Assembly (NCBI GenBank): GCA_964472495.1
Contig: CAYYLD010000001.1
Coordinates: forward strand, 21,294-85,293
DNA: 64,000 nt
Direction: 5' to 3'
Source of the DNA: an uncultured Candidatus Saccharibacteria bacterium
GTDB taxonomy: Bacteria; Patescibacteriota; Minisyncoccia; Portnoybacterales; UBA2143
In this document: positions 1 through 64,000 of the stretch, one piece after another
How the letters are laid out: each line of letters begins with the position of its first letter
Position numbering within the stretch: the first letter of the stretch is position 1
The notes under the pieces: model-generated
Databases searched by the model: none
What the model saw: only the letters and a program-made list of their open reading frames with translations
What the model was told of the DNA's origin: nothing
Position numbers and translations under genes: made by a program

Positions 1-81
1 GAATCAACAAAAACAATCAACAATATATTGGTTGGTTGTTTTTTTGTTGTTGGCTCTAAGCGGCCATGTTATTATATATAA

Positions 82-1785
82 ATGAAAAAGATTTCTGAAC
101 AGATAATCTCTTTTGGCCTAATTGTCTTTATTGTTTTAATCTATCTGGTTTTCTTTCTCCAGATAGTCAATCATCAGAGAATTGCCTGGGGGGTTAAAGT
201 AGCTGATTTTAACCTTAGTCGGACCAAACCCCAAACAGTCCCCAAAACCCTAAAAGACAAGTTAGATAGTTTCGCTAATCAGGAATTAAATTTTTTCTAT
301 CAAGATAAAAGTTGGTCAGTTAAATTAATTGATTTAGGTTTTCTATTTGATGAAAGAGCCATTCTTGAAGCAGCTTACCAAATTGGTCATCAAGCTAACA
401 TCTTGATTAATCTTAAAGAACAATTAATCGCTTTTATCATCGGACATCAATTAGCCCCGGTCTATCAATTAGACCAAGAGCAGTTTCAAAACAAAACCAG
501 CGAGCTTTTTAGAGATATTGAAAGACCGGCTCAGAATGCTTCCCTGGTCTTTAACCAAGAAATTGATGGTTTTTCTTTGGAACACTCAACCGAGGGAACA
601 ACCATTAAGCGAGGCCAACTATTAACTGACTTGACGGCCCGAATTAGGTCCTTTTCCAGTCAGCCAATTGAGTTGCAGCTGGTTCTTGACTATCCGACAG
701 TTGAAAATGATGAGGTTGAATCAGCTCGTCAGAAAGCTGAACAAATTTTAGCCGGACAACCTTATCAATTAACCTTTGAAGGAAAATATTGGACCATTGA
801 TAAACAAAGAATAATTGACTGGTTAAAATTTGAATCGGTTAAAGAAGAAAACTCTGGTAATCAAATTCTCGGTTGCTTTTTAGATGAGGAAAAAATTAAA
901 GATTATTTAGCCGAAATAGCCAGGACAATTGACCAGCTAACGGTTGATGCCCGCCTAGAAACCGAGGGTAATCGAGCGGTTGTCTTTTCGGCCGGTCAAG
1001 CCGGTTTTCAGGTTTATCAGGAAGAAACTATTCAAGAATTGACCAAAAATATTTTAGCCCAACCGCCAATTAGCCAAACCGAGATTATAGCCAGTATTGC
1101 CCTACCTAAAATTACTTTAGGCCAGACCAATAATTTAGGCATCAACACTTTAATTGGTCAGGGCAATTCCAATTTTGGCGGCTCACCGAGCAATCGGATT
1201 CATAATATCAAAACAGGCACGGCCAAATTCAACGGCTTAATTTTGAATCCGGGTGAGGAATTTTCCTTTAATACTCTTTTGGGTGGCAGCGGCCCGGAAC
1301 AGGGATTTCTGCCGGAACTGGTTATCAAAAAAAATAAAACTGTGCCGGAATACGGCGGCGGTCTTTGTCAGGTTTCGACAACGCTTTTCCGGGCGGCCGT
1401 CAACAGCGGTCTGGAAATTACCGAGCGCAGTCCCCATGCTTTTCCGGTAGTATATTATTCCCCCCAAGGATTTGACGCCACTGTCTACGAACCCCATCCT
1501 GACCTCCGTTTCATTAACAACACGCCCGCTCATTTTTTAATCGAAGGGGTCGTCCAAGGTAATCAATTGACTTTTAATTTTTACGGGGCTGACGACGGCC
1601 GGCGCGTCCAGATTAAAGGGCCTTATCTTTTGGAAAAAAAAGAAGACGGCTCAATGAAAACTGTCTTATACCAGGAAGTCTATCAACAAGGTGAATTAGT
1701 CCATCAGCAAACTTTTTATTCTAATTACGATTCACCGAATTTGTATCCGATTGAAGGAAGCGAAAAAGAGAGCAGAGAGAATTAA
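82..1785 (+). CDS. VanW domain-containing protein, N-terminal membrane anchor
   Basis: 567-aa ORF with N-terminal TM helix. The C-terminal region GGGLCQVSTTLFRAAVNSGLEITER matches the conserved VanW core motif. Several antisense ORFs inside it are spurious. Confidence 0.7.
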   Translation: MKKISEQIISFGLIVFIVLIYLVFFLQIVNHQRIAWGVKVADFNLSRTKPQTVPKTLKDKLDSFANQELNFFYQDKSWSVKLIDLGFLFDERAILEAAYQIGHQANILINLKEQLIAFIIGHQLAPVYQLDQEQFQNKTSELFRDIERPAQNASLVFNQEIDGFSLEHSTEGTTIKRGQLLTDLTARIRSFSSQPIELQLVLDYPTVENDEVESARQKAEQILAGQPYQLTFEGKYWTIDKQRIIDWLKFESVKEENSGNQILGCFLDEEKIKDYLAEIARTIDQLTVDARLETEGNRAVVFSAGQAGFQVYQEETIQELTKNILAQPPISQTEIIASIALPKITLGQTNNLGINTLIGQGNSNFGGSPSNRIHNIKTGTAKFNGLILNPGEEFSFNTLLGGSGPEQGFLPELVIKKNKTVPEYGGGLCQVSTTLFRAAVNSGLEITERSPHAFPVVYYSPQGFDATVYEPHPDLRFINNTPAHFLIEGVVQGNQLTFNFYGADDGRRVQIKGPYLLEKKEDGSMKTVLYQEVYQQGELVHQQTFYSNYDSPNLYPIEGSEKESREN

Positions 1786-2972
1786 GAAGACTTAGCTTTT
1801 TTAGCCGGGAAAACAAATCTGACCGCCCGCGGAATTAAAGCCAGGTCTTTTTTTATTTGTTTTTTTGAATCCTTCTCCAGTTTATCCCAATCACCTCCTT
1901 GATAATATCTTTCCCCTGCTTTAACTAAACAATTGGCTAACCAAATAGCCAGCAAGGTAATTGGCAGAGCAATTAAAATATCAATGAAATAATGTTGAGC
2001 TAAATAAACTGTTCCTAAAATAGAAAAAAACGCCCAAGGGAGAGTAAAATAAATCGTTTTCCTTCTAAATTTAAAAAGATAGTAAACAATAATGATTGTC
2101 CAAGCGACATGCATGCTGGGCATGGTCGTCACCGGAGCAACATCACCTGGGCTAGCACCAACCTCTCGATGAAAATTTATAATATACTTATTCGGTTGAT
2201 AATCTTCAACCGAGTTCTTGATAAACGGGTCTATTTCTCTACCATAAACATTATTCAAAAAAGTATTCTGGGGACTGTTAGCCGGAAAAAAGAACCAGAT
2301 GGGTAAAGCAATCATTGTCGCCAAAGTCATCGCTATAATGTACTGACTAAAAAGTTTTCTCTGGTTTATTAAATAGAAAACAAGCCAGCTGATTCCCATT
2401 AACGAGCCGAGCAAGCAAAAAGAATAGAGAAATAAAGGAGCTAAATATTTTAAAAAACCGATTGAATCCTGAGACCAAAGGAAAGGATAAAAACCAAGCA
2501 TAGATTTATCTATTCTCATCAACCAATTATCGATTAAATTGCCCCGGAGTTGAATAGCCATCAAACCAATCAGGAAGGTAATCAAACTAAAGAAGAGGGT
2601 GACAAAGAAAAGAGGTCTTAAAAAAAATAAGATAGTCATTAAAAAATTTTTAAGTTTAGACCAACTCCGAGAAAATAATTTTGGCCAAGAAAGAAGGACA
2701 TTTTTCAAAGAAACTCTTTTCTCAATAAACGGCGATAACCAATTAATCAAATAGAGATACAGTTTGAAGAAAACGTAAAAATAGATGAAAAATAAGACGA
2801 AAGAAAAATAATTTATCCCTAAGGCCACATTCTTAAAACCAATTTTAAAAGAGCCTAACCAATTTGATTGGGAAACAAAAATCAGACAAGATAGGAAGAG
2901 AATCAGCGAAAAGGCAAATAAAATATATTCTTCAATCCTGATTGACTGAAGAATATTTTTAACTTTAATCAT
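1782..2972 (-). CDS. polytopic membrane protein with PAP2-like C-terminal motifs (PSMH ... HYFIDIL)
   Basis: The track ORF 1782..3056 runs through a tRNA, so I trimmed it to the first ATG after the tRNA (2972). About 10 TM helices, about 30% GC. The C-terminus carries PSxH and H...D motifs like PAP2 lipid phosphatases/phosphotransferases. Confidence 0.5.
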   Translation of the reverse strand: MIKVKNILQSIRIEEYILFAFSLILFLSCLIFVSQSNWLGSFKIGFKNVALGINYFSFVLFFIYFYVFFKLYLYLINWLSPFIEKRVSLKNVLLSWPKLFSRSWSKLKNFLMTILFFLRPLFFVTLFFSLITFLIGLMAIQLRGNLIDNWLMRIDKSMLGFYPFLWSQDSIGFLKYLAPLFLYSFCLLGSLMGISWLVFYLINQRKLFSQYIIAMTLATMIALPIWFFFPANSPQNTFLNNVYGREIDPFIKNSVEDYQPNKYIINFHREVGASPGDVAPVTTMPSMHVAWTIIIVYYLFKFRRKTIYFTLPWAFFSILGTVYLAQHYFIDILIALPITLLAIWLANCLVKAGERYYQGGDWDKLEKDSKKQIKKDLALIPRAVRFVFPAKKAKSS

Positions 2973-2978
2973 AAGCAG

Positions 2979-3062
2979 TGCGGACGGTGGGAGTTGAACC
3001 CACATGAGATTATTCTCACCAGGTCCTAAACCTGGCGCGTCTGCCAGTTCCGCCACGTCCGC
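2979..3062 (-). tRNA. tRNA-Leu (anticodon TAG)
   Basis: Hand fold of the reverse complement: GCGGACG acceptor, anticodon stem CCAGG/CCTGG, loop TTTAGGA, long variable arm, T-loop TTCAACT. No encoded CCA. Confidence 0.8.
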
Positions 3063-3105
3063 TTCATTTCTATTCTAATCCCCCTTTGTTCAAAAATCAA
3101 CACTC

Positions 3106-3134
3106 TTGACATTTAATAATTTGTTATATATAAT
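3106..3134 (+). promoter_or_regulatory. sigma-70 consensus promoter TTGACA-17 bp-TATAAT
   Basis: Exact TTGACA at 3106-3111 and TATAAT at 3129-3134 with a 17-bp AT-rich spacer. It lies about 85 bp upstream of the ORF at 3220, which has the RBS AAAGGAG. Confidence 0.6.
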
Positions 3135-3219
3135 ATAAGCAATGGCAATTTAGGCAAGGAGGGACTATTTTTTAGGTTTCTTTAATAATAGAATAATAAC
3201 CTTTACTGAAAAGAAAGGA

Positions 3220-3741
3220 GTGATTGAAATGGGTAAGCTTAAGGATGTTTTCAAAAAAGGAGCAGGGGTAGTCGGAGATATAGCTAAAGAAGCGGCTGGT
3301 GAAGGAATCGGAAAACAAATAGGAGGCGCGGCAGGAAAAAGGGTCAGCGAACGGGTTTTTGAGGATAAAAGAGGGGAACTGCTAATCGATATCTTGGCAA
3401 TCTCAGAAAATAACGAGCATCTTCTCCGGCGACACAAAAAAGCTTCGGAAAACCATACTGAAAACCGATTTGTCAACCTTCTTTGCAAGATTCCCAAAGA
3501 GCAGCGGAAGGAAACTCTCAAGATACTCAATGGGATGGAAGATTCTCAATTCGAGCAATACTTGGACCTTCTTGAGAACAATCTCTTTACACAATTTTTC
3601 CAACGAATTGGTCATCTTCTCGGAAAAGAATTAAAAGAGCTCGACGAAGGAGCGGCTGCCGGGTTAAGAGAGTTAGCCGCTAAAATAAGGGCAAGCTGCG
3701 AGGAAGGCGGTACGAGACATAAAGGGGGTGATGCGAGATGA
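3220..3741 (+). CDS. hypothetical protein (Gly/Ala-rich N-terminus, helical C-terminus)
   Basis: 173-aa ORF with a good RBS. Its stop overlaps the next start (ATGA). No motif I recognise. GC is visibly higher than in flanking genes. Confidence 0.55.
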   Translation: MIEMGKLKDVFKKGAGVVGDIAKEAAGEGIGKQIGGAAGKRVSERVFEDKRGELLIDILAISENNEHLLRRHKKASENHTENRFVNLLCKIPKEQRKETLKILNGMEDSQFEQYLDLLENNLFTQFFQRIGHLLGKELKELDEGAAAGLRELAAKIRASCEEGGTRHKGGDAR

Positions 3742-4742
3742 AAGAATTTATAAAAGCTTTCTTTGAGGACTTTCTGCCAGCCATCTGGTTGGCCGTCTTC
3801 CAAAAAGGTCCTCAAAAGATGGATAAGTTAGTTAAGTGGGTTAAACCAAGAGCGAAAAAAATCTGGAAGTGCTTTCTAGTCCTAGCGCTCATCCTGATAA
3901 TCATCCCAATCGTAGCAGTGGACTTGGCGCTCCTGTTCAAAGCAGGCTGGATAGCTGCTTTGATTGGAACCCTTCTGGCCTTAATCTTAATGGTGCTTTT
4001 TTTCAAGCCAGTCTATCTGGGCTTAGCTGCGTTGTTGGGAATAACCTGGGAGGTTCTCTACCTGCGGATTAAAGAGGCGCCAAAAACTGGTGTAAGATAC
4101 GGTAAATTATACTTGGATATTGGACTGGGTATTCTGCTCTGGGAGCTAATTATCCTTTCTTATATATCTATTTTTCCTGTCTGGAATAATCCTCAAGCAC
4201 TTCCTGTATTAGCTTTGTTTTCTCTTCTAGCGGGTTTGATGGTTTATGTCTGGAAGTTCGAGAAAATTTTCTTCCGGAAATTCGCTTACAGATTCGTAGT
4301 TTTGGTCTTAATCGTGGAAACACTCAGCTTTTTCTTCCCGTTGACTAGCCAGGCCATCAATAAAAAAATGCCAGTTGTCGATAGAAAGATATCCAATAGC
4401 ATTAAGGCATTCGGCACTTCCCGCGAGCCACCCGTGAAAAAGGATAGCTCTAAAGAACCATCTCGCCGGCTCTCCGGAATCTTCGTTCTGCCCAAGGGCG
4501 TAAAGGTGACTAAGGACATCAATGGACATGAGTATGACTATCTGGAGGGAGAAAGAGGACATTTCCAACAACTCGGCCCAACAGGACAATTTACCGTATT
4601 GAATAAGAAGATATCTTCTCTAGTAATCGATAAGCCAACCTATACAACTGACCCAGCCATCTCTGATGGCCAAGTTAAGCTAATGGCTACCGGCGGAAAG
4701 GATGTGATAGTTGAATTAACAATCCTTCCGCCGTGTTCCTAA
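3738..4742 (+). CDS. hypothetical membrane protein (about 6 TM helices + about 130-aa soluble C-terminal domain)
   Basis: 334-aa ORF translationally coupled to the previous gene. Hydrophobic N-terminal two thirds. No recognisable motif. Confidence 0.55.
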   Translation: MKEFIKAFFEDFLPAIWLAVFQKGPQKMDKLVKWVKPRAKKIWKCFLVLALILIIIPIVAVDLALLFKAGWIAALIGTLLALILMVLFFKPVYLGLAALLGITWEVLYLRIKEAPKTGVRYGKLYLDIGLGILLWELIILSYISIFPVWNNPQALPVLALFSLLAGLMVYVWKFEKIFFRKFAYRFVVLVLIVETLSFFFPLTSQAINKKMPVVDRKISNSIKAFGTSREPPVKKDSSKEPSRRLSGIFVLPKGVKVTKDINGHEYDYLEGERGHFQQLGPTGQFTVLNKKISSLVIDKPTYTTDPAISDGQVKLMATGGKDVIVELTILPPCS

Positions 4743-4749
4743 ACGCCAA

Positions 4750-4794
4750 AAGCCAGGCAAAGCAACAAAAATTGCTTTCCTGGCTTTTTTATTT
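4750..4794. terminator. bidirectional Rho-independent terminator
   Basis: AAAGCCAGGCAAAGCAA-caaaaa-TTGCTTTCCTGGC followed by TTTTTTATTT. Reads as hairpin + U-run on both strands, between convergent genes. Confidence 0.7.
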
Positions 4795-4875
4795 ATCTTA
4801 ATTCTCTCCTTGATTGTCTATCAAATTTTACTGATTAGTCAAAATCATCGTCTCTACTCATCGCTATTATCCGGC

Positions 4876-5214
4876 TTATAGCATGCTTGTAATAAATTTC
4901 TGCGCTACATAGGCAAAGAGAGCTATGCCTATGCCGACCAAGCCCCAAATCAATGTTTTTCTGGCCTTGCCTAATTTTTCTTCATCACCAGCCGCCGTCA
5001 TCCAAACAAAACCGGCGTAGATAATCATAATGATAGCAATAACCAAAACAATGACTTGGAACCATCCGGCAATGTTTTTAATTATGCCTATTAATTCCGT
5101 CGGGCTTTCCGGGCCGACATTTGTAATTGGCGCCCCGAAGGCCATCGAGACAGCAAAAGCAAAAATAGATAAGGGAAGAAGAATGGAAGAAAAAACTTTT
5201 ATCTTTTTGTTCAC
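4876..5214 (-). CDS. T4SS-pilin-like small membrane protein (paralog 1 of 3)
   Basis: 112 aa: signal peptide, then two hydrophobic helices separated by the charged loop TAAGDEEKLGKARK. This is the architecture of TrbC/VirB2-type conjugative pilins. Confidence 0.45.
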   Translation of the reverse strand: MNKKIKVFSSILLPLSIFAFAVSMAFGAPITNVGPESPTELIGIIKNIAGWFQVIVLVIAIIMIIYAGFVWMTAAGDEEKLGKARKTLIWGLVGIGIALFAYVAQKFITSML

Positions 5215-5246
5215 TAATATTCACCCCCTTTCCTTTAATAATTTAA

Positions 5247-5621
5247 TTAACCAGCTCCAAGAATATTTTTAATCAATTCAATCAAAGCCCGGCTGCTTAT
5301 CAATACAGCCAAACCAATTAAAGACCAGGTCAGGGCTTTCTTGGCTTTGCTCACTTTTTCCTCGTTGCCGGCCGCGGTCATAAATAAAAGAGCGGAATAA
5401 ACAATCATAATTACGGCCACAGACACACCAATATTAACAATCCAGGTAATAATGTCTCCGGCTAAATCGGTAAAGCTGGTGACATTAAGTGGATTAGGCA
5501 CTGAAGTTGGCGAAGCCGCTGGCCAATCTGCTTTAACGACAACCAATGGCAGACTAATCGTCAAAAGAGACAGAATCAAAATAATTGATGAAAGATTTTT
5601 GGGAGAGATATTTCTAAGCAT
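5247..5621 (-). CDS. T4SS-pilin-like small membrane protein (paralog 2 of 3)
   Basis: Same architecture, with loop motif MTAAGNEEKVSKAKK. The track start at 5651 is a non-ATG codon; the first ATG (5621) gives a typical signal peptide MLRNISPKNLSSIILIL. Confidence 0.45.
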   Translation of the reverse strand: MLRNISPKNLSSIILILSLLTISLPLVVVKADWPAASPTSVPNPLNVTSFTDLAGDIITWIVNIGVSVAVIMIVYSALLFMTAAGNEEKVSKAKKALTWSLIGLAVLISSRALIELIKNILGAG

Positions 5622-5641
5622 ATATTTTATAAACAAATCTT

Positions 5642-6076
5642 CTAAGGACAACTAGGGAATACGTTCCAAGCGCCACTGAAGGCTCCGGTAGTCAAAGTTT
5701 TAACTAAAGTGTCAATCAACAGCCAGCCGGTAAAAATGATGACCAAGCCGATAACGGTGTTAGCAAAAATACTTTTGGCCAAAGTAACTCTTCCTTCACT
5801 GCCACCGGAAACAAGGAAGATAATCCCAGCAGCTGCAAATAGAAGAATAGCCGCTGGGATAGCTAAATTAAAACTGATAAAATTGATGATATTGCTGGCC
5901 AAATGCCATAAATCACAGAGATTACATTTCTCACTGGCATCTAGCTGGCCATCACCATTAATATCCCGGCCACAAGGGACTAATGGTTCAGTGATAAAGC
6001 CAGCATAGGCCAAATTAGCGACAAACAATCCTAACAAGAGCAAAGAACCGATTAAAATTTTATGAAAGGTTCCCAT
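5642..6076 (-). CDS. T4SS-pilin-like small membrane protein (paralog 3 of 3, Cys-rich N-terminal segment)
   Basis: 144 aa. Signal peptide, a 4-Cys segment CGRDINGDGQLDASEKCNLCDLWH, then two TM helices with a SGGSEGR loop. Confidence 0.4.
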   Translation of the reverse strand: MGTFHKILIGSLLLLGLFVANLAYAGFITEPLVPCGRDINGDGQLDASEKCNLCDLWHLASNIINFISFNLAIPAAILLFAAAGIIFLVSGGSEGRVTLAKSIFANTVIGLVIIFTGWLLIDTLVKTLTTGAFSGAWNVFPSCP

Positions 6077-6077
6077 G

Positions 6078-7400
6078 TCATTTCATTAAGAGAGTTATTT
6101 GATTAGCCGCCCGATTAACCGCTTCTCTAATCGTCGCCCGGCCTAATACTACTGATTCTATCATATCGGCCAAGTATTGCTCAATAGTCAAGTTATCCAC
6201 CTGATACCAGGAATAAGCGGTCAAGGCCTGCCCGGCGAAAATTCCTAAATCGGGGTCGTCTTTCTGCCAAGTGATTAAATCACGCCGGGCCGTCGGCTTT
6301 TTAGCCAATTCTAAATATTTCTGGGCATTTTCTTTCTCGGTCAACCAAACAATAAATTGCCAGGCCTGGTCAGCGTTCTGGCAATTATGGGAAACAGCCA
6401 AGCCCCAATAATTGGCATAATTAACCTTACTAGTGGCCGCCTTAATTTGGGGCATCGGGGCAATGGCAAAATTTAAATAAGGTGACTTGGCTTGGATAGT
6501 CGGTATTTGATAGGCATAATTAAACATCATCGCCGTCTGGCCCTGAACAAAGGCGTCTAGCGAATAGTCCATCCGCGTATTCCAGGTATAAACTGATTTT
6601 AAAGGGTCAGCGAAGTCAGTATAAAATTCTAAAGCTCTTTGCCCAGGATAAAAACTTTGGCCGTCAAGTTCAACTGACTGGTTAAAGGCAGCGGCTGTTT
6701 TTTCCTGATTGACCATTTGAGCGCCCGACTGAAGCATCAAGAGAGTCAGAATATCAGTTGACCGATTAATATTGCGAGCTGTTCCTAAGGCCGCTCCGGC
6801 CCGGATAATATTATCTCGCTCGTCCTTTATGGTTAAGGCCTCTACGTCGGCCAGAAATTCTTCCCAGGTAGCTGGCGCTTGAGGAATGACAGCGGTATTA
6901 AAAATATCTTGGTTGTAAAAAAGGGTTAGGGTGTCAACGCTTAAGGGTAAGGCGGCAATAGCCCCATCGGAAACAAAATCGTCATAGACAACATCGACAA
7001 AATTTTCCTTTAACTCTTTGAGGGTAATTAACTCTGAAGGAGCGGCCCAAATCTTATCTTCGTAACGAGGCAGCCAAGTATTATGAATCACCAAAATATC
7101 CGGACCGCGACCACTGGCCATTGCTTCTAATAAATCGCTTTCATAAGTCTGGTAAGTCTTTTTGTAATATTTAATTTCTGTTTTGGGAAAAACCTGATTG
7201 AATTCTTCAATTAACGGTTGGAAAATATCCGAATCATCGAAAACGCCCCAAAACTCCAGCTTCACTTCTTTAGCTGGCGGCTCTTTACAGCCAGGCAAGA
7301 CGACGGCTAAACCAAGGAAGATAATCGGCAGGATAATTGTATAAAGAGTAGTAGCTTTGGTCTTAGACACAGTTTTAGCTCTTTTTAAAAACCAGACCAT
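6078..7400 (-). CDS. extracellular solute-binding lipoprotein (ABC-type, family-1-like), orphan
   Basis: 440 aa. Signal peptide with lipobox LPGC. The region LEFWGVFDD...[15 protein letters not shown] is typical of MalE-like substrate-binding proteins. No permease or ATPase genes nearby. Confidence 0.55.
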
Positions 7401-7914
7401 AATGCTGACCGTCCATGGTTAATTCTTTAACTAAAGTCAAACCTTGGCCTTCGACTAATTGACGAGCTTCATCTTTAGAAATAAACCAACCTTCCTTGGG
7501 AGCCAAAGAAGAACCGGCTAACCAATCAATAATGACCAGCTGACCATTCTCTTTCAAAACCCGCTTAGCTTCTTTTAAAATTTCTTCTTTTTTTTGTGAC
7601 TGAAATAAAATATTGGCCAAAACGACCAAATCAACTGACTGGTCGGTTAATTTAGAGCCACCAGACACTTCCAGATTACCACGGATAGTTTCGATATTAG
7701 AAACTTTTTCTATTTCGGCCCGGCTTTTAACTGACTGGAGGGCCTCTTCCAGAACATCCAAGGCATAAACTTTTCCTTGGCTGACCTGCTTGGCTAAGGG
7801 AAGACTGAAATAACCGTGTCCACAGCCAAAATCAGCGATAGTCATATTATCGCGGATATCTAATTGGTCTAAAATTGTCTCTGGCTGGAGAAAACCGCCA
7901 GTTCCCTTAGCCAT
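7375..7914 (-). CDS. class I SAM-dependent methyltransferase
   Basis: Motif [15 protein letters not shown] and a Rossmann-fold pattern. 179 aa. Overlaps neighbouring genes on both sides. Confidence 0.65.
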
Positions 7915-7917
7915 ATT

Positions 7918-10368
7918 TTAGATGCAAGCTATCGAGGCGATTTTATCCCCTCGAGCCATCCTCATTAATTTGACTCCTTGAGTCGTCCGACCCAAAGAGG
8001 GAATGTCTTTAAGTCTAGTCCTAATGACTTGTCCTTTTTGAGAAATGGCAATTAAATCTTCGTGCTCCGGCCTTAAGATCTGACCGGCTATAATTTGACC
8101 GGTCTTGGCTGTCAAGCGGGCTGTTTTAATTCCCAGACCGCCCCGCTTCTGTAGTTTATAATACCGCAAATTGCTCCTTTTGCCAAAACCATTCTCCATG
8201 ACAACTAATAATTTAATCTGGTCTTCCCTTTTTTGGTCATCAAGAGTAACTATCTGCATACCAACTAACTTATCTTCTTTTCTCAAACCAAGCCCCTTAA
8301 CGCCGGTAGCTGTCCGGCCCATTGGTCTGATTTCAGTCTCTTTAAAATGAATACTTTGTCCCTGGGCGGTGATTAAAATAACCTGGTCTTGTCCGGAAGT
8401 AAGTTTAGCCCATTTTAGACTATCTCCCTTTTTCAAATTAATAGCCATTAGGCCATTCCGCCGGACATGACTAAATTCTTCTATCTTAGTTCTTTTGATT
8501 ATACCATTTTCCGTGGCCATAACCAAATATTTAAAGGGCTGACCATTGTTTCCATTTGGTTTAATGGTTACCACGGCCGTAACCCGTTCTTGAGCGGCCA
8601 ATTGTAGAATATTAACAATGGCTTGGCCACGGGCCGTCCGGCTGGTTTCGGGAATCTCATAGGCTTTGGCCTGGAAAACGCGGCCGCGGTCAGTAAAGAA
8701 TAAAATATTATCATGAGTGGAAGAAGATAGGAACCAACCAACAGCATCTTCCTCACGTGGGGTGATACCGAGAATACCTTTGCCGCCTCTTCTTTGAGCT
8801 CGATAAGATTGGGGATTAACTCTTTTAATATAGCCTCCTTGGGTCAGAATAATGACGCAATCTTCTTGAGGAATTAATTCCTCTTCGGTTAACTGACCGA
8901 CCGCCTGCCGATAAACTTTGGTCCGTCGCTCGTCAGCGTATCTTTCCTTTATTTCCCGCAACTCCTTCTTAATCAAGGTCAAAATTTTCTTAGGACTTTT
9001 TAATAAGGTCTCCAATTCTTTAATCAATTCTTTTTTCTCCTTTAATTCGTCCTTAATCTTCCTCTGCTCTAAACCAGCTAAAGCTTGTAACCTCATTTCC
9101 AGAATGGCCGTCGCCTGACGGTCAGTTAATTTAAATTTCTTGATTAAATTCTGATGAGCCGCTTCTCGCGTCTCTGATTTTTTAATTGTTTCAATAACTG
9201 CATCTATTTGATTAAGGGCTTTACTCAAACCAGTCAAAATATGGGCTCTCTCTTTGGCCTGCTTCAATTCAAATTGACTGCGTCGGGTAGTGACCTGCTG
9301 ACGGTGCTTAATGAATTCTTCCAAAAGCCCCTTCAAGGATAAGACTTGCGGCTGTAACCCATTAACTAGAGCGAGCATATTTAAATGGAAAGTTTTTTGT
9401 AAATCAGTTAATTTATACAAGCGATTAAGAATTTTCTGCGGTTGAGCATCGCCCTTTAGTTCAATAACTACCCGGACACCTTCTTTGTCTGATTCGTCGC
9501 GAATATCTTTAATGCCTGGCATTCTTTTGTTTTTAACCAGTTCAGCAATTTTAGCAATCAAATTGGCCTTATTGACTCCGTAAGTCATTTCGGTAATTAA
9601 AATCTGGAACTGGCCGGCTTTCTTCTCAACAATTTCTGTTTTAGCCCGCATGACAATCGGCCCCCGACCGGTGCTATAGGCCTGAATTAGTCCCTGACGG
9701 TCATAAATGGCCCCGCCAGTTGGAAAATCAGGTCCTTTAATAAATTGGAAAAGGTCCTTAACCGTTGCTTGCGGATGGTCAACGAGATAAATAACTCCCT
9801 CAACAACTTCAGCCAAATTATGAGGTGGAATATTAGTGGCCATGCCCACGGCAATCCCCATAACCCCATTTAAAAGTAATTGAGGTAATTTAGCCGGTAG
9901 AACAACCGGCTCCTGACGAGTCCCATCATAATTATCAGCCCAGTTAACCGTTGACTTCTCTATATCAACCAACATTTCTTCAGATATCCTGGCCAACCGC
10001 GATTCGGTATAGCGATAAGCAGCTGCACTATCTCCATCCATCGAGCCGAAATTCCCCTGACCATCAATTAAGGGATAACGCAGGGAAAAATCTTGAGCCA
10101 TCCGGACCAAAGCGTCATAAACAGCCGTATCTCCGTGGGGATGAAATTTTTTTAAGACATCGCCGATTACCCCGGCGCATTTCGAATATTTGCCGCTATG
10201 CCGCAGGCCAGCTTCCCACATGGCATACAAAATACGGCGATGAACTGGCTTGAGTCCATCGCGAACATCGGGCAAAGCCCGGGCGACAATCACGCTCATG
10301 GCATAGTCCAAATAGGACTCTTTCATTTCCTCGGCAATGGCTCTTTTTTTGATGTAACCTATTTCCAT
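7918..10368 (-). CDS. gyrA: DNA gyrase subunit A
   Basis: [24 protein letters not shown] active-site region with C-terminal beta-pinwheel repeats. The ORF extends to 10395; I chose the internal ATG at 10368 to match usual GyrA N-termini, but the start is uncertain. No gyrB adjacent. Confidence 0.9.
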
Positions 10369-10432
10369 TAAATTTAGCCAACAAAGAACAGCCAAGAATA
10401 TTTCTATTCACTATTGGCTGTTAGTTGATTCA

Positions 10433-10798
10433 TTATCTCAAAGGCAATTTGGCCGGTTTAATTGTTTGCCCTCCGAGAGCATCTTCAATTGCTTGAGGAG
10501 TTAACTGGCTTTCTTCTGAAATATTTTCTTCTTCAGGCAAATTATTTTCCTCAAAAAAAGCACCGATACTGGCTCGGAAAATTTCTCCTAAAGAAGGAAT
10601 TTCTTTTTCTACCTCCTTTTTCATCTCTCCCAAGGGCTGGCTGGTCTTCTCGGCCGTGCCGGGCAAAGAATGCTTTAAAGAAATCACCCAAAGGGAGCCA
10701 ATCAAAAACATACAAATAAAGACGGCCAACCATAAAATCTGGAAGCGAATATAGCGCGGTTTCTTTTGAATTTTTTCTAAAAATTCATTTAAAGACAC
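10433..10798 (-). CDS. hypothetical membrane-anchored protein
   Basis: 121-aa ORF with one TM helix and an acidic C-terminal half. No motif. Confidence 0.4.
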   Translation of the reverse strand: MSLNEFLEKIQKKPRYIRFQILWLAVFICMFLIGSLWVISLKHSLPGTAEKTSQPLGEMKKEVEKEIPSLGEIFRASIGAFFEENNLPEEENISEESQLTPQAIEDALGGQTIKPAKLPLR

Positions 10799-10822
10799 GG
10801 CTTTGTTTATTGAATAAGGATT

Positions 10823-11467
10823 CTAATACTTAAAAATAACTACTTCCATCTCTTTGCTGACTAAATCTTTTTTCTTGAGAGTTAATTTATCTACGGCTGG
10901 TTTTTTGTTCAGGCCCATTTCCTTTAAAAAATCAGCTAAGCCGGCCAATTTGATTTTCAAACCAGGCAATTTGTAATGCATCGGAATAATCAAATGAGGC
11001 TCCAGTTGTTCGGCCACTTTGACCGCTTCGCCCGCCTCAATGGTATAGGTACCGCCAACTGGGATAATTAAGATATCCACTTGACCAATAACTTCTAATT
11101 GTCTTTCGGTTAAACGCTCCTGGCCGAAATCACCTAAATGACAAACTCTCATTTTGTCTACCTCCATCAGATAAATGGTATTAGGGCCCCTTTCCTGCCC
11201 CTGCTTTTTATCATGATAACTGGAGCAACCAATAATCTTGATACCTTTAATTTCGTATTCGCCGGGCCCGTCAATAACAAAAGGCTGACCACTGATGGCC
11301 CGAACATTATTATGGTCGTGGTGGTCATGAGAAACGGTAACGATATCGGCAGTGCCCCGCGGCGGAGTCAGGCCGATACTTTTATCAAAGGGGTCGGTAA
11401 TGATAGTTAAGTGGCCGCCCTGATTAGTAATCTTGAAACAAGAGTGGCCGTACCAGATAATAGTCAT
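10823..11467 (-). CDS. MBL-fold metal-dependent hydrolase (UPF0173/YtkL-like)
   Basis: MTIIWYGHSCFKI start and HDHHDHN metal-binding motif. 214 aa. Confidence 0.6.
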   Translation of the reverse strand: MTIIWYGHSCFKITNQGGHLTIITDPFDKSIGLTPPRGTADIVTVSHDHHDHNNVRAISGQPFVIDGPGEYEIKGIKIIGCSSYHDKKQGQERGPNTIYLMEVDKMRVCHLGDFGQERLTERQLEVIGQVDILIIPVGGTYTIEAGEAVKVAEQLEPHLIIPMHYKLPGLKIKLAGLADFLKEMGLNKKPAVDKLTLKKKDLVSKEMEVVIFKY

Positions 11468-11541
11468 AAATTCTTTTTATTATTCTATCACAAATTTTCT
11501 CTCTTGCCAAGCTAATAATTTTAGGTTATACTTTACTCAAT

Positions 11542-12129
11542 ATGACCAAAGAAAAATCAGAATTAATGAAAGATTTAATAACCAAAGATAAGCAAGCCCC
11601 ATCTTTACCTCAAGCGGGCGATTTAATTGAAGGAAAGATTATTAAAATAAGTAAGAGCGCTATCATTCTTGACTTGGGCCCTTTGGGTACCGGAATCATC
11701 TATGGTGGTGAATTAAAGGAAGACAAAGAAACGCTCAAAGAATTAGCCCTGGAGAAAACCATTACCGCTTTAGTTTTAGAGCCGGAAAATGAAGACGGTT
11801 ATGTTGAGCTTTCTTTAAGAGAAGCCAGCCTGGAGAAAACCTGGTTAGAAGTAAAAGAAAAGAAAAAATCCGGTCAGCCAATCACCGTTAAAGTGATTGA
11901 AGCTAACCGCGGCGGCCTGGTCATCAGGTCGGCCAGTTTGGTCGGTTTTTTACCTGTTTCTCAATTGTCGCCCAAAAATTATCCTAAGGTTGAAGGCGGC
12001 GATAAAGAGAAAATTCTGGAACATTTGAATAAATTTGTCGGCCAGGAAATGGAAGTCAAAATTCTTGACTTAGACCAAAAAACAGACAAATTGATTGTTT
12101 CCGAAAAAGCCCTTCAGGAAAAAAAATAA
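11542..12129 (+). CDS. S1 RNA-binding domain protein (short ribosomal protein S1-like)
   Basis: Two S1-like OB-fold segments (GDLIEGKIIKISKSAIILDLG..., GQPITVKVIEANRGGLVI). 195 aa. Confidence 0.55.
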   Translation: MTKEKSELMKDLITKDKQAPSLPQAGDLIEGKIIKISKSAIILDLGPLGTGIIYGGELKEDKETLKELALEKTITALVLEPENEDGYVELSLREASLEKTWLEVKEKKKSGQPITVKVIEANRGGLVIRSASLVGFLPVSQLSPKNYPKVEGGDKEKILEHLNKFVGQEMEVKILDLDQKTDKLIVSEKALQEKK

Positions 12130-12130
12130 G

Positions 12131-13954
12131 ATGAAATATCTTCTTAAAAATCTAATCATTGTTTTTCTGGTCTTTATAACCATCGCCGGTTTCTTCACTT
12201 TGCTCAGCCAACCAACTGAAAAACCGAAAGAAATTACCCTAAATCAATTAGTTAACCAAATCAATCAGGAAGAAATAACTAATATTGTCATCAAAGGCGA
12301 CCAATTGGAAATTGAATTAAAAGACGGCTCTTCAGAAAAAGCGACCAAAGAGAAAGAGGCCTCTTTAACCGAATCTCTGAAGAATTACGGACTTGATTCG
12401 GAAAAACTGAAACTGGTCAATTTAGAAGTTAAAAGCGAAAGCGGCCTGGTCTTCTGGCTGGGAACAGTCCTTCCTTTCCTTTTGCCTTTGCTGATTCTCG
12501 GCTTTTTCTTTTGGTTTATTTACCGGGGCGCTCAGCGCGGCCAGATGCAGGCCTTTACTTTTGGTCGTTCGCGAGCCCGACTATTCAGCCCCAAGGATAA
12601 AAGAGGCCAGGTTACTTTCAAGGACGTAGCCGGCCTAAAAGAGGCCAAAGAAGAATTAGAAGAGATTGTTGGATTTTTAAAGAATCCCAAAAAATTTGTT
12701 AATTTAGGAGCTAAGATTCCCAAAGGAGTTCTGCTGGTAGGGCCTCCCGGCACAGGAAAAACTTTATTGGCAAGGGCAATCGCATCGGAAGCTAGTGTTC
12801 CCTTCTTTAGCGTCTCTGGTTCAGAGTTCGTTGAAATGTTTGTCGGAGTCGGTTCATCGCGAGTCCGCGACCTTTTCCAGACAGCTAAAAAGCATGCCCC
12901 GGCTTTAATTTTCATTGATGAATTAGACGCCATCGGTCGGCAACGGGGAGCCGGTTTAGGCGGCGGCCACGACGAAAGAGAACAAACCCTAAATCAAATT
13001 TTGGTGGAAATGGATGGCTTCGACCCTAATGCCGGTATCATCCTAATTAGCGCGACCAACCGACCGGATGTTTTAGACCCAGCTCTCCTGCGACCAGGCC
13101 GTTTTGACCGAAGAATTGTCTTGGATTTGCCTGACTTAAAAGACCGAGAGGAAATTTTAAAAATTCATGCTCGGAATAAACCTTTAGAAGAAAAGGTTAA
13201 TCTTAAAGAAATTGCTGAACGGACGCCCGGTTTTTCCGGAGCCGACTTAGCTAATATCGTTAATGAAGCAGCCATCCTGTCAGCCCGACGCAATAAGAAA
13301 AAAATCTCCCAAGATGAACTGCGAGAATGTATTGAAAAAGTTCTTTTGGGCCCGGAACGGAAAAGTCATATTCTCTCTAAAAAAGAAAAAGAAATCGCTG
13401 CTTATCATGAATCCGGTCATGCTTTAGTGGCCGCTTCATTAACTCATACAGATCCAATTCAAAAGGTTTCCATTATTGCCCGGGGAGCAGCGGCCGGCTA
13501 CACTCTTAAATTACCGGTCGAGGACAGACACCTACACAGCCGCTCGGAATTCTTAGATGAATTAGCGGTTCTGCTGGGTGGCTACGTGGCTGAAGAACTG
13601 GTCTTCAAGGAACTGACCACCGGCGCTTCCAGCGATTTGCTAAAGGCGACGGAATTGGCTCGCAAACTGGTAACTAAATATGGAATGAGTGAAAAATTAG
13701 GCCCAGTGACTTTTGGCGGCCGCGAAGAAATGGTTTTCTTGGGCCGGGAAATCGCCACCGAAAAAGATTATTCCGAAGAAGTAGCTGCTCAAATTGACAA
13801 AGAAGTAGCTAAGTTTATTGATGACGCCTACCGAACCGCTAAAAAAGTCTTGACTGAAAATAGGGCACGACTAAACCTAATCGCCAAACGTCTCATTAAG
13901 AAGGAAACCATTGAACGAAAAGAATTCGAAAGATTGATGAGACAAAAAATTTAA
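12131..13954 (+). CDS. ftsH: ATP-dependent zinc metalloprotease FtsH
   Basis: TM helices, Walker [12 protein letters not shown] region, HESGHA zinc motif. Start set to the ATG at 12131 (track ORF begins at 12095 inside the upstream gene). Confidence 0.9.
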
Positions 13955-14071
13955 TTAGAACCTTAAAAATAGAAAGGAGTCATTTGATAAGAATCTTGGG
14001 AATATCTGGGAGAGATTGGATTCGGACGAGAAAAGATAAACGAGAATTATTGCCAAAGTGCGGAGGACAAA

Positions 14072-14242
14072 ATGGATAGTCTGAGTGCAGTCATTAATTG
14101 TCTTAAATTAATTTTTCTGGTTTTAATAATGGTTATTTTTATTCTAACTCCTATCTGGCTTCCAGCTTGGCTCTCGGCTTGGCGAAGTATTCCGCCGCGC
14201 CTAACTGATTTTCTCTCTCGATGGGCGAGGAGAAATCTCTGA
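14072..14242 (+). CDS. possible small hydrophobic protein (56 aa)
   Basis: ATG with a GGAGG RBS 8 nt upstream. I counted 56 sense codons, mostly hydrophobic. It is below the ORF-track cutoff. Confidence 0.25.
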   Translation: MDSLSAVINCLKLIFLVLIMVIFILTPIWLPAWLSAWRSIPPRLTDFLSRWARRNL

Positions 14243-14286
14243 ACAAGAGGATGGTTCATTAACCATTCTCTTTTTTTAAAAAAAGA

Positions 14287-14315
14287 TTGACCAAATAACG
14301 AATTTCAGATAAAAT
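14287..14315 (+). promoter_or_regulatory. sigma-70-like promoter TTGACC-17-TAAAAT upstream of the tRNA pair
   Basis: The -35 and -10 hexamers are correctly spaced, and the -10 ends about 12 bp before tRNA-Ile. Confidence 0.45.
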
Positions 14316-14326
14316 AACAATGTTTT

Positions 14327-14400
14327 GGGCGTGTAGCTCAGGGGTTAGAGCATTGCTCTTATAAAGCAAGGGTCGATGGTTCGAATCCATCCACGCCCAC
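14327..14400 (+). tRNA. tRNA-Ile (anticodon TAT)
   Basis: Hand fold: acceptor GGGCGTG/CACGCCC, D-arm GCTC..GAGC, anticodon stem TTGCT/AGCAA, loop CTTATAA, T-loop TTCGAAT. Confidence 0.7.
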
Positions 14401-14403
14401 CCC

Positions 14404-14477
14404 GGGCGGTTAGCTCAGCTGGTTAGAGCGCTACCTCGACACGGTAGAGGTCGCAGGTCCGAGTCCTGCACCGCTCA
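14404..14477 (+). tRNA. tRNA-Val (anticodon GAC)
   Basis: Acceptor GGGCGGT/ACCGCTC (one G-U pair), anticodon stem CTACC/GGTAG, loop TCGACAC, T-loop TCCGAGT. Confidence 0.75.
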
Positions 14478-14481
14478 CTAA

Positions 14482-15741
14482 ATGAAACAAAAAAATCTAA
14501 TCATCAGTTTAATCGTTCTGGTAGCCGTTATTGTTATCGGCGCCTTGTTGTACAAACCAGCTTCGGAAACGCCTCCTCCTGCCCCACCAGTTGATGACAG
14601 CGGAGCGACTGACCAAGGAGTTGCCAGTGTTATTGAAGCTAATAATCAATTTGCCTTAGAGTTCTACCAGCAAATTAAAGATGGGGAAGAAAATATCTTT
14701 TTCTCGCCTTATAGCATCTCGACCGCTTTGGCCATGACTTATGAAGGGGCCCGCGGCCAAACCGCTCAAGAAATGCAGTCAGTTTTCCATTTTCCGGAAG
14801 AGGATAGTATTCGCCGACCGGCCATGGCCAAGATTTACAACCAAATCAACCAAGAAGACAAGGAATACGAACTTTATACGGCTAATGCTTTGTGGGCTCA
14901 AGAAGATTATTCTTTCTTAGACGAGTATATTAATTTGATTGACCAATATTATGGCGGCCGGGTGACCAATCTTGATTTTATTAAGGAAACCGAGAAGTCA
15001 AGGAAGACAATTAATGACTGGGTCGCTCAACAGACCAAAGACAAAATACTTGACTTGATTCCAGCTGGCGTCCTTAATGAACTAACTCGTCTTGTTTTAA
15101 CTAACGCTATTTACTTTAAGGAACAATGGCTAATCCAATTTGATGAAGAGAATACGACCGAGGAAGATTTTAGGGTCAGTCCGGAGAAAACAATTAAGGT
15201 GCCGATGATGAGTTTAACCGATGGAGAAATAGAATTTAATTATCTGGAAACGGAAAAATTACAAATCTTGGAAATGCCCTATGATGGAGAAGAATTATCT
15301 ATGTTGGTTTTGCTCCCTCAAGAGGATAGCTTAGTCACCTTGGAAGAATCGCTCAACCTGGATAATCTTGCCCAATGGCGAGAGATGCTTAGTCAACAGC
15401 CGGTTAACGTCTTTATGCCCAAATTTACTTTTGAGACCAAATATTTCTTGAACCAAGACCTCCAGGAAATGGGCATGCCGACTGCTTTCTCCATGCAGGC
15501 CGATTTTTCCGGCATGGACGGGACCAAAGATCTTTTTATCAGCAAGGTCATCCATCAGGCCTTTATTGAGGTAAATGAAGAAGGAACCGAGGCGGCGGCG
15601 GCCACGGCGGTGGTTATAGAATTAAAATCAGTCGGGCCTTCCGTAGCCGTTTTCCGAGCCGACCATCCTTTCATTTTCTTAATCCAAGACAACCAGTCAG
15701 GCAACATTTTATTTTTAGGCCGGGTAGTTAATCCCAGTTAA
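14482..15741 (+). CDS. serpin (serine protease inhibitor) with N-terminal membrane anchor and Pro-rich linker
   Basis: FFSPYSISTALAMTYEGARGQTAQEM matches the conserved serpin N-terminal core, and the C-terminal FRADHPFIFLIQDNQSGNILFLGRVVNPS matches the serpin signature. A reactive-centre-loop-like EGTEAAAATAVV lies upstream of it. Confidence 0.8.
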   Translation: MKQKNLIISLIVLVAVIVIGALLYKPASETPPPAPPVDDSGATDQGVASVIEANNQFALEFYQQIKDGEENIFFSPYSISTALAMTYEGARGQTAQEMQSVFHFPEEDSIRRPAMAKIYNQINQEDKEYELYTANALWAQEDYSFLDEYINLIDQYYGGRVTNLDFIKETEKSRKTINDWVAQQTKDKILDLIPAGVLNELTRLVLTNAIYFKEQWLIQFDEENTTEEDFRVSPEKTIKVPMMSLTDGEIEFNYLETEKLQILEMPYDGEELSMLVLLPQEDSLVTLEESLNLDNLAQWREMLSQQPVNVFMPKFTFETKYFLNQDLQEMGMPTAFSMQADFSGMDGTKDLFISKVIHQAFIEVNEEGTEAAAATAVVIELKSVGPSVAVFRADHPFIFLIQDNQSGNILFLGRVVNPS

Positions 15742-15834
15742 TATATTTCCCGATTTAAAGCTGGATAAAAATAGTCGTCTCAGGCGACTATTTTTCTTGC
15801 TTTTTAGCTGTTTTTTTGGTATTTTATGATTATT

Positions 15835-15907
15835 GGGCCGGTAGTTCAGCGGTAGAATATCTCTTTTGCACAGAGAAGGTCGTGGGTCCGATTCCCACCC
15901 GGTCCAC
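15835..15907 (+). tRNA. tRNA-Ala (anticodon TGC)
   Basis: Acceptor GGGCCGG/CCGGTCC with the G3:U70 Ala identity pair. Anticodon stem TCTCT/AGAGA, loop TTTGCAC. Confidence 0.8.
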
Positions 15908-16666
15908 ATGCCCCTTAAGCCAAATCCATCTATTAAGTTAAAGATTGTTTATGAGAATACAGATGTTCTTGTTATTGATAAGCCAGCCGGCTTGGTCGTC
16001 CACCCGATAAAGTCAACCCAAAGCGATACTTTAGTTAACGGCTTAATCGCCTACTACCCGGAAATTAAAAAGGTTGGCGATGATTCTTTGCGGCCGGGCA
16101 TTGTTCACCGATTAGATAAAGACACTTCCGGCTTAATAGTGGTAGCGAAAAACAATGCTGCTTTCGAATATTTAAAAAAGCAGTTTGCCGCGCGAAAAGT
16201 TGTTAAAAAATATTTGGCCTTGGTATATGGTCAAGTTAAAGATAAAAAAGGAACGATTACTAAAGCCATCAGTTTATCTAAAAAAGACCATAAAAAAAGA
16301 AGCGCTTTATTGGATGATAAAGCCAAGCGAGCTTGGACTGAATATAAGGTTTTGAAAAGATTTTCTGCCAAGAGCGGATCCGCCTCTGGCGAGAAGGACT
16401 ATACTCTTTTAGAAGTTGAGCCAAAGACCGGCCGAACCCATCAGATTAGAGTTCATTTAGCTTCCATTGGCCATCCGATTGCCGGCGACCAGCAATATAA
16501 ATTCAAAAGACAGCCAGCATTAGCTGGCTTGAAAAGACAATTCCTCCACGCCGCTTACTTGAAATTAAAACTGCCCAATGGTAAACTGGTCGAGCTTAAA
16601 TCGGACTTGCCAGAAGATTTAGAAAAGACTTTAAAGGATCTCGGGGCGTCCCGAGACACACTATGA
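15908..16666 (+). CDS. RluA-family pseudouridine synthase (RluD-like, no S4 domain)
   Basis: [16 protein letters not shown] catalytic motif. Start trimmed to the ATG at 15908 because the track ORF begins inside tRNA-Ala. Confidence 0.8.
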
Positions 16667-17001
16667 ATAAGCTTGATTTATTCAATAAAAAACAACTAAA
16701 GAAAATACCAGAAATTAGACCGGGCTACACAGTCCGGGTTCATCAGAAAGTAAAAGAAGGCGACAAAGAGAGAATTCAAATCTTTGAAGGTTTAGTTATC
16801 GCTTGTAAACATGGCCGTGGTGTCAACGGGACAATCACTGTTAGAAAAGTCAGTCAGGGGTTTGGCGTAGAAAGAATTTTTCCGCTCCATTCACCAGTCA
16901 TTGAAAAAATAGAAGTGGTTAAAAAACATAAAGTGAGACGGGCCAAACTTTACTATATCCGTCATAAATCAGCTAAAGAAGCGAGGTTGAAGGAGAAATA
17001 A
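16663..17001 (+). CDS. rplS: 50S ribosomal protein L19
   Basis: Matches the conserved bL19 sequence along its length ([15 protein letters not shown]...RIQIFEG). 112 aa. Confidence 0.85.
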
Positions 17002-17087
17002 GCCCAGGTGGCGGAATTGGCATACGCGGCAGCTTGAGGAGCTGTGCTCGAAAGGGCGTGCGGGTTCGAGTCCCGCCCTGGGCACCA
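17002..17087 (+). tRNA. tRNA-Leu (anticodon GAG)
   Basis: Acceptor GCCCAGG/CCTGGGC, anticodon loop TTGAGGA, long variable arm, encoded CCA. Confidence 0.75.
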
Positions 17088-17088
17088 A

Positions 17089-17166
17089 GGGGCGGTTGGC
17101 GCAGTTGGTTAGCGCGTCTCGTTTACACCGAGAAGGTCGGGGGTTCGAATCCTCCACCGCCCACCA
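17089..17166 (+). tRNA. tRNA-Val (anticodon TAC)
   Basis: Acceptor GGGGCGG/CCGCCCA, anticodon stem TCTCG/CGAGA, loop TTTACAC, T-loop TTCGAAT, encoded CCA. Confidence 0.8.
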
Positions 17167-17246
17167 AATAGCTGTTATCAGCGGTTATTTTATTTGACAA
17201 ATCAATAGATTCATGCTATCCTTGAACAAAATTAAAGGAGGGTAAA

Positions 17247-18260
17247 ATGGCTAAAAAACCAACCATTGAAGAAATCAGAAAGTACCTTAACGAGTATGAT
17301 CCACTTGGTCTGAGGGGAGCGTCAATTGACTTAATTGGCGCTCACAACCATATTATTTACCGATTAGCCAGGGCTGGCAAATCCTTTTGTCTGCGGATGA
17401 TAAATCCGGAAAGCTATCGGGCCGGCGAGTGGCTGACTATCCCTGAAGAATTTACTATCCTTCACTACCTGAAACTCACCGGCTTAGGGCCAATACCCTA
17501 TTTTGTTGACCCGGAACGATTCAGACTCCCATTAACTATCCAAGAGTTCGTCTCGGAAATCACCTACTTTAATAATTTGAAGCCGTTCAACGAAGAGCAT
17601 CTGAAGGCAGCCGCCAAGGCGATCGCCTTACTAAACTCCCTAAACATTGACCCGATCAGATTCCCTTTCCGAAAAGGTTTTACCCGCTACTCTTATCTGA
17701 CCAGCTTGGAAACCTGGCGAGAACGCCTGGCGATAATTAAAAAGTCCGAACAGAAAGATATTCTGGAATGGGTAGACAAACTCAAAGAAGTAGTCAAGCA
17801 GGCAAAGCCGATTTTGGAAGGATTTGAACCTCTCTTGAGAGAGAGTGGTTCGCTTTTTAACTTCGACGGCGCTCACTGCGGAAATACTTTTTTGCGAGAA
17901 AAGTCAGGCAAAGTTGTTTTCCTTGACTGGCAGAAAGTAAGCTACGGAGATCCCAGTTTTACCCTGGCCCGCTTCTTAACCTCTATTGGAAAAAAAGGGG
18001 AGATTCCGGACGGAGCTAAAGAGTTGATGATTGAGGCCTATACTCAAACGGCGGCCTATCATAACTTGCTTAATAGTCATCCCAAATTAGCAGTAAATTT
18101 TGAGAAGCTGGTTGACCAGCGCCTCTTTGAACGCCAGATAGCTGACCTCATCTGGGTGGTCTGGGACTATACCAAACAAGTCAAAACCGAACCAGTTGAG
18201 GAAGCAACTAGCGTAGTTGCTCGCTACCAAAGAGTTATCGAGATGCTGAGACAATACTGA
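17247..18260 (+). CDS. phosphotransferase-family kinase (APH/choline-kinase-like fold)
   Basis: Catalytic-loop-like FDGAHCGNTF and the LDWQKVSYGDPSFTLA (DWE..GDP) motif typical of aminoglycoside/choline/homoserine kinase-type phosphotransferases. Strong RBS AAAGGAGGG. Confidence 0.6.
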   Translation: MAKKPTIEEIRKYLNEYDPLGLRGASIDLIGAHNHIIYRLARAGKSFCLRMINPESYRAGEWLTIPEEFTILHYLKLTGLGPIPYFVDPERFRLPLTIQEFVSEITYFNNLKPFNEEHLKAAAKAIALLNSLNIDPIRFPFRKGFTRYSYLTSLETWRERLAIIKKSEQKDILEWVDKLKEVVKQAKPILEGFEPLLRESGSLFNFDGAHCGNTFLREKSGKVVFLDWQKVSYGDPSFTLARFLTSIGKKGEIPDGAKELMIEAYTQTAAYHNLLNSHPKLAVNFEKLVDQRLFERQIADLIWVVWDYTKQVKTEPVEEATSVVARYQRVIEMLRQY

Positions 18261-18287
18261 GACACTCTCAATTTTTTCTGGAAAACA

Positions 18288-18324
18288 AACGGTTGCCGGG
18301 AAACAAACCGACAACCGTTTTTTA
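18288..18324 (+). terminator. Rho-independent terminator
   Basis: AAACGGTTGCCGG-gaaacaaa-CCGACAACCGT with one mismatch, followed by TTTTTTATTT. Confidence 0.65.
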
Positions 18325-18397
18325 TTTGACCCCGCATCAGAGAAATCTCGGGGCGGGGTTTGACCAAAACGCTTAAAAATGGTAATTTAGGCATTAA

Positions 18398-18488
<91 letters not shown>

Positions 18489-18518
18489 TTGGAAGTTATT
18501 ATCTTTTAATCAGAAATT

Positions 18519-18986
18519 ATGAGAGATCCGCTTCTTGAAATATCAGGTAAAATTATTGGTTTTTACGAACGAGAGTTTTATTGTTTTTCTAATTTTTCCA
18601 GTTTTACAGTTCAATGGAAAGACAAATTATGGCAAACATCGGAACACGCTTATCAAGCTTCAAGATTCTTTGAAAAGCATCCCGAAGTGGTGGAAGAAAT
18701 TTTTAATGCTCGTTCAGCTCATCAGGCCAAAAAAATTGCAGAAAAATATAGTGATTTAGCTGCCCCTGATTTTCACAAAGATAGGATTGCGGTAATGGAA
18801 GATATCTGCAGCCATAAACTACAACAGCATCCCTATATTCAAAAGAAGCTTTTACAAACAGAAAATAGAGAGATTGTAGAAGATTCTCCTCAAGACAGCT
18901 TTTGGGGCTGGGGTCCGAATAGAGGTGGCAGAAATGAATTGGGCAAAATTTGGATGAGACTTAGAGATAAATTTGTAAACCAATAA
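18519..18986 (+). CDS. NADAR (YbiA-like) domain protein
   Basis: FYCFSNFS...WQTSEHAYQASRF matches the NADAR/DUF1768 core. 155 aa. Confidence 0.6.
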   Translation: MRDPLLEISGKIIGFYEREFYCFSNFSSFTVQWKDKLWQTSEHAYQASRFFEKHPEVVEEIFNARSAHQAKKIAEKYSDLAAPDFHKDRIAVMEDICSHKLQQHPYIQKKLLQTENREIVEDSPQDSFWGWGPNRGGRNELGKIWMRLRDKFVNQ

Positions 18987-19006
18987 ACTTATAGAGTGAA
19001 TTACAT

Positions 19007-19357
19007 ATGAAAGAAAAACAAATCACTAAAATTAAACAAGCCCAGCAATTAGCAAAACTTTTTGCTAAACACAATCACTGGAAAGATATTCCCAATATTG
19101 ATAAGATTGACCATCTCCATGAAGAATTAACCGAACTTTCCCAACACCTGAGATATAAACCAGAAAAAGAACGGATAAAATTCGTTAAAGAGAATAAAGA
19201 AATCTTTGTTGACGGGATTGGCGACTTATTTTTCGGTCTCTGTCGGCTATCTAATCAGCTTGGTGTTGATATGGAAAAGGCACTAAATCTGGTTAAAAAA
19301 GAAATCTTTAACAAATATAATCATAAAAATCCCGAAAATAATATTGTTAAAGAATAA
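19007..19357 (+). CDS. MazG-like nucleotide pyrophosphohydrolase domain protein
   Basis: Small all-alpha protein with an EExxE-type segment HEELTELSQHL and a DGIGDLFF motif. 116 aa. Confidence 0.45.
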   Translation: MKEKQITKIKQAQQLAKLFAKHNHWKDIPNIDKIDHLHEELTELSQHLRYKPEKERIKFVKENKEIFVDGIGDLFFGLCRLSNQLGVDMEKALNLVKKEIFNKYNHKNPENNIVKE

Positions 19358-19375
19358 TTAATTGGAATAAAATCT

Positions 19376-19861
19376 ATGTTTGATACTTTAGTTGACCAGC
19401 CGATTTTTTTTCTCTTTCTAATAGCCATAGCTTTGCTGCTAATTTGGATTCTATTTCTTCATTTCAATCTCTGGCAGGTCAAGAAAAAGCTAAAAGTATT
19501 TTTTGCCGGCAAAAAGGCCTCGGATTTGGAAGGAGTTCTTTTTGAAGAAATTAAGCGGCTGAAAAAATCAGAAGCCGAGATTAAAAAATTGATTAAATAT
19601 TCCCAGGCCTTAGAAAAAATGGCTTCCCAAAGTATTCAGCGAATCGGCGTAATCCGGTTTAACCCTTTTAAAGAAACTGGCGGCGACCAGAGCTTTGCCA
19701 TCGCCTTGCTTGATTCGAAAGAAAACGGGCTGGTCATTTCTAGTCTATACTCCCGCGAAGGGACCAGAATTTATAGCAAACCAATTGAAGCCGGTCAGTC
19801 AAGATATCCTTTATCCAAAGAGGAAATAGAAGCCTTGAAAAAAGCCGGGATAAAAAGATGA
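19376..19861 (+). CDS. DUF4446-family protein
   Basis: N-terminal TM helix, then IGVIRFNPFKETGGDQSFAIALLD...SSLYSREGTRIYSKP, which matches my recollection of DUF4446. Confidence 0.5.
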   Translation: MFDTLVDQPIFFLFLIAIALLLIWILFLHFNLWQVKKKLKVFFAGKKASDLEGVLFEEIKRLKKSEAEIKKLIKYSQALEKMASQSIQRIGVIRFNPFKETGGDQSFAIALLDSKENGLVISSLYSREGTRIYSKPIEAGQSRYPLSKEEIEALKKAGIKR

Positions 19862-21366
19862 TTAAAAAATCGGTCAAACAATCAAATAAGCTCAAAATAA
19901 GGCCACCGGTGGTGGTCATTTTAGGCCATGTTGACCATGGTAAAACTTCTATTCTTGATTACATCCGCAAAACCAAAATAGCCGAGAAAGAGGCCGGCGG
20001 CATTACCCAACATATCGGCGCTTATCAAATAGAACATCAGGGTAAAAAAATTACCTTCATTGATACGCCCGGACACGAGGCCTTTTCGGCCATGCGTTCG
20101 CGGGGGGCTAAAGTAGCTGATGTGGCTGTTTTAGTTGTCGCCGCTGAAGAAGGGGTCAAGCCGCAAACTAAAGAAGCTATTGGTCACATTAAGAAAAGCG
20201 GCCTGCCGGCAATCGTTGCTCTGAATAAAATTGACAAAAAAGAAGCCCAGCCGGAAAAAGTTAAAGGAGAATTAGCCAAACATGGCCTGGTTGTTGAATC
20301 TTTAAACGGTCAAGTTCCTTCAATCAACCTTTCAGCTAAAACCGGCCAAGGCGTTGATGAACTCTTAGATATGATTATTTTAGTCGCTGAAATGGAAGAA
20401 TTAAAAACTGATCCCGACCAAAAGACCTCAGGAGTAGTTATTGAGGCCTATCAGGACCCTCGCCGGGGGCCAACGGCTACCCTTTTAGTCAAAGAAGGGA
20501 CTTTGGAGAATAAAGACATTGTCGGCACTGATTCGGCTTGCGGCCGGATTAAAACAATGGAAGATTTCCAATGGCAGTCGATAGAAAAAACAACCGTCTC
20601 CAGCCCTGTAATCATCACCGGCTTCAATCAGGTTCCTCAGGTCGGTGAAAAATTCTTTGCTTTTGATAGTCTGGAAGAAGCCCAAGCCAGAATCGCCAAA
20701 AAAACAGCCAAAAGAAAAGAAGAAAAAGAAGTTTTTGTCTTTGAGCCAGCCAAAAAAATCCTCAATTTAATTCTGAAAGCTGATGTCCAGGGTTCTTTAG
20801 AAGCGATTAGGGAATCGCTCAAAAGTATTCCCAGTGAAGAAGTTATTTTAAGAATCTTGAAAGCGGAAGTTGGCGAAGTCAACGAATCCGATATTAAATT
20901 AGCTGAATCAGCTCAGGCCAAAATAGTCGCCTTCCGGGTCAAGGTCAGTTCAGCCATCCGGGAATTAGCTCAGCAAAAGAAAATTAAAATCTCAAGCTTC
21001 GAAGTAATCTATGAACTAATCCAAGGAGTCCGCGAATTACTGGCTAAACTTCTAGAGCCGGAAATTGTCAAAAATGTTATTGGTCAGGTTAAGGTTCTGG
21101 CTCTCTTCCGTCGGGAAAAAGGCCGTCAGATTGTTGGCGGCCGGGTGACTGACGGCCTGGTCAAAAAAGGAGCTTCTATTGAAATTAGCCGTGAAGGGAA
21201 AAAAATCGGCCGGGCTAAATTAATTCAACTGCAGCGGAATAAAAAAGACATTGAGGAGATAGCCAAAGGGCAAGAGTGCGGCATTTTATTAGAAAGCTCT
21301 ACGGTCGTTGAAAAAGGAGATGTTTTGGAAATCTACGAGGAAGAAAAAAAGAAGAGAGAGATATAA
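19858..21366 (+). CDS. infB: translation initiation factor IF-2 (short form)
   Basis: G-domain [29 protein letters not shown], then IF2 domain II/C-terminal regions. 502 aa, i.e. lacking the long N-terminal extension. Confidence 0.9.
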
Positions 21367-21368
21367 CA

Positions 21369-21704
21369 ATGTCCCAAAGAATCCAACGAGTCAATAAATT
21401 GATTAAAGAACAAATCAGCCAGTTGATTTTAAAGGAGATTGATTTTGGCGGCACTTTAGTGACCATCACCGAAGTTGAGACGGCCGCTGATTTAAGCCGG
21501 AGTAAAATAAAAATCAGCGTCTTGCCAACCGAAAAAACCGAACAGGTTTTGCGGATTTTAAAGAAAAATATTTTTCAGCTGCAGCAGACGCTTAATAAAA
21601 AACTGACTATGAGGATAGTTCCCAAAATTATTTTTGAAATTGACCAGGCCGAAGTTAAAGCCCAGCGGATTGAGGAAATTTTAGGCCAGATGAAGAAAGA
21701 TTGA
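21369..21704 (+). CDS. rbfA: ribosome-binding factor A
   Basis: 111 aa starting MSQRIQRVNKLIKEQISQLI, typical of RbfA. Directly downstream of infB. Confidence 0.8.
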   Translation: MSQRIQRVNKLIKEQISQLILKEIDFGGTLVTITEVETAADLSRSKIKISVLPTEKTEQVLRILKKNIFQLQQTLNKKLTMRIVPKIIFEIDQAEVKAQRIEEILGQMKKD

Positions 21705-21736
21705 GTTTTTCAAAAAAGATGGTATAGTTAAAGCAA

Positions 21737-21810
21737 GGCCACGTGGCCGAGTGACTAGGCAACGGTCTGCAAAACCGTTTACACCGGTTTGAATCCGGTC
21801 GTGGCCTCCA
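21737..21810 (+). tRNA. tRNA-Cys (anticodon GCA)
   Basis: Acceptor GGCCACG/CGTGGCC, anticodon stem ACGGT/ACCGT, loop CTGCAAA, T-loop TTTGAAT, encoded CCA. Confidence 0.75.
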
Positions 21811-21811
21811 A

Positions 21812-21897
21812 GCCGCGGTGGCGGAATTGGTTTACGCGCACGACTTAAAATCGTGTGGACTTTGTCCATGTGGGTTCGAGTCCCACCCGCGGCACCA
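21812..21897 (+). tRNA. tRNA-Leu (anticodon TAA)
   Basis: Acceptor GCCGCGG/CCGCGGC, anticodon stem CACGA/TCGTG, loop CTTAAAA, long variable arm, encoded CCA. Confidence 0.75.
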
Positions 21898-21900
21898 TAT

Positions 21901-21929
21901 AAAAACCCCGTCGTTCGACGGGGTTTTTA
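21901..21929. terminator. bidirectional Rho-independent terminator
   Basis: AAAAA-CCCCGTCG-tt-CGACGGGG-TTTTTAT: perfect 8-bp stem with an A-run before and a T-run after. It overlaps the stop codon of the convergent minus-strand gene. Confidence 0.8.
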
Positions 21930-22421
21930 TGTCTCCAGAATCTCTACTTTAGCTATTTTGAGACCAAACTCTTTAGCTTCTTGACGGCTGGCAAACCAGA
22001 TATCCACCTTATGGCTGTTCCGAGCAGCCATTCGGTCCTCAACAATGAAGATTTTATCTCCATACAATTGAGGGAAGCGAATCCTGGTACCAAATCTCAA
22101 GAAATTACAAGCGACCACGCCGTCCCGGACATTACTGCCCGAAGCGGTAATAAAAGGCGTGGCGTCGGTTTGGTCAGGGGTGCTGGAATAAGCAGTTACC
22201 GGCACCCAGTATTGAGTAGCGACCACCGGCGTATCAGGATTAGTTGACTGAATCAAGGCCTGGCCCTGAAGAGTAACCAATCCGTCAAGCGGCGTCAGAG
22301 CTAAATCAACTTCTTGATTCCCAATCAAACTAAAGCCGGTTAAGGCCGATTGAGGGAAAACAAGGTGATAAATCAAGCTAACTAAAGTCAAAGAAGCGGA
22401 AATCTTAGGATTAGTATACAT
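21927..22421 (-). CDS. 3D (Asp-Asp-Asp) domain protein, secreted (cell-wall-acting, MltA/YuiC-like domain)
   Basis: Signal peptide. C-terminal VPVTAYSSTPDQTDATPFITASGSNVRDGVVACNFLRFGTRIRF...VDIWF resembles the 3D domain. Confidence 0.55.
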   Translation of the reverse strand: MYTNPKISASLTLVSLIYHLVFPQSALTGFSLIGNQEVDLALTPLDGLVTLQGQALIQSTNPDTPVVATQYWVPVTAYSSTPDQTDATPFITASGSNVRDGVVACNFLRFGTRIRFPQLYGDKIFIVEDRMAARNSHKVDIWFASRQEAKEFGLKIAKVEILET

Positions 22422-22550
22422 ATTGTCCTTTCGGCAATCAAAAAATCCCCTTTCAGGGATTTCCTATATACTATCACATTATAAGTAATTTGTCAATAGT
22501 TTCAGCTGATTCCTAAAATTTCCGCTTTTGGCCATTTTCAGCTGTTTTTG

Positions 22551-22622
22551 AGCGGGTAACGGGAGTCGAACCCGTGTCTTCTCCATGGCAAGGAGATATA
22601 ATAGCCACTATACGATACCCGC
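22551..22622 (-). tRNA. tRNA-Gly (anticodon GCC)
   Basis: The reverse complement folds with acceptor GCGGGTA/TACCCGC, anticodon stem TCTCC/GGAGA, loop TTGCCAT, T-loop TTCGACT. Confidence 0.75.
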
Positions 22623-22628
22623 TTTTGG

Positions 22629-22700
22629 TGCCGAGGGTGGGAGTCGAACCCACTACTTTCTCTTTTTCAGAGAGACACTCTACCGGTGAGTTACCTCGGC
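22629..22700 (-). tRNA. tRNA-Phe (anticodon GAA)
   Basis: The reverse complement folds with acceptor GCCGAGG/CCTCGGC, anticodon stem TCTCT/AGAGA, loop CTGAAAA, T-loop TTCGACT. Confidence 0.8.
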
Positions 22701-22761
22701 ATGGCCCGCCAAGGGCGGACACAATTCTTGTAGCCAAAATAAATTTTAGACAAAAATTATG

Positions 22762-22835
22762 TGGACCCAGAGGGATTCGAACCCTCGACCTTTAGTATGC
22801 CATACTAACGCGCTAACCAACTGCGCCATGGGCCC
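22762..22835 (-). tRNA. tRNA-Ala (anticodon GGC)
   Basis: The reverse complement folds with acceptor GGGCCCA/TGGGTCC including G3:U70. Anticodon stem TTAGT/ACTAA, loop ATGGCAT, T-loop TTCGAAT. Confidence 0.75.
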
Positions 22836-22853
22836 CTTTTTTGCCCACTCGGA

Positions 22854-22925
22854 TGCCCTCGGTAGGAATCGAACCCGCATCAAGGGCTTAGGACGCCCCT
22901 GCTCTATCCGTTGAGCTACGAGGGC
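22854..22925 (-). tRNA. tRNA-Arg (anticodon CCT)
   Basis: The reverse complement folds with acceptor GCCCTCG/CGAGGGC, D-arm GCTC/GAGC, anticodon loop GTCCTAA. One C-A mismatch in the T-stem. Confidence 0.6.
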
Positions 22926-22977
22926 TCAGAAATATTTTACAATCTTAATTTTTTTGCTACAATAGAATGATATAATA

Positions 22978-23006
22978 TTGACTAAAGATAGTCAATGAAA
23001 TATACT
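22978..23006 (+). promoter_or_regulatory. sigma-70-like promoter TTGACT-17-TATACT
   Basis: Near-consensus hexamers with a 17-bp spacer, about 22 bp upstream of the htrA start. RBS AAAGGAG. Confidence 0.5.
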
Positions 23007-23028
23007 TAATAAAAAGGAGAAAATAATT

Positions 23029-24099
23029 ATGGCTCAAAAATCTCCGGTGGTTGAAGTAGTTAAAAAAATAAGCCCGGCGGTCGTCAGTATTACCATCAGC
23101 AAGGACCTCCCTAAAATCAGAAAGTACTATATCCAGCCTTTTGACGAATTATTTGGTCCTTATGGCCAACCAGTCCCTCAATACCGGCAAGAAGGACGCC
23201 AAAAGGTTAAGATTGGCGGCGGCAGCGGCTTTTTTGTTTCGCCAGACGGCGTTATTTTAACCAATCGCCATGTTATCGTCTCGCCTAATGTTGATTACAC
23301 TATTACGACCACTGATGAAAAAGAATATCAGGCCGAAATTTTAGCCCGCGACCCGGTTAATGACGTAGCCATTATTAAAGTCAAGAATGCCAAGGGCAGA
23401 AAATTCCCTATCTTAGAATTAGGCGATTCTGCCAAGGCGGAATTAGGTCAAGGCGTCATTGCCATCGGCAATGCCTTGGGCACTTTTCGTAATACGGTTT
23501 CAACCGGGGTTGTTTCCGGTCTCAGTCGTTTTATCACCGCCCACGACGGCCTTTCGGGCCAAGCTGCTTCCTTGCGGGGATTAATTCAAACTGACGCGGC
23601 TATCAATCCAGGTAATTCCGGTGGTCCTTTAGTTGACTTAGACGGTAAAGTTATTGCCATTAATGTAGCCATCGTCATAGGCGCTCAAAATATTGGTTTT
23701 GCTATCCCGGTTAATAACGCCAAGAAAGATTTGGATGACTTGAAAAAACATGGTCGGATTATTCAGCCATTCTTAGGTGTTCGTTATATTTTAATCAACA
23801 AAGCTCTTCAAGAATCTTTCCGCCAAAGATTTAACATCGATATACCGATTGATTACGGCGCTTTAATTATCCGAGAGCCAGGCAGCGGAGAGCCAGCTGT
23901 CGTTCCCAACAGTCCAGCCAATAAAGCTGGTTTAATGGAACGCGATATTATTTTAGAATTCAATAAGGTCAAGATAACTGATAAAAATCCTCTTCAGGAG
24001 TTGATTCATAAGGCCAAGCCGGGTGACACGATTGATATTAAAATTTTGCGGGGGGATAAATTAGGAACGTTAAAATTAAAATTGGAAGAGAGGAAGTGA
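23029..24099 (+). CDS. htrA: HtrA/DegP-family serine protease with C-terminal PDZ domain
   Basis: Catalytic region GNSGGPLVDLDGKVIAINVA, upstream His and Asp motifs, and a PDZ-like C-terminus. 356 aa. Confidence 0.85.
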   Translation: MAQKSPVVEVVKKISPAVVSITISKDLPKIRKYYIQPFDELFGPYGQPVPQYRQEGRQKVKIGGGSGFFVSPDGVILTNRHVIVSPNVDYTITTTDEKEYQAEILARDPVNDVAIIKVKNAKGRKFPILELGDSAKAELGQGVIAIGNALGTFRNTVSTGVVSGLSRFITAHDGLSGQAASLRGLIQTDAAINPGNSGGPLVDLDGKVIAINVAIVIGAQNIGFAIPVNNAKKDLDDLKKHGRIIQPFLGVRYILINKALQESFRQRFNIDIPIDYGALIIREPGSGEPAVVPNSPANKAGLMERDIILEFNKVKITDKNPLQELIHKAKPGDTIDIKILRGDKLGTLKLKLEERK

Positions 24100-24122
24100 C
24101 TCTGCCTGAGAACAGAAACAAA

Positions 24123-24147
24123 AGCCCTCTGAAAACCAGAGGGTTTT
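24123..24147 (+). terminator. Rho-independent terminator
   Basis: GCCCTCTG-aaaac-CAGAGGG followed by TTTTTG. Confidence 0.65.
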
Positions 24148-24224
24148 TGCTATCTAAGGGTGTAGTTTTGAGGGATACCCTTGGAGGGGACGCCCTTGGA
24201 GAGCGGTCGTCGGAATGACACCCT

Positions 24225-24848
24225 TTAGAGAGGAATGCCAACAATTAGCTGATAAACCAAAAAAATTAGAGGTAAAATCCACTGGAAAGCAAAAAAGATA
24301 AAGAGAAGCAAGACGAACATGCCATAACGCTCTAAAAAAATTCTCAAATTCCTCCAAGAATGGGGCAAAAAGGCAAAAAGAATTTTAGAGCCGTCTAGAG
24401 GAGGCAGAGGAATAGAATTGAAAATAGCTAAAAGGAGATTAAGAAAAATAATCAAACTAAGAATTTGAATTAAACCGGCTGAAATAAATTGACCGGGTAA
24501 GAAACGCAGAAAAAAGCCAAAAACCAAAGCAATCAAAAGATTGGCCGAAGGACCGGCTGCAGCTACCTTAGCTATTCCCCAACGCTGGTCGCGTAAGTTA
24601 TAGGGATTAAAGGGGACTGGTTTAGCCCAGCCGAAGATAAAGCCGCCGCCGGATAATCTGGAAAGAAAGAACAACGTTAACGGCACAATAAAGGACCCTA
24701 TCGGATCCAGATGTTTAAGCGGATTTAGGGTCAATCGGCCAGAATATTTGGCTGTGGAATCCCCTAAACGATAAGCCATCCATCCATGAGCGAATTCGTG
24801 AACGGTAACCGAGAATAATAGGACAGCTAAAGAGAAAATAATGTCCAT
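24225..24848 (-). CDS. site-2 protease family (peptidase M50B-like) membrane metalloprotease
   Basis: HEFAHGWMAYRLGD (HExxH in the first TM helix) and LDPIGSF...NLLLAIFN motifs. 207 aa, polytopic. Confidence 0.7.
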   Translation of the reverse strand: MDIIFSLAVLLFSVTVHEFAHGWMAYRLGDSTAKYSGRLTLNPLKHLDPIGSFIVPLTLFFLSRLSGGGFIFGWAKPVPFNPYNLRDQRWGIAKVAAAGPSANLLIALVFGFFLRFLPGQFISAGLIQILSLIIFLNLLLAIFNSIPLPPLDGSKILFAFLPHSWRNLRIFLERYGMFVLLLFIFFAFQWILPLIFLVYQLIVGIPL

Positions 24849-24893
24849 AAAGCACTTGAAAATTTATTGTTTAGATGATAAAATAAAGCCATT

Positions 24894-25085
24894 ATGTCAA
24901 GACGTTGTGCTATCTGCGGCAAAAAATCAATGGTCGCTACGGTTCGTAAAAAGCTTCGTGGTAAGTATAACCCAACGACCAAAAAAAGAAAATACCCCAA
25001 TCTACAATGGGTTTATTTGCCCAATGGCCGAAGAGTTAAGGCCTGTGCTAAGTGTATTAAGGCTATGGGTAAAAGCAAAAAATAA
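24894..25085 (+). CDS. rpmB: 50S ribosomal protein L28
   Basis: MSRRCAICGKK...NPTTKKRKYPNLQ...KACAKCIK matches the bL28 pattern with a Cys zinc ribbon. 63 aa. Confidence 0.8.
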   Translation: MSRRCAICGKKSMVATVRKKLRGKYNPTTKKRKYPNLQWVYLPNGRRVKACAKCIKAMGKSKK

Positions 25086-25088
25086 TGA

Positions 25089-25162
25089 CGGGCTGTGGCC
25101 TAGCGGTTTAAGGCACACGCATGGGGTGCGTGGGATCGCGGGTTCGAATCCCGCCAGCCCGA
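25089..25162 (+). tRNA. tRNA-Pro (anticodon GGG)
   Basis: Acceptor CGGGCTG/CAGCCCG (C1-G72 as in tRNA-Pro), anticodon stem CACGC/GCGTG, loop ATGGGGT, T-loop TTCGAAT. No encoded CCA. Confidence 0.75.
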
Positions 25163-25288
25163 CTGGACAAAGCTCGAACCTTTTTCGAGCAACAATTTCT
25201 TACCCCAGAACCCTTCCAATTTTTTCGTCGCCTATTTGCCTTGTTCGTAACCGAGAAGCAAAGGTGGGACGAGCCAAAAATTATTGAA
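25162..25288. repeat. left arm of a perfect 127-bp inverted repeat (partner 30675-30801)
   Basis: 25162-25288 equals the reverse complement of 30675-30801 base for base by manual alignment. It begins at the tRNA-Pro discriminator base and contains the hairpin GCTCGAA-ccttt-TTCGAGC. Confidence 0.85.
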
Positions 25289-25571
25289 AGGTTGTGGAAA
25301 ACTTACTTTGCCACGATTGGAATTATTTAGTATTATTATAATTGAACTGATTAAACAATAGATATTTGTTCCTATTTATTTTTTACAGCAAAATAAAGTT
25401 ATGGAGGGTTATGTAAAAAATAAGACGAACTATGCTAATTTTGTCAAAATAAAAGATGGCATAATTAACGCTTGCCGACTTTTTGTTTTGGCAAAAAATC
25501 TTAATAGAAACACTGTTTTTAACAGCGTTTTTTGTTTGTGAAAGGTCAAAATAAAAATTCATTATTGAGTT

Positions 25572-26777
25572 ATGAAAAAAGTTAAAAAAACAAAGGGAGG
25601 AAAAAAACTAAATATTCCCCAGTCAAAAGAAACAGTCAGCGAACGAGAGGCGATTCTCACCTCTGTCGGCGATCCTGTAATGGGATTGGCGGTCGTTGAC
25701 AAAGATGGGAGAATAATACATGTCAATGCAGGCTTTGGAGCGCTGACTGGCTGGAAAAAAGAAGAAGTGATTGGCAAATCTTTGGTTAAAGTTATCCCCA
25801 GAGAAGATGAAAATAGGAATAGAATACCATTCCGAGAAAGAGTCCTCTCCGAGGTATTGTCAGGAAAAGTAATAACTACTATAGCTGTTAATGTTGCGGC
25901 TAATATTGAAAAACTGCCTACTTTTTATTACGTCCGAAAAGACAAAAGCAGATTTCCGGCCAGCAGTGTTATAAGCCCCGTGTTGTTTAAGGGAAAGATA
26001 ACCGGAGCCGCAGAAGTTTTTTACGACATTACTAAAGAAAAAGAATTAGAGCGAATCAGGATAGATTTTTTGTCACTGGCCTCTCATCAATTGCGCACTC
26101 CGCTTTCCGGCACCAAGTGGTTGATTGAAACGATGTATAAAGGACTCGTAGGCGAGATGACAAAAAAACAAAAAGAGTATCTTGATGATATTTATAAAGT
26201 TAATGAGCAGATGATTAAGCTTGTTTCCGATATCTTGAGCACGTTGCGGCTGGAGAGCGAGGCGGCGCTAATAAAAAAAGAGAAAGTTTCAGTATTATCT
26301 CTTTTTAAAGATATTTTAACTGCAGTGACGCCGGCAGCCAAAGAGAGGAGAGTATTATTACAAAGCCCATTAAATCATCGGAGACTTATTATTGAGATAG
26401 ACCCAGAAATATTGAAATCAATTCTTAGATCTTTTCTTTCTAACGCTATTAATTATTCAAGGCCGGGTCAAAAAGTGATTTTGGATGTTAAAAAAGAATC
26501 AGGGGCGGTAGTATTTTTTGTTCGCGATTTCGGGATCGGTATCCCCCAAAAGGAGCAGAAAAGAATGTTTGAACGATTTTATCGCGCTTCTAATGCAAGG
26601 GCTTTTAAACCAACTGGCACAGGTCTCGGTCTTAACATTGCCAGAGTGCTGGCTGAAAAGATTGGCGCAGAAATTTCATTTGAATCCAAAGAGAATAAAG
26701 GTTCTACCTTTTATTTACGCATCCCCAAAAGGTCGAACAGGGGTGCCAAAGCGAAAAGCCGTAAGGCTAAAAAGTAA
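25572..26777 (+). CDS. cytoplasmic sensor histidine kinase (PAS + HisKA + HATPase_c)
   Basis: PAS-like N-terminus, H-box LASHQLRTPLSGTKWLIE, N/G-boxes (NAINYS, DFGIGIP, GTGLGL). No TM segments. Confidence 0.85.
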   Translation: MKKVKKTKGGKKLNIPQSKETVSEREAILTSVGDPVMGLAVVDKDGRIIHVNAGFGALTGWKKEEVIGKSLVKVIPREDENRNRIPFRERVLSEVLSGKVITTIAVNVAANIEKLPTFYYVRKDKSRFPASSVISPVLFKGKITGAAEVFYDITKEKELERIRIDFLSLASHQLRTPLSGTKWLIETMYKGLVGEMTKKQKEYLDDIYKVNEQMIKLVSDILSTLRLESEAALIKKEKVSVLSLFKDILTAVTPAAKERRVLLQSPLNHRRLIIEIDPEILKSILRSFLSNAINYSRPGQKVILDVKKESGAVVFFVRDFGIGIPQKEQKRMFERFYRASNARAFKPTGTGLGLNIARVLAEKIGAEISFESKENKGSTFYLRIPKRSNRGAKAKSRKAKK

Positions 26778-26795
26778 AAAATCTAATAAACTAAA

Positions 26796-27188
26796 ATGAG
26801 TCATATATTAATTGTTGAAGACGAAGATTTTTTAATTCGGACACTTGAAGATAATTTAGTCACCGAGGGCTATACGGTTGATATTGCCAAAGATGGAGAG
26901 GAGGCGGTTGAGAAAATAGGAAAAAAGAAGCCAGACCTTATTCTGCTTGACATTTTGATGCCCAAAAAGGATGGCTTTTATGTGCTGGGGGAGACAAAAA
27001 AGAATCCTGAATGGAAATTGATTCCAGTGATTGTTTTGTCGAATCTTGGAGAAGATACGTTAATCAAGCGGGCTCTGGGGATGGGCGCTGATGACTATTT
27101 TGTAAAATCACAACACCCGATTCAAGAAATAATTGAAAAAGCGAAAGATTATCTTGAAGGCAGAAAAGCGGCCAAGCCCCGTCTTTAA
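26796..27188 (+). CDS. single-domain response regulator (CheY-like receiver)
   Basis: ILIVEDEDF, phospho-acceptor region LILLDILMPKKDGF, then VIVLSNLGE...GADDYFVK. 130 aa with no output domain. Confidence 0.85.
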   Translation: MSHILIVEDEDFLIRTLEDNLVTEGYTVDIAKDGEEAVEKIGKKKPDLILLDILMPKKDGFYVLGETKKNPEWKLIPVIVLSNLGEDTLIKRALGMGADDYFVKSQHPIQEIIEKAKDYLEGRKAAKPRL

Positions 27189-27199
27189 CAGCCGATAAA

Positions 27200-28876
27200 A
27201 TGAAACTTCAGCATATATGTTTCTCACTATTGATCCTAGCATTGGTTCTGTTTTTGCTTCCGATTGTCGTTGTAGCCGATCCGCCAGGCAGCGCAGTTAA
27301 ATTTGTCATTTTAAAACCAGATGACAGCATAGTTGGCACGCCAGTAACTGTTACTATTGAAGCCCAAAAAAGCAATAATCAGGTTGATACGGATTATCAA
27401 AGCGATGTAACTCTTGTGACCAACGGCTCGGCCACGGGCGCCGGTCTGGTGGACATTGTCAACGGCATAGGCACGATTGAAATCAATGACGAAGTGGCTG
27501 AAACCGTCAATCTTTCGCTTTCTGACACAAAAGAAACCGGACTGGATGTGAGTTCTACCCAAGAGGTTGATTTTGAAGCCGCTGAAGAAGCAGTTTGGAA
27601 TCAAACAGATTTTTGGTTCAGAGATGACGACGGAGACGAGGCTACTGCCAGCGGGTTTGGAGCTGAAAACGTAAGTCAGAATACAAATATTATCAATGTG
27701 CCGCAGGGGACAAACTTGCGTCTGCGTTTTGGCATCAGGGTTACTGGCTTTAGCGGTACCCTTATCCCTTGTCTTGAGTTTAAGCAGGGCGCTGATTGTG
27801 CTACCGGCAATTGGACAGTTATTACTCCAACGAGTGATACTTTTAATCTTTATTTATCAGACAATTTTGATGATGGCGACGCTACCACCAAGCAAATCAC
27901 AAACGGTTCTTTTGTCGCCGGCCAAATTCTGGAGTCAACCAATCCGGCTTCTTCTTTAGACCTGGCTAAGAACAAAAACACGGAATACGAATGGTCAATA
28001 GAAGTTGCCGGGGATGTCCCAGTCAGCACAACTTACAGTTTTAGGGTTAGTAATAATGGGACTGCCTTTGATAACTACGATGTGTGTCCGTCTCTGACGA
28101 CTCAATCGGGGTCAGAACCAGAGCCAGAACCAGAGCCGACTCCATCTGGCGGAAGCAAAGTAAGACCTACCACGGTAACATTTTCCGGAAGAGCTTTTCC
28201 GAACGCCAAAATATTGGTGTTAGATAAAGATGCAAGGTTAAGAAAGGCAATTAGCCAAGATTTTGTAGCTGACGAAGAAGGAAAATTTAGCGTGAGCTTC
28301 ATTGGCATAATGCAAAGTTGGCATAGTTTTGGTCTTTTGATAAAAGACAAAGAAAATCGGACCACTCAGACGAAATTTTTTAATATTGATACTTTGGCCA
28401 ATGACCTGGTGGTAAAAGATATTCTGGTACCACCAACCGTAGGTTTTACTCAAGGGGTAGTTACGCGAGGACGCAACGCCGTCATTGTCGGCTACGCTGC
28501 CCCAGAAAATGACGTTGAAATAGAAATAGGAGATATCAAGAAAGAAATTAAAGCAGAAAAAGATGGTTCATATAAAGCAGAAGTTAATACAGGAATGCTT
28601 GAATTTGACCAGCATAGAGTACGCGTAAAACAAATTGATCCGCAAGAAAAAAGGGAAAGCGATTTTTCAGTAACGAAAACTTTAGTGGTTTCGCGTCTTG
28701 CTTCGCCAAAAACAGATTTGTCCGGCGATGGCCGGGTAGATATTAGAGATTGGAGCATGTTTCTTTCAAGGTGGGAGTCAAAAGACAAAAGTCAGAAAAA
28801 AATAATTGATTTCAACGATGACGGGGAAATAAATATTTCAGATTTTAGTATATTTATTCGTGCTATTAAAAAATAA
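27200..28876 (+). CDS. secreted multidomain protein with C-terminal dockerin (type-I-like) module
   Basis: Signal peptide, an EPEPEPEPTP linker, and a C-terminal duplicated Ca-binding segment DLSGDGRVDIRDWSMF / DFNDDGEINISDFSIF that matches the dockerin DxDxDGxVxxxD pattern. Confidence 0.65.
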   Translation: MKLQHICFSLLILALVLFLLPIVVVADPPGSAVKFVILKPDDSIVGTPVTVTIEAQKSNNQVDTDYQSDVTLVTNGSATGAGLVDIVNGIGTIEINDEVAETVNLSLSDTKETGLDVSSTQEVDFEAAEEAVWNQTDFWFRDDDGDEATASGFGAENVSQNTNIINVPQGTNLRLRFGIRVTGFSGTLIPCLEFKQGADCATGNWTVITPTSDTFNLYLSDNFDDGDATTKQITNGSFVAGQILESTNPASSLDLAKNKNTEYEWSIEVAGDVPVSTTYSFRVSNNGTAFDNYDVCPSLTTQSGSEPEPEPEPTPSGGSKVRPTTVTFSGRAFPNAKILVLDKDARLRKAISQDFVADEEGKFSVSFIGIMQSWHSFGLLIKDKENRTTQTKFFNIDTLANDLVVKDILVPPTVGFTQGVVTRGRNAVIVGYAAPENDVEIEIGDIKKEIKAEKDGSYKAEVNTGMLEFDQHRVRVKQIDPQEKRESDFSVTKTLVVSRLASPKTDLSGDGRVDIRDWSMFLSRWESKDKSQKKIIDFNDDGEINISDFSIFIRAIKK

Positions 28877-28885
28877 AATGAAAAA

Positions 28886-30622
28886 ATGAAATATCAATTT
28901 AAAACAATTATAGCCATATTGGCTGGGGTCATTGCTTGGGGTATTTTTTCTTCGGCGCAGGCCGCTACACTTTCTTTAACACCTATTAGTTCCGAGATTG
29001 GAATCGGAGAAAAAATGACGATTGAGATTAGGATTGATAGCGAAGGGGAAAGCTTTAACGCAGCCCAGGCAGTAATTCGTTTCCCTAAAGATACGCTTGA
29101 GGTGACTGCATTAGACAAAGCAGAATCCGTATTCAGCTTTTGGCTTGAAGAGCCAAATTTTTCAAATACGGACGGAGTTGTATCATTTATCGGCGGCACA
29201 CCGTCCGGAGTTTCCGGGGGCGCTGTCAGAGTTCTGAAGATAGAATTTCTGGCCAAAGGAACTGGTAGCGGGACACTTTCTTTTGTAGAAGCCGCTGTCA
29301 CGGCGGCTGACGGAAGCGGAACCAATATACTATCAGAGATAAATGATGCAGTGATTATGGTAGTCCCTCAAAGAGTTATTCCAAAAGTTCCAGAATCCCA
29401 GCAAAAAATTCCGGAGCCCGAACAAATTGTCCGGAAACCCGCGCCTTCAGAGAAATTGCCTTCAAGCCCCGTTCTTAAAATTTCACTCTATCCTGAAGAA
29501 ACCCGTTGGTATAATCTGGTGGCGCAGTTTACGGTAAGTTGGGATTTACCGCTTGATATTTCTGGCGTGAGCACGGCGCTCAACAAATACCCAAACTCTA
29601 TCCCGCCCGGACGATCCGAAGGACTTTTTGATAATAAAAGCTTCGCGGCGCTCGGAGACGGCATTTGGTACCTTCATGTTCGTTTTCAAAACAATCTTGG
29701 CTGGGGACCGACTGCGCATCACCGTTTGGCCGTTGATACCCAACCCCCACTTGGTTTTGAGCTTACCGTCGTTGAAGGCGAGGCGACTGATAATCCAACC
29801 CCTACGTTTCAATTCAAGACCAGCGACGCTCTCTCTGGTCTTCGAGAGTACCAGGTAAGAATTGGCGACGGAGATCTGATAAAAATTCCCGCAGCGGAGT
29901 TTAATGGGAGCTTTAAGTTACCATTGCAATCGCCGGGTAAGCGGCGGATTACCGTAAAAGCGGTTGATCAGGCCGATAATGGCATTGAAGATGACGTAAT
30001 GCTGGAAACTATTCCTATTGCGTCACCGACCATAAGTTTTGTTACCAGGGAATTATTCTCTGATGAGGAAAGAGGCTTAACTATCAAAGGAACGGCCTTG
30101 CCGGGTGTTAATATGCTGCTGGCTGTTCTTCGGCAAGGCGCGCTTGTTGCTGAAAGCACAATTCGCGCTGATGAAAAAGGCAACTGGGAATTTACTTTTG
30201 ACCAGCCTTTTAGGAATGGACGGTATATTTTAACTGCCCAGAGTCAAGATGAGCGAGGCGCCTTGAGCTTAACAGTGGAATCTCCAGAAGTGCGGGTCAA
30301 AAGCAAGCCGATTATCCAGATTGGGTTTATCCAGCTGGGGAAAGGCGGCGCGGCCCTGCTCTTGCTTTTCATACTGATAGTAGGGTTTGGCACAGGAGCT
30401 TGGTTTTATAAAAAACGGCAGGAGAAATTAGCCCTGCGACTTTTGGTTGTTAAAACCGACATGGCCAAGGTCTTTAAACTTATTCAGGACGATATAGAAA
30501 AATTACAAAAAGCCATTGGAACTCCAATCGAGGCGGACGACGAATTTATGATGAAAAGACTGCAGGAAAATATCAAGAAAATGGAAGGATATCTCAAAAA
30601 AGAAATAGAGAAATTAGAATAG
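28886..30622 (+). CDS. cohesin-domain-like surface protein, C-terminal TM anchor and cytoplasmic coiled coil
   Basis: Signal peptide. An N-terminal beta-rich module (ATLSLTPISSEIGIGEKMTIEIRID...AQAVIRFPKDTLEV...VRVLKIEFLAKGTGSGTLSF) resembles cohesin domains. Pro-rich linker, further Ig-like modules, TM helix AALLLLFILIVGFGTGAW, then KR-rich coiled coil. Confidence 0.5.
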   Translation: MKYQFKTIIAILAGVIAWGIFSSAQAATLSLTPISSEIGIGEKMTIEIRIDSEGESFNAAQAVIRFPKDTLEVTALDKAESVFSFWLEEPNFSNTDGVVSFIGGTPSGVSGGAVRVLKIEFLAKGTGSGTLSFVEAAVTAADGSGTNILSEINDAVIMVVPQRVIPKVPESQQKIPEPEQIVRKPAPSEKLPSSPVLKISLYPEETRWYNLVAQFTVSWDLPLDISGVSTALNKYPNSIPPGRSEGLFDNKSFAALGDGIWYLHVRFQNNLGWGPTAHHRLAVDTQPPLGFELTVVEGEATDNPTPTFQFKTSDALSGLREYQVRIGDGDLIKIPAAEFNGSFKLPLQSPGKRRITVKAVDQADNGIEDDVMLETIPIASPTISFVTRELFSDEERGLTIKGTALPGVNMLLAVLRQGALVAESTIRADEKGNWEFTFDQPFRNGRYILTAQSQDERGALSLTVESPEVRVKSKPIIQIGFIQLGKGGAALLLLFILIVGFGTGAWFYKKRQEKLALRLLVVKTDMAKVFKLIQDDIEKLQKAIGTPIEADDEFMMKRLQENIKKMEGYLKKEIEKLE

Positions 30623-30674
30623 TTGATAATTTGTTTACATTTTTGACCGAATTCATCGCTCTCTTTATTTTCTC

Positions 30675-30801
30675 TTCAATAATTTTTGGCTCGTCCCACC
30701 TTTGCTTCTCGGTTACGAACAAGGCAAATAGGCGACGAAAAAATTGGAAGGGTTCTGGGGTAAGAAATTGTTGCTCGAAAAAGGTTCGAGCTTTGTCCAG
30801 T
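30675..30801. repeat. right arm of the perfect 127-bp inverted repeat (partner 25162-25288)
   Basis: See the left arm. Divergence starts immediately outside both ends (25289 a vs g; 25161 g vs t). Confidence 0.85.
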
Positions 30802-30873
30802 AATTGCGACCAAAAGAAAAACGCCTGGTCAGGGTGTTTTTTTATACCCTTAACAAGGCGCTGTATTTAATGC

Positions 30874-31086
30874 TCAAGGTGAACTGATTTTAATACTTTT
30901 TATTCGGCCACCCCGCTTCTTCATCTTGCCTTGAATCCGGCGAAATTTAATATGACGACATTTAACATTGTTAATTCCCCCGCAATTAGGACAATTTACT
31001 AAAAAACTAGGGTTTCCTTCTCCTTTTCTCTTGACTCTGGAGATATCAATTTCATTACCGCAAGACCGACATCTTATCCAGTCCAT
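30874..31086 (-). CDS. zinc-ribbon miniprotein (CxxC-x22-CxxC), paralog C
   Basis: 70 aa MDWIRCRSCGNE...VNCPNCGG. GGGGAGG RBS. Basic C-terminal tail. Confidence 0.55.
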   Translation of the reverse strand: MDWIRCRSCGNEIDISRVKRKGEGNPSFLVNCPNCGGINNVKCRHIKFRRIQGKMKKRGGRIKSIKISSP

Positions 31087-31408
31087 TATCCTCCCCTTGC
31101 TTAGACCACCATTGTATTTTATATTTCCAGCCAGTCAGCGTTTTTCTTGTTCCATCAAATGAACATTCTTCTGCCCAAGGGGGAGCTCTTAAAAAATGTC
31201 GATGATTCCTACTGCGGTGCACCTGGATACTTTCGTCAACATGACCAGAAACAAAAAAGGGGGCGAAATAGCCATTACTTAATCCAGCGAAAAAAACACC
31301 TTCTGTATGCCGAGTAAGTCCGTCATTCGGCTTTAAACGACACCTTGTCCCAGGCGTTTCAGGAATTTTCTCGTCTTCGGCTAATCTGTGAAATGCTGGT
31401 ACTCCCAT
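31055..31408 (-). CDS. hypothetical protein (117 aa; His/Asp-rich segment FFVSGHVDESIQVHRSRNHRH)
   Basis: The track ORF extends to 31465; I chose the ATG at 31408, which has the strong RBS GGAAAGGAGGAGAGG. No confident family assignment. Confidence 0.45.
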   Translation of the reverse strand: MGVPAFHRLAEDEKIPETPGTRCRLKPNDGLTRHTEGVFFAGLSNGYFAPFFVSGHVDESIQVHRSRNHRHFLRAPPWAEECSFDGTRKTLTGWKYKIQWWSKQGEDNGLDKMSVLR

Positions 31409-31619
31409 ACCTCTCCTCCTTTCCGGGTTTATAAAAAAGAACAAATTAAATGGCTTTACTGACAAGACATTTTTTTCTTAAAATTTCGCTCAAAAAATAG
31501 GTGGTTGTCCGCAAGTTAACGCCAAAGCGTTAACCAATATAGGATTCCCTGTCTATGATGATTAATCTGAAATCTTAAAGAAAAATCTTGGACAGTAAAG
31601 CCATCCTTATTATACCGTC

Positions 31620-31811
31620 TCACCAAATACTTGTCAACGGGTCGGTCGCGGCAATTGTCTCAATCCCTTGACCAAATTGTTTAATCATGTTTCTGGCTCG
31701 ACAAAGAGGACATTTGACTATCCGGCTATCTTCAAAACCAGGATTGACTTCTAGAGGTATAGATTCTTCTCCGCACCACCAACACCTTACTTTGATTTCT
31801 TCCTTTTCCAT
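31620..31811 (-). CDS. zinc-ribbon miniprotein (CxxC-x21-CxxC), paralog B
   Basis: 63 aa MEKEEIKVRCWWCGEE...VKCPLCRARN. RBS GAGAGG. Confidence 0.55.
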   Translation of the reverse strand: MEKEEIKVRCWWCGEESIPLEVNPGFEDSRIVKCPLCRARNMIKQFGQGIETIAATDPLTSIW

Positions 31812-31831
31812 CTTTTCTATTCCTCTCTGTT

Positions 31832-31990
31832 CTAAAATTCGTTTGGATTAATAACAATAACCTTGCCGTTCTTTTTCTTCTCAACTATGTTCTTAAAGCC
31901 GCAACGGGGACATTCAATTGCCCTTTTTTTGTCCAAAGAACCGTCCTTGAATATAATTCTTTTCCGACAACCCTGACATTCTAACTTCAT
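31832..31990 (-). CDS. zinc-ribbon miniprotein (CxxC-x18-CxxC), paralog A
   Basis: Start trimmed to MKLECQGCRK... (ATG 31990), which has the RBS GAAAGGAGGGAGGG. The longer track ORF would include the upstream terminator U-run. Confidence 0.55.
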   Translation of the reverse strand: MKLECQGCRKRIIFKDGSLDKKRAIECPRCGFKNIVEKKKNGKVIVINPNEF

Positions 31991-32029
31991 TCCCTCCCTC
32001 CTTTCTGTTGTTAAAATGTTAAAGGACAA

Positions 32030-32055
32030 AACAAAAAACTGACCGGAGAGGTCAG
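32030..32055 (-). terminator. Rho-independent terminator/attenuator on the minus strand, immediately upstream of zinc-ribbon gene A
   Basis: Minus-strand reading GCTGACC-tctcc-GGTCAG then TTTTTTGTTTTG. It sits about 190 nt after the adenylate-kinase-like gene and about 40 nt before the RBS of the zinc-ribbon gene. Confidence 0.55.
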
Positions 32056-32252
32056 CTTCTTTAAATCTTCTAATATATCTTAATTAAAATGCTCAAAAAG
32101 CTGATCTCTCGAGGTCAGTAAAGTAGGCAAAATAGAACCAAAAACCGGACGGATTTTGACTGAAATCAGTAAAAATATCTAGTTTATTCAAGCTGTCTAA
32201 CATATTGATTAATTTAATCTTTAACCGAATGAGTGTCAAGGGGATAATCTGG

Positions 32253-33341
32253 CTAATCCTTTTCTAGTCCCAAAACCTTGACCAATTGCCTGACTAAGCT
32301 GACGACCACCGGCGGAGCCAACAAACTATAAACTTCTTGACCTTGGTCGTCTTTAATTATCCAGGGCTTTTCGGTCATTTTGACTTTGCCTGTCCGAGAA
32401 TCGAACTGATAGCTGTATTCCGGGGTAATTTCATAATCATCAACATATTGTTTAGCCAATTTAACTGGAACAGAATTCCTTAAAAGAATCTTGGGGATGC
32501 CGTGCAAGGAAAAGATTTTATCAATCAGCTGACTATCTAAGGTCAATCTGTCTCTAATGGATTCGATGCCTAAATTATCACCTTCTTTAGCGACCATCCT
32601 GGCCTTCCGGCACTGCGGGTCATCACAAATTAAATAAAACTCTTTTTTCTTTTGGTCATAGCCAATTTCTTTAGTCGGGAACAGTTTCAAACTGCGCGGC
32701 GTCTGGCATTTTGGACAAACGACTCGGTTCTTCATTCTGGCGTCAATGACCGATTCCGGAATATCAATAGCTATAAAAATATCCGGGTCGTCCCGATAAT
32801 TAATCAAATCCCTGAAAAACAAAGAGTAAGAAACCTGGTCCAAATCTCTGGGGAAGCCGTCAATAAAAAGAGATTTTCTGGGTAATTTGTCTATCTCTCT
32901 TTTAAGCAAGGCCAGAATAAACTCGGTCGGCAAAAGGGACTTGGTGCTGCGGCCGGACAAGGACTCGAAAACCTCTTTAATAGAAATATAGCCGCGATAA
33001 TTGCTGGATAAATAATCTAATAATTCCTGTTTCCTCTTCTTGTTTTTTATCTCTTGATGAACGGCTCTGACAATGTCGCCAACGGAAATATGGTTGATTT
33101 TGTCTGAACCGAAAATCTCCATCATTAACTTGGTATAGGTTCCTTTGCCGGCATTCTTTTTACCCAAAAAGTAGGCGATAAAAGTATTTCGCTTAAGGTA
33201 ATTCCTTAAAAGGGTAACTTCTTGGCCGACTTTAGCCTGGAAATATTTTTTTCGTTCCTTGGGGCCAGCCAAATCAAACCCTTTAGTTAATCCCCTGACT
33301 TTTGTTTTGGCTAAAGGAAATTCTTTCCTTTGAGCTTTCAT
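32253..33341 (-). CDS. adenylate kinase homologue with N- and C-terminal extensions and a zinc-binding lid
   Basis: The core aligns by eye to Adk: GKKNAGKGTYTKLMMEIFGSDKINHISVGDIVRAV (P-loop + NMP site), FIDGFPRDLDQ, the lid RMKNRVVCPKCQ...CDDPQC, and ESIRDRLTLDSQLIDKIF. It is 362 aa against about 215 for typical Adk. Confidence 0.6.
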   Translation of the reverse strand: MKAQRKEFPLAKTKVRGLTKGFDLAGPKERKKYFQAKVGQEVTLLRNYLKRNTFIAYFLGKKNAGKGTYTKLMMEIFGSDKINHISVGDIVRAVHQEIKNKKRKQELLDYLSSNYRGYISIKEVFESLSGRSTKSLLPTEFILALLKREIDKLPRKSLFIDGFPRDLDQVSYSLFFRDLINYRDDPDIFIAIDIPESVIDARMKNRVVCPKCQTPRSLKLFPTKEIGYDQKKKEFYLICDDPQCRKARMVAKEGDNLGIESIRDRLTLDSQLIDKIFSLHGIPKILLRNSVPVKLAKQYVDDYEITPEYSYQFDSRTGKVKMTEKPWIIKDDQGQEVYSLLAPPVVVSLVRQLVKVLGLEKD

Positions 33342-33400
33342 ATGGTTATAAATATTTAATCAGATAGTTCAGATTAGCAAAAAAAATGCTTATTGGCAAG

Positions 33401-34270
33401 CTATTCGGTTGTGGCTATTTCAAACCAAATTCCATCAGTATAAATTTGGATACGGCCGTCTCTGTCGGTTCGGTAAACTGAAAAATCTTTTAATCGTTTC
33501 AAAACATCTGAATGAGGATGACCGTAACGATTCTCTTGACCAACCGAAATAATGGCTACTTGAGGATTAACCGCCTCCAAAAACTTTTGGCTGCTGGAGG
33601 TTTTGCTGCCGTGATGAGGCACTTTTAAAACATCTGACCTTAATCGGTCAACCGGCCAATGACTAACTAAATATTGTTCAACGTCCTTCTCAATATCGCC
33701 AGTTAAAAGAAATTCCATCTGGTCGTAAACTAAGCGGCCGACCACAGAAACATTATTAGCTTTTTGGGCTAAATACTTAGTTGAGGACTGTTCCGGCCAA
33801 AGAACTTCCAAAGACGGACCGGCCGGGAAAATAATTTTTTGGCCGGTCTGAGCTATGGTCAAAGGAATACTTTTTTCAGCAACTAAATCCTCCCATCTTT
33901 GATAAACAGCTGTCTCTTTTCGGAAGCCGCTGGTTAGAATATGGCCGATTTGATAATAATTAAGCACCTCCACTAAACCAGTGATGTGGTCAGCGTCAGG
34001 ATGGGTTAAAATAATTAAATCAATGGTCCGGTCATAAAAAGGCATTACTTGATTCAATTCTGCCAAAACTGCTTTATCAGGTCCGCCGTCGATCAAAACC
34101 TGCCGACCAGCCGGCGTCTCAATAAAAATACTATCTCCTTGTCCGACATCAAAGAAATAAACCTCTAAAAGATTATCCGGGGCTTGCCAAAAAACAGCTG
34201 ACCAAATAAGAATAGCAGTGATAGAAAGGATAATTAGGATTAAGTAAGTAAACCTTTTGACCTGGAACAT
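33401..34270 (-). CDS. ComEC/Rec2-type metallo-beta-lactamase domain protein (separate ORF)
   Basis: N-terminal TM helix, then DVGQGDSIFIETPAGRQVLIDGGPD, ILTHPDADH and PHHGS motifs typical of the ComEC C-terminal MBL domain. Confidence 0.75.
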   Translation of the reverse strand: MFQVKRFTYLILIILSITAILIWSAVFWQAPDNLLEVYFFDVGQGDSIFIETPAGRQVLIDGGPDKAVLAELNQVMPFYDRTIDLIILTHPDADHITGLVEVLNYYQIGHILTSGFRKETAVYQRWEDLVAEKSIPLTIAQTGQKIIFPAGPSLEVLWPEQSSTKYLAQKANNVSVVGRLVYDQMEFLLTGDIEKDVEQYLVSHWPVDRLRSDVLKVPHHGSKTSSSQKFLEAVNPQVAIISVGQENRYGHPHSDVLKRLKDFSVYRTDRDGRIQIYTDGIWFEIATTE

Positions 34271-35691
34271 CTGTTAATAATTATAATTAAAAGCGAATAA
34301 TATCCTAATAAAATTATCCAGGAAATATTATTAAATTGATAAGCGGCCAAGGGGAAAGAGGAAAGGTAATCAACTACTTTAACCAGATAAGTTAATAATA
34401 GCCAAACCGGCCAGGTGATTGCTTTAGCTAAAGCCAGCCAAATTAAACCACTGAAACTTAAAATTATCCCAGACATCATCATTAGTGGCAAAAAAGGAAC
34501 AATTAATAGGTTGGCTAAAGGTGAAATTAAAGAAAGTCGGCCAAAGTGGAAAATTAAAACCGGCAAAGTACCTAATTGAGCGGCTAAAGTCATAGTCAGA
34601 ATATCTTTTAAGCGAGCTGGATTAGGCCAATTGGCTGTTCGCTTATCTAAAATTGGTTTGAGATAAATAATACTTAGAGTGGCTAAAAAAGATAACTGGA
34701 AACCAACATCTGATTCTAAAAGAAGAGGACTAACCGCTAGCATGGCGGTGGCCGCTAAAACGACCGCCCGGTCAGCGCTGCGCAAACGACCGACTTTTTG
34801 GGCTAATAAGAGCAGGCCGGCCATCAGGCCAGCCCTCACAGCCGAAGCTGGCGCACCAATCATTAGAATATAGATAATCAGAAAAAAGAGAACAAAATAG
34901 AAAGCTTGACCCCGCCAAAGACCGATAGCCAAGGCCAGGAAAAGCAGAATCTGTGACATAATAATCATGTGCATGCCCGAAATGGCGACAATGTGGCGAG
35001 TACCAGTAATATTCAATTTATCTTTCAAATTATCGGCTAATCCCCATTTATCGCCTAAAAAGATAGCTTTGAGAATACTGCCTTGGGGCGGTAAGAGGGT
35101 TTGGTCAATGATTTTTCTTAATCTATCCTTGAAATTAAAAATTATTTGAGTACACCAAGGGCTTTGATTTTTAGCTAAGTAGTTAATCTGGGGATTATAA
35201 ATAACCGAATAGATTTTATCTTTGGCCAAATATTGGCGGTAATCAAAATCTTCAAATTGAGCCGGTTGTTTTAACTGACCGTTAATTTCTAATCGGTCGC
35301 CATAACTATATTCCGGATAAAGCTCCGTAGTAATCAAAATCCTCCCGGGAATTCCTTCGGCTTCAAATTCAAATTTCTGCTGATTAATTCTCTGCTCTGG
35401 CTCGTCAACAACAATTCCTGATAGAGTCATTGACTGTTCATAATATTGATGAAGCTTTTCCAATTCAGCCGGCTGAGCAGCTATTTGATGTCGCCAAAAA
35501 CCACTAATTAAAACCAACAAGCAAAAGCCAACTAAGGCCAAAACCTTAGATTTAGAATAAAGGATAATCAAGAGGAAAGCTAAAACAAAAATTCCCCACC
35601 AAATTAGCCGGGGAATTTTGATTAAAGAATCCAGAACAATACCACTGATAAAAGCCAGACAGAAACAGAGAAGGATCTTGGATTTAGTCAT
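34240..35691 (-). CDS. comEC: ComEC/Rec2 competence-channel membrane domain protein
   Basis: 483 aa and polytopic. N-terminal OB-like region plus a competence-domain-like TM bundle. Its stop overlaps the downstream MBL ORF by 31 bp in a different frame. Confidence 0.65.
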   Translation of the reverse strand: MTKSKILLCFCLAFISGIVLDSLIKIPRLIWWGIFVLAFLLIILYSKSKVLALVGFCLLVLISGFWRHQIAAQPAELEKLHQYYEQSMTLSGIVVDEPEQRINQQKFEFEAEGIPGRILITTELYPEYSYGDRLEINGQLKQPAQFEDFDYRQYLAKDKIYSVIYNPQINYLAKNQSPWCTQIIFNFKDRLRKIIDQTLLPPQGSILKAIFLGDKWGLADNLKDKLNITGTRHIVAISGMHMIIMSQILLFLALAIGLWRGQAFYFVLFFLIIYILMIGAPASAVRAGLMAGLLLLAQKVGRLRSADRAVVLAATAMLAVSPLLLESDVGFQLSFLATLSIIYLKPILDKRTANWPNPARLKDILTMTLAAQLGTLPVLIFHFGRLSLISPLANLLIVPFLPLMMMSGIILSFSGLIWLALAKAITWPVWLLLTYLVKVVDYLSSFPLAAYQFNNISWIILLGYYSLLIIIINRCSRSKGLLT

Positions 35692-36390
35692 TTATATTCT
35701 CAAAACCGCTTTTTCAGGATAAGGTTTTAATATCTCCAAAAATTTCCTTAAAGTTTCCTCAGAATAAGGTTTTATCTTTTTAAAACGCTCGTCTAAAGCT
35801 TTTTGATTTTGGAATTGCTGGAGGGCAATCAGTTTAACTCCTTGAAGCCATTGACCAATTTTCCTGATTTCTTTTTGACCGACGATGGTCGGGATAACCG
35901 TGATTCTAAATTCATAATCAAGACCACTGTCTTTAATCAAATCAATACTTTTTTGGATATTCTCTAAATTAATCTTTAAGCCAGCTGCTTGGGAATATCT
36001 TTCTGGTGAAGATTTAATATCCATAGCCAGATAATCAACCAATTTCTTTTTAATCAATTTGTCTAATACTGATGGATTATAACCATTGGTATCTAATTTA
36101 ACCAAAAATCCTAAATTTTTTATCTGACGAATAAATTTAGGTAAGTCCCGCTGGATAGTCGGTTCGCCACCGGTCAGACAGACTCCTTCCAATAATCCTT
36201 GACGAGATTTCAAAAAATCGAAAAAATCTTTTTCAGTAATTTGCGGTTGTTTCTTTATTTGTTCGGGAAGGACTAACTCCGGATTCTGACAAAAGGGACA
36301 TCTAAAATTACAGCCACTGCTGAAAACAGTGGCCGCAATTTTTGAAGGATAGTCGACTAAAGTTAGTTTTTGCAGTCCGCCAAGCAGCAT
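35692..36390 (-). CDS. nrdG: anaerobic ribonucleoside-triphosphate reductase activating protein (radical SAM)
   Basis: CNFRCPFCQNPEL radical-SAM cluster motif. 232 aa. Immediately downstream of nrdD. Confidence 0.8.
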   Translation of the reverse strand: MLLGGLQKLTLVDYPSKIAATVFSSGCNFRCPFCQNPELVLPEQIKKQPQITEKDFFDFLKSRQGLLEGVCLTGGEPTIQRDLPKFIRQIKNLGFLVKLDTNGYNPSVLDKLIKKKLVDYLAMDIKSSPERYSQAAGLKINLENIQKSIDLIKDSGLDYEFRITVIPTIVGQKEIRKIGQWLQGVKLIALQQFQNQKALDERFKKIKPYSEETLRKFLEILKPYPEKAVLRI

Positions 36391-36397
36391 AAGATAA

Positions 36398-38530
36398 TTA
36401 ATCCCCGGGATTAAATTTGAATTCCTTCCTTTCTTTAAACTCTTGCTGTTTACCCATATTCCATTGACTAACCGGTCTTAAATATCCAACCACTCGGGAA
36501 TAAACTTCACAGGGTTGTTTAATAGTACATTTGGGACAGTAAAAATGTTCTCCGGCGATATAGCCGTGAGTAGGACAAATTGAGAAAGTAGGGGTCAGCG
36601 TAATATAGGGTAAATGGAATTTTTCAAAAATCTTCTTAATTAAATTCTTGACTGTTTGAATATCAGAAACTTTCTCTCCTAAAAAGAGATGGAGAACGGT
36701 CCCCCCGGTATACTGACATTGAATTTTATCCTGAAGTTCTAGGGCCTTAAACATATCATCGGTAGAATCAACCGGCAATTGAGAACTATTGGTATAATAC
36801 GGTAGTTTTTTGGTGCCGGCCGTAATGATATCTGGATATTTTTCTCTATCAATTTTTGCTTGTCGATAACTTGTTCCTTCGCCGGGAGTAGCCTCAAGAT
36901 TATACAGATTACCAGTTTCTTCTTGATATTTTATTAATCTCTGACGCATAAAATCTAAAATCTCCAGAGTGAATCTTCTTCCCCGTTGAGAAACAACATT
37001 CTCTTCAATGAAATTTAAAAGAGATTCATTCATTCCGATTAAACCAATAGTTGAGAAATGATTTCCAAAATAAGAACCTCTTACTTTTTTAACCGAAGCT
37101 AAGTAGTGTTTTGAATATGGATAGAGGCCTTTCTCCATAAAATTATCTAAGGCCTTTCTTTTAATTTCTAAACTTTCTTTGGCTAAATCCATTAAATGCG
37201 TCAATCTTTGGAAGAATTCCTTTTTAGTTTTAGAAAGATAACCAATTCTGGGCATATTTATGGTGACCACCCCAATACTTCCTGTCAGCGGAGCTGAACC
37301 AAAAAGACCGCCTCCTCTTTTATAAAGTTCTTTATTTGACAAACGAAGTCGACAACACATTGACCTGAAGTCTTCAGGATTCATATCAGATCGGACAAAA
37401 TTTTGGAAATAATTTACCCCGTATTTAGCCGTCGCTTCCCACATCGGCTCTAAGGCTGGTCTATCCCAATCAAAATCTTTGGTAATAGAAACTGTCGGGA
37501 TAGGAAAAGTAAACGGTTTGCCTTTGGCATCCCCTTTCATCAATACTTCATAAAAAGCCCGATTGACCATATCCATTTCTTCTTGAAATTGGCCGTAAGT
37601 TTCTCTTTTGGGCTGTCCGCCAATGATTACCGGCTGTTTAGCTAAAAAAGTTGGGGGGGTGATATCGAGAGTCACATTAAGAAACGGAGTCTGGAAGCCT
37701 ACTCTGGTCGGCACCATACAGTTGTATAAAAATTCCTGCATGGCCTGTCTAACTTGAGAATAATTCAAATTGTCATAACGAATAAAGGGAGCTAACAAAG
37801 TATCAAAATTTGAAACAGCTTCAGCACCGGCCGCTTCACCCTGAAGCGTATAAAAGAAATTAACTAATTGACCCAAAGCTGTCCTAAAATGTTTGGCTGG
37901 CCGGGATTCTAATTTTCCTGAGACGCCGCCAAAACCCCGCAACAACAAATCGTAAAGATCCCAGCCCATGCAATAGCAGGCCAGGGTCTCTAAATCATGA
38001 ATGTGAAAATCTTCGTTAGTGGCTGCCTCTCTTATTTCTTTTGGGTAAATTTTGTTTAACCAATATTTCTTAGCAACGGCAGCCATGCCATATTGATTCA
38101 ATCCCTGTAAAGAATAAGTCATATTGGCATTTTCCTGAATTTGCCAGTCAAGTTCCTGGATGTATCTATCAACCATTTCAGTTGATTCGTCTACAACAGC
38201 CACCGCTTCTCTAATTCTTCTCCTTTGTTCTCTATATAAAATATAAGCTTTAGCTGTTTCGACCAGGCCTTCTAAAATTAAAACTTCTTCGACAATATCC
38301 TGAACTTCTTCAACTTTAGGAACTTCTTCTTTTTTGAAACGGCGTTCCAGTAAATCCAATACTTTATCAGAAAGACGTTTAGCTTTGCGACCGTTACCCT
38401 GATGAGTGGCTGTTAAGGCCTTATAAATCGCCTGAGTAATCTTCTCTTGCTCAAAATCAACCACTCGACCATCTCTTTTAATAATCTTAACTATTTTGTT
38501 CTTAACCATCTTGCTAAGCAGCCCAGCCAA
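36398..38530 (-). CDS. nrdD: anaerobic ribonucleoside-triphosphate reductase
   Basis: ATP-cone N-terminus, a C-terminal Cys cluster CPKC...C, and the glycyl-radical motif SRVVGYLRPV. 710 aa. Confidence 0.85.
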   Translation of the reverse strand: MAGLLSKMVKNKIVKIIKRDGRVVDFEQEKITQAIYKALTATHQGNGRKAKRLSDKVLDLLERRFKKEEVPKVEEVQDIVEEVLILEGLVETAKAYILYREQRRRIREAVAVVDESTEMVDRYIQELDWQIQENANMTYSLQGLNQYGMAAVAKKYWLNKIYPKEIREAATNEDFHIHDLETLACYCMGWDLYDLLLRGFGGVSGKLESRPAKHFRTALGQLVNFFYTLQGEAAGAEAVSNFDTLLAPFIRYDNLNYSQVRQAMQEFLYNCMVPTRVGFQTPFLNVTLDITPPTFLAKQPVIIGGQPKRETYGQFQEEMDMVNRAFYEVLMKGDAKGKPFTFPIPTVSITKDFDWDRPALEPMWEATAKYGVNYFQNFVRSDMNPEDFRSMCCRLRLSNKELYKRGGGLFGSAPLTGSIGVVTINMPRIGYLSKTKKEFFQRLTHLMDLAKESLEIKRKALDNFMEKGLYPYSKHYLASVKKVRGSYFGNHFSTIGLIGMNESLLNFIEENVVSQRGRRFTLEILDFMRQRLIKYQEETGNLYNLEATPGEGTSYRQAKIDREKYPDIITAGTKKLPYYTNSSQLPVDSTDDMFKALELQDKIQCQYTGGTVLHLFLGEKVSDIQTVKNLIKKIFEKFHLPYITLTPTFSICPTHGYIAGEHFYCPKCTIKQPCEVYSRVVGYLRPVSQWNMGKQQEFKERKEFKFNPGD

Positions 38531-38640
38531 CAGACAACCCTTTTAAAAAAGGATTATCCTTGGTCAGTCAACTTTTATATTTATCAACAATAACTCTATT
38601 TTACTCCAATGACCAAAACTGGTCAAACTAATTCAAAAAG

Positions 38641-38676
38641 AAACAGCCATCCGAAATTGGCTGGCTGTTTCAATCA
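38641..38676 (-). terminator. Rho-independent terminator after ftsZ
   Basis: Minus strand: CAGCCA-gccaatttcgga-TGGCTG followed by TTTCTTTTTG. Confidence 0.55.
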
Positions 38677-38692
38677 ACTTATTTATCAAAAT

Positions 38693-39826
38693 TTATTTCA
38701 TCTTTCTTCTGATAAAAGCGGGAATATCCCATTCGCTTTCCGGCTCTTCCACCTCTTTGGGCTTAAATTCCATTCTCTTTCTCGTTTTTTCTTCAATCTG
38801 ATTAATCGGCGAAATATCCTGAATCTTTGGTTCGCCGGCTTTCCTCATCACCTCGTCAAAGCCCGTAGCGATAACGGTAATTTTAATCTCGCCTTTCTTC
38901 AATTTATCATCAACTACCGCTCCGAAAATGACTTTGGCCTCCGGGTCGACTGATTCAACAATTATCTTGGCCGCTTCGTTAATTTCGGCCATGGCCAAGT
39001 CTGGACCACCGCTAACATTAAAGAGAACTCCTTTAGCTCCGTCGATAGAAATTTCTAGCAAAGGCGAATTAATGGCTACCTTAGCCGCTTCAATGGCCCG
39101 GTCGTCGCCAGTTGCTCGACCGATACCCATCAAAGCTGAACCAGCATTCTCCATAATCGCTTTGACGTCAGCAAAATCAACATTAACAATACCAGGCGTG
39201 ATAACTAAGTCGGAAATACCCTGAACGGCTTGTCTCAAAACATCATCAACCACTGAAAAGGCATCGGTCAACGAAGTTTTATGGTCAATCACTGAAAGAA
39301 GTTTGTCATTAGGAATAGTAATTAAAGTATCAACTTTATCGCGTAACTGGTTGAGACCATCTTCGGCGATGCGCATTCGCTGGAGACCCTCAAAGGTGAA
39401 CGGTTTAGTGACCACAGCTACCGTTAAAGCGCCGGAATCGCGGGCTGCTTCGGCAATAATCGGACTAGCGCCAGTCCCAGTACCGCCACCCATGCCACAA
39501 GTAACAAAAACCATATCAGCTCCTTTGACCACTTGATGAATTTCGTCACGATTCTCTTCAGCTGCCTGACGGCCAAGTTCTGGATTCATACCGGCTCCCA
39601 GCCCTTTAGTTAGATTCTTGCCGATATGGAGTTTCTCTGATGAATTAACATGATGTAGATCTTGAGCATCGGTATTGATGGCCACAAAATCTACTCCGTG
39701 AATTTTACAGGCCATCATTCGAGAAATGGCGTTGCCACCGCTCCCGCCAATGCCGACCACTTTAATTTTAGCAAAAGTTTCGACAGCTGGTTTTACTTGA
39801 GCCATATGATTACTTAAGCAACTCAT
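38693..39826 (-). CDS. ftsZ: cell division protein FtsZ
   Basis: Tubulin signature GGGTGTG(A)SPIIAE and the T7 loop. 377 aa. Confidence 0.9.
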   Translation of the reverse strand: MSCLSNHMAQVKPAVETFAKIKVVGIGGSGGNAISRMMACKIHGVDFVAINTDAQDLHHVNSSEKLHIGKNLTKGLGAGMNPELGRQAAEENRDEIHQVVKGADMVFVTCGMGGGTGTGASPIIAEAARDSGALTVAVVTKPFTFEGLQRMRIAEDGLNQLRDKVDTLITIPNDKLLSVIDHKTSLTDAFSVVDDVLRQAVQGISDLVITPGIVNVDFADVKAIMENAGSALMGIGRATGDDRAIEAAKVAINSPLLEISIDGAKGVLFNVSGGPDLAMAEINEAAKIIVESVDPEAKVIFGAVVDDKLKKGEIKITVIATGFDEVMRKAGEPKIQDISPINQIEEKTRKRMEFKPKEVEEPESEWDIPAFIRRKMK

Positions 39827-39831
39827 TAAGC

Positions 39832-39865
39832 AACAATGAGGAGTTTATTGACCCTCCTCATTGTT
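39832..39865 (-). promoter_or_regulatory. perfect 12-bp stem hairpin between ftsA and ftsZ
   Basis: AACAATGAGGAG-tttattgacc-CTCCTCATTGTT, 6 nt upstream of the ftsZ start codon. No U-run, so not a classic terminator. The 3' arm embeds the ftsZ RBS. Confidence 0.5.
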
Positions 39866-39970
39866 CTCAACGGCCCTAAAATGTTTCTCCTTAAATTAGC
39901 ACAACTATTTTAATAAGGCAAGCTTTTTAAGTCAAGGGTATAATTTCGAGAGAGCTCCTTGAAATTATGC

Positions 39971-41218
39971 CTAAGGTAAAAAACCTCGGAACCATCCTTT
40001 AATTTTGTTAATTGTTGGAGCAACTGGAAATCGCCCTAAAGGAATAGTCCGCAGACGGCCACTTTTAAGTTGTTCATCTATACTCCAAAAAATTAAACCG
40101 ACGGCTGTGGCAAAAGCTGGGTCATCAACTTCCTCTACAATACCTTCTAATTCTAAGGGAAAACCCACTTGGGCTGGCAACTTCAATCCTTCTTTGGCCA
40201 AATCGACCAAGCCGGGTATTTTTGCCCCACCGCCCAAAAGAACAACGCCGGCCGGCAGCAATCCCTGTCGGTCAATCCGCTTCAGCTCTTTGTTGACCAG
40301 CTCAAAAATTTCACTTAAGCGAGCCTCGATTATTTCGGCCACCTGAATTCGAGGGACAACTCCTTTTTCCTGGTTAGCTAACTTAGATAAACTAATTGTA
40401 TCTTTCTTGCTAATTTCCGAGATTAGGGCTGTGCCATATTCTAATTTAACCCTTTCAGCTAAATCAATGTCGCTCCTTAAGCCGATAGCAATGTCGTTAG
40501 TAATATGAGAAGAACCGATTGGTAAAACACAACTATGAATGATATCGCCTTCTTCAAACACTGTCAAGCTGGCTGTACCGCCGCCCAGATCCAGAGCCAA
40601 AACGCCCAACTCTTTCTGGCGCTTAGTTAAAGCAGCCCGCGAGGCGGCCAAAGGGGCCAAAACTAAACCCTCTATTTCCAAACCAGCTTCGGAAATACAT
40701 TTGGTCAAATTCTTGATAAAGGGAGTCGCCCCCTCAATAATCAAAGTATCTACCTCTAATCTGACGCCGTTCATACCGACCGGGTCTTTAATGCCGATTT
40801 GGTCGTCAACCGAAAAAGAACGGGGGATAATATGAAGAATTTCCCGATTAGGTGAAATAGAGATGGCTGAAGCGGCATTGATGGCCCGTTCAACATCTTC
40901 TCGCGAAATCTCGCCATCAGCCCGAGAAACGGCCACTACGCCTTTACTGGTTCGAGAAGTAATATGATTACCGCTCAAACTGACATAGGCCCGTTCAATG
41001 GAAACCCCACTATTCCGCTCGGCCTCCTGGACTGATTGACTGATATTCTTGACTGCTTCTTCAATATCAACGACCACTCCTCGCCGCAAACCAAAAGAAG
41101 GTACCTGACTAACGCCAATAATCTGAGGCTTGGTCTGGTCAGCCCTTATTTTAGCGACAACTGTTCGAACAAAGCAACTACCGACATCTAAACCAACAAT
41201 GATAGTTTCTTTAGCCAT
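39971..41218 (-). CDS. ftsA: cell division protein FtsA
   Basis: Actin-like ATPase fold motifs (IVGLDVGS..., DLGGGT, LGGGAKIPGL). 415 aa, upstream of ftsZ. Confidence 0.85.
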   Translation of the reverse strand: MAKETIIVGLDVGSCFVRTVVAKIRADQTKPQIIGVSQVPSFGLRRGVVVDIEEAVKNISQSVQEAERNSGVSIERAYVSLSGNHITSRTSKGVVAVSRADGEISREDVERAINAASAISISPNREILHIIPRSFSVDDQIGIKDPVGMNGVRLEVDTLIIEGATPFIKNLTKCISEAGLEIEGLVLAPLAASRAALTKRQKELGVLALDLGGGTASLTVFEEGDIIHSCVLPIGSSHITNDIAIGLRSDIDLAERVKLEYGTALISEISKKDTISLSKLANQEKGVVPRIQVAEIIEARLSEIFELVNKELKRIDRQGLLPAGVVLLGGGAKIPGLVDLAKEGLKLPAQVGFPLELEGIVEEVDDPAFATAVGLIFWSIDEQLKSGRLRTIPLGRFPVAPTINKIKGWFRGFLP

Positions 41219-41705
41219 AATTCACTTTTTTTAATATTTTCTCTTCCATTGCCTTCATCTCTTTCGCTTCTTGTTTATTTTGCTCATGGTCATAGCCCAG
41301 TAAATGAAGTATCCCATGGATTAATAAAATGGTCAATTCCTTTTTTAAAGGATGACCTAAGCGCTTGGCCTGTTTCTTGGCTCGGGGATAGCAAATAATA
41401 ACTTCTCCCAGCCGCTTAATTTTGTCCGGCGGCTCAACAAATTCAATGTCTCGGCCTTTTCTCAAACGAGGGAAGGCCTTGGCTAAATAGGGTAAAACTG
41501 ATTTATCACCAAAAGCCAGGACATCAGTTGCCCGATTTCTCCCCCGATAGATTTTATTCAACTTTCTCATCCGGCCATCACCAACAATAGCCAAACTGAT
41601 TTCTGTCTTATCTTTAACCCCAACAGTTTTCAAAACAACTTCAGCTATTTTTTGAAACAGCTTCTCATCTATCTCATTCTGAGTAAAATTATGAATTTCC
41701 AACAT
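41211..41705 (-). CDS. ybeY: rRNA maturation endoribonuclease YbeY
   Basis: HGILHLLGYDHE zinc-binding motif. 164 aa. Confidence 0.85.
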   Translation of the reverse strand: MLEIHNFTQNEIDEKLFQKIAEVVLKTVGVKDKTEISLAIVGDGRMRKLNKIYRGRNRATDVLAFGDKSVLPYLAKAFPRLRKGRDIEFVEPPDKIKRLGEVIICYPRAKKQAKRLGHPLKKELTILLIHGILHLLGYDHEQNKQEAKEMKAMEEKILKKVNYG

Positions 41706-42952
41706 TAGTCAATGAATTTAAAAGTGGAAAGGATTTGGTCAAATTCCTCTCTATAACTTTCGGTAATCAATGCAAAAGATATTACTTTTTTATAGACATC
41801 ATGGTTTCCTAATGTGAAAGAGGATTTAGTTTTGTCTTCAAAATCTCCAACAATTGCGATAATCGGGTCTTCTCCTCTACTCCAAGCTCCCATACTCCAT
41901 GTTTTCCATTCTGATAGAAATCCAATTGTTTTATTATCATCAATAATCTTCTGATAAGTTATGAGTTCGCTTTTTTCTTCTCCTATAAACATTCTTGGCT
42001 CATCGTTTTTGATGGCTTCTTCAAAAGTTTCTCCCTGGATGTTTAAATTTCTTGACCAGGAATTGTTTGCTATCATGACATTTCCTTCTTTGTCATATAT
42101 AGCGCCGATGGTATAACCCATACCCTTCTTATAATCCCAATCCTTAGGATATTTTACTTCAAATCCATACTCTTCGTTGCGGTAAGTTTGCCAGTCGGCT
42201 GTGTCAGCTTCAATGAATTTAAAAGTGGAAAGGATTAGTTTTATCGTTTTCAACTCTGTTGAATCAGCTTTAAACCCGGGGAAAGGGAAATTTGTATCAA
42301 CATGTATAAATATCTCATGTCCATCGACAATGATTGGCTCCTCTAAAAACTGTATGCAGTAAATATATCCCTCGTCTATTGTATATCTTACTTTGGTACT
42401 AATACCACCAACAAGGATATCATCATCTACACGAACTCCGCCTCCTAATCCCGTACCCATATCGTAATGAACCCGTATATTCTTTTCGTCTTCGCGTCTT
42501 AACCCGAAATGGATAAAAAAATCTTCAGATACAGGAGAGAAAATAGTATATTTTACATAATCATAATCTTCGTTACCGACTGCGATTGGCATTGATTGGG
42601 CATCCGAAAAAATTTCTTCAGTTTTCCAATCCTCCGGATACTTCAGCTCAAACCCATATTCTTCATTCCGATAAGTCTGCCAGTCGGCTGTTTGGTCAGT
42701 TGGTTCTTCAGCCGGTTCTTCCTCGCCAGCCGTGGGCAATTCAACTGGTTCTGACTGAGGAGCGAAATAGTGATAAGCGCCGTAGCTGATTAAGCCGACT
42801 ATCATAACTGATAGAACCACAATCAAAACAGATGCCCACGCAGGCAAACCGGATTTTTGAGGCATCTCCGGCTGAATACTCGGTTGGGCCTGCTGCGATT
42901 CTTGGGGAATATTCGGCTGATTAGGTTGATTTGGTTGGGTTGATTGATCCAT
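41705..42952 (-). CDS. hypothetical membrane-anchored protein with Q/P/N-rich N-terminus and an internal tandem duplication
   Basis: N-terminus MDQSTQPNQPNQPNIPQESQQ, one TM helix, then two copies of a module starting ADWQTYRNEEYGFE(L/V)KYP(E/K)DW and ending ILSTFKFI(E/D). A 27-bp exact DNA repeat lies at about 41706 and 42214. Confidence 0.5.
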   Translation of the reverse strand: MDQSTQPNQPNQPNIPQESQQAQPSIQPEMPQKSGLPAWASVLIVVLSVMIVGLISYGAYHYFAPQSEPVELPTAGEEEPAEEPTDQTADWQTYRNEEYGFELKYPEDWKTEEIFSDAQSMPIAVGNEDYDYVKYTIFSPVSEDFFIHFGLRREDEKNIRVHYDMGTGLGGGVRVDDDILVGGISTKVRYTIDEGYIYCIQFLEEPIIVDGHEIFIHVDTNFPFPGFKADSTELKTIKLILSTFKFIEADTADWQTYRNEEYGFEVKYPKDWDYKKGMGYTIGAIYDKEGNVMIANNSWSRNLNIQGETFEEAIKNDEPRMFIGEEKSELITYQKIIDDNKTIGFLSEWKTWSMGAWSRGEDPIIAIVGDFEDKTKSSFTLGNHDVYKKVISFALITESYREEFDQILSTFKFID

Positions 42953-43040
42953 CGATTTAAGGATCGTCTTTTCGGATACGTCCTCGCTTACGGCGAGGGC
43001 ATAATCCTCAATGGCAATCCTTAAATCCGTATATCAGAGC

Positions 43041-43538
43041 TTAAGCTTTCCCAAGTTCTTCCTGAACAATTTTATTGACCAGATTTCCATCAGCTTTGCC
43101 CTTTAACTGGGTCATCAGCGCGCCCATAACTTTACCGGTATCCTTGGGACCACTGGCTCCCAATTCTTCTATTTTCTCCTTAACTAATTTACTGATTTCT
43201 TCTTCAGGCATCTGTTCGGGTAAATAACTGACCAAAATTTTTAATTCTTTTTTCTCCTGGTCAGCCAAGTCCTGGCGATTGCCTTTTTCATATTGTTCAA
43301 TGGAATCCTTTCGTTTTTTCGCTTCACTAGAAATAACTTCCGTGGTTTCCTCATCGGTCAACTTGCTCAATTTGTCCAATTTCTCCAAATCTTCTCCGCT
43401 TTTGCTTAATTTAGCTCTCTTTTCTTTTTCCTTATTAAAAACAGCAGCCATCAACATACGCAAAACCGAGACCTTTAATTGGTCCCTAGCTTGCATGGCT
43501 TTCTTGGTATCAGCTTGGATTTTTTCTTTAAGCGACAT
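43041..43538 (-). CDS. GatB/YqeY domain protein
   Basis: The N-terminus MSLKEKIQADTKKAMQARDQLKVSVLRMLMAAV matches the YqeY family. 165 aa. Confidence 0.7.
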   Translation of the reverse strand: MSLKEKIQADTKKAMQARDQLKVSVLRMLMAAVFNKEKEKRAKLSKSGEDLEKLDKLSKLTDEETTEVISSEAKKRKDSIEQYEKGNRQDLADQEKKELKILVSYLPEQMPEEEISKLVKEKIEELGASGPKDTGKVMGALMTQLKGKADGNLVNKIVQEELGKA

Positions 43539-43544
43539 TCAGAT

Positions 43545-43796
43545 TTATCTCCTTTTCCATTTGGGCTCCTCTTCTAAAAGTCCCATTTTTCTCAATTTCT
43601 CTTTTTCTTTGCCGATGCGGGTTCTCCTTAAGGCGCTGGCTCGTCTTTCTCGTTTAGTCTTCCCTCTTTCGCGGAATCTGGCTTTGCGAGCCCGAATCAA
43701 AATACCGCTTTGTTGGATTCTGCGGGTAAAGCGTCTTAACAAACTGCGAGGATTTTCTCGCTCCCTTTTTTTAACCTCAATAACCACATAAGTCAC
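43545..43796 (-). CDS. rpsU: 30S ribosomal protein S21
   Basis: 83 aa, highly basic, with LRRFTRRIQQSGIL...RKARFRE matching the bS21 pattern. Confidence 0.75.
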   Translation of the reverse strand: MTYVVIEVKKRERENPRSLLRRFTRRIQQSGILIRARKARFRERGKTKRERRASALRRTRIGKEKEKLRKMGLLEEEPKWKRR

Positions 43797-43802
43797 CTCC
43801 TT

Positions 43803-44372
43803 TTACGGTTTGATTTCTTTTTCCTTATCAATTAATTTAATCAGTTTTTCGACTAATTTTTGGGGGTCAGAATCGTAAACGATTTTACCTGGTCCTCGGT
43901 GAGAATTAGCGACAATTTCTTTAATCATATCAGCCGTACCACCGGTGCCGGTCAAAACGCCTATCGGCTTTCTGTCCTCAAAAGCGATACTGAATTCGTT
44001 CAGGGTACCCATCCGACCGCAAACAATGATGACCGCATCAGAAGAACGGGTCAAAAGCAAATTGCGGCCAGCGTATTCAAATCCGGTGTAAATAACTAAA
44101 TCATGGAAATCAACCGGCAGACGATATTTTCTCAAATGAGCTTTTTCGGAAGCAGCTGGCGAAAGACCGACAACGATACCGTTAACCTCTTTAGCTCCGA
44201 TAGCCGCCCAATAAGGAACGCCTGTGGTCGCTCCGGTAACCAAAACTCCATTTTGTTTAACAATCTGGCGGCCTAATTCTTTGGCTAAATCCAAGGCATT
44301 CTTGGAACAATGATTGGTTTCAGCCGCTCCGGAAACACAAATTTTGTATTTTAAGTATTTTTTCTTTTCCAT
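43803..44372 (-). CDS. TIGR00725/LOG-like Rossmann-fold (SLOG) protein
   Basis: GVLVTGATTGVPYWAAIGA...IVCGRMGTLNEF...GTGGTADMIKE resembles the LOG/DprA-like SLOG family. 189 aa. Confidence 0.45.
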   Translation of the reverse strand: MEKKKYLKYKICVSGAAETNHCSKNALDLAKELGRQIVKQNGVLVTGATTGVPYWAAIGAKEVNGIVVGLSPAASEKAHLRKYRLPVDFHDLVIYTGFEYAGRNLLLTRSSDAVIIVCGRMGTLNEFSIAFEDRKPIGVLTGTGGTADMIKEIVANSHRGPGKIVYDSDPQKLVEKLIKLIDKEKEIKP

Positions 44373-44391
44373 CTACTTTAGCTTACTATTT

Positions 44392-45789
44392 TTATCGCTT
44401 TTTGTCAAAAGAGAGGTCGATTACTTGGCCCGTTTCCGGCGCTTCGGCGGCTAATCCTAAATGGTCTTTAATCTTCTGGGTCAAAGCCAAGGCCGGTTTT
44501 TCCTCGCCCTGAACAACAAAGACTTTCTTGAGCGTCTTCTTCATCGGTCTAAGCCAAGCCAAAAGTGTTTCTTGGTCAGCATGAGCTGAATAACCGCCAA
44601 TCGCCCTAATTTGTATCTTAACCGGCACTGCTTGACCGAATATTCTGACTGTTTTTGCCCCATCTAAAATCTTTCGACCGATTGTCCCGGGAACCTGATA
44701 ACAAATAATCAAGAGAGTATTTTTCGGGTCGGCTAAATATATTTTTTCGTGATGTAAAATACGACCGCCGGTTGACATACCCGAACCGGCAATAATCACT
44801 TTAGGCGGCTTAGTTTGATTAATCGCTTTGGACTCGGGGACGGTTGGCGTCATTTTCAAACCGGGAAATTTAAAAAGATTATCGCCGGACTCAATCAGAT
44901 AACTGGCTTCCTGATTGAAATATTGAGGATATTTCTGATAAATTTGAGTCAATTCAATGGCCAGAGGACTATCAAGAAAAATAGGCAACTGAGGGATACG
45001 GTGATTTTCAACCAATTCGTTCAATTCGTAGAGAATTTCTTGAGTTCGTTCCAAAGCAAAAGTCGGAATAAGTAAGACACCTCCTCGGCTGACTGCCTCT
45101 TCAATCGTATCTTCTAATAAATCTTTACGCTGTTTTTTATCTTCATGGAGACGGTCACCATAAGTTGATTCAATAACGACATAGTCAGCCTGGTCAATAA
45201 ACTCGGTCGGTCTTAGAAGAGGTACCGGCGGATTACCCAAATCCCCCGAAAAAACTATTTTCCGCCAAGGGCGGACCCGCCTCTGGCGGGTTTCATCCTT
45301 TGCCCAAACCTCAATAAAGGCCGAACCTAAAATATGACCGGCCTCTCTGAAACAAAAAGAAATCTCTTCGTTTAACTTGATTTGTTCTCCGTAATCTACT
45401 CCTTGAAAAAGAGCTAAAGTTTGCTCTACGTCAGCTCGGTCAAAAAAAGATGGCTGACCTGTTATCTGGGCAATTTCCTGTTGAATTTCTTCGGCGTCAA
45501 AAAGCATTATCCGGCTAAAATCCTTAGTTGGCTTGGTGGCTAAAATTTTCCCCCGGAAACCTTCCTTGACCAAGCGGGGCAAACGGCCGATATGGTCAAT
45601 ATGGGCGTGAGTAATCAAAACGGCCTCGATTTCTCGAGGTGAATAAGGAAATTTTTGGCGATTCATCTTCCGAGCCGCTCCGCCACCTTGAAACAAACCA
45701 CAATCAACTAAGATTTTGGTTTGCTTGGTCTCCAATAAATAATTAACGCCAGTTACCCATCTGGCCCCACCGTAAAAATGTAGTTTCAT
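44392..45789 (-). CDS. MBL-fold beta-CASP RNA-metabolising hydrolase (CPSF/RNase-J-like)
   Basis: HAHIDHIG metallo-beta-lactamase motif near the N-terminus, and a length/domain order (MBL, beta-CASP, RMMBL) typical of bacterial beta-CASP nucleases. 465 aa. Confidence 0.7.
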   Translation of the reverse strand: MKLHFYGGARWVTGVNYLLETKQTKILVDCGLFQGGGAARKMNRQKFPYSPREIEAVLITHAHIDHIGRLPRLVKEGFRGKILATKPTKDFSRIMLFDAEEIQQEIAQITGQPSFFDRADVEQTLALFQGVDYGEQIKLNEEISFCFREAGHILGSAFIEVWAKDETRQRRVRPWRKIVFSGDLGNPPVPLLRPTEFIDQADYVVIESTYGDRLHEDKKQRKDLLEDTIEEAVSRGGVLLIPTFALERTQEILYELNELVENHRIPQLPIFLDSPLAIELTQIYQKYPQYFNQEASYLIESGDNLFKFPGLKMTPTVPESKAINQTKPPKVIIAGSGMSTGGRILHHEKIYLADPKNTLLIICYQVPGTIGRKILDGAKTVRIFGQAVPVKIQIRAIGGYSAHADQETLLAWLRPMKKTLKKVFVVQGEEKPALALTQKIKDHLGLAAEAPETGQVIDLSFDKKR

Positions 45790-45834
45790 TAACTTTATCC
45801 TATCAGAATCTTTTTAAAAATAAAAGCCATTATT

Positions 45835-45940
45835 AAAGGGCGTACCTTAAAAGTACACCCTTGCTCAACCATCACTCTTAAAATATTCCTTAATCAATAA
45901 ATTTTAGATGGAAAGGGTGTACTTTTAAGGCACGCCCTTT
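45835..45940. repeat. two copies of a 28-bp palindromic element (45835-45862 and 45912-45940), mutually inverted, 27/28 identical
   Basis: AAAGGGCGTACCTTAAAAGTACACCCTT versus the reverse complement of AAGGGTGTACTTTTAAGGCACGCCCTTT. Each copy is itself a hairpin (GGGCGTAC-cttaaaa-GTACACCC). Confidence 0.7.
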
Positions 45941-45952
45941 AAACCTAATTGT

Positions 45953-46444
45953 TTATATGTATTTGTCCGCCACATGAGAAGCGGCGTAAGATTCTGGCTT
46001 AATTTTAGCTTTAAAACCATTACCTCGAACCATGCCAACCACTTCTTTAATCATTTCCCGGGTCGGCCCGTTTTGCCCGACATCAATGTGAATTTGGAAA
46101 TCGTAGTTAGGTAAATCAGACTTAGTCAATGAGGTTTTTAATTGTTTAAGCATATCTTGAGCCACCTGTAAAGATAAAGCTACCTCCTGATAAATACGGT
46201 CGCGAAGCGTATGATAGATTCTATGTCCATTGGTCCTTTTCCAAAAATAGCGGCCGCCGTGACCAATCCGATAGACAATTACGGCCGTAACAAAATCAGC
46301 CCTCTTGTCACCATTAGAATCAGTGCCGACAACTAAGCGATATTTTGATTGATCATCTTGGCTAATAAAACTAGCTATTTCCTTGGTTACCCTGGTTAGT
46401 TGAAGACGACCCTTGGTTGGACTATGGAAAAAATCACTTTTCAT
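45953..46444 (-). CDS. DUF458/YkuK-like RNase-H-fold protein
   Basis: LVVGTDSNGDKRADFVTAVIVYRIGHGGRYFW resembles the YkuK family core. 163 aa. Confidence 0.5.
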   Translation of the reverse strand: MKSDFFHSPTKGRLQLTRVTKEIASFISQDDQSKYRLVVGTDSNGDKRADFVTAVIVYRIGHGGRYFWKRTNGHRIYHTLRDRIYQEVALSLQVAQDMLKQLKTSLTKSDLPNYDFQIHIDVGQNGPTREMIKEVVGMVRGNGFKAKIKPESYAASHVADKYI

Positions 46445-46754
46445 CTTAATTCCAATATACTATTTTATCTCTTTTTTGGCAAGCCCTTTTGCGGCGGCGA
46501 ACTTCGGCCGGCTCCCGTTAATCGGCCTGATTAAGAAGAAGCAAGTTTGTTTCTTTCTAATCCCAATTTCTGGTAAATTTGGTAAATCTTTTTCTTTTGT
46601 TCGGCTACGTTTAAAATCTCCCGTCTAAGGTGGGCCTTTTCTTGGCGAATATATTTACGGATACCTTCCGGCAATCTTTTTCTTCTGGTCATAATTCTAA
46701 CCCAATGAAAGGCCCTTGAGGAAAATTCAAGAGCCTGTTTTTTATTGATTTATT

Positions 46755-48194
46755 CTATTCCCCCTTAATCACGGCCAAAGGAACTAAGCGAGCCACTTTC
46801 TTGGATAAACCAGCCTGATGGACTACTTCAATAACATTATCAATATTCTTATAAGCCAAGGGAGCTTCCTCGGCTATCCCTCGCAAAGAATGACATTTAA
46901 CGACAATGCCTTTGCTCTCCAATTGTCTGACTACTTCCGGACCGGAAATTCTTCTTCTGGCGGCATGACGGGACATTGTCCGGCCAGCGCCGTGACAAGT
47001 ACTGAAAAAACTTTCCTCGCCTTCCTTGGTGCCGACTAAAACATATGAAGCTGTCCCCATACTGCCGGGAATTAAAACCGGCTGGCCAACCGACTGATAC
47101 CTGGCTGGTATCTCTGAATGATCCGGCGGGAAAGCCCGGGTCGCCCCCTTCCGATGGACAATAACTTCGGTTTCTTTTCCTTCAATAACGTATTTTTCCT
47201 TTTTAATAATATTATGGGCAACATCATAGAGGACTTCAAGTTTTTCTTCCGGACCCAAGATTTTCCGCCAGGCCTGGCTGGTATAGTAAGCAATCATATG
47301 GCGATTAGCCCAGGCATAATTGGCCGCTGAAGCCATAGCCGCAAAATAACGCTGCCCCTCTGATGAATTAAAAGGAACGCAGGCGAATTCCTTATCGGGA
47401 ACTCTAATCTTATACCTTTCCATAGCCGGAATCATTGTTCTTAAATAATCAGTGCAGACCTGATGGCCAAGTCCCCGACTACCAGTATGAATCATCAGAA
47501 CAACCTGGTCTTCAAATAAGCCGAAAGCTTTGGCTACTTCCGGGTTAAAGATTTGGGCTACTTTTTGGATTTCTAAAAAATGATTGCCAGAGCCAAGCGT
47601 ACCCACTTGGTCACGGCCTCGATTTTTAGCCCTTTCAGAAACAGTTCGGCTGTCAGCCCAATCTAATTTGCCGCCGGCTTCACAATTCTCCACGTCTTCC
47701 TTTCGGCCATAGCCCTGCTTTAACAGAATATTAGTCCCTCCTTCTAAAATTTTGTCGATCTGTTCTATGGTCAATTTTATTTTTCTCCCCCGGCCCAGTC
47801 CGGAAGGAACTTGATTTTGAATTTCAGTGGCTAATTTATCCAAATGAGGTCCAATTTCTTTTTCGGTATGTTCCGATTTTAATAAACGCATACCGCAGTT
47901 GATATCATAGCCGCATATACCGGGCGAAATAATGCCATCAGAAATCCTGATAGCGGCCACCCCGCCAATCGGACTGGCATATCCTTCATGCATATCGGGC
48001 ATGGCTAAAGCATATTTCTGGAGGCCGGGTAAAGTGGCTATGTTAACCAGCTGTTCAAGCGATTTATCTTCAAAGCTTCCTTCCAGCATCTCCTCGGAAA
48101 GATAAGCCCGGGCCGGTACCCTCATATCCGACCGAAACTTCTTGGGAATCTCCCAAAGATAATCGTTAATTTTGACTAAATCTTTCTTAATCAT
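46755..48194 (-). CDS. rtcB: RNA-splicing ligase RtcB
   Basis: 479 aa with metal-binding His/Cys positions including GSGNHFLEIQ and HTGSRGLGHQV, and a C-terminal KGE. Confidence 0.85.
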   Translation of the reverse strand: MIKKDLVKINDYLWEIPKKFRSDMRVPARAYLSEEMLEGSFEDKSLEQLVNIATLPGLQKYALAMPDMHEGYASPIGGVAAIRISDGIISPGICGYDINCGMRLLKSEHTEKEIGPHLDKLATEIQNQVPSGLGRGRKIKLTIEQIDKILEGGTNILLKQGYGRKEDVENCEAGGKLDWADSRTVSERAKNRGRDQVGTLGSGNHFLEIQKVAQIFNPEVAKAFGLFEDQVVLMIHTGSRGLGHQVCTDYLRTMIPAMERYKIRVPDKEFACVPFNSSEGQRYFAAMASAANYAWANRHMIAYYTSQAWRKILGPEEKLEVLYDVAHNIIKKEKYVIEGKETEVIVHRKGATRAFPPDHSEIPARYQSVGQPVLIPGSMGTASYVLVGTKEGEESFFSTCHGAGRTMSRHAARRRISGPEVVRQLESKGIVVKCHSLRGIAEEAPLAYKNIDNVIEVVHQAGLSKKVARLVPLAVIKGE

Positions 48195-48595
48195 ATGTCA
48201 AAAACTATTATCGCCTGCCACTGATTATTTGTTTCTTTAATCTCCAGTTGGTGATAAGTGGCTGCCTTAATCTCAAGCCGTTTCCGGTCAATTTTTCGGC
48301 CGGCTATCTTAGCTTTTAAGCGGTTTTTGGATAATTCTTCTATTTGGAAATTATTGTAAACTTTTTGGTTGAGGTCGCTGCGAGACAAAATCTCATTAAG
48401 CCAGTCAACTAAAAGAGAATTAAGGTCTGTTGATTTAATTTCTAATTGTTCCCATTCTTCAGCCGTCTTTTTAGCCGCCGGGTTCTGTTGTTCGGCTATA
48501 GCCAAAGCCGCATTAATAAAAAGCCCGGCTAAATCCTGACTATAAACTTTAATCTTTAAATCAGCTCTATGCTCTAAAAGCTCGTACTTCTTCAT
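48191..48595 (-). CDS. archease (RtcB activator)
   Basis: MKKYELLEHRADLKIKVYSQDLAGLFINAALA... matches the archease N-terminal signature. 134 aa. Overlaps the rtcB start. Confidence 0.75.
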   Translation of the reverse strand: MKKYELLEHRADLKIKVYSQDLAGLFINAALAIAEQQNPAAKKTAEEWEQLEIKSTDLNSLLVDWLNEILSRSDLNQKVYNNFQIEELSKNRLKAKIAGRKIDRKRLEIKAATYHQLEIKETNNQWQAIIVFDI

Positions 48596-48685
48596 GGTTT
48601 TATGATAACCATTTTCAAACCAAATTAAAAGGGCGAAGTGCCGAGAATAACACTTGCCCTTAATTCCTTGACCCGGCTCAAGTTC

Positions 48686-49066
48686 TTAAGCCGTCTTTTT
48701 ACAGGCCTGGGGAATAGAAATTTTCGCAGTTGATATCGGGTTTTCCCAAGGGGGACCCTCGCTAAAACAAAAGGATTCAACGGTTCCCGCTTCGATATCC
48801 ACTTCTAATGAAATTGCTCTTCCATCTCGGAAAATAACTTCAAATCTAAAAGGTTTACTGGTCCTCATCAACACCTTTTCAACTTTCGAAAGATTCCCGC
48901 CTACCGCTTCGGCCAAATCAATTAATCCAATAATACAATAATTGGACGGTATACTGATTATAACTTGCTCACCGTCCGAATCTACCTCGATCGAGGCCTT
49001 GGGCAGTTTGTATCTGGATGAAACAACAATCTTGGCCTTCGGCTTTTGCTCTTTTCTCTTAGTCAT
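48686..49066 (-). CDS. hypothetical protein
   Basis: 126-aa ORF with a basic N-terminus and no recognisable motif. Confidence 0.4.
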   Translation of the reverse strand: MTKRKEQKPKAKIVVSSRYKLPKASIEVDSDGEQVIISIPSNYCIIGLIDLAEAVGGNLSKVEKVLMRTSKPFRFEVIFRDGRAISLEVDIEAGTVESFCFSEGPPWENPISTAKISIPQACKKTA

Positions 49067-49151
49067 CCTCCCGTCCTCCTTCTTTAAAATTTATTAAGAA
49101 CCAATTTCTCGCCTTATGTTAACAAAAAATACCTAAGCGTCAAGTAAATAA

Positions 49152-50273
49152 TTACAGATAATAAATAATCTGGTAAATAATACCGAGGGCTAAGAGTAAA
49201 ATAAGCCCGTAGCTGACAAAAGTCGGCAGTTTCAGAGAATATTCCGGCTGGCGCTGGCCAATTTTTTTAGCTCTTTGATAAATAAAAACCAAAAGGATTC
49301 CATTGAGACCGCCAAAGGTAGCTCCCAAAAAGCCGATAATTGTAATAAAGTCACGTAAATAAAATAAATAGGCCGCCAAAGGAACAGAGCAAGTTAAAAC
49401 CCAGGCCAGATATTTATTAATCCGATAATCATACCAGTAAATCTTTTTTAAAGCTAAACCCAAAACCAAAAAAGAAGTGACCACAGCCAAAAGGCCGAAA
49501 ACAGCTCCCAGAATGATGGTATGATTTTCCAAGGTAACGACTAACCCCTGAATTGCTTCTGATGAGGTTTGCTGGCCAGTCACGCCAACAACGGTTAAAA
49601 TAAAGAGTAAATGGAGAAAGCCCGGCAAAAGAGTTCCCCAAAGAATCGCCTTTTTAAGTAACCGATAATTTCTTTTAAAAATTTCTCTCATTTCCGGAAT
49701 AGCTGTCCAGCCAGTGGCCGCCCAAAGAGTAACTCCGTAAGGCAGAAAAAAATAGGTCCAATTCCAAGTAGTTAAATTAGTCAATTTTATGGCTGGCCAT
49801 CCTTTAACAAAGATTAAAAGAACAACAATTATCAGAAACAAACTCATAACAATTTCTATTTGAGCAATTACCCTTAAGCCGAAAAAGATGGCCGAAGCAC
49901 AGACGGCGAAAAAAATTAAACTCCAAAAAAAATCAGAACCGCCAAAAATAGTTGCTAAAAATTTCCCGCCGACAATTATATAGGCCAGTAAGGCACCATA
50001 AAAAACAAAGACGGAAGTAAGAGCAGCTATTTTTCTTCCCCATCTGCCTAAGTATAGTTGGGCATAGCCAACGAAACGATGCTTGCCCGGCGTCCGTAAA
50101 ACAATTTCCCCATAAAATAAATGGAGCAGCAGGACCGCCCCAGTTAAAACAAACAAAAAAAGTAGACCGATTGAAAAACCGGACTTAGCCACTACATAAG
50201 GAACGCCAAAAATTCCCACGCCAACGACCGTACCGATTAAGGTAGCCGTGGCATAGTAGAAATTTCTATTCAT
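49152..50273 (-). CDS. amino-acid permease-family membrane transporter (aromatic/amino-acid transporter-like, about 11 TM)
   Basis: 373 aa, polytopic. The N-terminus ATATLIGTVVGVGIFGVPYVVAKSG resembles amino-acid transporter families. Confidence 0.5.
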   Translation of the reverse strand: MNRNFYYATATLIGTVVGVGIFGVPYVVAKSGFSIGLLFLFVLTGAVLLLHLFYGEIVLRTPGKHRFVGYAQLYLGRWGRKIAALTSVFVFYGALLAYIIVGGKFLATIFGGSDFFWSLIFFAVCASAIFFGLRVIAQIEIVMSLFLIIVVLLIFVKGWPAIKLTNLTTWNWTYFFLPYGVTLWAATGWTAIPEMREIFKRNYRLLKKAILWGTLLPGFLHLLFILTVVGVTGQQTSSEAIQGLVVTLENHTIILGAVFGLLAVVTSFLVLGLALKKIYWYDYRINKYLAWVLTCSVPLAAYLFYLRDFITIIGFLGATFGGLNGILLVFIYQRAKKIGQRQPEYSLKLPTFVSYGLILLLALGIIYQIIYYL

Positions 50274-50282
50274 TGAAGGTTT

Positions 50283-50558
50283 TTAATAATAAGTAGGTAA
50301 ATAACCCCGGGCAGTTAACCAGTTGACTAAATAGGAGTAAATTATCCCCCAAACAATAGCCACGACCAAAATAATCTTGGCTTCTTTTTTCATCTCTGGT
50401 TCAGTCCAAAAAGCCAGACCCAAAATTAGACCAGCAAAAATGGGATTGACAATGGTAATAATAATACCCAGCCAAAACCACTTTTTGCGAGAAGAAAGAG
50501 CAATTTTTTCTTTGCCAGAAGCATCGGCTAATGGGGAAAGAGATGTTCCCTGGTTCAT
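50283..50558 (-). CDS. small membrane protein (2 TM)
   Basis: 91-aa ORF with two hydrophobic helices. Confidence 0.35.
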   Translation of the reverse strand: MNQGTSLSPLADASGKEKIALSSRKKWFWLGIIITIVNPIFAGLILGLAFWTEPEMKKEAKIILVVAIVWGIIYSYLVNWLTARGYLPTYY

Positions 50559-50569
50559 TATTTTTTCCT

Positions 50570-50989
50570 TTATTTAATATGACTTTTTATTTCCCCGGCA
50601 ATTTGTTTCATTCTTCGCTCGGTTATTTTCTTGACATTCTCAAAAACAACCCCGCCGCCGTGACCGTCGTTTTCAAACCGAGGAATCAGCCAAACATGAG
50701 CGTGAGGAATACTTTCGCCGATTACTACGGAAACTAAAAAATCAGTCTTTAATGCTTTACGGACAGCTTTAGCTATTTTACCAACTACTTGGTAATACTG
50801 GCTAAGATTAGGCGACCTCCGTCTGTCCAGAGGCATATCCCAAACCCAACGAAAATGTTTTTTAGGAATAACTAAAGTATGCCCTGGATTAAGCGGTGTA
50901 ATTGACAAAAAAGCTAAATAATTTTTATCCTCGTATACCCGATAACCGGGCAATCGACCGGCGACGATTTTGCAAAAAACGCAATCCAT
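50570..50989 (-). CDS. HIT-family protein (histidine-triad variant HAHVW)
   Basis: The N-terminal region CVFCKIVAGRLPGYRVYEDKNYLAFLSITPLNPGHTLVIPKKH is typical of HIT hydrolases. The triad region reads PHAHVWLI, with the third His replaced by Trp. Confidence 0.65.
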   Translation of the reverse strand: MDCVFCKIVAGRLPGYRVYEDKNYLAFLSITPLNPGHTLVIPKKHFRWVWDMPLDRRRSPNLSQYYQVVGKIAKAVRKALKTDFLVSVVIGESIPHAHVWLIPRFENDGHGGGVVFENVKKITERRMKQIAGEIKSHIK

Positions 50990-50997
50990 AAATTTGA

Positions 50998-52323
50998 CTA
51001 TTTCCTAATTCTCTTTTTCACTTCTTTAATCACTCTAGTCAAGGGAACCGTCTCTTGAACTCCGGAAGTCATTTCTTTAATGATGATTGTTTCATCCAAG
51101 GCCTCTTTTTGACCCAAAATTAAGGTGAAACGGGCATTGAGCTTATCGGCTGTTTTTAATTGGGCTTTAATCGTATCGCGACTAAAAGAACTAGCCACCT
51201 CTAAGCCGGCCTGTCTCAATTCCTCAAATAGTTTAAGGGATTTTTTCTTGGCTAAATCACCTAATTGAATCAGAAAAATTAAGGGCCTTTTCCGTTGAGG
51301 GATTTTAATATCCCTTTCTTTAATCAAATCAACTATTCTGTCCAAGCCAATAGCAAAGCCAACCGCCGGCGTGTCCTTACCGCCTAGAAGTTTAATCAAA
51401 CCATCGTAGCGGCCGCCGCCGGCTAAAGCAATTTGGCGACCTTCTTCTCCTTCGGGCCAGATTTCAAAGACGGTCTTGGTATAATAGTCCAAGCCGCGAA
51501 CCAAACAGGGATTAAGAATATAGGGAATATTAATCTCATCTAAAAATTCCAAAACGCTCTTGAAATGGTTATGACAATCATCGCATAACTGGTCAATAAT
51601 TTGAGGCGCTTCTTGAGCCACTCGTTGGCACTTGCTCTCCTGACAATCTAACAACCTTAAGGGATTTTGCTTCAATCGTTTCTGGCAATTAGGGCAAAGT
51701 TCTTTTTTACGATTTCTATAAAAATTAACCAGTTTCTTCCGGTAAGCTGGCCGACAGACAGGACAACCGATACTGTTAATCTGAACGGTTAAATTTTTTA
51801 GAGACAATTCCCGGCTAATCGAAAAGAATAACTGGATTAATTGAGCATCAAGAACGGCTTCCTTCTCGCCAATAATTTCAAAATTGGCCTGATAAGATTG
51901 TCGATAACGCCCCTTCTGCGGTCTTTCATAACGAAAAATCGGCCCGATGCTGTAGAGTCTGATTGGATGAGGCAAACTGGACAGGCCACTTTCCAAATAA
52001 GCTCGCATAATGGCCGGGGTAAATTCCGGTCGTAAAGCCAAATACTCACCGCCCCTTGTTCTCAAGATATACATCTCTTTATCAATAATATCAGTGTTAG
52101 GACCGGTCCCCTTAATAAACAGATTGGATTCTTCCAGAATAGGTGTATCCAGACGTTCAAACCCATAAGCTCGGCCTAAATCTTTAATCACCTGTCTGAT
52201 TTTTTCCCAATAGAGCTGGTCAACCGGCAGGATGTCACGCATCCCCCTGACCGCCTGAAAGGTTTTCTTGCCACGCTTAGGCTTGATTTTCTTAATTTGT
52301 TTTTTTTTGACTCTAATTGACAT
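50998..52323 (-). CDS. hisS: histidine--tRNA ligase
   Basis: Class II aaRS motifs including FRYERPQKGRYRQ and GGGRYDGL. 441 aa. Confidence 0.85.
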   Translation of the reverse strand: MSIRVKKKQIKKIKPKRGKKTFQAVRGMRDILPVDQLYWEKIRQVIKDLGRAYGFERLDTPILEESNLFIKGTGPNTDIIDKEMYILRTRGGEYLALRPEFTPAIMRAYLESGLSSLPHPIRLYSIGPIFRYERPQKGRYRQSYQANFEIIGEKEAVLDAQLIQLFFSISRELSLKNLTVQINSIGCPVCRPAYRKKLVNFYRNRKKELCPNCQKRLKQNPLRLLDCQESKCQRVAQEAPQIIDQLCDDCHNHFKSVLEFLDEINIPYILNPCLVRGLDYYTKTVFEIWPEGEEGRQIALAGGGRYDGLIKLLGGKDTPAVGFAIGLDRIVDLIKERDIKIPQRKRPLIFLIQLGDLAKKKSLKLFEELRQAGLEVASSFSRDTIKAQLKTADKLNARFTLILGQKEALDETIIIKEMTSGVQETVPLTRVIKEVKKRIRK

Positions 52324-52324
52324 T

Positions 52325-52861
52325 TTAAAAAACGGTTAATTGGTCAAAAGGCCAAGCCCGTAACCAAACCCGGCCGATAATATTCTCTTTATTTAGGATG
52401 CCCCATTGACGAGAATCGGAGCTGGCTGAACGATTATCTCCCAAAACGAAATATTCATCCGAACCCAATTCTATTTTGGTTTTGCCCCAAGTGATAACGC
52501 CAGCGACCAAATAATTAGATTCATCTAATATTTTTCCCTGCGGCTCAGCCTGATTGTAGATAATAACCTGACCATCCCTTATCTCGACTGTTTCGCCTGG
52601 TAAGCCGACGATTCTTTTAATATAATACTGGGAAGGGTCTAAGGGATATCTAAAAACGACCACTTCGCCTCGCTGCGGTTCGCCTAATCGATAGCTAATT
52701 TCGTCAACGACCAGATACTGACCATTATCAAAATTAGGTGTCATTGAAGCGCCGCGAACAAAAAATGGTTGAATTAAAAAATAGCGGACCGGGATGATAA
52801 TAGCCAAAGAGATACTGACTATCTTGACTATCTCCCAAATAAAAAGAATTATCTTTCTCAT
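52325..52861 (-). CDS. lepB: signal peptidase I
   Basis: VRGASMTPNF (catalytic Ser box), KRIVGLPGE, VLGDNRSASSDSR. 178 aa. Confidence 0.85.
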   Translation of the reverse strand: MRKIILFIWEIVKIVSISLAIIIPVRYFLIQPFFVRGASMTPNFDNGQYLVVDEISYRLGEPQRGEVVVFRYPLDPSQYYIKRIVGLPGETVEIRDGQVIIYNQAEPQGKILDESNYLVAGVITWGKTKIELGSDEYFVLGDNRSASSDSRQWGILNKENIIGRVWLRAWPFDQLTVF

Positions 52862-52920
52862 AGTATTTTGATTCTAACCCATTTCTCAAAGAAAATCAAA
52901 TCTGATATACTGTATTAGTA

Positions 52921-53976
52921 ATGACTAAATTTTTAAAAACGGTCGGTTTAACTTTATTAATTCTAGCAGGGGTATTTTTACTTATTCAGTTCATTCCTGC
53001 TTCTTCAATAGAAATTTCTTCCGAAGGGGAAAAAGTCGCTCCCAAGAAAGAAACTAGTATCTTCAAGACTATTTCTTCGTTAGTTCTAAATGGAAAAAGC
53101 CAAGCTAATCAGCAAAATATTCTTCTGCTTGGCCAGCCGGGACCGGGCTATCTAGCGGCTAACTTAACGGATACAATTATCTTAGTTCATCTGGACCCAG
53201 AAGAATCCGCCAAAGACGGACCTCCGCCAGAGGCGGATGCGCCTCTGGAGCACGCCGCTGGCGGGAAATTAGTTTTAATTTCTTTACCGCGTGATTTACT
53301 GGTCAAGATTCCTCAGCAAGGAGGTCTGACTAAAATCAACTCTCTTTACTCTTTGGTCGGTATTGAAGGATTGAAGGAGAAAATAAGCGAAATTACCGGC
53401 CTAAACATTGACCATTATCTTTTAGTTGACTTGACCGTAGTTGAAAAAGTGATTGGTTTAGTTGGCGGACTTAATGTTTACGTCCCCGAAGATATCGCCG
53501 ACCCTTATTTCCCTGGCCCTAATTATACTTATCAGGTCTTTAATTTAGCGGCTGGCTGGCGTTATTTAGACGGTCAAACTGCTCTTAAATATATCCGGAC
53601 TCGCTATACTTCACCTAACGGCGACTTTGACCGAATGGCCCGCCAACAGCAGATTATTCGTTTACTCAAACAAAAAGTCCTGGCCCTCAATCCCTTATGG
53701 GACTGGCCTACTTACTTGAAAATTTTCCAGCAGTTGAAAAGTCATTTGCAAACCGACCTTGGTTTGATGGAAATGAAAAATCTTTATCAGACGGTCAAAG
53801 AGATAAAAGTAGAACGAATAAACCATTTAGTCATTGATAAAAAACAAACTGATTTATTGACTGGCGGATTAGTCCCTCTCGGCCAACAAACGGCTTCGGT
53901 TGTCTACCCCACAGCCGGCCAAGGAGATTATACCCAAATCAGAGACTATATTGAGAAGATAATAAATGAAGATTAG
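52921..53976 (+). CDS. LCP-family (LytR-CpsA-Psr) cell-envelope phosphotransferase
   Basis: N-terminal TM helix; HYLLVDLTVVEKVIGLVGGLNVYV and ALKYIRTRYTSPNGDFDRMARQQQII match LCP core motifs. Confidence 0.75.
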   Translation: MTKFLKTVGLTLLILAGVFLLIQFIPASSIEISSEGEKVAPKKETSIFKTISSLVLNGKSQANQQNILLLGQPGPGYLAANLTDTIILVHLDPEESAKDGPPPEADAPLEHAAGGKLVLISLPRDLLVKIPQQGGLTKINSLYSLVGIEGLKEKISEITGLNIDHYLLVDLTVVEKVIGLVGGLNVYVPEDIADPYFPGPNYTYQVFNLAAGWRYLDGQTALKYIRTRYTSPNGDFDRMARQQQIIRLLKQKVLALNPLWDWPTYLKIFQQLKSHLQTDLGLMEMKNLYQTVKEIKVERINHLVIDKKQTDLLTGGLVPLGQQTASVVYPTAGQGDYTQIRDYIEKIINED

Positions 53977-54189
53977 TGAAGATATACCTAATTCATTTTG
54001 AAAACATAGTGGAGAATTTTAGAAAATTAAGTCATTCTTAAGACAAAAATAACTGTCGGAAAACTCGCCCATAGGGCGAGGTAAACGAAACAGCGCTAAG
54101 TTTTTGCCGAAGAAAATGACTCTAATTTTCAAAATTCGGAGCTCCGTTTGAGAAATGAATCAGGCATACCTTCAAATGCTTATCAATTT

Positions 54190-54720
54190 ATGAAACTAAT
54201 TGTTGGCTTAGGCAATCCGGGAACTAAATATGGAAAAACCCGCCATAATTTTGGCTGGCGGGTTATTAATCAACTCCGCGAGCAATTAAAACTGACTGAT
54301 TGGCGTCCGGCCAAAAATTTCAAAAGTTCAATCTGTCAAGGAAATTTTAACCGTCAAAAAATTATCTTAGTCAAACCGGAAACCCTAATGAATAATTCTG
54401 GCTTAGCGGTTAAAAAGATAGCTAATTATTATCGGATTCCTACTGAAGAAATTTTAGCTATCCATGATGACATTGATTTACCTTTAGGCCAAATCAAAAT
54501 CCAGCAAAGTCGGGGAGCGGCTGGCCATAAAGGAGTTCAGTCAATTATTAATCATTTGGGCAGCAAAGATTTTATTCGAATGAGAATGGGCATCAGGCCG
54601 GCTCAAGCTGAAAATATTGATACCGAAAAATTTGTCCTGGAAAAATTCACTAACCAAGAGGAAAAAATCGTCCGAGCGACAATAGAAAAGGCCGCTCGTT
54701 TAATCAGAGCGGCTCTGTAG
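54190..54720 (+). CDS. pth: peptidyl-tRNA hydrolase
   Basis: MKLIVGLGNPGTKYGKTRHNFGW is the canonical Pth start. The track ORF begins 42 nt upstream; I trimmed it to this ATG. Confidence 0.85.
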   Translation: MKLIVGLGNPGTKYGKTRHNFGWRVINQLREQLKLTDWRPAKNFKSSICQGNFNRQKIILVKPETLMNNSGLAVKKIANYYRIPTEEILAIHDDIDLPLGQIKIQQSRGAAGHKGVQSIINHLGSKDFIRMRMGIRPAQAENIDTEKFVLEKFTNQEEKIVRATIEKAARLIRAAL

Positions 54721-54730
54721 TGCTCTTTGG

Positions 54731-54967
54731 TCAAATTTTGAGACCGAGTAGTTTTCTTCTTTTCTTTTCCCGTTTCGGAAGAGCCGGCGAGCAGCGCTCA
54801 TAAAGAAACCTTGCTATGATAGTTAAAAGCAGAAGGACTAGCCCGATTGTATAGCTGATTGCCCAATCAGAAAAATTAGAAAATTCGTCCAAATAGATTG
54901 AATACGAAATAGATAGACCAGCCAAAACAAAAAGAATAACATAAACTACCTTTAAAGTTTTTTTCAT
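54731..54967 (-). CDS. small membrane protein
   Basis: 78-aa ORF with two hydrophobic helices and a basic tail. Confidence 0.35.
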   Translation of the reverse strand: MKKTLKVVYVILFVLAGLSISYSIYLDEFSNFSDWAISYTIGLVLLLLTIIARFLYERCSPALPKREKKRRKLLGLKI

Positions 54968-55172
54968 CCATTTTTCCTTTATTTATAGATTGTTAAAAAT
55001 CTAAAAAATATTTAATCTACACAAGCCTACCTAGGAGCGTTAGGGACAAATTCACAAAAGCGAATCATCCCTAATACTTAGGCCTCACTGAACTTTTAGG
55101 AGGGATTAGCCCAGTTACCGGCCACTCGCTAGGCAGGCCTCTGTAGATTAATTCTGCTAATAGTATACCAAA

Positions 55173-56312
55173 ATGACAGAATTTGTCAAGGATGAAGTCT
55201 TGGAACAAAATAAGTCAAAAATTGGTCAAGCTAAATATTTTAATGCCTTTAACTTAATTGACGGGCTCGGTCCGATCGGCTTCAAAAAACTGTTAGCTTA
55301 TTTTACTTCCCTGGCCGAGGCCTGGTCAGCCGAAATTAGTCAATTTAGGCAAGCCGGCTTAGCCTCTTTGGTTATTGAACAAATCAGAAAACAGCGACGA
55401 TTGATTAATCCCGATGAGGAAATGGAAAAATTAACCAGAGAAGGAATTGACTTAATAACTATCTTAGATAAAAATTATCCTCGCCTTCTCAAAGAAATAT
55501 ACAATCCGCCAGCCCTGCTCTATCTTAAAGGCAAATTTAGCCCTCAAGATGAGTTCAGTTTAGCCATTGTCGGCACCAGAAGGTCTTCGCTTTACGGCCA
55601 ACAAATTACTCCTTTAATCACGGCGGACTTAGCTCAAACCGGCCTGACCATTGTCAGTGGCCTGGCCAAAGGAATTGATACTTTAGCTCATCAAGCCGCT
55701 TTAGCCGCTAACGGCCGGACCATAGCCGTTTTAGGGTCAGGTTTAGATAAAAAAAGTATTTATCCTTTTATTAATCGTCGCTTAGCTGAAGAGATTAGCC
55801 AACAAGGAGTGATTGTCAGTGAGTTTCCTACAGGGACTCAACCTCTAGCTCAGCATTTTCCTCAGCGCAACCGGATTATCGCTGGTTTAAGCTTAGGCGT
55901 TTTAGTCATTGAGGCGCCTGAAAAAAGCGGCGCCCTGATTACGGCCCGCGATGCTCTGGAACAAAATAGAGAAGTTTTTGCCATTCCTGGACCTGTTTCA
56001 TCAGAAAATTCCTTAGGACCTAATAATTTAATCAAAATGGGAGCTAAATTAGTCAGTCAAGCTAATGACATCTTAGAAGAACTTAATTTAACTCTCTTAA
56101 CCCAATCAGACCGGCAAAGTAAAGAAGTTGTTCCTGATAATCAAGAAGAGGCCTCAATTTTGGCACAGCTTTCTAATGAGCCAGTTCATATTGACAAAAT
56201 CATTAATCAAACTAAACTACCAACAGCCGTCATTAATTCAACCTTAATTTTAATGGAAATGAAAGGTAAGGTTAGAAATTTAGGCGGTCATAATTATATT
56301 TTAGGTTTATGA
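55173..56312 (+). CDS. dprA: DNA-processing protein DprA
   Basis: Rossmann-like core LAIVGTRRSSLYGQQ..., GLAKGIDTLAHQAAL, and a C-terminal winged-helix region. 379 aa. Confidence 0.85.
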   Translation: MTEFVKDEVLEQNKSKIGQAKYFNAFNLIDGLGPIGFKKLLAYFTSLAEAWSAEISQFRQAGLASLVIEQIRKQRRLINPDEEMEKLTREGIDLITILDKNYPRLLKEIYNPPALLYLKGKFSPQDEFSLAIVGTRRSSLYGQQITPLITADLAQTGLTIVSGLAKGIDTLAHQAALAANGRTIAVLGSGLDKKSIYPFINRRLAEEISQQGVIVSEFPTGTQPLAQHFPQRNRIIAGLSLGVLVIEAPEKSGALITARDALEQNREVFAIPGPVSSENSLGPNNLIKMGAKLVSQANDILEELNLTLLTQSDRQSKEVVPDNQEEASILAQLSNEPVHIDKIINQTKLPTAVINSTLILMEMKGKVRNLGGHNYILGL

Positions 56313-58390
56313 ATTTGATTATCGTTGAATCACCAACCAAGGAGAAAACTATCGCCAAATTTTTAGGTGGCGAATATTCGGTTAAATCATCTTATGGTCA
56401 CATTCGCGATTTGCCCAAAGGAGAATTGGGCGTTGACTTGGAACACAATTTCAAACCGAAATATGTTGTTCCGGTCAAAGCGCGAACGGTGGTCAAAAAA
56501 TTGAAAGAAGCGGCCCAAAAAGCCGAACGAATTATTTTAGCTACTGACGAAGACCGTGAAGGCGAAGCCATCGCCTGGCATATTCTCCAAATTTTAGATT
56601 CAGGTAAAATTAAAAATTACCAGCGAATTGTTTTCCACGAAATCACCAAAAAAGCGATAATTCAGGCCTTAAAAAAGCCAGGGCAAATTGATATTAACTT
56701 AGTCAATGCCCAACAGGCCCGACGTATTTTGGACAGATTGGTTGGCTATAAGTTATCGCCTTTCCTTTGGAAAAAAGTGGCTAAGGGGTTATCAGCTGGC
56801 CGGGTTCAGTCAGTGACTGTCCGCCTAATTGTTGACCGAGAAAGAGAAATAGAAAAATTCAAGCCGGAAGAATATTGGACCATTGAAGCAAAACTCAAAA
56901 AACAAGACCAGCCTGATGAACTTATCGCCCGTCTAATCAAAAAAGACAATCAGAATATTCTTAAATTAGGCATAAAAAACAACGGCCAGGCAGATAAAAT
57001 ATTAAAAGATTTAAAAGGAGCTGTTTATCAAATAGTTGGTCTAGAAAGCAAAGAATTAAATCGATATCCGGCGCCGCCTTTTACAACCAGCACTCTTCAA
57101 CAGGAAGCGGCCAAGAAATTGGGCTTCTCAGCCAAACAGACCATGCGCTTAGCCCAGCAGCTTTATGAAGGAGTAACCTTGGGCAAAAAGGGTTCGGTTG
57201 GTCTAATTACTTATCACCGCACCGACTCCCTCAATCTTTCCACGGAATCCTTAAAGGCGGCTCAAGAACTGATTAGAAATGATTTTGGTCAAAGATATGC
57301 TTTGGCCAGTCCTAAAATCTATAAAACCAAAAGCAAGGGAGCCCAAGAAGCCCATGAAGCTGTTCGGCCGACCAAAGCTGACCGTCGCCCAGACAAAATT
57401 AAACCATATTTGGATAAAAGACAATATAAGCTCTATGATTTAATCTGGCGGAGATTTATTGCCTGCCAAATGAAGCCGGCTCTTTTGGAAGCGACGAAAG
57501 CTGATATTCAAGCCGATGGCTTAACGGGCTCGCCATATATCTTCCGAGCTACTGGTTCGGTAATTAAATTTGACGGCTTTCTTAAAATTTATCCCCTGAA
57601 ACAAAAAGAATTGATGCTGCCTCCTTTAATTAAAAAAGAAATATTGCAATTAATTAAACTCTTTTCGGAACAGCATTTTACCCAGCCGCCGGCCCGTTAT
57701 AGCGAGGCCTCCTTGGTTAAAACTCTTGAAGAGTACGGTATCGGCCGACCTTCAACTTATGCACCAATTATCAGCACGATTCAGGAACGAAATTACGTTC
57801 AGAAAAATGAGCAAAAGAGATTCGCCCCCACCGAAATCGGTTTTTTGGTCAATGACCTTCTGGTTGAACACTTTTCCAGAATTGTTGATTTTAAATTCAC
57901 TGCCCGGATGGAAAACGATTTAGATAAGATTGCTGCCGGCCAAGCCGAATGGACAACCAAGATTAATGATTTTTACCGGCCCTTCCGGGATAATTTAGCT
58001 AAAAAATACGAAGAGGTAGCCAAGAAAAAAATTGAAGAGCCAACTGATAAAAAATGTCCCCAGTGCGGTCGTCAACTAGTGATTAAATTAGGCCGCTTCG
58101 GTAAATTTTACGCTTGCCCCGGCTTTCCCGAATGCAAATATACCGAACCGATAGTTAATTCCACCGGAGTCAAATGTCCCAAGTGCGGTCAAGGAGAAAT
58201 CGTCGAAAGAAAAACCAAAAAGGGCAAAACCTTTTATTCTTGTTCTCGCTATCCTCAATGCGATTTTGCCTTATGGGACAAACCAACCGGGGAGAAATGC
58301 CCCAAATGCGACTCCCTATTAGTGGAGACAAAAAGCCAGCAGATTAAGTGCAGTAATAAAGAGTGCGATTATAAAAAAAATAGGCCCTGA
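56309..58390 (+). CDS. topA: DNA topoisomerase I with three C-terminal zinc ribbons
   Basis: TOPRIM (LIIVESPTKEKTI, ATDEDREGEAIAW), active-site Tyr region, and three CPxCG zinc-ribbon motifs. 693 aa. Confidence 0.9.
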   Translation: MNLIIVESPTKEKTIAKFLGGEYSVKSSYGHIRDLPKGELGVDLEHNFKPKYVVPVKARTVVKKLKEAAQKAERIILATDEDREGEAIAWHILQILDSGKIKNYQRIVFHEITKKAIIQALKKPGQIDINLVNAQQARRILDRLVGYKLSPFLWKKVAKGLSAGRVQSVTVRLIVDREREIEKFKPEEYWTIEAKLKKQDQPDELIARLIKKDNQNILKLGIKNNGQADKILKDLKGAVYQIVGLESKELNRYPAPPFTTSTLQQEAAKKLGFSAKQTMRLAQQLYEGVTLGKKGSVGLITYHRTDSLNLSTESLKAAQELIRNDFGQRYALASPKIYKTKSKGAQEAHEAVRPTKADRRPDKIKPYLDKRQYKLYDLIWRRFIACQMKPALLEATKADIQADGLTGSPYIFRATGSVIKFDGFLKIYPLKQKELMLPPLIKKEILQLIKLFSEQHFTQPPARYSEASLVKTLEEYGIGRPSTYAPIISTIQERNYVQKNEQKRFAPTEIGFLVNDLLVEHFSRIVDFKFTARMENDLDKIAAGQAEWTTKINDFYRPFRDNLAKKYEEVAKKKIEEPTDKKCPQCGRQLVIKLGRFGKFYACPGFPECKYTEPIVNSTGVKCPKCGQGEIVERKTKKGKTFYSCSRYPQCDFALWDKPTGEKCPKCDSLLVETKSQQIKCSNKECDYKKNRP

Positions 58391-58416
58391 TTTCTGCTTC
58401 TACGCAAATCAGGGCC
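58383..58416. terminator. perfect 11-bp stem hairpin between convergent topA and NUDIX genes
   Basis: GGCCCTGATTT-ctgcttctacgc-AAATCAGGGCC overlapping the topA stop. No U-run on either strand. Confidence 0.45.
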
Positions 58417-58452
58417 GGTGTGGCTAAGAGATAAACCCCTTTCTGTCGATGG

Positions 58453-58974
58453 TTAACAAATTGATACTTGTTCCTTTGAACAGTCCTTGGCATTCTTACT
58501 AAACTCTCCTTCGAGACTTCGTCTCCCATCGTCTAACCCTCCTTTTTTTTGGTCAGGCTCCGGACGTCTCCCGAGGTCATCTTTTATTGCTTGGGAAGCT
58601 AACTCATCTAAATTAGGTAATTCCAAAGCCTGTGATCTTCTTATCCAAAACACTGTCTCGCCTTCGTTGTAGATTGTAATCTCGCCTTTCCGAAGAAGGC
58701 AAGAAAAAACCCAGATGAATTTAGCCTTTTTCCCTGGACTGCTTTTGTTCCTGACAAAAGAATCCAAAACATCAACAATCTTTAAAATTTTTATTCCGGG
58801 CAACTCCTCTTTTGTTTCTCTACGGAGGGTCTTCCTGGGATCGAAATTATCTCTTCCTTTCATATTGCCAGTTGGAATAGTCAATTCATCTCCACGGTCT
58901 ACTATCAAAACCTCGTTCCTGCTGTTCATTATTAAAGCAGCTATTGCCGTTTTTCCTTTCTTTTCGTCTCTCAT
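58453..58974 (-). CDS. NUDIX hydrolase
   Basis: A Nudix-box-like segment GNMKGRDNFDPRKTLRRETKEELPGI (Gx5Ex7REUxEExGU pattern). 173 aa. Confidence 0.6.
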   Translation of the reverse strand: MRDEKKGKTAIAALIMNSRNEVLIVDRGDELTIPTGNMKGRDNFDPRKTLRRETKEELPGIKILKIVDVLDSFVRNKSSPGKKAKFIWVFSCLLRKGEITIYNEGETVFWIRRSQALELPNLDELASQAIKDDLGRRPEPDQKKGGLDDGRRSLEGEFSKNAKDCSKEQVSIC

Positions 58975-59091
58975 AATAAAACAACCTCCTTTCCGAAAAA
59001 AGAAGACTTATCTCTTTTGCCTAATTTTAAAGAACTTCTATTCAAATAGTAATCTTTACAGCCATTCTGTCAAGGTATTAAAATTAAAGCT

Positions 59092-60561
59092 ATGGAAATA
59101 GAGCAATTCCTAGAAGAATTAAAGAAAACCAATCCAAATTTAAACTTTGATTTAATTAGCAAAGCCTGTTTTTTCGCTCAAGAAAGATATCAGGGTTTGG
59201 TCCGTCATTCCGGCCAAACCTATTTTAACCATTGTTTAGAAATTGCCTTGGACTTGGCTAAGATGAAATTAGATTCGGCCAGTGTGACTACGGCTATTCT
59301 TCACGAAACGTTAGAAAGAGCCAAAGTGTCTAAAGAAGAACTCAAAAAAGAATTCGGTCCGGAAATCACCTTTTTGGTCGAAGGAGTAACTAATATTGGC
59401 AAAATAGAACATCAAAAAGCCGTCCGGAGCATAGAAAACCTGCGCAAACTATTCCTGGTCATGGCCAAAGATATCCGGGTAGTCGTAATCAAATTAGTCA
59501 ACCGCCTCCATGGCCTAAAAACGCTTTCAGTTTTTCCTCCAGAGAAACAAAAAAGATTGGCCCTGGAAACTTTAGAAATTTATGCTCCTTTGGCTTACCG
59601 TTTAGGCATCGGCGAATTGAAAGGGCAGTTAGAGGATGCGGCCTTCCCCTATGCTTACCCCCAAGAATATCAAAAACTAATTAGCCAAGTTAAAGACAAA
59701 TACAGTCAAGGCGAGAAATATCTTACAAAAGTTATCCCCCTAGTCAAAAAGATTCTGATTAGGCACGGCATCAGAGTGGTCGAAATCCATGCTCGGTCTA
59801 AGCATTATTACAGTTTATACAAAAAACTGCAACGCCATGATATGGACTGGCATAGAATCTATGATTTAGTTGCCATCCGGGTTATTGTCCCGGATGTAGA
59901 AAGCTGCTATGCCGCCTTGGGAATTATCCATAAAAAATGGAAACCGCTGATTGGTCGAATCAAAGATTATATTGCTCTGCCTAAGCCTAACGGTTATCAA
60001 TCTCTTCATACGACCGTCTTTTACCAAGGCGGCAAGATTACTGAATTCCAAATTCGTACTCCGGAAATGCATCGGGAAGCCGAATACGGTATCGCCGCCC
60101 ATTGGTCTTACAGCGAAAAGAAGGGACTAGCTGGTTACATTAAAGAAAAATTCTCAAAGCAGAAACCAACCAGAGAATTGAAAAAAGAATTTATCTGGGT
60201 TAAACAACTCCAGGAATGGCAAAAAGAAAAATTTGATTCAACTAAAGAGTTTATTGATTCCTTAAAAATCGATTTTTTAAAGGACCGCATCTTTATCTTC
60301 ACACCTAAAGGAGATATCATTGATTTGCCCGAAGGAGCTACCCCGGTTGACTTCGCTTATCAAGTCCATACTGATATCGGCCACCAATGCACTGGTGCTA
60401 AAATAGATGGCAAGCTTAGTTCGCTTTCCCAGCCGTTACAAAATGGCCAAGTGGTTGAAATTATCATTCAGAAAAATAAAAAGCCGAAGCAAGCTTGGCT
60501 CAATTCCGTAAAAACCAATTTAGCTAAAAATAGGATTAAAGCGGCTTTAAGAAAAGATTAA
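59092..60561 (+). CDS. RelA/SpoT-family (p)ppGpp synthetase/hydrolase, short form ending in a TGS domain
   Basis: HD domain (HSGQTYFNHCLE...HETLE), then the synthetase region (YDLVAIRVIV..., GYQSLHTTV), then a TGS-like FIFTPKGDIIDLPEGATPVDFAYQVH. 489 aa with no ACT domain. Confidence 0.8.
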   Translation: MEIEQFLEELKKTNPNLNFDLISKACFFAQERYQGLVRHSGQTYFNHCLEIALDLAKMKLDSASVTTAILHETLERAKVSKEELKKEFGPEITFLVEGVTNIGKIEHQKAVRSIENLRKLFLVMAKDIRVVVIKLVNRLHGLKTLSVFPPEKQKRLALETLEIYAPLAYRLGIGELKGQLEDAAFPYAYPQEYQKLISQVKDKYSQGEKYLTKVIPLVKKILIRHGIRVVEIHARSKHYYSLYKKLQRHDMDWHRIYDLVAIRVIVPDVESCYAALGIIHKKWKPLIGRIKDYIALPKPNGYQSLHTTVFYQGGKITEFQIRTPEMHREAEYGIAAHWSYSEKKGLAGYIKEKFSKQKPTRELKKEFIWVKQLQEWQKEKFDSTKEFIDSLKIDFLKDRIFIFTPKGDIIDLPEGATPVDFAYQVHTDIGHQCTGAKIDGKLSSLSQPLQNGQVVEIIIQKNKKPKQAWLNSVKTNLAKNRIKAALRKD

Positions 60562-60567
60562 CCGATT

Positions 60568-61473
60568 TTAAAACTTCAATAAATAATTGACTAATTTATC
60601 TAATTCTTTTTGGTCGGCGAACTCAATACGCAAATAACCTCTGCCTTTCCTTTGAGTGATGCTGACCCGTCGGCCCAAGGTCTCGGTCAGGCCTTTTTCT
60701 TTTTCCTTGAAAATAAGATTTTTCGGCCCACTAGCATGGGGCTTAGGTATAGCTACTTGTCTGGCCCTTTCTTCAGCCCGTCGCACATCTAAATTTCCTC
60801 TAATAATCGCCTGATAAAGAGATAAGCGAGCGGTCGGGTTAGCCATCAAGATAGCCCGACCATGGCCCTCACTAATCCGGCCACTGGCCAGCGCTTTCTG
60901 AACTTGCGGCGGTAAATTTAACAATCTTAAGGCATTAGTCACTGTTACCCGACTCTTGCCTATTTTTTGGGCAATCTGGCTGTGCTTTAATTTAAAATTT
61001 TGATGAAGCTGCTTGAAGGCCCGGGCCGCTTCAATAGGATTAAGATTTTCCCGTTGGAGATTTTCAACTAAAGCCAGTTCCAATTTTTCATAAGCCGAAC
61101 TATCTCGAATGATTACCGGCACATGAGGCAGACCGGCCATTTTTGCCGCTCTTAATCTTCGCTCACCGGCTACCAATTCATACTCTACCTGGTGTCCCCG
61201 TTCAGTCGGTCTCTCAACTTTGGTGACAATTAACGGCTGGAGAATGCCATGTTCCCGAATTGAATCAGCCATCTCTTTTAAGCTTTCTTCGGATATCTCT
61301 TTGCGCGGCTGATGAGGATTGGGTCTAATCTTGTCAATCTCTATATTGAAAACACTCTCTTTTTTCGGCTCCAACCAACTTTCTCTTCGACTTTCATTTT
61401 TAATCAGTTGAGCTATTTTGGGTTGTTTTTTAGGAATAAGGGATTGCAGTCCCTTGCCTAATCCTTGTTTCAT
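60568..61473 (-). CDS. parB: ParB/Spo0J chromosome partitioning protein
   Basis: The ParB box LVAGERRLRAAKMAGL and an HTH region. 301 aa. Confidence 0.85.
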   Translation of the reverse strand: MKQGLGKGLQSLIPKKQPKIAQLIKNESRRESWLEPKKESVFNIEIDKIRPNPHQPRKEISEESLKEMADSIREHGILQPLIVTKVERPTERGHQVEYELVAGERRLRAAKMAGLPHVPVIIRDSSAYEKLELALVENLQRENLNPIEAARAFKQLHQNFKLKHSQIAQKIGKSRVTVTNALRLLNLPPQVQKALASGRISEGHGRAILMANPTARLSLYQAIIRGNLDVRRAEERARQVAIPKPHASGPKNLIFKEKEKGLTETLGRRVSITQRKGRGYLRIEFADQKELDKLVNYLLKF

Positions 61474-61523
61474 AGAATTTAACCCGGCCAGCCAAAATCT
61501 CGCTATCAGTTGACCGGTGAAGA

Positions 61524-62288
61524 TTACTCCCCCAGTTTAATCAATTCTTGAGCTAATTGTCGATAAGCCCGCGCTCCCTTAGAATGAGGATCGTATTGAA
61601 GAATTGATTGGCCAAAACTAGGCGCTTCGGCTAATTTAACACAGCGCGGGATAATTGCTTCAAAAACGTAACTATTGAAATTTCTTTCCATTTCCTTGCG
61701 AACCTGACGGGAAAGCTTGTTGCGACGGTCGTACATAGTCAACAAAGCGCCTTTAATTTCGGTCGGACTATTTAAATTTTCCTGAACTAGTTCAATAGTT
61801 CTCAAAAGCTGACCTAATCCTTCTAAAGCATAGTATTCGCATTGAACCGGAATAATCACTTCGTCAGCCGCCACCAAGCCGTTTATAGTCAAAAGACCCA
61901 AACTGGGCGGGCAATCAACTAAAATATAGTCGTAGTCGGTTCTAATCCGGCGGAGTAATTCATAAAGTTTAAACTCCCGATTATTTTGAGAGACCAATTC
62001 CACGGTCGCTCCGGCCAAATCGGGCGCGGCCGGCATTATGTCACAGCCAAAGAGAGCCGTTCGTCGGATAATCTCTTCAGGGAGCAGACCGCCGATTAGA
62101 GAATGGTACAAATTTAAAGGAATATTTTGGGGATCGAGGCCGATGCCGGAAGTAGCGTTGGCCTGGGGGTCAATATCAACCAAAAGAACATACTTACCCA
62201 GAGCGGCTAAGTAACTTGATAAATTTATAGCCGTGGTACTCTTGCCAACGCCGCCCTTTTGGTTGACTAAACTAATTATCTGAGCCAT
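61524..62288 (-). CDS. parA: ParA/Soj partitioning ATPase
   Basis: Deviant Walker A NQKGGVGKSTTAINL. 254 aa. Immediately upstream of parB. Confidence 0.85.
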   Translation of the reverse strand: MAQIISLVNQKGGVGKSTTAINLSSYLAALGKYVLLVDIDPQANATSGIGLDPQNIPLNLYHSLIGGLLPEEIIRRTALFGCDIMPAAPDLAGATVELVSQNNREFKLYELLRRIRTDYDYILVDCPPSLGLLTINGLVAADEVIIPVQCEYYALEGLGQLLRTIELVQENLNSPTEIKGALLTMYDRRNKLSRQVRKEMERNFNSYVFEAIIPRCVKLAEAPSFGQSILQYDPHSKGARAYRQLAQELIKLGE

Positions 62289-62356
62289 GTTTTATATATT
62301 ATACTCTAATTTTTTCTGATTGACAACAAGGAGATTTTAAGAGAGAATATGATTAA

Positions 62357-62443
62357 GCCGAAGTGGTGAAATTGGAAAACACGCAGCACTCAAAATGCTG
62401 TGGGCGTAAGCCCTTGAGGGTTCGAGTCCCTCCTTCGGCACCA
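62357..62443 (+). tRNA. tRNA-Leu (anticodon CAA)
   Basis: Acceptor GCCGAAG/CTTCGGC, anticodon stem CAGCA/TGCTG, loop CTCAAAA, long variable arm, T-loop TTCGAGT, encoded CCA. Confidence 0.75.
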
Positions 62444-62950
62444 GAAATAAATCAACCAGCCAAAAAACAAGCCGATTAGCCCGCCGGCTAAAATATCGGC
62501 AGGATAATGGAGCCCAACGAAAACTCGGCTTAAACTGATTAAAAAACTGGCCAAGAAAAAGAAAAGGCCGGTTTTTTTGTAGTAAAGAAAAATAACCGCG
62601 CTTAAAGCAAAGAAAAAAGCAGCATGGCCAGAAGGGAAAGAGCCGCTGGCCGAGTGTTCTAATAATTGGTGGACTTGATGGGCAACGAATGGACGCGGTC
62701 GATAGTAGAGCCAATGGATTATTTCAACAATAATAAAACGACTAAAAAGAGCGGCTCCCAAAGATAAACCAATTATTTTAATCGTTCTCGGCCACTTCTC
62801 TTTCCTGAATAAAAAGTCCCAGGCCAACCAAGCTAGTAAAATAAAAATTAAAAAATAACCCAAATATTTAGCTAAAAAAATAGCTAAAGCATCTAAACAA
62901 ATCCATTGGCCAGCCCATTGATTAAAAAAATGGAAAAGATATTTATCCAC
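62390..62950 (-). CDS. PAP2-family membrane phosphatase (undecaprenyl-diphosphatase/PgpB-like)
   Basis: PAP2 motifs YRPRP (KxxxxxxRP), PSGH and SRVFVGLHYPADIL (SRx5Hx3D). The last about 17 codons overlap tRNA-Leu(CAA) in antisense. Confidence 0.7.
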   Translation of the reverse strand: MDKYLFHFFNQWAGQWICLDALAIFLAKYLGYFLIFILLAWLAWDFLFRKEKWPRTIKIIGLSLGAALFSRFIIVEIIHWLYYRPRPFVAHQVHQLLEHSASGSFPSGHAAFFFALSAVIFLYYKKTGLFFFLASFLISLSRVFVGLHYPADILAGGLIGLFFGWLIYFWCRRRDSNPQGLTPTAF

Positions 62951-63594
62951 TAAGTTTTAAGAAGTTTTAATAAGTCCTTTTTATTGGTCGGACCGACCCG
63001 TAAAACTTTCGGTTGAGAACTGGTTAAATCTAAAAGAGTTGCCGGCGAACGAGCTGGTAATTGCCCGGCGTCCAAAATCAAATCTGGTCGGGGATAGGCC
63101 TTGTCAAAAATTTTAACAACTTCAGCGGCCGAACTTAAAGGGGGCTGGCCGGAAAAATTAGCCGAAGTAGCCGTAATCGGCTCTTCTAGATTAGCCATTA
63201 AAGTTCGGGTTAAACGGCAATCAGCGATGCGCAAACCGATTGTTTTTTTGCCAGCCGTCAAAAAATCGGGCACGATATCCCGTTTTTCTAAAATAACCGT
63301 CACCGGGCCCGGCCAAACAGCCGCCAAAACCTTCTCTATTTTCCTGTCAACAAAAGCTAATTCCTTAGCCATGGCTATATCACGAACCATGACCGGGACC
63401 GGCTTGGTTTCCGGTCTTTGCTTGAGCTTAAAAAGCCGCTCTAGACAATGAACCCGTAAAGCGTTTACTCCCAAGCCGTAAACTGTGTCGGTCGGGTAAA
63501 CCACTGAACCATTTCTTTGAATAACTGTTATTACTTTACTAATAATCTTTGGATTCCGCCAATCGGCCGATAAATTAATTTTAATAATTTCCAT
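62950..63594 (-). CDS. tsaC: threonylcarbamoyl-AMP synthase (YrdC/TsaC family)
   Basis: VVYPTDTVYGLGVNA and the KxR...PVPVMV motifs of YrdC-like proteins. 214 aa. Confidence 0.75.
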   Translation of the reverse strand: MEIIKINLSADWRNPKIISKVITVIQRNGSVVYPTDTVYGLGVNALRVHCLERLFKLKQRPETKPVPVMVRDIAMAKELAFVDRKIEKVLAAVWPGPVTVILEKRDIVPDFLTAGKKTIGLRIADCRLTRTLMANLEEPITATSANFSGQPPLSSAAEVVKIFDKAYPRPDLILDAGQLPARSPATLLDLTSSQPKVLRVGPTNKKDLLKLLKT

Positions 63595-63600
63595 TGTTTC

Positions 63601-63763
63601 TTAAGGCCTCTTACATAATAACCTTTCTACTGCAATTTTCAGATTTTGGCTACGGCTTTGCAAAATTTTTTCAACATATATTAGCATATATGCCTCAAAA
63701 TTTTTGCTTCGCCTCGCTCAAAATCTGAAAATTTCGTTACGAAAATTATTATGTAAGAGGCCT
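63601..63763. repeat. about 160-bp imperfect palindrome with perfect 17-bp outer arms
   Basis: Outer arms GGCCTCTTACATAATAA (63604-63620) and TTATTATGTAAGAGGCC (63744-63760). Inner arms ATTTTCAGATTTTG / CAAAATCTGAAAAT. Central palindrome CATATATtagcATATATG. Confidence 0.7.
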
Positions 63764-64000
63764 TTAAACAACTACTAAATTAATCAAGCGATTAGGAATA
63801 TAAATAACCTTCTTTGGCTCTTTATCGGCCAGCCATTTTTTAATCTTTTCTTGAGATAAAGCTAATTCTTTAACCTCTTTCTCAGAAATACATTTTTTAA
63901 CTTCTATCTTGTCTCTGACTTTTCCATTAATTTGGATAATCAATTGGAAAGTTTCTTCTTCAATCAATTTTTTGTCGTATTGAGGCCATTTTTCCAAGAA
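63764..64000 (-). CDS. leuS: leucine--tRNA ligase, C-terminal end (gene continues beyond the window)
   Basis: QLIIQINGKVRDKIEV...KKVIYIPNRLINLVV matches the conserved LeuRS C-terminus. The ORF is open at the window edge. Confidence 0.6.
   Translation of the reverse strand, partial: FLEKWPQYDKKLIEEETFQLIIQINGKVRDKIEVKKCISEKEVKELALSQEKIKKWLADKEPKKVIYIPNRLINLVVV

Follow-up and report, generated by a model that had tools for sequence, protein, structure and literature searches.

The two-gene unit next to tRNA-Leu(TAG) in the analysed DNA (a stretch of 64 kb from an ultra-small bacterium of the CPR/Patescibacteria, hereafter the window) encodes members of two undescribed protein families, probably a cytoplasmic partner (ORF1) and a membrane anchor exposing an exchangeable outer domain (ORF2). 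The module is part of a pool of accessory genes that can be exchanged, and the conserved expression slot that it occupies holds an SPFH-based pair instead in sister strains. It is long-resident and does not represent a recent defence-island insertion; the plausible-looking call of such an island, made in an earlier note, is corrected whatever the outer domains do. Three undescribed linked modules are defined by the locus: the ORF1 family, a polytopic anchor spread over 81 clusters and a mobile beta domain spread over 48. The features of the region are the following.

2978-3062, minus strand: tRNA-Leu(TAG) (ARAGORN; Rfam tRNA, 57 bits)
3106-3134, plus strand: sigma-70-type consensus promoter, TTGACA at 3106-3111, 17-nt spacer, TATAAT at 3129-3134 (12/12 matches)
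3157-3183, plus strand: 5' leader element, AGGAGGG(AC) about 22 nt past the -10 hexamer, 5' arm of a predicted hairpin at 3158-3183
3229-3741, plus strand: ORF1, 170 aa, ATG at 3229, ribosome-binding site GGAG at 3217-3220
3738-4742, plus strand: ORF2, 334 aa, ATG overlapping the TGA of ORF1
3738-4466, plus strand: membrane domain of ORF2, residues 1-243, with a basic amphipathic N-terminus, six hydrophobic segments and a basic linker
4467-4742, plus strand: C-terminal beta domain of ORF2, residues 244-334 plus stop codon, about 90 aa, beta-rich
4748-4800, both strands: hairpin terminator, stem 4748-4788 (17 bp), T-run 4789-4800 on the plus strand and TTTT on the minus strand
4876-5214, 5247-5651 and 5642-6076, minus strand: three VirB2-like pilin genes (Pfam T4SS_pilin, PF18895)

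The earlier note, made from the letters alone, had described a self-contained bicistronic unit beside the tRNA gene, with its own consensus promoter and a bidirectional terminator, and all of these elements are confirmed. ORF1 and ORF2 are joined by a 4-nt ATGA overlap between one promoter and one terminator. The tRNA-Leu(TAG) gene, whose transcription points away from the module, forms a conserved left-hand boundary of the slot. The exact TTGACA-17-TATAAT promoter has only two copies in the 64 kb; when one mismatch at most is allowed, 4 matches are obtained vs 0.45 expected, a number reached in 0/100 shuffles. Neither hexamer varies among the window, L009, L007 and L008, and both are also found in L066 and L059, loci with different cargo being included. 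From such sequence signals, the module may be highly expressed. The terminator, common to the module and the convergent pilin gene, shows a folding energy of -22.7 kcal/mol with z -5.85 on the plus strand and z -3.55 in the minus-strand context, and its hairpin is kept in L009, L007 and L008, with one bulged position paired in L008. The Rfam scan over 2900-4900 returned no known RNA besides the tRNA.

Regarding the leader, the AGGAGGG element is invariant in the leader alignment and is not followed by a start codon. The combination TATAAT-N(12-32)-AGGAGGG occurs a single time in the window and, among 66 loci, only in slot or family loci and at one unrelated, true ribosome-binding site. In 6/6 leaders AGGAGGG constitutes the 5' arm of the minimum-free-energy hairpin, with single-sequence z values of only -0.7 to -2.2. 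RNAalifold gave no consensus structure for the six leaders, because MAFFT left the variable 3' arms unaligned. This conserved element is a candidate for a function in the leader.

For the first protein, ORF1, translation most likely starts at ATG 3229 (170 aa, with GGAG 8 nt upstream) and not at GTG 3220 (173 aa); the 170-aa frame is also called by gene callers in public assemblies. Consequently, the two translationally coupled frames of 173 and 334 aa reported previously retain their coupling and the length of the second frame, and only the first is probably shorter. ORF1 carries neither a signal peptide nor a TM segment, its N-terminal 45 aa or so are Gly/Ala-rich, and the conserved helical core reads FEDKRGELL...NHTENRFVNLLCKIPK...LLEN..QFFQRI. 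It is predicted to be the cytoplasmic partner of ORF2. The dN/dS values against L009, 0.15 for ORF1 and 0.17 for ORF2, indicate purifying selection on both genes. Homologues of ORF1 were recovered as P0005, P0006 and in L010, where the gene adjoins an rve-type transposase; in metagenomes, ORF1 as query retrieved a single locus, which is partial. The AF2 model, built on a shallow alignment, is all-alpha and of low confidence (pLDDT 47.5). No match at E<=1 was obtained in Pfam or NCBIfam, and the ORF1 profile produced chance-level matches only against PDB sequences.

The number of relatives depends strongly on the search method: the word-indexed search returned 3-4, the exhaustive HMMER search 125 proteins, and the view of both genes as orphans, suggested by the former, was thereby overturned. 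The polytopic membrane domain of ORF2 is present in 81 representative clusters of the exhaustive search; the profile search of genome contigs with the ORF2 alignment yielded no match. The earlier statement that neither protein carries a recognisable family motif holds, since the single-sequence scans of ORF1 and ORF2 in Pfam, NCBIfam, PHROGs and PADLOC gave nothing significant (a very weak SLATT_1 match was seen, E 0.62). For the membrane domain itself, no match is found in Pfam, and the PDB profile search (20 sequences) remains at chance level. The description of ORF2 as about six TM helices followed by a soluble C-terminal domain is likewise upheld, with hydrophobic segments at about residues 47-66, 72-90, 91-106, 128-146, 155-169 and 185-200 and a beta-rich part of about 90 aa. 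The membrane domain bears the signature LLWEL, PVWNNP and TLSFFFP.T...D, with the near-invariant residues G77, E136, P147, P201 and D215. The AF2 model of ORF2, from a shallow alignment, is of low confidence (pLDDT 42.5).

The C-terminal domain follows the pattern R.LSGIF.LP..G...QL..P.KF..VN...YT.G.A...V.L...G.K..V.V.I.P and is found in 48 representative clusters, in only 4 of which it is combined with an ORF2-type TM domain. Single-TM proteins carry it too, it can be repeated in tandem, and it is attached to another type of anchor with 4-5 TM segments. Judging from this distribution, it is an independently mobile domain and ORF2 is a mosaic. Conversely, the ORF2-type membrane domain can carry other C-terminal tails, namely Dockerin_1 in 3 clusters and a PA-IL lectin domain in 1 cluster by Pfam and in further ones by eye. 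The window's own domain is neither dockerin nor PA-IL lectin, and in isolation it gives no Pfam match even at E<=10. Profiles of 4 and 40 sequences retrieve chance-level matches only among PDB sequences, and AF2 places six strands with pLDDT 30-48.

Dockerin and PA-IL lectin domains are typically extracellular. Across the 81 homologues, Lys and Arg residues are enriched in the N-terminal segment and in the loops 107-127 and 170-184, and the conserved WNNP loop is uncharged. ORF2 would accordingly adopt an N-in/C-out topology, with the domain of about 90 aa outside the cell. Taking into account that six segments ordinarily result in an N-in/C-in arrangement, the C-out model implies that the stretch 72-106 must cross the membrane once only. 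The positive-inside evidence for it is not clean, because the linker after the last TM segment of ORF2 is itself basic and so are the linkers of the single-TM carriers of the C-domain. In the latter, Lys and Arg amount to 50 on the C side vs 32 on the N side, and 11/15 of these proteins have 2-5 such residues in a short, signal-anchor-like N-terminal stretch before the TM segment.

The pairing of the two genes is conserved. An ORF1-family gene lies directly upstream of an ORF2-type gene in at least six loci (the window, L009, L008, L064, L063 and L059), and P0066 is a natural fusion in which an ORF1-like domain precedes the ORF2-type TM domain (hmmsearch 6.7e-14; hhalign 95.8%). The fusion implies that the two modules work together; a physical contact between ORF1 and ORF2 would be expected. 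The slot as a whole is arranged as PAP2 lipid phosphatase gene (the conserved left neighbour), tRNA-Leu(TAG), promoter, pair, terminator, three VirB2-like pilin genes, SBP and gyrA, and this arrangement is met again in relatives whose proteins are as little as about 24% identical. A gene order of tRNA-Leu(TAG), pair, three pilins, SBP, methyltransferase and gyrA is seen in the L001-L004 contigs, L008, L056 and L066, the methyltransferase being missing in L056. The same tRNA-Leu(TAG) is located at the same place in L001, L007, L008, L009, L056 and L066. The pilin array, which converges on the module and flanks the slot on its right in a conserved manner, is likewise present next to it in L001-L004, L007, L008, L056 and L066. 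Orthologues of both genes occupy the slot in L009 (82% nucleotide identity) and in L008 (about 67%, with saturated synonymous sites). In L056, a Candidatus Paceibacterota MAG, the pair is a fused gene and the PAP2/tRNA-Leu/pilin/SBP/gyrA synteny is kept.

The cargo of this slot is exchanged between close relatives. L009 and L007 are 96.7% identical through the tRNA, promoter and leader, their cargoes are unrelated, and the identity rises again to 85.8% from the start of the C-domain; in the comparison of the window with L007, homology resumes at window position 4469, the boundary of the C-domain. The alternative cargo of sister strains consists of an SPFH (Band_7) gene and a different anchor bearing the same beta domain. 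A Band_7 gene with a multi-TM protein ending in a beta C-terminal domain is found in L007, L066 and L060, and in L060 both pair types are present within one cluster. The slot is occupied in every relative recovered (L001-L009, L056 and L066, a small sample), with no empty slot seen, and what varies is the type of cargo; this is also the outcome of the presence/absence check at the tRNA-Leu locus that the earlier note had proposed. As a separate observation, made by eye and unscored, a second C-terminal domain is seemingly common to the 314-aa SPFH partner of L060 and the ORF2-type protein P0048.

With respect to base composition, the GC contrast reported previously does not hold. The module, described as markedly richer in GC than its surroundings, has a GC content of 0.439 vs a window mean of 0.412, which puts it at the 87.6th percentile among windows of its size (about +1.1 sd), and the values for the single genes are z +1.3 (ORF1) and +0.7 (ORF2). 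The GC outlier is instead the flanking PAP2 gene (0.336, z -2.5). The apparent contrast arises because this neighbouring gene is rich in Phe, Leu and Ile, not because of a foreign insert. The module does differ from its neighbours in synonymous codon choice, for which ORF1 and ORF2 are the most deviant among 60 genes of the window (z -5.7 and -7.1 vs expectation). Strand bias was rejected as the cause, as the deviation persists against plus-strand genes only. Regarding high expression as a cause, the bias has no counterpart in L19, the sole ribosomal protein gene in the window. The same bias is also present in orthologues with saturated synonymous sites.

The preferred reading, held tentatively and somewhat short of an even chance, is that the module represents a chromosomal, long-resident, probably strongly transcribed two-gene envelope unit composed of a cytoplasmic partner and an anchor that displays a swappable surface domain. 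ORF2 would insert into the membrane so that the N-terminus faces the cytoplasm and the C-terminal beta domain of about 90 aa lies outside the cell, where this domain may serve in binding or recognition. ORF1 would remain in the cytoplasm, docked on ORF2 at its N-terminal cytoplasmic face, and serve there as an inner scaffold or adaptor. The pair would be one of two alternative cargoes of a slot made of tRNA-Leu, consensus promoter, leader, cargo, terminator and pilins, the other being an SPFH/Band_7 scaffold with a different multi-pass anchor and the same outer domain, and exchange could proceed through recombination, with the conserved leader at one end and the common C-terminal domain at the other. 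The outer domain may act in binding or adhesion. Like the dockerin and PA-IL (LecA-like) surface proteins, whose tails replace it on homologous membrane domains, the window's C-domain moves between anchors; unlike them, it matches neither family, and instead of a signal peptide, lipobox or sortase signal it has as its anchor a conserved multi-pass domain that comes with a cytoplasmic partner.

The opposing view advanced in the earlier note, a horizontally acquired toxin/immunity, abortive-infection or defence unit beside the tRNA, is highly improbable and largely refuted. It is consistent with a self-contained two-gene unit of atypical codon usage whose cargo differs between close relatives, with the transposase next to the ORF1 homologue of L010 and with the very weak SLATT_1 match. 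However, the defence-database check proposed in that note gave 0 matches in PADLOC and nothing significant in PHROGs for both proteins, and no relatives were found in IMG/VR or in the phage and plasmid collections. No integrase adjoins the module and no direct or att repeats were found in 2700-5000. Furthermore, it is the 5' (promoter) side of the minus-strand tRNA on which the module is located; integrases use the tRNA 3' end. Since the 64 kb contain 16 ARAGORN calls (15 tRNAs and one doubtful tmRNA), adjacency to a tRNA is not notable here. A recent tRNA-targeted insertion is contradicted by orthologues that keep the slot across deep divergence, in L009, L008 and L056, and the domains fused to family members are of surface type (dockerin, lectin) and not nucleases, NTPases or pore toxins; together with the neighbours, they suggest envelope or surface functions. 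What survives of the proposed horizontally acquired accessory module is the exchangeable pool, evident from the unrelated cargoes of L009 and L007.

It is also unlikely, though worth weighing, that the polytopic domain of ORF2 is an envelope glycopolymer enzyme or transporter (for example a ligase, polymerase or flippase-like protein for lipid-linked glycans), with the C-domain targeting the substrate and ORF1 as a cytoplasmic accessory subunit. Compatible with this are the near-invariant E136 (LLWEL), the PVWNNP loop and D215, which lie in or next to membrane segments among 20-81 homologues, the conserved PAP2 neighbour, and lectin and dockerin tails that suit carbohydrate targeting. Family members are followed by a conserved polytopic protein of about 530-550 aa with a weak EpsG/Wzy-like match (E 3e-5, below the Pfam cutoff), a GT2 glycosyltransferase gene is also found downstream, and one member has a weak Wzy_C match (E 9e-4). 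Nevertheless, no significant enzyme or transporter match is obtained in Pfam, NCBIfam or PDB sequences, and in sister strains the whole TM domain is replaced by an unrelated anchor plus SPFH, so that an anchor or scaffold fits better than essential catalysis. The same replacement invites a comparison with SPFH-NfeD operons, and it is conceivable, with a rather low probability, that the pair is a non-homologous analogue of this membrane-microdomain/stress system, ORF1 standing for SPFH and ORF2 for an NfeD-like partner, in which case the pair would organise or protect the membrane and not bind ligands outside the cell. In both cases two translationally coupled genes include a membrane protein with a small, soluble and beta-rich domain at its end, which recalls short NfeD proteins; the slot of sister genomes holds a true Band_7 gene with a multi-TM protein bearing the same C-domain, and the L060 cluster contains both pair types. 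In contrast, ORF1 has no SPFH similarity (Pfam, E<=1; BLASTP E 0.87 against the L007 Band_7 protein), no match to the NfeD OB-fold (PF01957) is found in ORF2, P0003, the isolated C-domain (modelled at pLDDT 30-48) or 123 scanned members, and the C-domain of the module is probably outside the cell.

The pilin neighbourhood raises a further alternative, namely that the pair is an accessory part of a VirB2-like pilus or T4SS, either a very divergent VirB6-like channel subunit or a pilus-associated adhesin with its chaperone or adaptor; we consider this very unlikely. The three pilin genes match T4SS_pilin with E 2e-6 to 5e-13 (42.7, 49.4 and 28.2 bits vs a gathering cutoff of 26.6), and the pair converges on the array and shares its terminator in the window clade, L008, L056 and L066. 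In Patescibacteria, 441 VirB2 arrays with 2-11 pilin genes each have been described, a PrgB-like adhesin was not detected, and some classes have little or no VirB6, 'suggesting extreme sequence divergence' (PMC12102498). ORF2 resembles VirB6/TrbL in being polytopic (at least 5 membrane segments), with a variable C-terminal extension and a gene beside VirB2-like pilins. On the other hand, no Pfam match to the TrbL/VirB6 profile appears in ORF2 or the 123 scanned family members, and no VirB4 was found among the window ORFs of at least 550 aa, which encode VanW, GyrA, FtsH, NrdD, TopA, a dockerin protein and an Ig-like protein; of a T4SS cluster, the pilin array alone adjoins the module. The VirB6 of A. 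tumefaciens has a periplasmic N-terminus, which differs from the N-in orientation proposed for ORF2. Pilin genes were not found near the family members of L059, L060 and L065, within the available flanks, and the pilin neighbourhood may therefore be mere conserved gene order; because all pilin-adjacent cases are syntenic, they count as one evolutionary observation. With the adjacent pilin as query, 45 Patescibacteria loci were recovered, and the pair occurs in none of them. A functional link of the pair to the pilins is a tentative proposal.

The envelope unit preferred here also recalls the SigI-RsgI systems, in which the gene of a cytoplasmic partner is followed by that of a membrane protein whose extracellular carbohydrate-binding domains vary. 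Similarities exist in the order of the genes, in a helical partner in the cytoplasm and in outer binding domains that differ between paralogues. The module differs in that ORF1 contains no sigma70 region 2 or region 4 domains (Pfam, NCBIfam, E<=1), ORF2 is multi-pass and not single-pass, and the promoter is an invariant consensus of housekeeping type. Cultivated Patescibacteria are attached to other cells. To our knowledge, host recognition and attachment by these bacteria are largely unexplained, and few of their membrane proteins have an annotation. In this context, a bolder and improbable extension of the preferred reading is that some Patescibacteria maintain a dedicated and strongly promoted slot for surface cassettes beside the VirB2-like pilins. 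Scaffold and anchor pairs, of either the ORF1/ORF2 or the SPFH/multi-TM type, with interchangeable extracellular binding domains would be swapped in it by recombination between the conserved promoter-leader region and the common C-terminal domain. The slot would then be a module for the specificity of host or partner recognition, possibly the missing adhesin of the T4SS or pilus. The distinct codon dialect of the cargo would be due to a circulating shared gene pool. If the outer domains do bind, the slot becomes a compact candidate for strain-level variation in surface specificity.

The arrangement described in the earlier note, a tRNA-Leu beside an exact promoter, two coupled reading frames and a terminator, is correct according to the ARAGORN and Rfam calls and the promoter-motif, reading-frame and hairpin data. 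The features are as follows, with counterparts of the leader element in loci retrieved from other genomes or metagenomes (L-numbers):

2978-3062, minus strand: tRNA-Leu(TAG) (ARAGORN; Rfam, 57 bits)
3106-3134, plus strand: promoter, exact TTGACA-17-TATAAT (motif match)
3157-3183, plus strand: leader element, AGGAGGG(AC); also at ~380-405 in L009, ~383-410 in L007, ~866-900 in L008, ~493-512 in L066 and ~115-138 in L059
from ATG 3229, plus strand: ORF1, 170 aa, with GGAG 8 nt upstream of the start
3738-4742, plus strand: ORF2, 334 aa, its ATG overlapping the ORF1 TGA and preceded by its own GGGGGTGA ribosome-binding site
4748-4788, both strands: 17-bp hairpin (dG -22.7 kcal/mol, z -5.9), then a U-run on the plus and UUUU on the minus strand
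next after the hairpin, convergent with the module: first of three T4SS_pilin genes (PF18895, Pfam)

The ORF1 length of 173 aa given previously corresponds to GTG 3220; ATG 3229, with its GGAG, is the most plausible start. Exact promoter copies occur twice in the 64 kb, and four matches with at most one mismatch are observed against 0.45 expected; none of the shuffles reaches four. The other exact copy (31609-31637, minus strand) is followed by a leader of ~140 nt and a 136-aa ORF (31055-31465), without the AGGAGGG element. On the far side of the tRNA, the ATG of a PAP2-family gene (1782-2972, minus strand) lies 6 nt downstream of the tRNA-Leu end on the same strand. Because a terminator-like hairpin with a T-run (2925-2956) sits within the first ~50 nt of this gene, either its ATG is wrongly placed or the tRNA terminator reaches into coding sequence.

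The module is not an inserted island, contrary to the earlier note, which read a tRNA-adjacent, self-contained and compositionally foreign unit as the footprint of horizontal acquisition. No direct repeats around it and no integrase are found, it sits on the 5' side of tRNA-Leu, and the same arrangement recurs in relatives. Identical copies with the same neighbours are present in several metagenome contigs, and both genes are present in L009 (82% nucleotide identity to the window), against which purifying selection is evident (dN/dS 0.15 for ORF1, 0.17 for ORF2). L008 (about 67%) carries tRNA-Leu(TAG), a longer ORF1 (P0006, 46-55% identity), an ORF2 orthologue (P0007, 37%) and three pilins. 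L056 preserves the window order of PAP2, tRNA-Leu(TAG), two coupled genes, three pilins, SBP, gyrA and Lactamase_B_3, the second coupled gene encoding a fused ORF1-ORF2 homologue, P0066, whose source is annotated by NCBI as a Candidatus Paceibacterota bacterium. All loci retrieved via the adjacent pilin are Patescibacteria MAGs. The window itself is core chromosome, with gyrA, ftsH, IF-2, ftsZ/ftsA, topA, nrdD, hisS, relA/spoT, comEC, dprA and RtcB among its genes and no virB4 among its ORFs of at least 550 aa. The only sign of mobile-element association for the module families is in L010 (703-2150), where the end of a contig with 50.5% GC carries a partial ORF1 homologue (45% identity) immediately behind an rve-type transposase.

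The frame around the pair is conserved. Neither promoter hexamer varies between the window, L009, L007 and L008, an exact copy is also present in L066 and L059, and the terminator hairpin is likewise conserved among relatives. AGGAGGG(AC) follows the -10 by ~22 nt, is invariant and has no start codon downstream; its combination with the promoter occurs once in the window. It forms the 5' arm of the minimum-free-energy hairpin in all six leaders, with modest single z-scores (-0.7 to -2.2) and a pyrimidine-rich 3' arm whose position varies among loci; RNAalifold on the MAFFT alignment of the leaders found nothing. The element, which is not in Rfam, could be a Shine-Dalgarno-like 5' mRNA stabiliser or an attenuator.

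Within this frame, the cargo can differ between relatives. L007 matches the window at 77% over 2805-3188 and at 89.7% from 4469 rightwards; between these stretches it encodes a Band_7/SPFH protein and a different multi-TM protein, P0003, whose C-terminal end is the same domain as that of ORF2 (82% aa identity). Between L009 and L007, identity is 96.7% as far as the leader and 85.8% from this C-domain on. The right-hand breakpoint of the swap coincides with the ORF2 domain boundary (residue ~244). The more distant L066, with the same tRNA, promoter, pilins, SBP and methyltransferase, carries a Band_7 protein (25.7 bits, above the gathering score) and a P0003-type protein. Both pair types stand in one cluster in L060 (1603-8731): Band_7 (626 aa) with a 314-aa multi-TM protein is followed by a 211-aa protein with P0030, an ORF2-type protein bearing dockerin repeats. 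By eye, unscored, this 314-aa protein and the ORF2-type P0048 have similar C-terminal domains, which would be a second outer domain common to both anchor types.

The module differs from its surroundings in codon usage but not in GC, where the earlier note had placed the contrast. The module has 43.9% GC against a window average of 41.2% (87.6th percentile among equal-sized windows; z +1.3 for ORF1, +0.7 for ORF2), and is hence not markedly GC-rich. The contrast with its neighbour arises because the PAP2 gene is itself a true GC outlier (33.6%, z -2.5); since its synonymous usage is normal, its low GC probably reflects amino-acid make-up. In synonymous codon choice, ORF1 (z -5.7) and ORF2 (z -7.1) are the two most deviant of the 60 window genes. 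Strand bias exists in the window, but both remain the most deviant against plus-strand genes only, and it is therefore not the explanation.

The same bias is observed in L009, in the orthologues of L008, whose synonymous sites are saturated (pS 0.82), and in the non-homologous L007 cargo; in those loci, the pilin, SBP and methyltransferase genes are host-like. The bias is a property of slot cargo, not a mark of recent arrival. Different cargoes, homologous or not, depart from the host background in correlated ways (r 0.5-0.7; window 3229-4742; L008 937-2741; L007 445-2573; L056 8001-9506), but their correlation with the flank genes of L007 and L008, which conform to the host, is 0.14 or less; flank genes of the distant L056 reach 0.37-0.42 with the window and L008 cargoes. 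Enriched codons are ATC/ATA, TTC, GCA/GCG, CCA, GGA and CTC, and depleted ones ATT, TTT, GCC, CCG, GGC and TTA. L19, the sole ribosomal protein gene in the window, is typical. Either a shared pool of exchangeable genes or some form of selection could account for this, and the cargo swap speaks rather for the gene pool. A second codon-atypical block (25572-30622), which may also be an accessory cluster related to the surface, comprises a PAS histidine kinase, a 558-aa dockerin-containing protein and a 578-aa Ig-like (Big_13) protein, all three at z -3.2 to -4.6, together with a response regulator of typical usage.

In a word-indexed search both proteins looked like orphans. Exhaustive HMMER with an ORF2 profile retrieves 125 proteins at E<=1e-3, and separate profiles find the polytopic domain in 81 representative clusters, the C-terminal beta domain in 48 and both in four, which shows two independent modules. 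Neither has a Pfam or PDB-sequence match, in line with the earlier failure to place any motif in a family. Six hydrophobic segments and near-invariant G77, E136 (LLWEL), P147 (PVWNNP), P201 and D215 characterise the polytopic domain, which is followed by C-terminal tails of various kinds (100-600 aa), among them Dockerin_1 (three clusters) and PA-IL lectin (one by Pfam, several more by eye). The beta domain is most commonly carried by P0003-type anchors; 15 clusters have it on small single-TM proteins, and P0095 has it in tandem. The extreme C-terminus of ORF2, I-(L/I)-P-P-x-S (residues 329-334; 4722-4739), is invariant to the last residue in the four closest homologues. It is conceivably a recognition motif, for example of a PDZ protease; positions 23029-24099 encode an HtrA-like Trypsin_2-PDZ protein.

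Every ORF2-type gene with readable context (window, L009, L008, L063, L064, L059, L060, L065) has a tightly spaced small gene upstream; such contexts are few, and the pilin-adjacent ones are all syntenic. Homology links these upstream proteins to one another. Matches at 1e-6 to 1e-14 join ORF1, P0006, the N-terminus of P0066 and a 191-aa L064 protein, and the partners in L059 and L063 are homologues of the C-terminal extension of P0006 (1e-13 to 1e-37; hhalign 97.7%). P0066 (501 aa) is a natural fusion, with residues 28-171 matching the ORF1 profile (6.7e-14; hhalign 95.8%; common motifs TENRF.NL and END..FF) and residues 224-403 the ORF2 membrane domain. Collectively, these findings support a physical or functional coupling of ORF1 and ORF2, and the fusion supports placing ORF1 on the N-terminal side of the membrane domain, a side that should be cytoplasmic because ORF1 has no signal sequence.

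Across the 81 homologues, the N-terminal segment and loops 107-127 and 170-184 are enriched in basic residues, and the conserved WNNP loop is uncharged. This pattern fits an N-in/C-out topology, provided that the hydrophobic stretch at 72-106 makes a single membrane crossing. The dockerin and lectin tails of paralogues agree with an outer C-domain, as do the short basic, signal-anchor-like N-termini before the TM of most single-TM carriers; against it, six segments would normally give C-in, and the linkers are basic. Structure predictions of both proteins, from alignments of 3-4 sequences, were unusable. Tentatively, with slightly less than an even chance, the pair is read as a cytoplasmic partner (ORF1) that would be bound to a membrane anchor (ORF2) exposing an exchangeable outer domain, comparable in function to the SPFH-plus-anchor pair replacing it in sister strains. 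The topology, the ORF1-ORF2 interaction and ligand binding by the outer domain are proposed from sequence.

Other readings compete with this partner-and-anchor pair. The conserved membrane domain might instead have a catalytic or transport role in envelope glycan metabolism, as EpsG-like and GT2 neighbours of family members would favour. Downstream of ORF2-type genes in two unrelated loci (L059 1954-3615; L065 6298-7884) lies a polytopic protein of ~530-550 aa (mutual E 1e-73; weak EpsG/Wzy-like match at 3e-5), in L065 with a GT2 glycosyltransferase gene in between, a hint of a connection with envelope glycan synthesis. The pair might also be a non-homologous SPFH/NfeD-like membrane scaffold, or a pilus or T4SS accessory; the latter draws on the report of pilin arrays with no adhesin found and scarce VirB6 (PMC12102498). 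The defence-type pair suggested by the earlier note is unlikely, as neither protein has a match in PADLOC, PHROGs, IMG/VR, GenBank phages or PLSDB plasmids.

The window contains 15 tRNA genes and one doubtful tmRNA call (ARAGORN, 17997-18487, 491 nt), probably false because it overlaps both tRNA-Ser(CGA) (18398-18487) and an APH-like phosphotransferase ORF (17247-18260), itself codon-atypical (z -4.9). This small CPR genome fragment also encodes a full-length serpin (14482-15741, E 8e-125) and an RtcB RNA ligase with an archease partner (46755-48595).

Follow-up and report, generated by a model that had tools for sequence, protein, structure and literature searches.

Three Tandem Genes for Predicted VirB2/TrbC-like Pilins in a gyrA-Headed Operon of a Portnoybacteria-Related Patescibacterium

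Introduction

VirB2 (the T-pilin of A. tumefaciens) and TrbC (RP4), which represent the family PF04956, are the major pilins of Gram-negative conjugative/effector T4SSs. Their maturation involves trimming of the C-terminus or head-to-tail cyclisation, and they polymerise together with phospholipid into helical filaments. The 64-kb stretch of patescibacterial DNA analysed here (hereinafter, the window) contains three small genes, g1, g2 and g3, whose products had been described in a sequence-only reading as T4SS-pilin-like paralogs. The question raised by this locus is what such proteins might be doing in a region where the rest of a T4SS is not apparent, and whether they are pilins at all.

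In Patescibacteria, tandem arrays of 2-11 divergent VirB2-like pilins have already been published (Quinonero-Coronel et al. 2025, Microb Genom, PMC12102498). According to that survey, VirB2-like pilins occur in 1,948 VirB4-positive assemblies, being located near virB4 in only 1,135, and 441 arrays were disclosed, whose internal identity is 25 % on average and 54 % at most; the arrays are most abundant in Microgenomatia and Saccharimonadia. In Ca. Southlakia epibionticum ML1, an array of six pilins is essential (Wang et al. 2023, Cell, PMC10633639; PMC12857230).

Results

Organization and Structure of the Three Genes

The ORF listing of the window contains exactly three consecutive ORFs on the minus strand where the sequence-only reading had placed three tandem genes, and the loop peptides quoted for them (MTAAGDEEKLGKARK in g1, MTAAGNEEKVSKAKK in g2, and SGGSEGRVT) were all found in the translations. 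The features of the locus, listed in the direction of the minus strand, are the following:

7918..10395, minus strand: gyrA (DNA_topoisoIV and DNA_gyraseA_C in the public annotation of the identical locus)
7375..7914, minus strand: SAM-dependent methyltransferase (Methyltransf_31, 75.7 bits)
6078..7400, minus strand: orphan ABC-type solute-binding protein, 440 aa (SBP_bac_1, 122.6 bits)
5642..6076, minus strand: g3, first predicted pilin, 144 aa, ATG start
5247..5621, minus strand: g2, second predicted pilin, 124 aa from the ATG at 5621
4876..5214, minus strand: g1, third predicted pilin, 112 aa, GTG start
4752..4784, no strand assigned: GC-rich hairpin (RNA fold -26.5 kcal/mol, z = -5.0 versus shuffles)

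The g2 ORF reaches back to a TTG at 5651 (5247..5651, 134 aa), the form present in public gene calls being that of 124 aa. The GTG start of g1 is preceded by a strong Shine-Dalgarno/ribosome-binding site (AAAGGAAAGGGGG). The intergenic gaps are 20 nt between g3 and g2 and 32 nt between g2 and g1.

The pairwise identity is 33 % between g1 and g2, 19 % between g1 and g3, and 25 % between g2 and g3. The claimed paralogy is borne out by pairwise BLASTP (g2 versus g3, E = 2e-9) and by reciprocal cross-profile matches: the g1/g2 profile detects g3 at 42.5 bits, and the g3 profile detects g2 at 44 bits and g1 at 25 bits. Since these profiles were built without their targets and still detect the paralogs, the relationship is real and goes beyond a shared hydrophobic composition. 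The same profiles matched none of the other ORFs of the 64-kb window.

The common layout that had been proposed (signal peptide, variable segment, two-helix hairpin) emerged from a hydropathy scan, in which each protein shows a signal-like segment at its N-terminus, followed by two TM-like ones, and, for g3 and g1, from AlphaFold2. Putative AXA-type cleavage sites are located at AYA-G (g3, after residue 25), VKA-D (g2) and AFG-A (g1), the signal-peptide assignment being a heuristic one based on hydropathy and on these sites. In g2, the N-terminal segment lying between the signal peptide and the hairpin is variable, and the corresponding segment of g3 contains Cys. The models of g3 (H53-89/H94-130, pLDDT 75.5) and g1 (H38-73/H78-111, pLDDT 81) are helical hairpins, with cores at pLDDT 86-95. 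The three proteins thus possess the architecture of PF18895, i.e., a signal peptide and two hydrophobic helices with a short polar/charged loop.

Family Assignment

All three proteins score above the gathering cutoff of PF18895 T4SS_pilin (26.6 bits), as the sequence-only reading had anticipated, with 42.7 bits for g1 (E = 6e-11), 49.4 bits for g2 (E = 5e-13) and 28.2 bits for g3; identical public proteins bear precomputed PF18895 matches. PF04956 TrbC/VirB2 is the next best Pfam family for g1 (25.3 bits, E = 1.7e-5) and for g3 (17.7 bits), but both scores lie under its gathering cutoff of 27.9 bits and the search of g2 gave no PF04956 match, so that no copy reaches it. However, orthologs of g1 in three related loci (L010-L012) match TrbC at E <= 1e-5, and the TrbC relation is therefore real even though the window proteins miss the cutoff, g1 being the most TrbC/VirB2-like copy of the three. 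With the NCBIfam model NF045849 ("pilin-like conjugal transfer protein", cutoff 40 bits), g1 (38.8 bits) and g2 (32.0 bits) score close to but under the cutoff, and the search of g3 gave no match. The alignment of the g1/g2 profile with A. tumefaciens VirB2, whose query sequence was checked against PDB 8cue, covers both helices (60 columns, hhalign E = 7.6e-4) with a probability of only 25 %. The Foldseek search of the PDB with the g3 model placed the T-pilus VirB2 chain 8exh_A first (27 % identity, E = 0.42).

It might be argued that these are just small hydrophobic proteins matching pilin profiles by composition alone. Fold searches are indeed non-specific, the g1 model retrieving thousands of generic helical hairpins without discrimination; the HMMER searches of all PDB chains with g1, the g1/g2 profile and the g3 profile found no pilin, the solved T-pili 8exh, 8cue and 8fai included; and g3 lies just 1.6 bits over the PF18895 cutoff. 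We consider this explanation very improbable in view of the E-values of g1 and g2, of the reciprocity of the cross-profile matches, of a conserved non-hydrophobic motif (M-T-A-A-G-x-E-E-K...K-A-(K/R)-K) accompanied by a conserved W, and of the 5,550 cluster representatives that match the g3 profile at E <= 1e-10. On the basis of their profile matches, g1, g2 and g3 are assigned to the VirB2/TrbC-like T4SS_pilin family.

The gyrA-Headed Gene String

The pilin genes belong to a tightly packed gene string headed by gyrA, in the order gyrA, methyltransferase, binding protein, g3, g2 and g1; upstream of gyrA there is a metallo-hydrolase gene. The gyrA stop is located 3 nt ahead of the methyltransferase start, the methyltransferase gene overlaps the start of the binding-protein gene within the same co-directional string, and the ATG of g3 lies 1 nt past the stop of the binding-protein gene, these last two genes being probably translationally coupled. 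The binding protein has a single N-terminal hydrophobic segment, a TM/lipoprotein-like signal with LPGC at its end; its Pfam-annotated neighbours, here as in the relatives, include neither an ABC permease nor an ATPase.

The GC-rich hairpin separates g1 from the convergent ORF 3738..4742 and has a U-run next to it on both strands, suggesting that it is probably a bidirectional intrinsic terminator closing the pilin operon; a simple terminator scanner missed it because its stem is bulged. The convergent ORF itself (334 aa, polytopic) was considered as a divergent VirB6, a reading that found no support: Pfam gave no match, the sole NCBIfam match was a weak one to a Mycoplasma membrane family, and just L011/L023 and L038 of the related loci possess this ORF.

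Search for T4SS Components

No VirB4, VirD4, TrsD, VirB3 or other T4SS component, and no recognisable VirB6, was found in the 64-kb window, in agreement with the earlier statement that VirB4, VirB6 and VirD4 are missing from it. All the window ORFs of at least 415 aa were assigned as housekeeping/surface proteins by Pfam, with GyrA assigned by public gene calls and FtsA by eye. As for smaller ORFs, one at 52325..52861 is LepB-like, as recognised by eye only. A T4SS lying just outside the window near parAB was also considered and discarded: no T4SS ATPase or other T4SS component was found within 10 kb past either window end, where other genes are located (tRNA synthetases, TatD, M16 peptidase and similar genes past the parAB end; HSP20, PrsW, LeuRS and RmlD past the other one). 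The same holds for about 38 related pilin loci (+-10 kb), in which no VirB4-like ATPase was identified near the pilins. Their Walker-A ORFs of at least 350 aa correspond to FtsH, ClpB, a GTPase and a chance amidase match; there is one further large Walker-A ORF, whose best window match is g1.

The orthologous operon is also carried by Ca. Portnoybacteria RIFCSPHIGHO2_02_FULL_39_12 (locus L038, GCA_001819555.1), an assembly entered as VirB4-positive in Table S1 of PMC12102498; of 11 draft Portnoybacteria assemblies read from that table, six are VirB4-positive and VirB4 was undetected in the other five.

The names T4SS_pilin, TrbC and "pilin-like conjugal transfer protein" derive from conjugation systems, and the pilins could in principle be the cargo of a conjugative/integrative element, i.e., the remnants of the transfer apparatus of an ICE or plasmid. 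We regard this as scarcely credible, such an origin being essentially refuted by context and synteny. Besides gyrA, the flanking genes comprise ftsH, tRNA synthetases and cell-wall genes; relaxase, integrase, T4CP and VirB4 are all absent among the annotated genes of the window and its 10-kb flanks; the GC content of the array is that of its surroundings; and the position is identical in 20 species.

Conservation of the Operon in Relatives

The same operon is kept in 20 species-level relatives, where the methyltransferase gene maintains its position between gyrA and the binding-protein gene. The latter precedes the pilins in 21 species-level genomes, and in 16 of these 21 the start of the first pilin lies between -4 and +9 nt from the binding-protein stop. 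The number of pilins varies from 1 to 5 among the relatives, and each array position has its own orthologs across 20 species. The triplet belongs to an old operon that has been passed on vertically, as its unchanged position across 20 species shows.

The persistence of the short distance from the binding-protein gene, together with the lack of an adjoining ABC permease or ATPase, might suggest that the small proteins work with the solute-binding lipoprotein in a role independent of any T4SS, as a membrane anchor, a scaffold, or a simple uptake/attachment module. The failure to identify a T4SS ATPase within 10 kb in the related loci, as well as the listed draft assemblies in which VirB4 was undetected, would fit the same idea. 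Nevertheless, in three loci of the Azambacteria type (L041, L044 and L046) the gyrA-methyltransferase-binding-protein block is inverted and the pilin no longer adjoins the binding protein, and solitary g3 orthologs are located between dnaE and ligA without any binding protein; the adjacency may thus reflect general synteny. Moreover, sequence homology favours VirB2/TrbC, the absence of VirB4 from draft MAGs can come from incompleteness, and linkage to virB4 is lacking in any case for about 40 % of the patescibacterial pilin genes (PMC12102498). On balance, a T4SS-independent role appears distinctly unlikely.

Divergence of the Three Pilins

Orthologs share a mean identity of 57 % in the case of g3 and of 41 % in those of both g2 and g1, whereas the binding protein reaches about 67 % and GyrA about 70 %. 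The nearest representative shows an identity of 84 % for GyrA, 79 % for the binding protein, 73 % for g3, 40 % for g2 and 35 % for g1. Hence, g2 and g1 evolve much faster than the neighbouring genes, and g3 is far more constrained than either of them. The greatest variability is found in the mature N-terminal segments. Only 27 homologs of g2 were retrieved, with an identity that drops fast to 35-50 %; those of g3 are 96, many of them at 55-80 %.

The cysteines noted in the sequence-only reading for the third copy are those of g3, which holds four (positions 35, 51, 54 and 143), g1 and g2 containing none. The C-terminal tail of g3 reads WNvFPsCP, and V33, P34, C35, C51, C54, W57, W137, P141 and C143 are invariant in 28 aligned sequences; judging from this alignment, g3 is assigned to a conserved subfamily in which all four Cys are invariant. 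Two other motifs were inspected and dismissed. The segment DINGDGQLDASE, which could recall an EF-hand/dockerin Ca-binding loop, belongs to the insert that varies most within the family (33 % identity) and was found in no more than two of the 28 sequences of the alignment; moreover, g3 shows no Dockerin or EF-hand Pfam match. In the possible CXXCH haem c site (consensus CTLCH), the His is not conserved, the window copy being CNLCD.

Position-specific orthologs across 20 species are what would be expected if the paralogs were non-interchangeable parts of a T4SS and did not form an extended pilus, but only a short stub or, in a monoderm T4SS, the lining of the channel close to the membrane, or if they acted as assembly factors, each paralog occupying a distinct structural position; the much stronger constraint on g3 speaks for the same alternative. 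Furthermore, the patescibacterial VirB4 clade originated from the Gram-positive-type (MPF-FATA) T4SSs, which are normally devoid of pili (PMC12102498; PMC10633639). On the other hand, an identity of 35-40 % for g2 and g1 where GyrA reaches 84 % fits exposed surfaces better than a buried channel, and the range of the array size, from 1 to 5, also speaks against this alternative. We deem it rather unlikely.

Discussion

The explanation that we favour, and that appears reasonably probable, is that g1, g2 and g3 are the subunits of a surface filament built by a T4SS encoded elsewhere; the filament step is one that we infer. Both options of the sequence-only reading, a T4SS elsewhere and attachment filaments of an episymbiont, agree with the published view (PMC12102498, PMC10633639, PMC12857230). 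According to the proposed scheme, in this Portnoybacteria-related representative of the class Paceibacteria (Patescibacteria/CPR) the three proteins would be Sec-exported prepilins, whose leader would be removed by signal peptidase I, the LepB-like ORF being a candidate for this enzyme. The mature pilins (85-120 residues) would be membrane-resident helical hairpins whose short basic loop faces the cytoplasm. From the membrane, a VirB4-driven, monoderm-type T4SS, whose genes in Paceibacteria would usually lie near dnaA/dnaN, might extract the pilins and assemble them into a polymer, either a surface filament or an extension of the channel, serving in the contact with a host cell. Co-transcription with gyrA would make the expression of the pilins constitutive. 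The conserved core subunit would be g3, with its N- and C-terminal tails probably tied by disulfides; the exposed N-terminal segments would vary, and the fast evolution of g2 and g1 is consistent with an adaptation to host surfaces. Against this explanation stand the absence of recognised T4SS components from the window and its 10-kb flanks, the five draft Portnoybacteria assemblies with VirB4 undetected, the PDB sequence searches that gave no pilin and the non-discriminating fold searches; moreover, the literature that we examined reports no organism in which a filament made up of PF18895 proteins was seen.

The locus resembles the patescibacterial VirB2 arrays, defined by at least two divergent PF18895/PF04956 genes in tandem or one gene apart: three such genes lie here in tandem, are detected through the same families and share an identity of 19-33 %, in line with the published mean and maximum, in a chromosomal setting, without a relaxase, in a monoderm CPR host. 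The differences concern, first of all, the location. The Southlakia array is embedded in its T4SS cluster (SEML1_0006-0019), whereas the triplet is separated from any T4SS gene by no less than 15 kb towards one side and 68 kb towards the other, in a housekeeping operon, after gyrA, a methyltransferase gene and the gene for an orphan solute-binding protein. It is harboured by a member of Paceibacteria, in contrast with the reported abundance of arrays in Microgenomatia/Saccharimonadia, and, unlike in the known patescibacterial arrays, its first member has four invariant cysteines.

Like VirB2/TrbC, the three proteins are small and have a long predicted signal peptide followed by two hydrophobic helices that a short basic loop connects; however, the VirB2 loop is shorter by about 8 residues, the host is monoderm, and neither a TraF-like cyclase nor VirB machinery is found nearby. 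The Cys at both ends of g3 could provide a disulfide equivalent of the head-to-tail cyclisation of VirB2/TrbC. Nor are T4SSs known to be so closely coupled to a solute-binding protein, which also speaks against the favoured explanation.

Tandem amplification and strong divergence of the paralogs also recall the VirB2 arrays of Bartonella and Anaplasma phagocytophilum, which have been interpreted as a variation of the exposed host-contact surface (as cited in PMC12102498). Those arrays, however, are located in virB loci of Gram-negative intracellular animal pathogens, which is not the case here, and the triplet is not a recent amplification, since every position of the array is old, with orthologs of its own in many species. 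A further likeness is that with Mbov_0395/MMCAP2_0565 (Mycoplasma ICE, NF045849), small two-helix membrane proteins of a wall-less/monoderm lineage; g1 and g2 cover nearly the full 80-position NF045849 model, but their setting is not an ICE.

A bolder and rather improbable view would be that the gyrA-linked operon represents a surface module of Paceibacteria unlinked to a T4SS. In it, the g3-type protein would be a disulfide-stapled, pseudo-cyclic pilin, in which the Cys preceding helix 1 would bond the C-terminal Cys, mimicking the head-to-tail cyclisation of T-pilin/TrbC. The binding lipoprotein would be a filament-associated receptor/adhesin that takes the place of the VirB5 tip protein, which is missing, and links host attachment to nutrient capture, and g2 and g1 would set the host specificity.

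Conclusions

Since pilin arrays have already been published for Patescibacteria, the triplet, although correctly recognised, is an ordinary find and nothing categorically new. Its interest is related to the fact that few machineries have been shown to be indispensable to a cultivated patescibacterium in its epibiotic life, and the T4SS with its pilin array is one of them. In Portnoybacteria-like Paceibacteria, the predicted pilin genes form a stable, vertically inherited housekeeping operon, physically apart from the secretion ATPase. This operon combines one constrained, presumably Cys-stapled subunit with two quickly diverging ones, and is persistently coupled to a solute-binding lipoprotein. 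The core subunit, the variable subunits and the candidate partner protein might thus offer handles for studies on filament assembly and host range.

The three pilin-like genes and their products

The tandem triplet of T4SS-pilin-like genes proposed by the sequence-only reading was confirmed, since three consecutive minus-strand ORFs are located at exactly 4876-6076, with the loop peptides cited for them found in the translations. From the first to the last of the operon, they are:

5642..6076, minus strand, g3: 144 aa, ATG start (ORF listing)
5247..5651, minus strand, g2: 134 aa from a TTG start; 124 aa from the ATG at 5621
4876..5214, minus strand, g1: 112 aa, GTG start

The 124-aa version of g2 is the one used in public gene calls, and the GTG start of g1 is preceded by AAAGGAAAGGGGG. 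The three genes are paralogs: pairwise identities are 33% (g1-g2), 19% (g1-g3) and 25% (g2-g3, over 104 residues, E = 2e-9), and profiles built from the orthologs of one pilin type detected another type with 42.5, 44 and 25 bits, matching no other ORF of the window. By a hydropathy scan, each product begins with a signal-like segment and has two TM-like ones, with plausible signal-peptidase sites at AYA|G (g3), VKA|D (g2) and AFG|A (g1). The AlphaFold2 models of g3 (H53-89/H94-130, pLDDT 75.5) and g1 (H38-73/H78-111, pLDDT 81) are long helical hairpins with confident cores, in agreement with the two hydrophobic helices described earlier.

All three sequences can be assigned to T4SS_pilin (PF18895), scoring 42.7 (g1), 49.4 (g2) and 28.2 bits (g3) against a gathering cutoff of 26.6. 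TrbC/VirB2 (PF04956), the other family proposed, is the runner-up; its cutoff of 27.9 was missed by both g1 (25.3 bits, the best score) and g3 (17.7), but the relationship is evident. A Mycoplasma ICE pilin-like model of NCBIfam gave 38.8 and 32.0 bits, just under its cutoff of 40, and a g1/g2-type profile aligned with both helices of A. tumefaciens VirB2 (VirB2 sequence checked against PDB 8cue) with E = 7.6e-4 and a probability of only 25%. The family collected by the g3 profile is very large, with 25,546 cluster representatives among 1.84 billion at E <= 0.001 and 5,550 at E <= 1e-10. That the assignment is a compositional false positive seems very improbable.

Cysteines occur only in g3 (residues 35, 51, 54 and 143). 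In its family, V-P-C35, C51-x-L-C54-x-L-W and W-N-x-F-P-x-C143 are invariant, the first two motifs preceding helix 1 and the third lying at the C-terminus, suggesting that disulfides might tie the two tails together. The most variable part is the stretch from C35 to C51 (33% identity); in the window, an EF-hand-like insert, DINGDGQLDASE, found in only a few relatives, lies between the first two cysteines (5927-5971). Of a further 147 50%-cluster representatives, the top scorers against the g3 profile, 24 show the Cys motif.

Organization of the operon and its chromosomal setting

The triplet closes a tightly packed string of co-directional genes, in which a SAM methyltransferase gene starts 3 nt after gyrA and runs into the start of the gene at 6078-7400 for an orphan SBP_bac_1 solute-binding protein with a LPGC lipoprotein-like signal; the stop of the latter is 1 nt from the start of g3, and the gaps g3-g2 and g2-g1 are 20 and 32 nt. 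Inside the string, a simple promoter scan gave weak matches only, and the genes from gyrA to g1 are presumably co-transcribed. The string shares a hairpin with the convergent downstream gene; two convergent genes lie beyond it:

4752-4784, hairpin, -26.5 kcal/mol
3738-4742, plus strand, 334-aa protein with about five TM segments, no Pfam match
3220-3741, plus strand, 173-aa protein, no Pfam match

These two genes occur sporadically beside the operon in relatives (29% identity in L011/L023; 39% and 35% in L038).

The neighbourhood is chromosomal housekeeping DNA of a small-genome bacterium, with a GC content of 40-44% throughout and 15 tRNA genes. Pfam identified VanW, PAP2, FtsH, serpin, IF-2, NrdD, ComEC, RtcB, HisRS, TopA and RelA; GyrA, DprA and ParA/ParB were identified via public gene calls on identical contigs, and FtsZ and FtsA by eye from the translations. 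As the sequence-only reading had stated, the window encodes no VirB4 or VirD4: all ORFs of at least 415 aa are accounted for, and no T4SS domain was found in the other ORFs that lack an obvious function. Neither gene was found within 10 kb past each window end on identical public metagenome contigs. Other features of the window are:

14482-15741, plus strand, full-length serpin (417 bits), flanked by tRNA genes in this reduced genome, its position retained in identical metagenome contigs
17997-18487, plus strand, 491-nt tmRNA call (ARAGORN), probably false or mis-bounded, overlapping the 3' end of a phosphotransferase (APH) ORF (17247..18260) and entirely enclosing tRNA-Ser (18398..18487)
27200-28876 and 28886-30622, plus strand, two large neighbouring proteins, one with a C-terminal Dockerin_1, the other matching Ig-like domains (Big_13/Big_6) weakly and below cutoff; both are candidates for a surface or adhesion function in this organism

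Conservation among relatives

Homologs of g3 are 96, mostly 55-80% identical and in several cases named Candidatus Portnoybacteria by NCBI, while those of g2 are few and quickly diverging. A scan using one genome per species retrieved 33 loci; since the best identity was only 73%, the window's own species is not among the representatives. In 20 of these genomes the gene order is maintained (FtsH on the opposite strand, metallo-hydrolase, small ORF, GyrA, methyltransferase, binding protein, pilins), the g3-type pilin being followed by at least two more; partial forms exist on a few shorter contigs. Arrays mostly comprise three genes (five in L037), and some relatives harbor a solitary g3 ortholog, as in L007, between dnaE and ligA.

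Averaged over 20 species, identity with the window's own proteins is 57% (g3), 41% (g2) and 41% (g1); in the same ortholog table, the binding protein reaches about 67% and GyrA about 70%. The synteny and these identities indicate that the operon is old and was inherited vertically, each position having its own orthologs, and that it is neither a recent duplication nor mobile DNA; the triplet is almost certainly not the cargo of a mobile element. The last two members evolve unusually fast. In the nearest representative, L017, GyrA (84%), the methyltransferase (87%), the binding protein (79%) and g3 (73%) are well above g2 (40%) and g1 (35%); over 4876-5621 this reflects either very fast divergence or a replacement of the two distal pilins.

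The orthologous operon is present in many third-party MAG records (L017-L037) under the title 'uncultured Candidatus Saccharibacteria bacterium'. This looks like a generic taxonomic label, since the conserved gene order and those homologs that have been named rather indicate Portnoybacteria/Paceibacteria. In L011 (4114-8157; GCA_964403725.1), GyrA has 1,347 aa, and its DNA_topoisoIV domain is interrupted by an intein (Intein_splicing), which the window GyrA lacks.

In this lineage, the pilin operon never adjoins a recognisable T4SS ATPase: across all related loci (±10 kb), the ORFs of 350 aa or more with a P-loop are limited to FtsH, ClpB, a GTPase, a chance amidase match and one large ORF whose best match in the window is g1.

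In more distant relatives, some ORFs of the same operon (201-281 aa) are fusions that unite two complete pilin modules. In other proteins, of 1,064 to >2,365 aa, a signal peptide and a full pilin-like two-helix module precede a long Cys/Gly/Ser/Thr-rich extracellular region:

Two-module fusions: L038 10426-11118; L040 2775-3527; L042 9842-10687 and 10693-11298
Giant and multi-module proteins: L047 9854-14836; L048 3535-6729 and 6811-13906; database proteins P0128, P0129 and P0251

The multi-module database proteins contain 7-10 serial modules (e.g., P0251, 966 aa, 10 matched stretches). The giant and multi-module proteins may be pilus-borne adhesins or polypilins.

Possible function of the triplet

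The binding protein is strikingly coupled to the pilins: in 21 species-level genomes, from the set made up of the window and L017-L042, its gene lies directly upstream of the first pilin, the distance from stop to ATG being -4 to +9 nt in 16 of them, and no ABC permease or ATPase was found near it. This might suggest a T4SS-independent role of the pilins together with this protein; however, the coupling is weakened by the Azambacteria-type loci L041, L044 and L046, where an inversion has moved the gyrA/methyltransferase/binding-protein block away from the pilin, and by the solitary g3 orthologs, which have no binding protein in their vicinity, so that such a role appears improbable.

Arrays of this category are already known. 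Among 3,035 Patescibacteria genomes searched with PF18895, PF04956 and CONJScan, VirB4 was detected in 2,417; VirB2-like pilins occur in 1,948 VirB4-positive genomes, close to virB4 in 1,135, and 441 arrays contain 2-11 pilin genes each, with a mean identity of 25% and a maximum of 54% (Quinonero-Coronel et al. 2025, PMC12102498). In Paceibacteria, the usual neighbourhood of virB4 is dnaA/dnaN (PMC12102498). Of 11 draft Portnoybacteria assemblies taken from Table S1 of that study, VirB4 is listed as present in 6, including RIFCSPHIGHO2_02_FULL_39_12 (PMC12102498), whose contig MHMZ01000005 (locus L038) bears the orthologous operon. According to a 2025 review, the patescibacterial T4SSs are alone among those of monoderms in potentially having pili (PMC12857230). 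In Southlakia epibionticum, the pilin series located in the T4SS cluster proved essential by Tn-seq (Wang et al. 2023, PMC10633639); unlike that series, the window triplet has no VirB4/VirD4 in the window or 10 kb beyond.

Homology and the Southlakia work suggest that g3, g2 and g1 are probably prepilins, which would be exported by Sec, cleaved at the leader and held in the membrane as hairpins until a VirB4-type T4SS encoded elsewhere assembles them into a surface filament or channel extension for host contact. The core of this assembly would be formed by g3, the constrained subunit, with g2 and g1 as variable, exposed subunits. A structural, non-filamentous part of a T4SS is a less likely, though still plausible, alternative. 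The earlier interpretation, a distant T4SS or host-attachment filaments, is sound, as is the observation.

Not found in the papers cited here are a conserved gyrA/binding-protein-linked operon without T4SS gene linkage, a four-cysteine g3 subfamily whose two tails might be stapled by disulfides, and a marked rate difference between array positions; these three features are leads rather than established results.

Follow-up and report, generated by a model that had tools for sequence, protein, structure and literature searches.

A perfect 127-bp inverted repeat around a kinase–regulator–dockerin–cohesin operon in Patescibacteria, most likely a scar of genome rearrangement

Within a 64-kb stretch of patescibacterial DNA, the whole of which is called the window here, an operon for a histidine kinase, a response regulator, a dockerin-bearing protein and a cohesin-family protein is enclosed between two perfectly complementary arms of 127 nt, the left of which starts at the last base of a tRNA-Pro(GGG) gene. 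Comparison with related loci suggests that the operon probably translocated into a pre-existing quasi-palindrome, whose arms would then have been expanded and homogenised, with no involvement of a mobile element, a recombinase switch or an assembly error. The repeats do not reveal a new molecular system and are most likely the scar of a genome rearrangement.

A repeat search of the window recovered the two arms as 100% complementary and 5386 nt apart, and string comparison of 25162–25288 with the reverse complement of 30675–30801 gave identity at 127/127 positions. Similarity ends at all four arm edges, where the bases immediately beyond differ, in agreement with a sequence-only reading of this DNA that had described perfect repeats diverging right outside. 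A 55-nt piece of the arm has two exact occurrences in the window, against zero expected in shuffles. The 3' end of tRNA-Pro(GGG) falls at 25162 by Rfam or 25163 by ARAGORN, so that the left arm begins at the discriminator base, as also read earlier, and this base is all that the inverted repeat has in common with the tRNA. The small hairpin GCTCGAA/TTCGAGC previously noted in each arm is indeed present in both, with its right-arm counterpart at 30773–30791. The repeat and its flanks comprise the following features:

25089–25162, plus strand: tRNA-Pro(GGG), from ARAGORN and Rfam RF00005 (61.9 bits); its discriminator A is base 1 of the left arm
25162–25288, plus strand: left arm, 127 nt; positions 1 to ~107 are native to the site and 115–127 come from the operon upstream region
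25172–25190, no strand assigned: hairpin 1, GCTCGAA-CCTTT-TTCGAGC, 7 bp, a terminator-like palindrome in the left arm, downstream of tRNA-Pro
30675–30801, minus strand: right arm, reverse complement of the left, of which the outer ~40 nt belong to the original site and the inner ~85 nt are copied from the left arm
30737, no strand assigned: polymorphic site at right-arm position 65; G here, which makes the repeat perfect, and A in contigs L009, L011 and L012, which makes it 126/127
30802–30873, minus strand: 3' flank of the zinc-ribbon gene, an A/T-flanked terminator-like sequence, which directly adjoins the arm in the sister species as well
30874–31086, minus strand: gene for a 70-aa zinc-ribbon protein, nearest to the operon in the right flank and convergent with it

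The repeat is real. Contigs of six other JGI metagenome samples and of one Logan run assembly match the locus, in the same orientation where they extend. Both arms are contained in L001 and L009, two contigs of two other samples that keep this orientation, and L009 also reaches well into both flanks; the left flank (A), left arm and operon start are spanned by L002/L005, L003, L006, L007 and L008, and the right flank (C), right arm and operon end by L011 and L012. The arm-spanning contigs of the six other JGI samples all show one orientation, being consensus contigs that cannot reveal minority isomers. The right-arm SNP is carried by three contigs (L009, L011 and L012) from three samples, which identifies the two arms as separate copies. 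The largest k-mer commonly used by metagenome assemblers, as in metaSPAdes settings, is 127, and contigs end at 30736 and 30864 and start at 30610, positions that are each exactly one 127-mer away from the polymorphic site 30737. Logan assemblies, in turn, are based on k = 31, and in that independent assembly the contig (L010) stops 30 nt into the arm, a break at the same outer boundary. We treat the match between arm length and a k of 127 as a coincidence because the SNP-bearing versions keep the same boundaries. An assembly artefact, in which a k = 127 graph vertex or a chimeric join created the repeat, had been listed among the earlier explanations, and it would account both for an arm as long as the largest commonly used k-mer and for two contigs from one sample whose overlap at the right arm is exactly 127 nt. 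It is scarcely credible, given that the structure recurs in contigs from other samples, that the SNP in three contigs makes each 127-mer across the right arm unique, that the Logan contig breaks at that outer boundary, and that the sister-species locus described below has orthologues of the outer parts of both arms.

All four enclosed genes lie on the plus strand, as the sequence-only reading had it; Pfam supports the kinase, receiver and dockerin assignments, and the cohesin assignment follows the names that sources give to several full-length homologues of the 578-aa protein, which they call cohesin-domain proteins. The operon and its signals are:

25276–25302, plus strand: conserved block AAAAATTATTGAA|AGGTTGTGGAAAAC, lying across the inner boundary of the left arm and marking where the translocated operon DNA begins on the left
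25308–25342, plus strand: promoter-like site (-35 TTGCCA, -10 TATTAT/TATAAT) located between the two arms, and also conserved in L017 and L021
25509–25533, plus strand: conserved hairpin resembling a terminator, within the kinase-gene leader of roughly 230 nt
25572–26777, plus strand: PAS histidine kinase (Pfam PAS_9, HisKA, HATPase_c)
26796–27188, plus strand: receiver-only response regulator (Pfam Response_reg)
27200–28876, plus strand: secreted dockerin-bearing protein (Pfam Dockerin_1, E 3e-7)
28886–30622, plus strand: cohesin-family, Ig-like membrane-anchored protein, 578 aa (Big_13 as the only Pfam match)
30623–30674, plus strand: native 3' tail of the operon, 52 nt, with motif TTGATAATTTGTTTACATT at 30623–30641; end of operon-derived DNA in the alignment

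By alignment, L021 carries the conserved block in one piece ahead of its kinase gene, and in L017 a 46-nt hairpin insertion divides it; the cohesin proteins of these two loci are about 78% and about 74% identical to that of the window, respectively. The pairs of the leader hairpin are kept in three species, with three pairs changed on both sides, and the 3' tail has no hairpin of its own. Full-length orthologues of the cohesin protein occur in 80 GTDB species of Patescibacteria at 28–88% identity, and the order kinase, regulator, dockerin, cohesin is widely conserved in the phylum; a long separated repeat surrounds the operon in 0 of 82 relatives' loci. Judged by this distribution, the operon is a resident of the phylum and not cargo. 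In two relatives (L023 and L017), a convergent tRNA-Gly(TCC) stands at +58 to +92 nt after the cohesin stop, in place of the repeat, and on the strength of these two loci the older position of the operon would have been beside tRNA-Gly(TCC). The relocation is marked by no mobile-element gene.

The empty site exists in a sister species, Candidatus Portnoybacteria CG23, whose neighbouring M50 protease is 92% identical. Eight sister contigs (L103–L110) have no cassette at the orthologous site, and a check of the tRNA-Pro locus in relatives, proposed from the sequence alone, thus came out positive, with the same neighbours and nothing of the cassette between them. The sister order is ComEC, Lactamase_B, ADK-like and zinc-ribbon genes, a 429-nt spacer, tRNA-Pro(GGG), L28, M50 and HtrA. 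The spacer is itself quasi-palindromic, with 48-nt arms that are 85% complementary and 333 nt apart (92 nt at 74%), and these arms are homologous to the outer ends of the window arms, on the C side over 51 nt (94%) and against the left arm of the window over 39 nt (92%). Positions 6–56 of the sister element match window 30813–30763 at 94%, and L107 4856–4935 matches window 30842–30763 at 89%; hairpin 1 is the conserved core of this older 48-nt repeat. For about 185 nt of the sister spacer, the window has no equivalent. Next to its tRNA-Pro(GGG), the sister species has 48 extra nt ahead of the repeat, and only because these are missing here does the left arm abut the tRNA. The insertion point lies ~110 nt downstream of tRNA-Pro, within the spacer and not in the tRNA, and the idea of the tRNA as an integration site in the integrase sense is not borne out. 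In the outgroup locus L111, the L28, M50 and HtrA genes adjoin zinc-ribbon, NDK, Lactamase_B and ComEC genes, and the cassette, the repeat and tRNA-Pro are all absent from this site; the polarity of the flanks is read from one sister species and one outgroup.

The hallmarks of mobile DNA were also sought at the locus. A scan that combined Pfam on ORFs of 150 aa or more and on small ORFs next to the cassette with JGI/Pfam gene calls over about 14.9–39.4 kb detected no integrase, invertase or transposase in the 64-kb window, and the earlier impression that no such gene is visible stands. The flanks, ending in cagcccg on the left and beginning with aattgcg on the right, have no direct repeat in common that could be a target-site duplication, and no direct repeats duplicate the 3' part of the tRNA as attL/attR would; the repeat is inverted. 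A search for extra copies of the 127-mer gave none in the window, about 115 retrieved loci, viral contigs, phage and plasmid collections, or GTDB species representatives.

The arms can be dissected by origin. Positions 1–31 and 32–82 of the left arm are homologous to the sister spacer in the same orientation; for 32–82 the score is 44 against 21±3.6 for shuffles, 0/1000 of which reach it, and the reverse orientation gives no significant match, leaving the A-side orientation only. Homology as far as position ~107 was judged by eye on the sister sequence. At the inner end, the first 13 nt of the conserved operon-upstream block recur inverted at 30675–30687, an A+T-rich match that is credible only through its continuation into the conserved 14 nt past the arm. 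The inner 13 nt of the left arm are thus operon upstream DNA, which implies that the right arm gained its extension as a copy of the left arm once the operon was in place. The arms of the window and the sister species have only the outer ~40 nt in common. The perfection of the repeat had been attributed to recent copying or homogenisation, and this is supported.

From this comparative anatomy we infer a sequence of events. The common ancestor with CG23 would have carried a short imperfect inverted repeat between tRNA-Pro(GGG) and the convergent zinc-ribbon gene, with the same terminator-like hairpin in each arm and a few hundred bases of spacer enclosed. The operon probably then left its older site beside tRNA-Gly(TCC) and entered this spacer about 110 nt downstream of the tRNA, bringing along its own promoter and leader as well as a 3' tail of 52 nt. 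Afterwards, the right arm would have grown inward by copying the left arm, most likely through template switching during replication or through gene conversion, with the ~40 nt of existing homology as primer. The copy would have included the 13 nt of operon upstream DNA and deleted the remaining spacer, leaving arms identical over 127 nt, and a 48-nt deletion would have put the left arm against the tRNA. As the arms lie 5.4 kb apart, one has to assume a switch across the fork, or a gene conversion whose inner end is non-homologous. Imperfect repeat arms are described as becoming homogenised and longer through template switching between them (PMC13100816, PMC8604942 and PMC7202029).

Four other readings would explain parts of these data. 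A loss in the sister species, with cassette and long repeats ancestral and a degraded palindrome left behind, would make the sister-spacer sequence resembling left-arm positions 32–82 a remnant; it is unlikely, as the outgroup also lacks the cassette here, the operon lies beside tRNA-Gly(TCC) in two relatives, recombination between inverted arms gives inversion and not deletion, and ~185 nt of the sister spacer are unmatched in the window. A non-autonomous transposon or foldback element mobilised in trans, with the 127-bp arms or the 48-nt cores as terminal inverted repeats around the operon here and around only about 330 nt of filler in the sister, had been another of the earlier suggestions. 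Cassette presence differs between close species, and since the outgroup has no repeat-bounded unit, the palindromic unit arose or arrived at this site at some point; both observations speak for it. We nevertheless find it decidedly unlikely: target-site duplication, transposase and any second copy in the sets searched are all lacking, operon DNA, not an element end, forms the inner end of the left arm, the arms of the two species are alike only in their outer ~40 nt, and the outer 39–51 nt of both arms are already present at the empty site of the sister.

A function at the RNA level would fit arms that are exactly complementary and in transcribed-looking positions, one in the tRNA trailer and one in an operon 3' tail devoid of a hairpin. 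Either a tRNA-Pro read-through transcript would form a 127-bp end stem for RNase III processing or stabilisation, as around rRNA, or the tRNA trailer would pair in trans with the operon 3' UTR. This is very unlikely in view of the conserved promoter downstream of the left arm, of arm RNA that folds no better than shuffles (z -1.7 and -0.8) and has no Rfam match, and of an arrangement seen in none of the 82 relatives' loci and hence with no sign of selection. Programmed inversion, in which a recombinase encoded elsewhere flips the 5.4-kb operon as a phase-variation switch, would suit a surface-protein operon bracketed by long perfect inverted repeats, and the contig breaks one k-mer from the arm SNP point to population heterogeneity of the right arm in two samples. 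It is highly improbable: the scans of the window yielded no recombinase, the conserved promoter lies inside the segment, so that flipping would not switch it, all arm-spanning contigs share one orientation, the operon has no such repeats in the 82 loci, and the arms derive from an older spacer palindrome. The single orientation and the internal promoter together make a switch function unlikely. Inversion by homologous recombination between the arms, as the sequence-only reading had proposed, is physically plausible, although no contig found shows it.

Translocation into the older quasi-palindrome followed by arm expansion resembles what is described of quasi-palindrome template-switch mutagenesis and inverted-repeat expansion (PMC7202029, PMC8604942 and PMC13100816): a short imperfect repeat, here in the sister, becomes longer and perfect in the derived lineage, and the added part of the arm is an inverted copy of sequence once unique beside the other arm. 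The documented cases mainly have arms tens to hundreds of bases apart, compared with 5.4 kb here. The window differs further in that expansion is coupled to the insertion of a whole operon.

Other known systems share fewer traits with the locus. Invertons, such as Hin, the Gin/G segment and Fim switches, likewise have inverted repeats bracketing a segment that encodes surface proteins, whereas the window has no nearby invertase or tyrosine recombinase, an internal promoter, a single orientation found and arms much longer than typical recombinase sites. With genomic islands and integrative elements next to tRNA genes it shares a present/absent segment beside a tRNA gene and an empty site in a close relative; it differs in having no integrase, no direct repeat of the tRNA 3' end, an inverted repeat that excludes the tRNA, an insertion about 110 nt downstream, and a conserved resident operon of the phylum as its cargo. 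Large inverted repeats flip by homologous recombination, as in plastid genome repeats and in inversions between rRNA operons. These too have perfect or near-perfect arms kept alike by recombination or conversion, with inversion an expected by-product, but the arms here are only 127 bp and non-coding, and no isomer was observed among consensus contigs. The 429-nt sister unit, a nested palindrome in an intergenic region, recalls MITE and foldback elements; unlike them, it is single-copy in the data searched, has no target-site duplication and shares its arms with the terminator regions of flanking genes.

Today each arm supplies a palindromic, terminator-like hairpin: the left one follows tRNA-Pro, and the right one separates the operon from the zinc-ribbon gene. 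Occasional RecA-type recombination between the arms may also invert the 5.4-kb operon; no such inversion was observed, and it would leave expression unchanged because the promoter moves along. Considerably bolder, and very doubtful, is the notion that the palindromic unit is a previously unrecognised, recombinase-independent capture-and-flip site of ultra-small Patescibacteria, in which hairpin-forming spacers recurrently capture resident operons and the arms expand; if so, the operon could invert, for example relative to replication direction, or move again. The three loci form a natural series, from no palindrome in the outgroup, through a short imperfect one in the sister, to an operon inside 127-bp perfect arms, which suggests a way for an entire operon to become enclosed by long perfect inverted repeats in the absence of mobile-element machinery. 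The locus is a case study of rearrangement in reduced, recombinase-poor genomes of candidate phyla, and a warning to any screen in which long inverted repeats beside tRNA genes are taken for transposon ends or phase switches. It also illustrates that a repeat whose length equals the k of an assembler can still be real.

The inverted repeat is set among housekeeping genes: the window, from a Patescibacteria genome of Paceibacteria type, encodes GyrA, FtsH, IF-2, FtsZ/FtsA, RtcB, HisRS, TopA, DprA and ParAB together with 15 tRNAs. By repeat search and by string comparison, 25162–25288 and 30675–30801 are 100% complementary over 127 nt, with 5386 nt between the arms, and the bases flanking all four arm edges are non-matching; the perfect repeat and its immediate divergence outside the arms, both described in a sequence-only reading, are thus confirmed. 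A 55-nt piece of the arm is found twice in the window and in none of 100 shuffles. The 3' end of tRNA-Pro(GGG) is placed at 25162 by Rfam and at 25163 by ARAGORN, and with the Rfam end the left arm starts on the discriminator base, as had been proposed. The small hairpin reported for each arm is likewise present, with a 7-bp stem (GCTCGAA/TTCGAGC) at 25172–25190 and 30773–30791. The kinase/receiver/dockerin/cohesin cassette is recovered by its domains, the cohesin label coming from the names of homologues. The features are as follows.

25162–25288, + strand: left arm (v)
25308–25342: promoter-like site, within the conserved stretch upstream of the kinase gene
First enclosed gene, + strand: PAS/HisKA/HATPase_c kinase
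Second enclosed gene, + strand: receiver-only regulator
Third enclosed gene, + strand: Dockerin_1 protein
Fourth enclosed gene, + strand: 578-aa Ig-like protein, with homologues named cohesin-domain proteins
30675–30801: right arm, reverse complement of v
60.5–62.3 kb: ParAB

The largest k-mer in common metagenome assemblers is 127, the length of the repeat, and the artefact explanation offered in the sequence-only reading was for this reason tested directly. Exact-protein look-up, with the regulator and the L28, zinc-ribbon and dockerin proteins as queries, brought in independently assembled contigs from one Logan assembly and six further JGI samples; the dockerin protein yielded no new arrangement, and neither the kinase nor the cohesin protein of the window had an entry. 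Both arms are covered, in the window's orientation, by a 53.5-kb contig (L001) that stops 63 nt beyond the right arm and a 60-kb contig (L009) that reaches into both flanks. The zinc-ribbon side (flank C) runs through the right arm into the end of the operon in contigs L011 and L012, and the tRNA-Pro side (flank A) runs through the left arm into the start of the operon in L002/L005, L003, L006, L007 and L008. At arm position 65 (window 30737), L009, L011 and L012 have T in the right arm versus C in the left, giving a repeat of 126/127 with unchanged boundaries; this SNP makes all 127-mers across that arm unique, so a collapsed vertex of the assembly graph cannot account for the path. In the Logan assembly, contig L010 ends 30 nt inside the arm, where a k=31 assembly is expected to break, at the same outer boundary. 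The k=127 idea was dropped on finding the SNP-bearing arms, and together with the independent contigs and the L010 break they refute an assembly artefact, whose probability we regard as negligible: the repeat is real. Two contig ends (30736 in L002, 30864 in L001) and one contig start (30610 in L012) lie one 127-mer from the SNP, suggesting that samples 3300031624 and 3300031551 contain the two types of right arm side by side. The single SNP of some strains would be a later mutation or an unconverted difference. Perfect palindromes exactly at contig ends in two relatives' loci (L047 17146–17265, 120 nt; L102 1–40, 40 nt) look like fold-back assembly artefacts, in contrast to the window's repeat, which is internal and independently reproduced.

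The cassette is a resident operon. Its cohesin-family protein has full-length homologues in 80 Patescibacteria species representatives (28–88% identity), and the gene order (kinase, regulator, one to six dockerin proteins, cohesin protein) is widely shared, with different neighbours in every relative. A long separated inverted repeat around the operon was found in 0 of 82 relatives' loci; a 373-nt, 71% inverted match around the L086 cassette was rejected as two paralogous receiver genes. Upstream of the kinase gene, ~300 nt are conserved in two relatives' loci, L017 and L021. A conserved 27-nt block at 25276–25302, AAAAATTATTGAA continuing into AGGTTGTGGAAAAC, lies across the inner edge of the left arm, which makes the final 13 nt of the arm operon DNA; this operon-upstream 13-mer has a second copy at 30675–30687. 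After the cohesin stop codon, conservation extends for at least 22 nt, to about where the right arm begins, and a convergent tRNA-Gly(TCC) stands at +58 to +92 in L023 (88% identical) and L017 (74%), an adjacency lost in the window. A short ancestral repeat flanking the operon in all relatives was considered and dropped, the 3' motif being conserved in the closest four loci only.

The site without the operon is found in the sister species Candidatus Portnoybacteria CG23, which has a 92% identical homologue of the window's M50 protease. Its eight contigs (L103–L110) read ComEC, Lactamase_B, ADK-like, zinc-ribbon genes, tRNA-Pro(GGG), L28, M50, HtrA and tRNA-Arg/Ala/Phe/Gly, that is, flank C joined to flank A without the cassette, so the comparison of tRNA-Pro loci suggested from the sequence did reveal an empty site. 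The CG23 spacer between the zinc-ribbon genes and tRNA-Pro is a 429-nt nested palindrome (e.g. L107 4880–5308), with outer arms of 48 nt at 85% complementarity, 333 nt apart (alternatively 92 nt at 74%), and perfect 19-nt inner repeats as well (AATCCCGCCCAGCGTTTCC; GCAAAACAGAAAAATTTTC). Its C-side arm and flank are 94% identical to window 30813–30763; its A-side arm, 48 nt away from the tRNA, is homologous to v(1–31). The stretch v(32–82) matches the spacer in the A-side orientation only, with a local score of 44 (shuffles 21 ± 3.6, 0 of 1000 reaching 44); the score of 33 in reverse orientation is inside the shuffle range. The outgroup locus L111 (M50 77% identical) places L28/M50/HtrA beside zinc-ribbon, NDK, Lactamase_B and ComEC genes, and has no cassette, no repeat, no 429-nt palindrome and no tRNA-Pro. 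Secondary loss of the cassette in the sister species is quite unlikely, since the outgroup is cassette-free too.

In the window, successive small zinc-ribbon ORFs of 70, 63 and 65 aa, together with one of 136 aa, occupy the stretch that separates the right arm from the ADK-like gene (30874–32029, - strand). Their counterparts measure 113 and 82 aa in the sister species; at this position the outgroup has a single small gene, convergent and zinc-ribbon-like. Gene callers place small ORFs differently in the CG23 palindromic spacer. One CG23 strain carries a 74-aa Resolvase-domain fragment (L104 11840–12064) ~5 kb past M50/HtrA; this part of the contig is unlike strain L103, and the fragment does not adjoin the spacer.

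On balance, we favour the view that a resident operon was translocated and that the inverted repeat around it is specific to this lineage and expanded recently, a fresh example of already known processes, and infer the following order of events. Before the species split, the convergent tRNA-Pro and zinc-ribbon transcription units would have been separated by an imperfect palindrome whose arms each held a terminator-like hairpin. In the window's lineage, the operon would have entered this spacer, with its left junction near v(108–114), leaving its tRNA-Gly(TCC) neighbourhood; the promoter region and a 3' tail of 52 nt would have moved with it. The left arm may then have served as the template for lengthening the right arm from some 40 nt to 127 nt, which added v(43–~107), native to the site, and the operon's own 13-mer, with loss of the rest of the spacer. 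Imperfect repeat arms are known to be homogenised and expanded by template switching (PMC13100816, PMC8604942 and PMC7202029); gene conversion could have extended the right arm instead. A 48-nt deletion would have put the left arm against the tRNA, the first base of the arm now being both the discriminator and the A of the ancestral ...AATTACTGG.

Transposon-like terminal repeats, in the form put forward from the sequence, are not supported: parts of the arms pre-exist at the CG23 empty site, and neither a transposase nor a further copy was found. No additional arm copy occurs in the window; a 31-mer of the arm had a single match among metagenome contigs, on a contig already retrieved, and none among viral contigs; and phage and plasmid collections gave no match. 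A 26-mer had no match in the GTDB genome representatives, among which the window's species is therefore not represented. A foldback or TIR element is improbable on these grounds. At 127 bp, the arms would suffice for RecA-dependent inversion from time to time, and a segment inverting between them, another explanation offered earlier, is unproven. A programmed switch is highly improbable: no integrase, invertase, resolvase or transposase domain was found among the window's ORFs of at least 150 aa, the small ORFs beside the cassette and the gene calls over about 14.9–39.4 kb, in line with the sequence-only reading for recombinases and transposases, the operon has a single orientation in all contigs that span an arm, and its promoter lies inside the segment, so that inversion would carry it along. 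That the arms function as an RNA duplex is very unlikely, as the Rfam scan of 24000–32000 returned tRNA alone, with no match in the arm, and fold energies of the arm are unremarkable on either strand. We saw no evidence for a device function. The arm hairpins probably act as terminators, the left one after tRNA-Pro and the right one where the operon and the zinc-ribbon gene converge; several relatives have a hairpin in the operon tail, and the window's operon has none there.

The kinase gene has a leader of ~230 nt (25343–25571), conserved in L017 and L021 and without an Rfam match. Its terminator-like hairpin (25509–25533), followed by a T-run directly before the ribosome-binding site, has pairs preserved despite changes across three species, making the leader a candidate transcription attenuator or riboregulator of the two-component/cohesin operon. 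In L017, a 46-nt G+C-rich perfect hairpin (5761–5806; CCCGCTCGCCTCGCT...AGCGAGGCGAGCGGG) interrupts the conserved operon-upstream block and resembles a small insertion element of palindromic type. Depending on the Patescibacteria lineage (L023–L102), the cohesin gene is preceded by one to about six tandem dockerin-protein paralogues; many of these contigs stop within a dockerin gene, 700–2200 nt before the cohesin gene, a pattern suggestive of strain-level hypervariability at that point.

The cumulative GC skew has its maximum near 30.7 kb. An 18-kb block of + strand genes with positive skew (11500–30650) has the inserted operon as its right end, in surroundings of - strand genes and negative skew. 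The right arm was considered as a replication terminus and dropped, as the positive block spans only ~18 kb and tracks gene orientation, and ParAB lies 30 kb off. A 491-nt ARAGORN tmRNA call (17997–18487, tag ARYQRVIEMLRQY) overlaps the 3' end of an APH-family ORF (17247–18260), includes the entire tRNA-Ser(CGA) and is probably a false call built on that tRNA.
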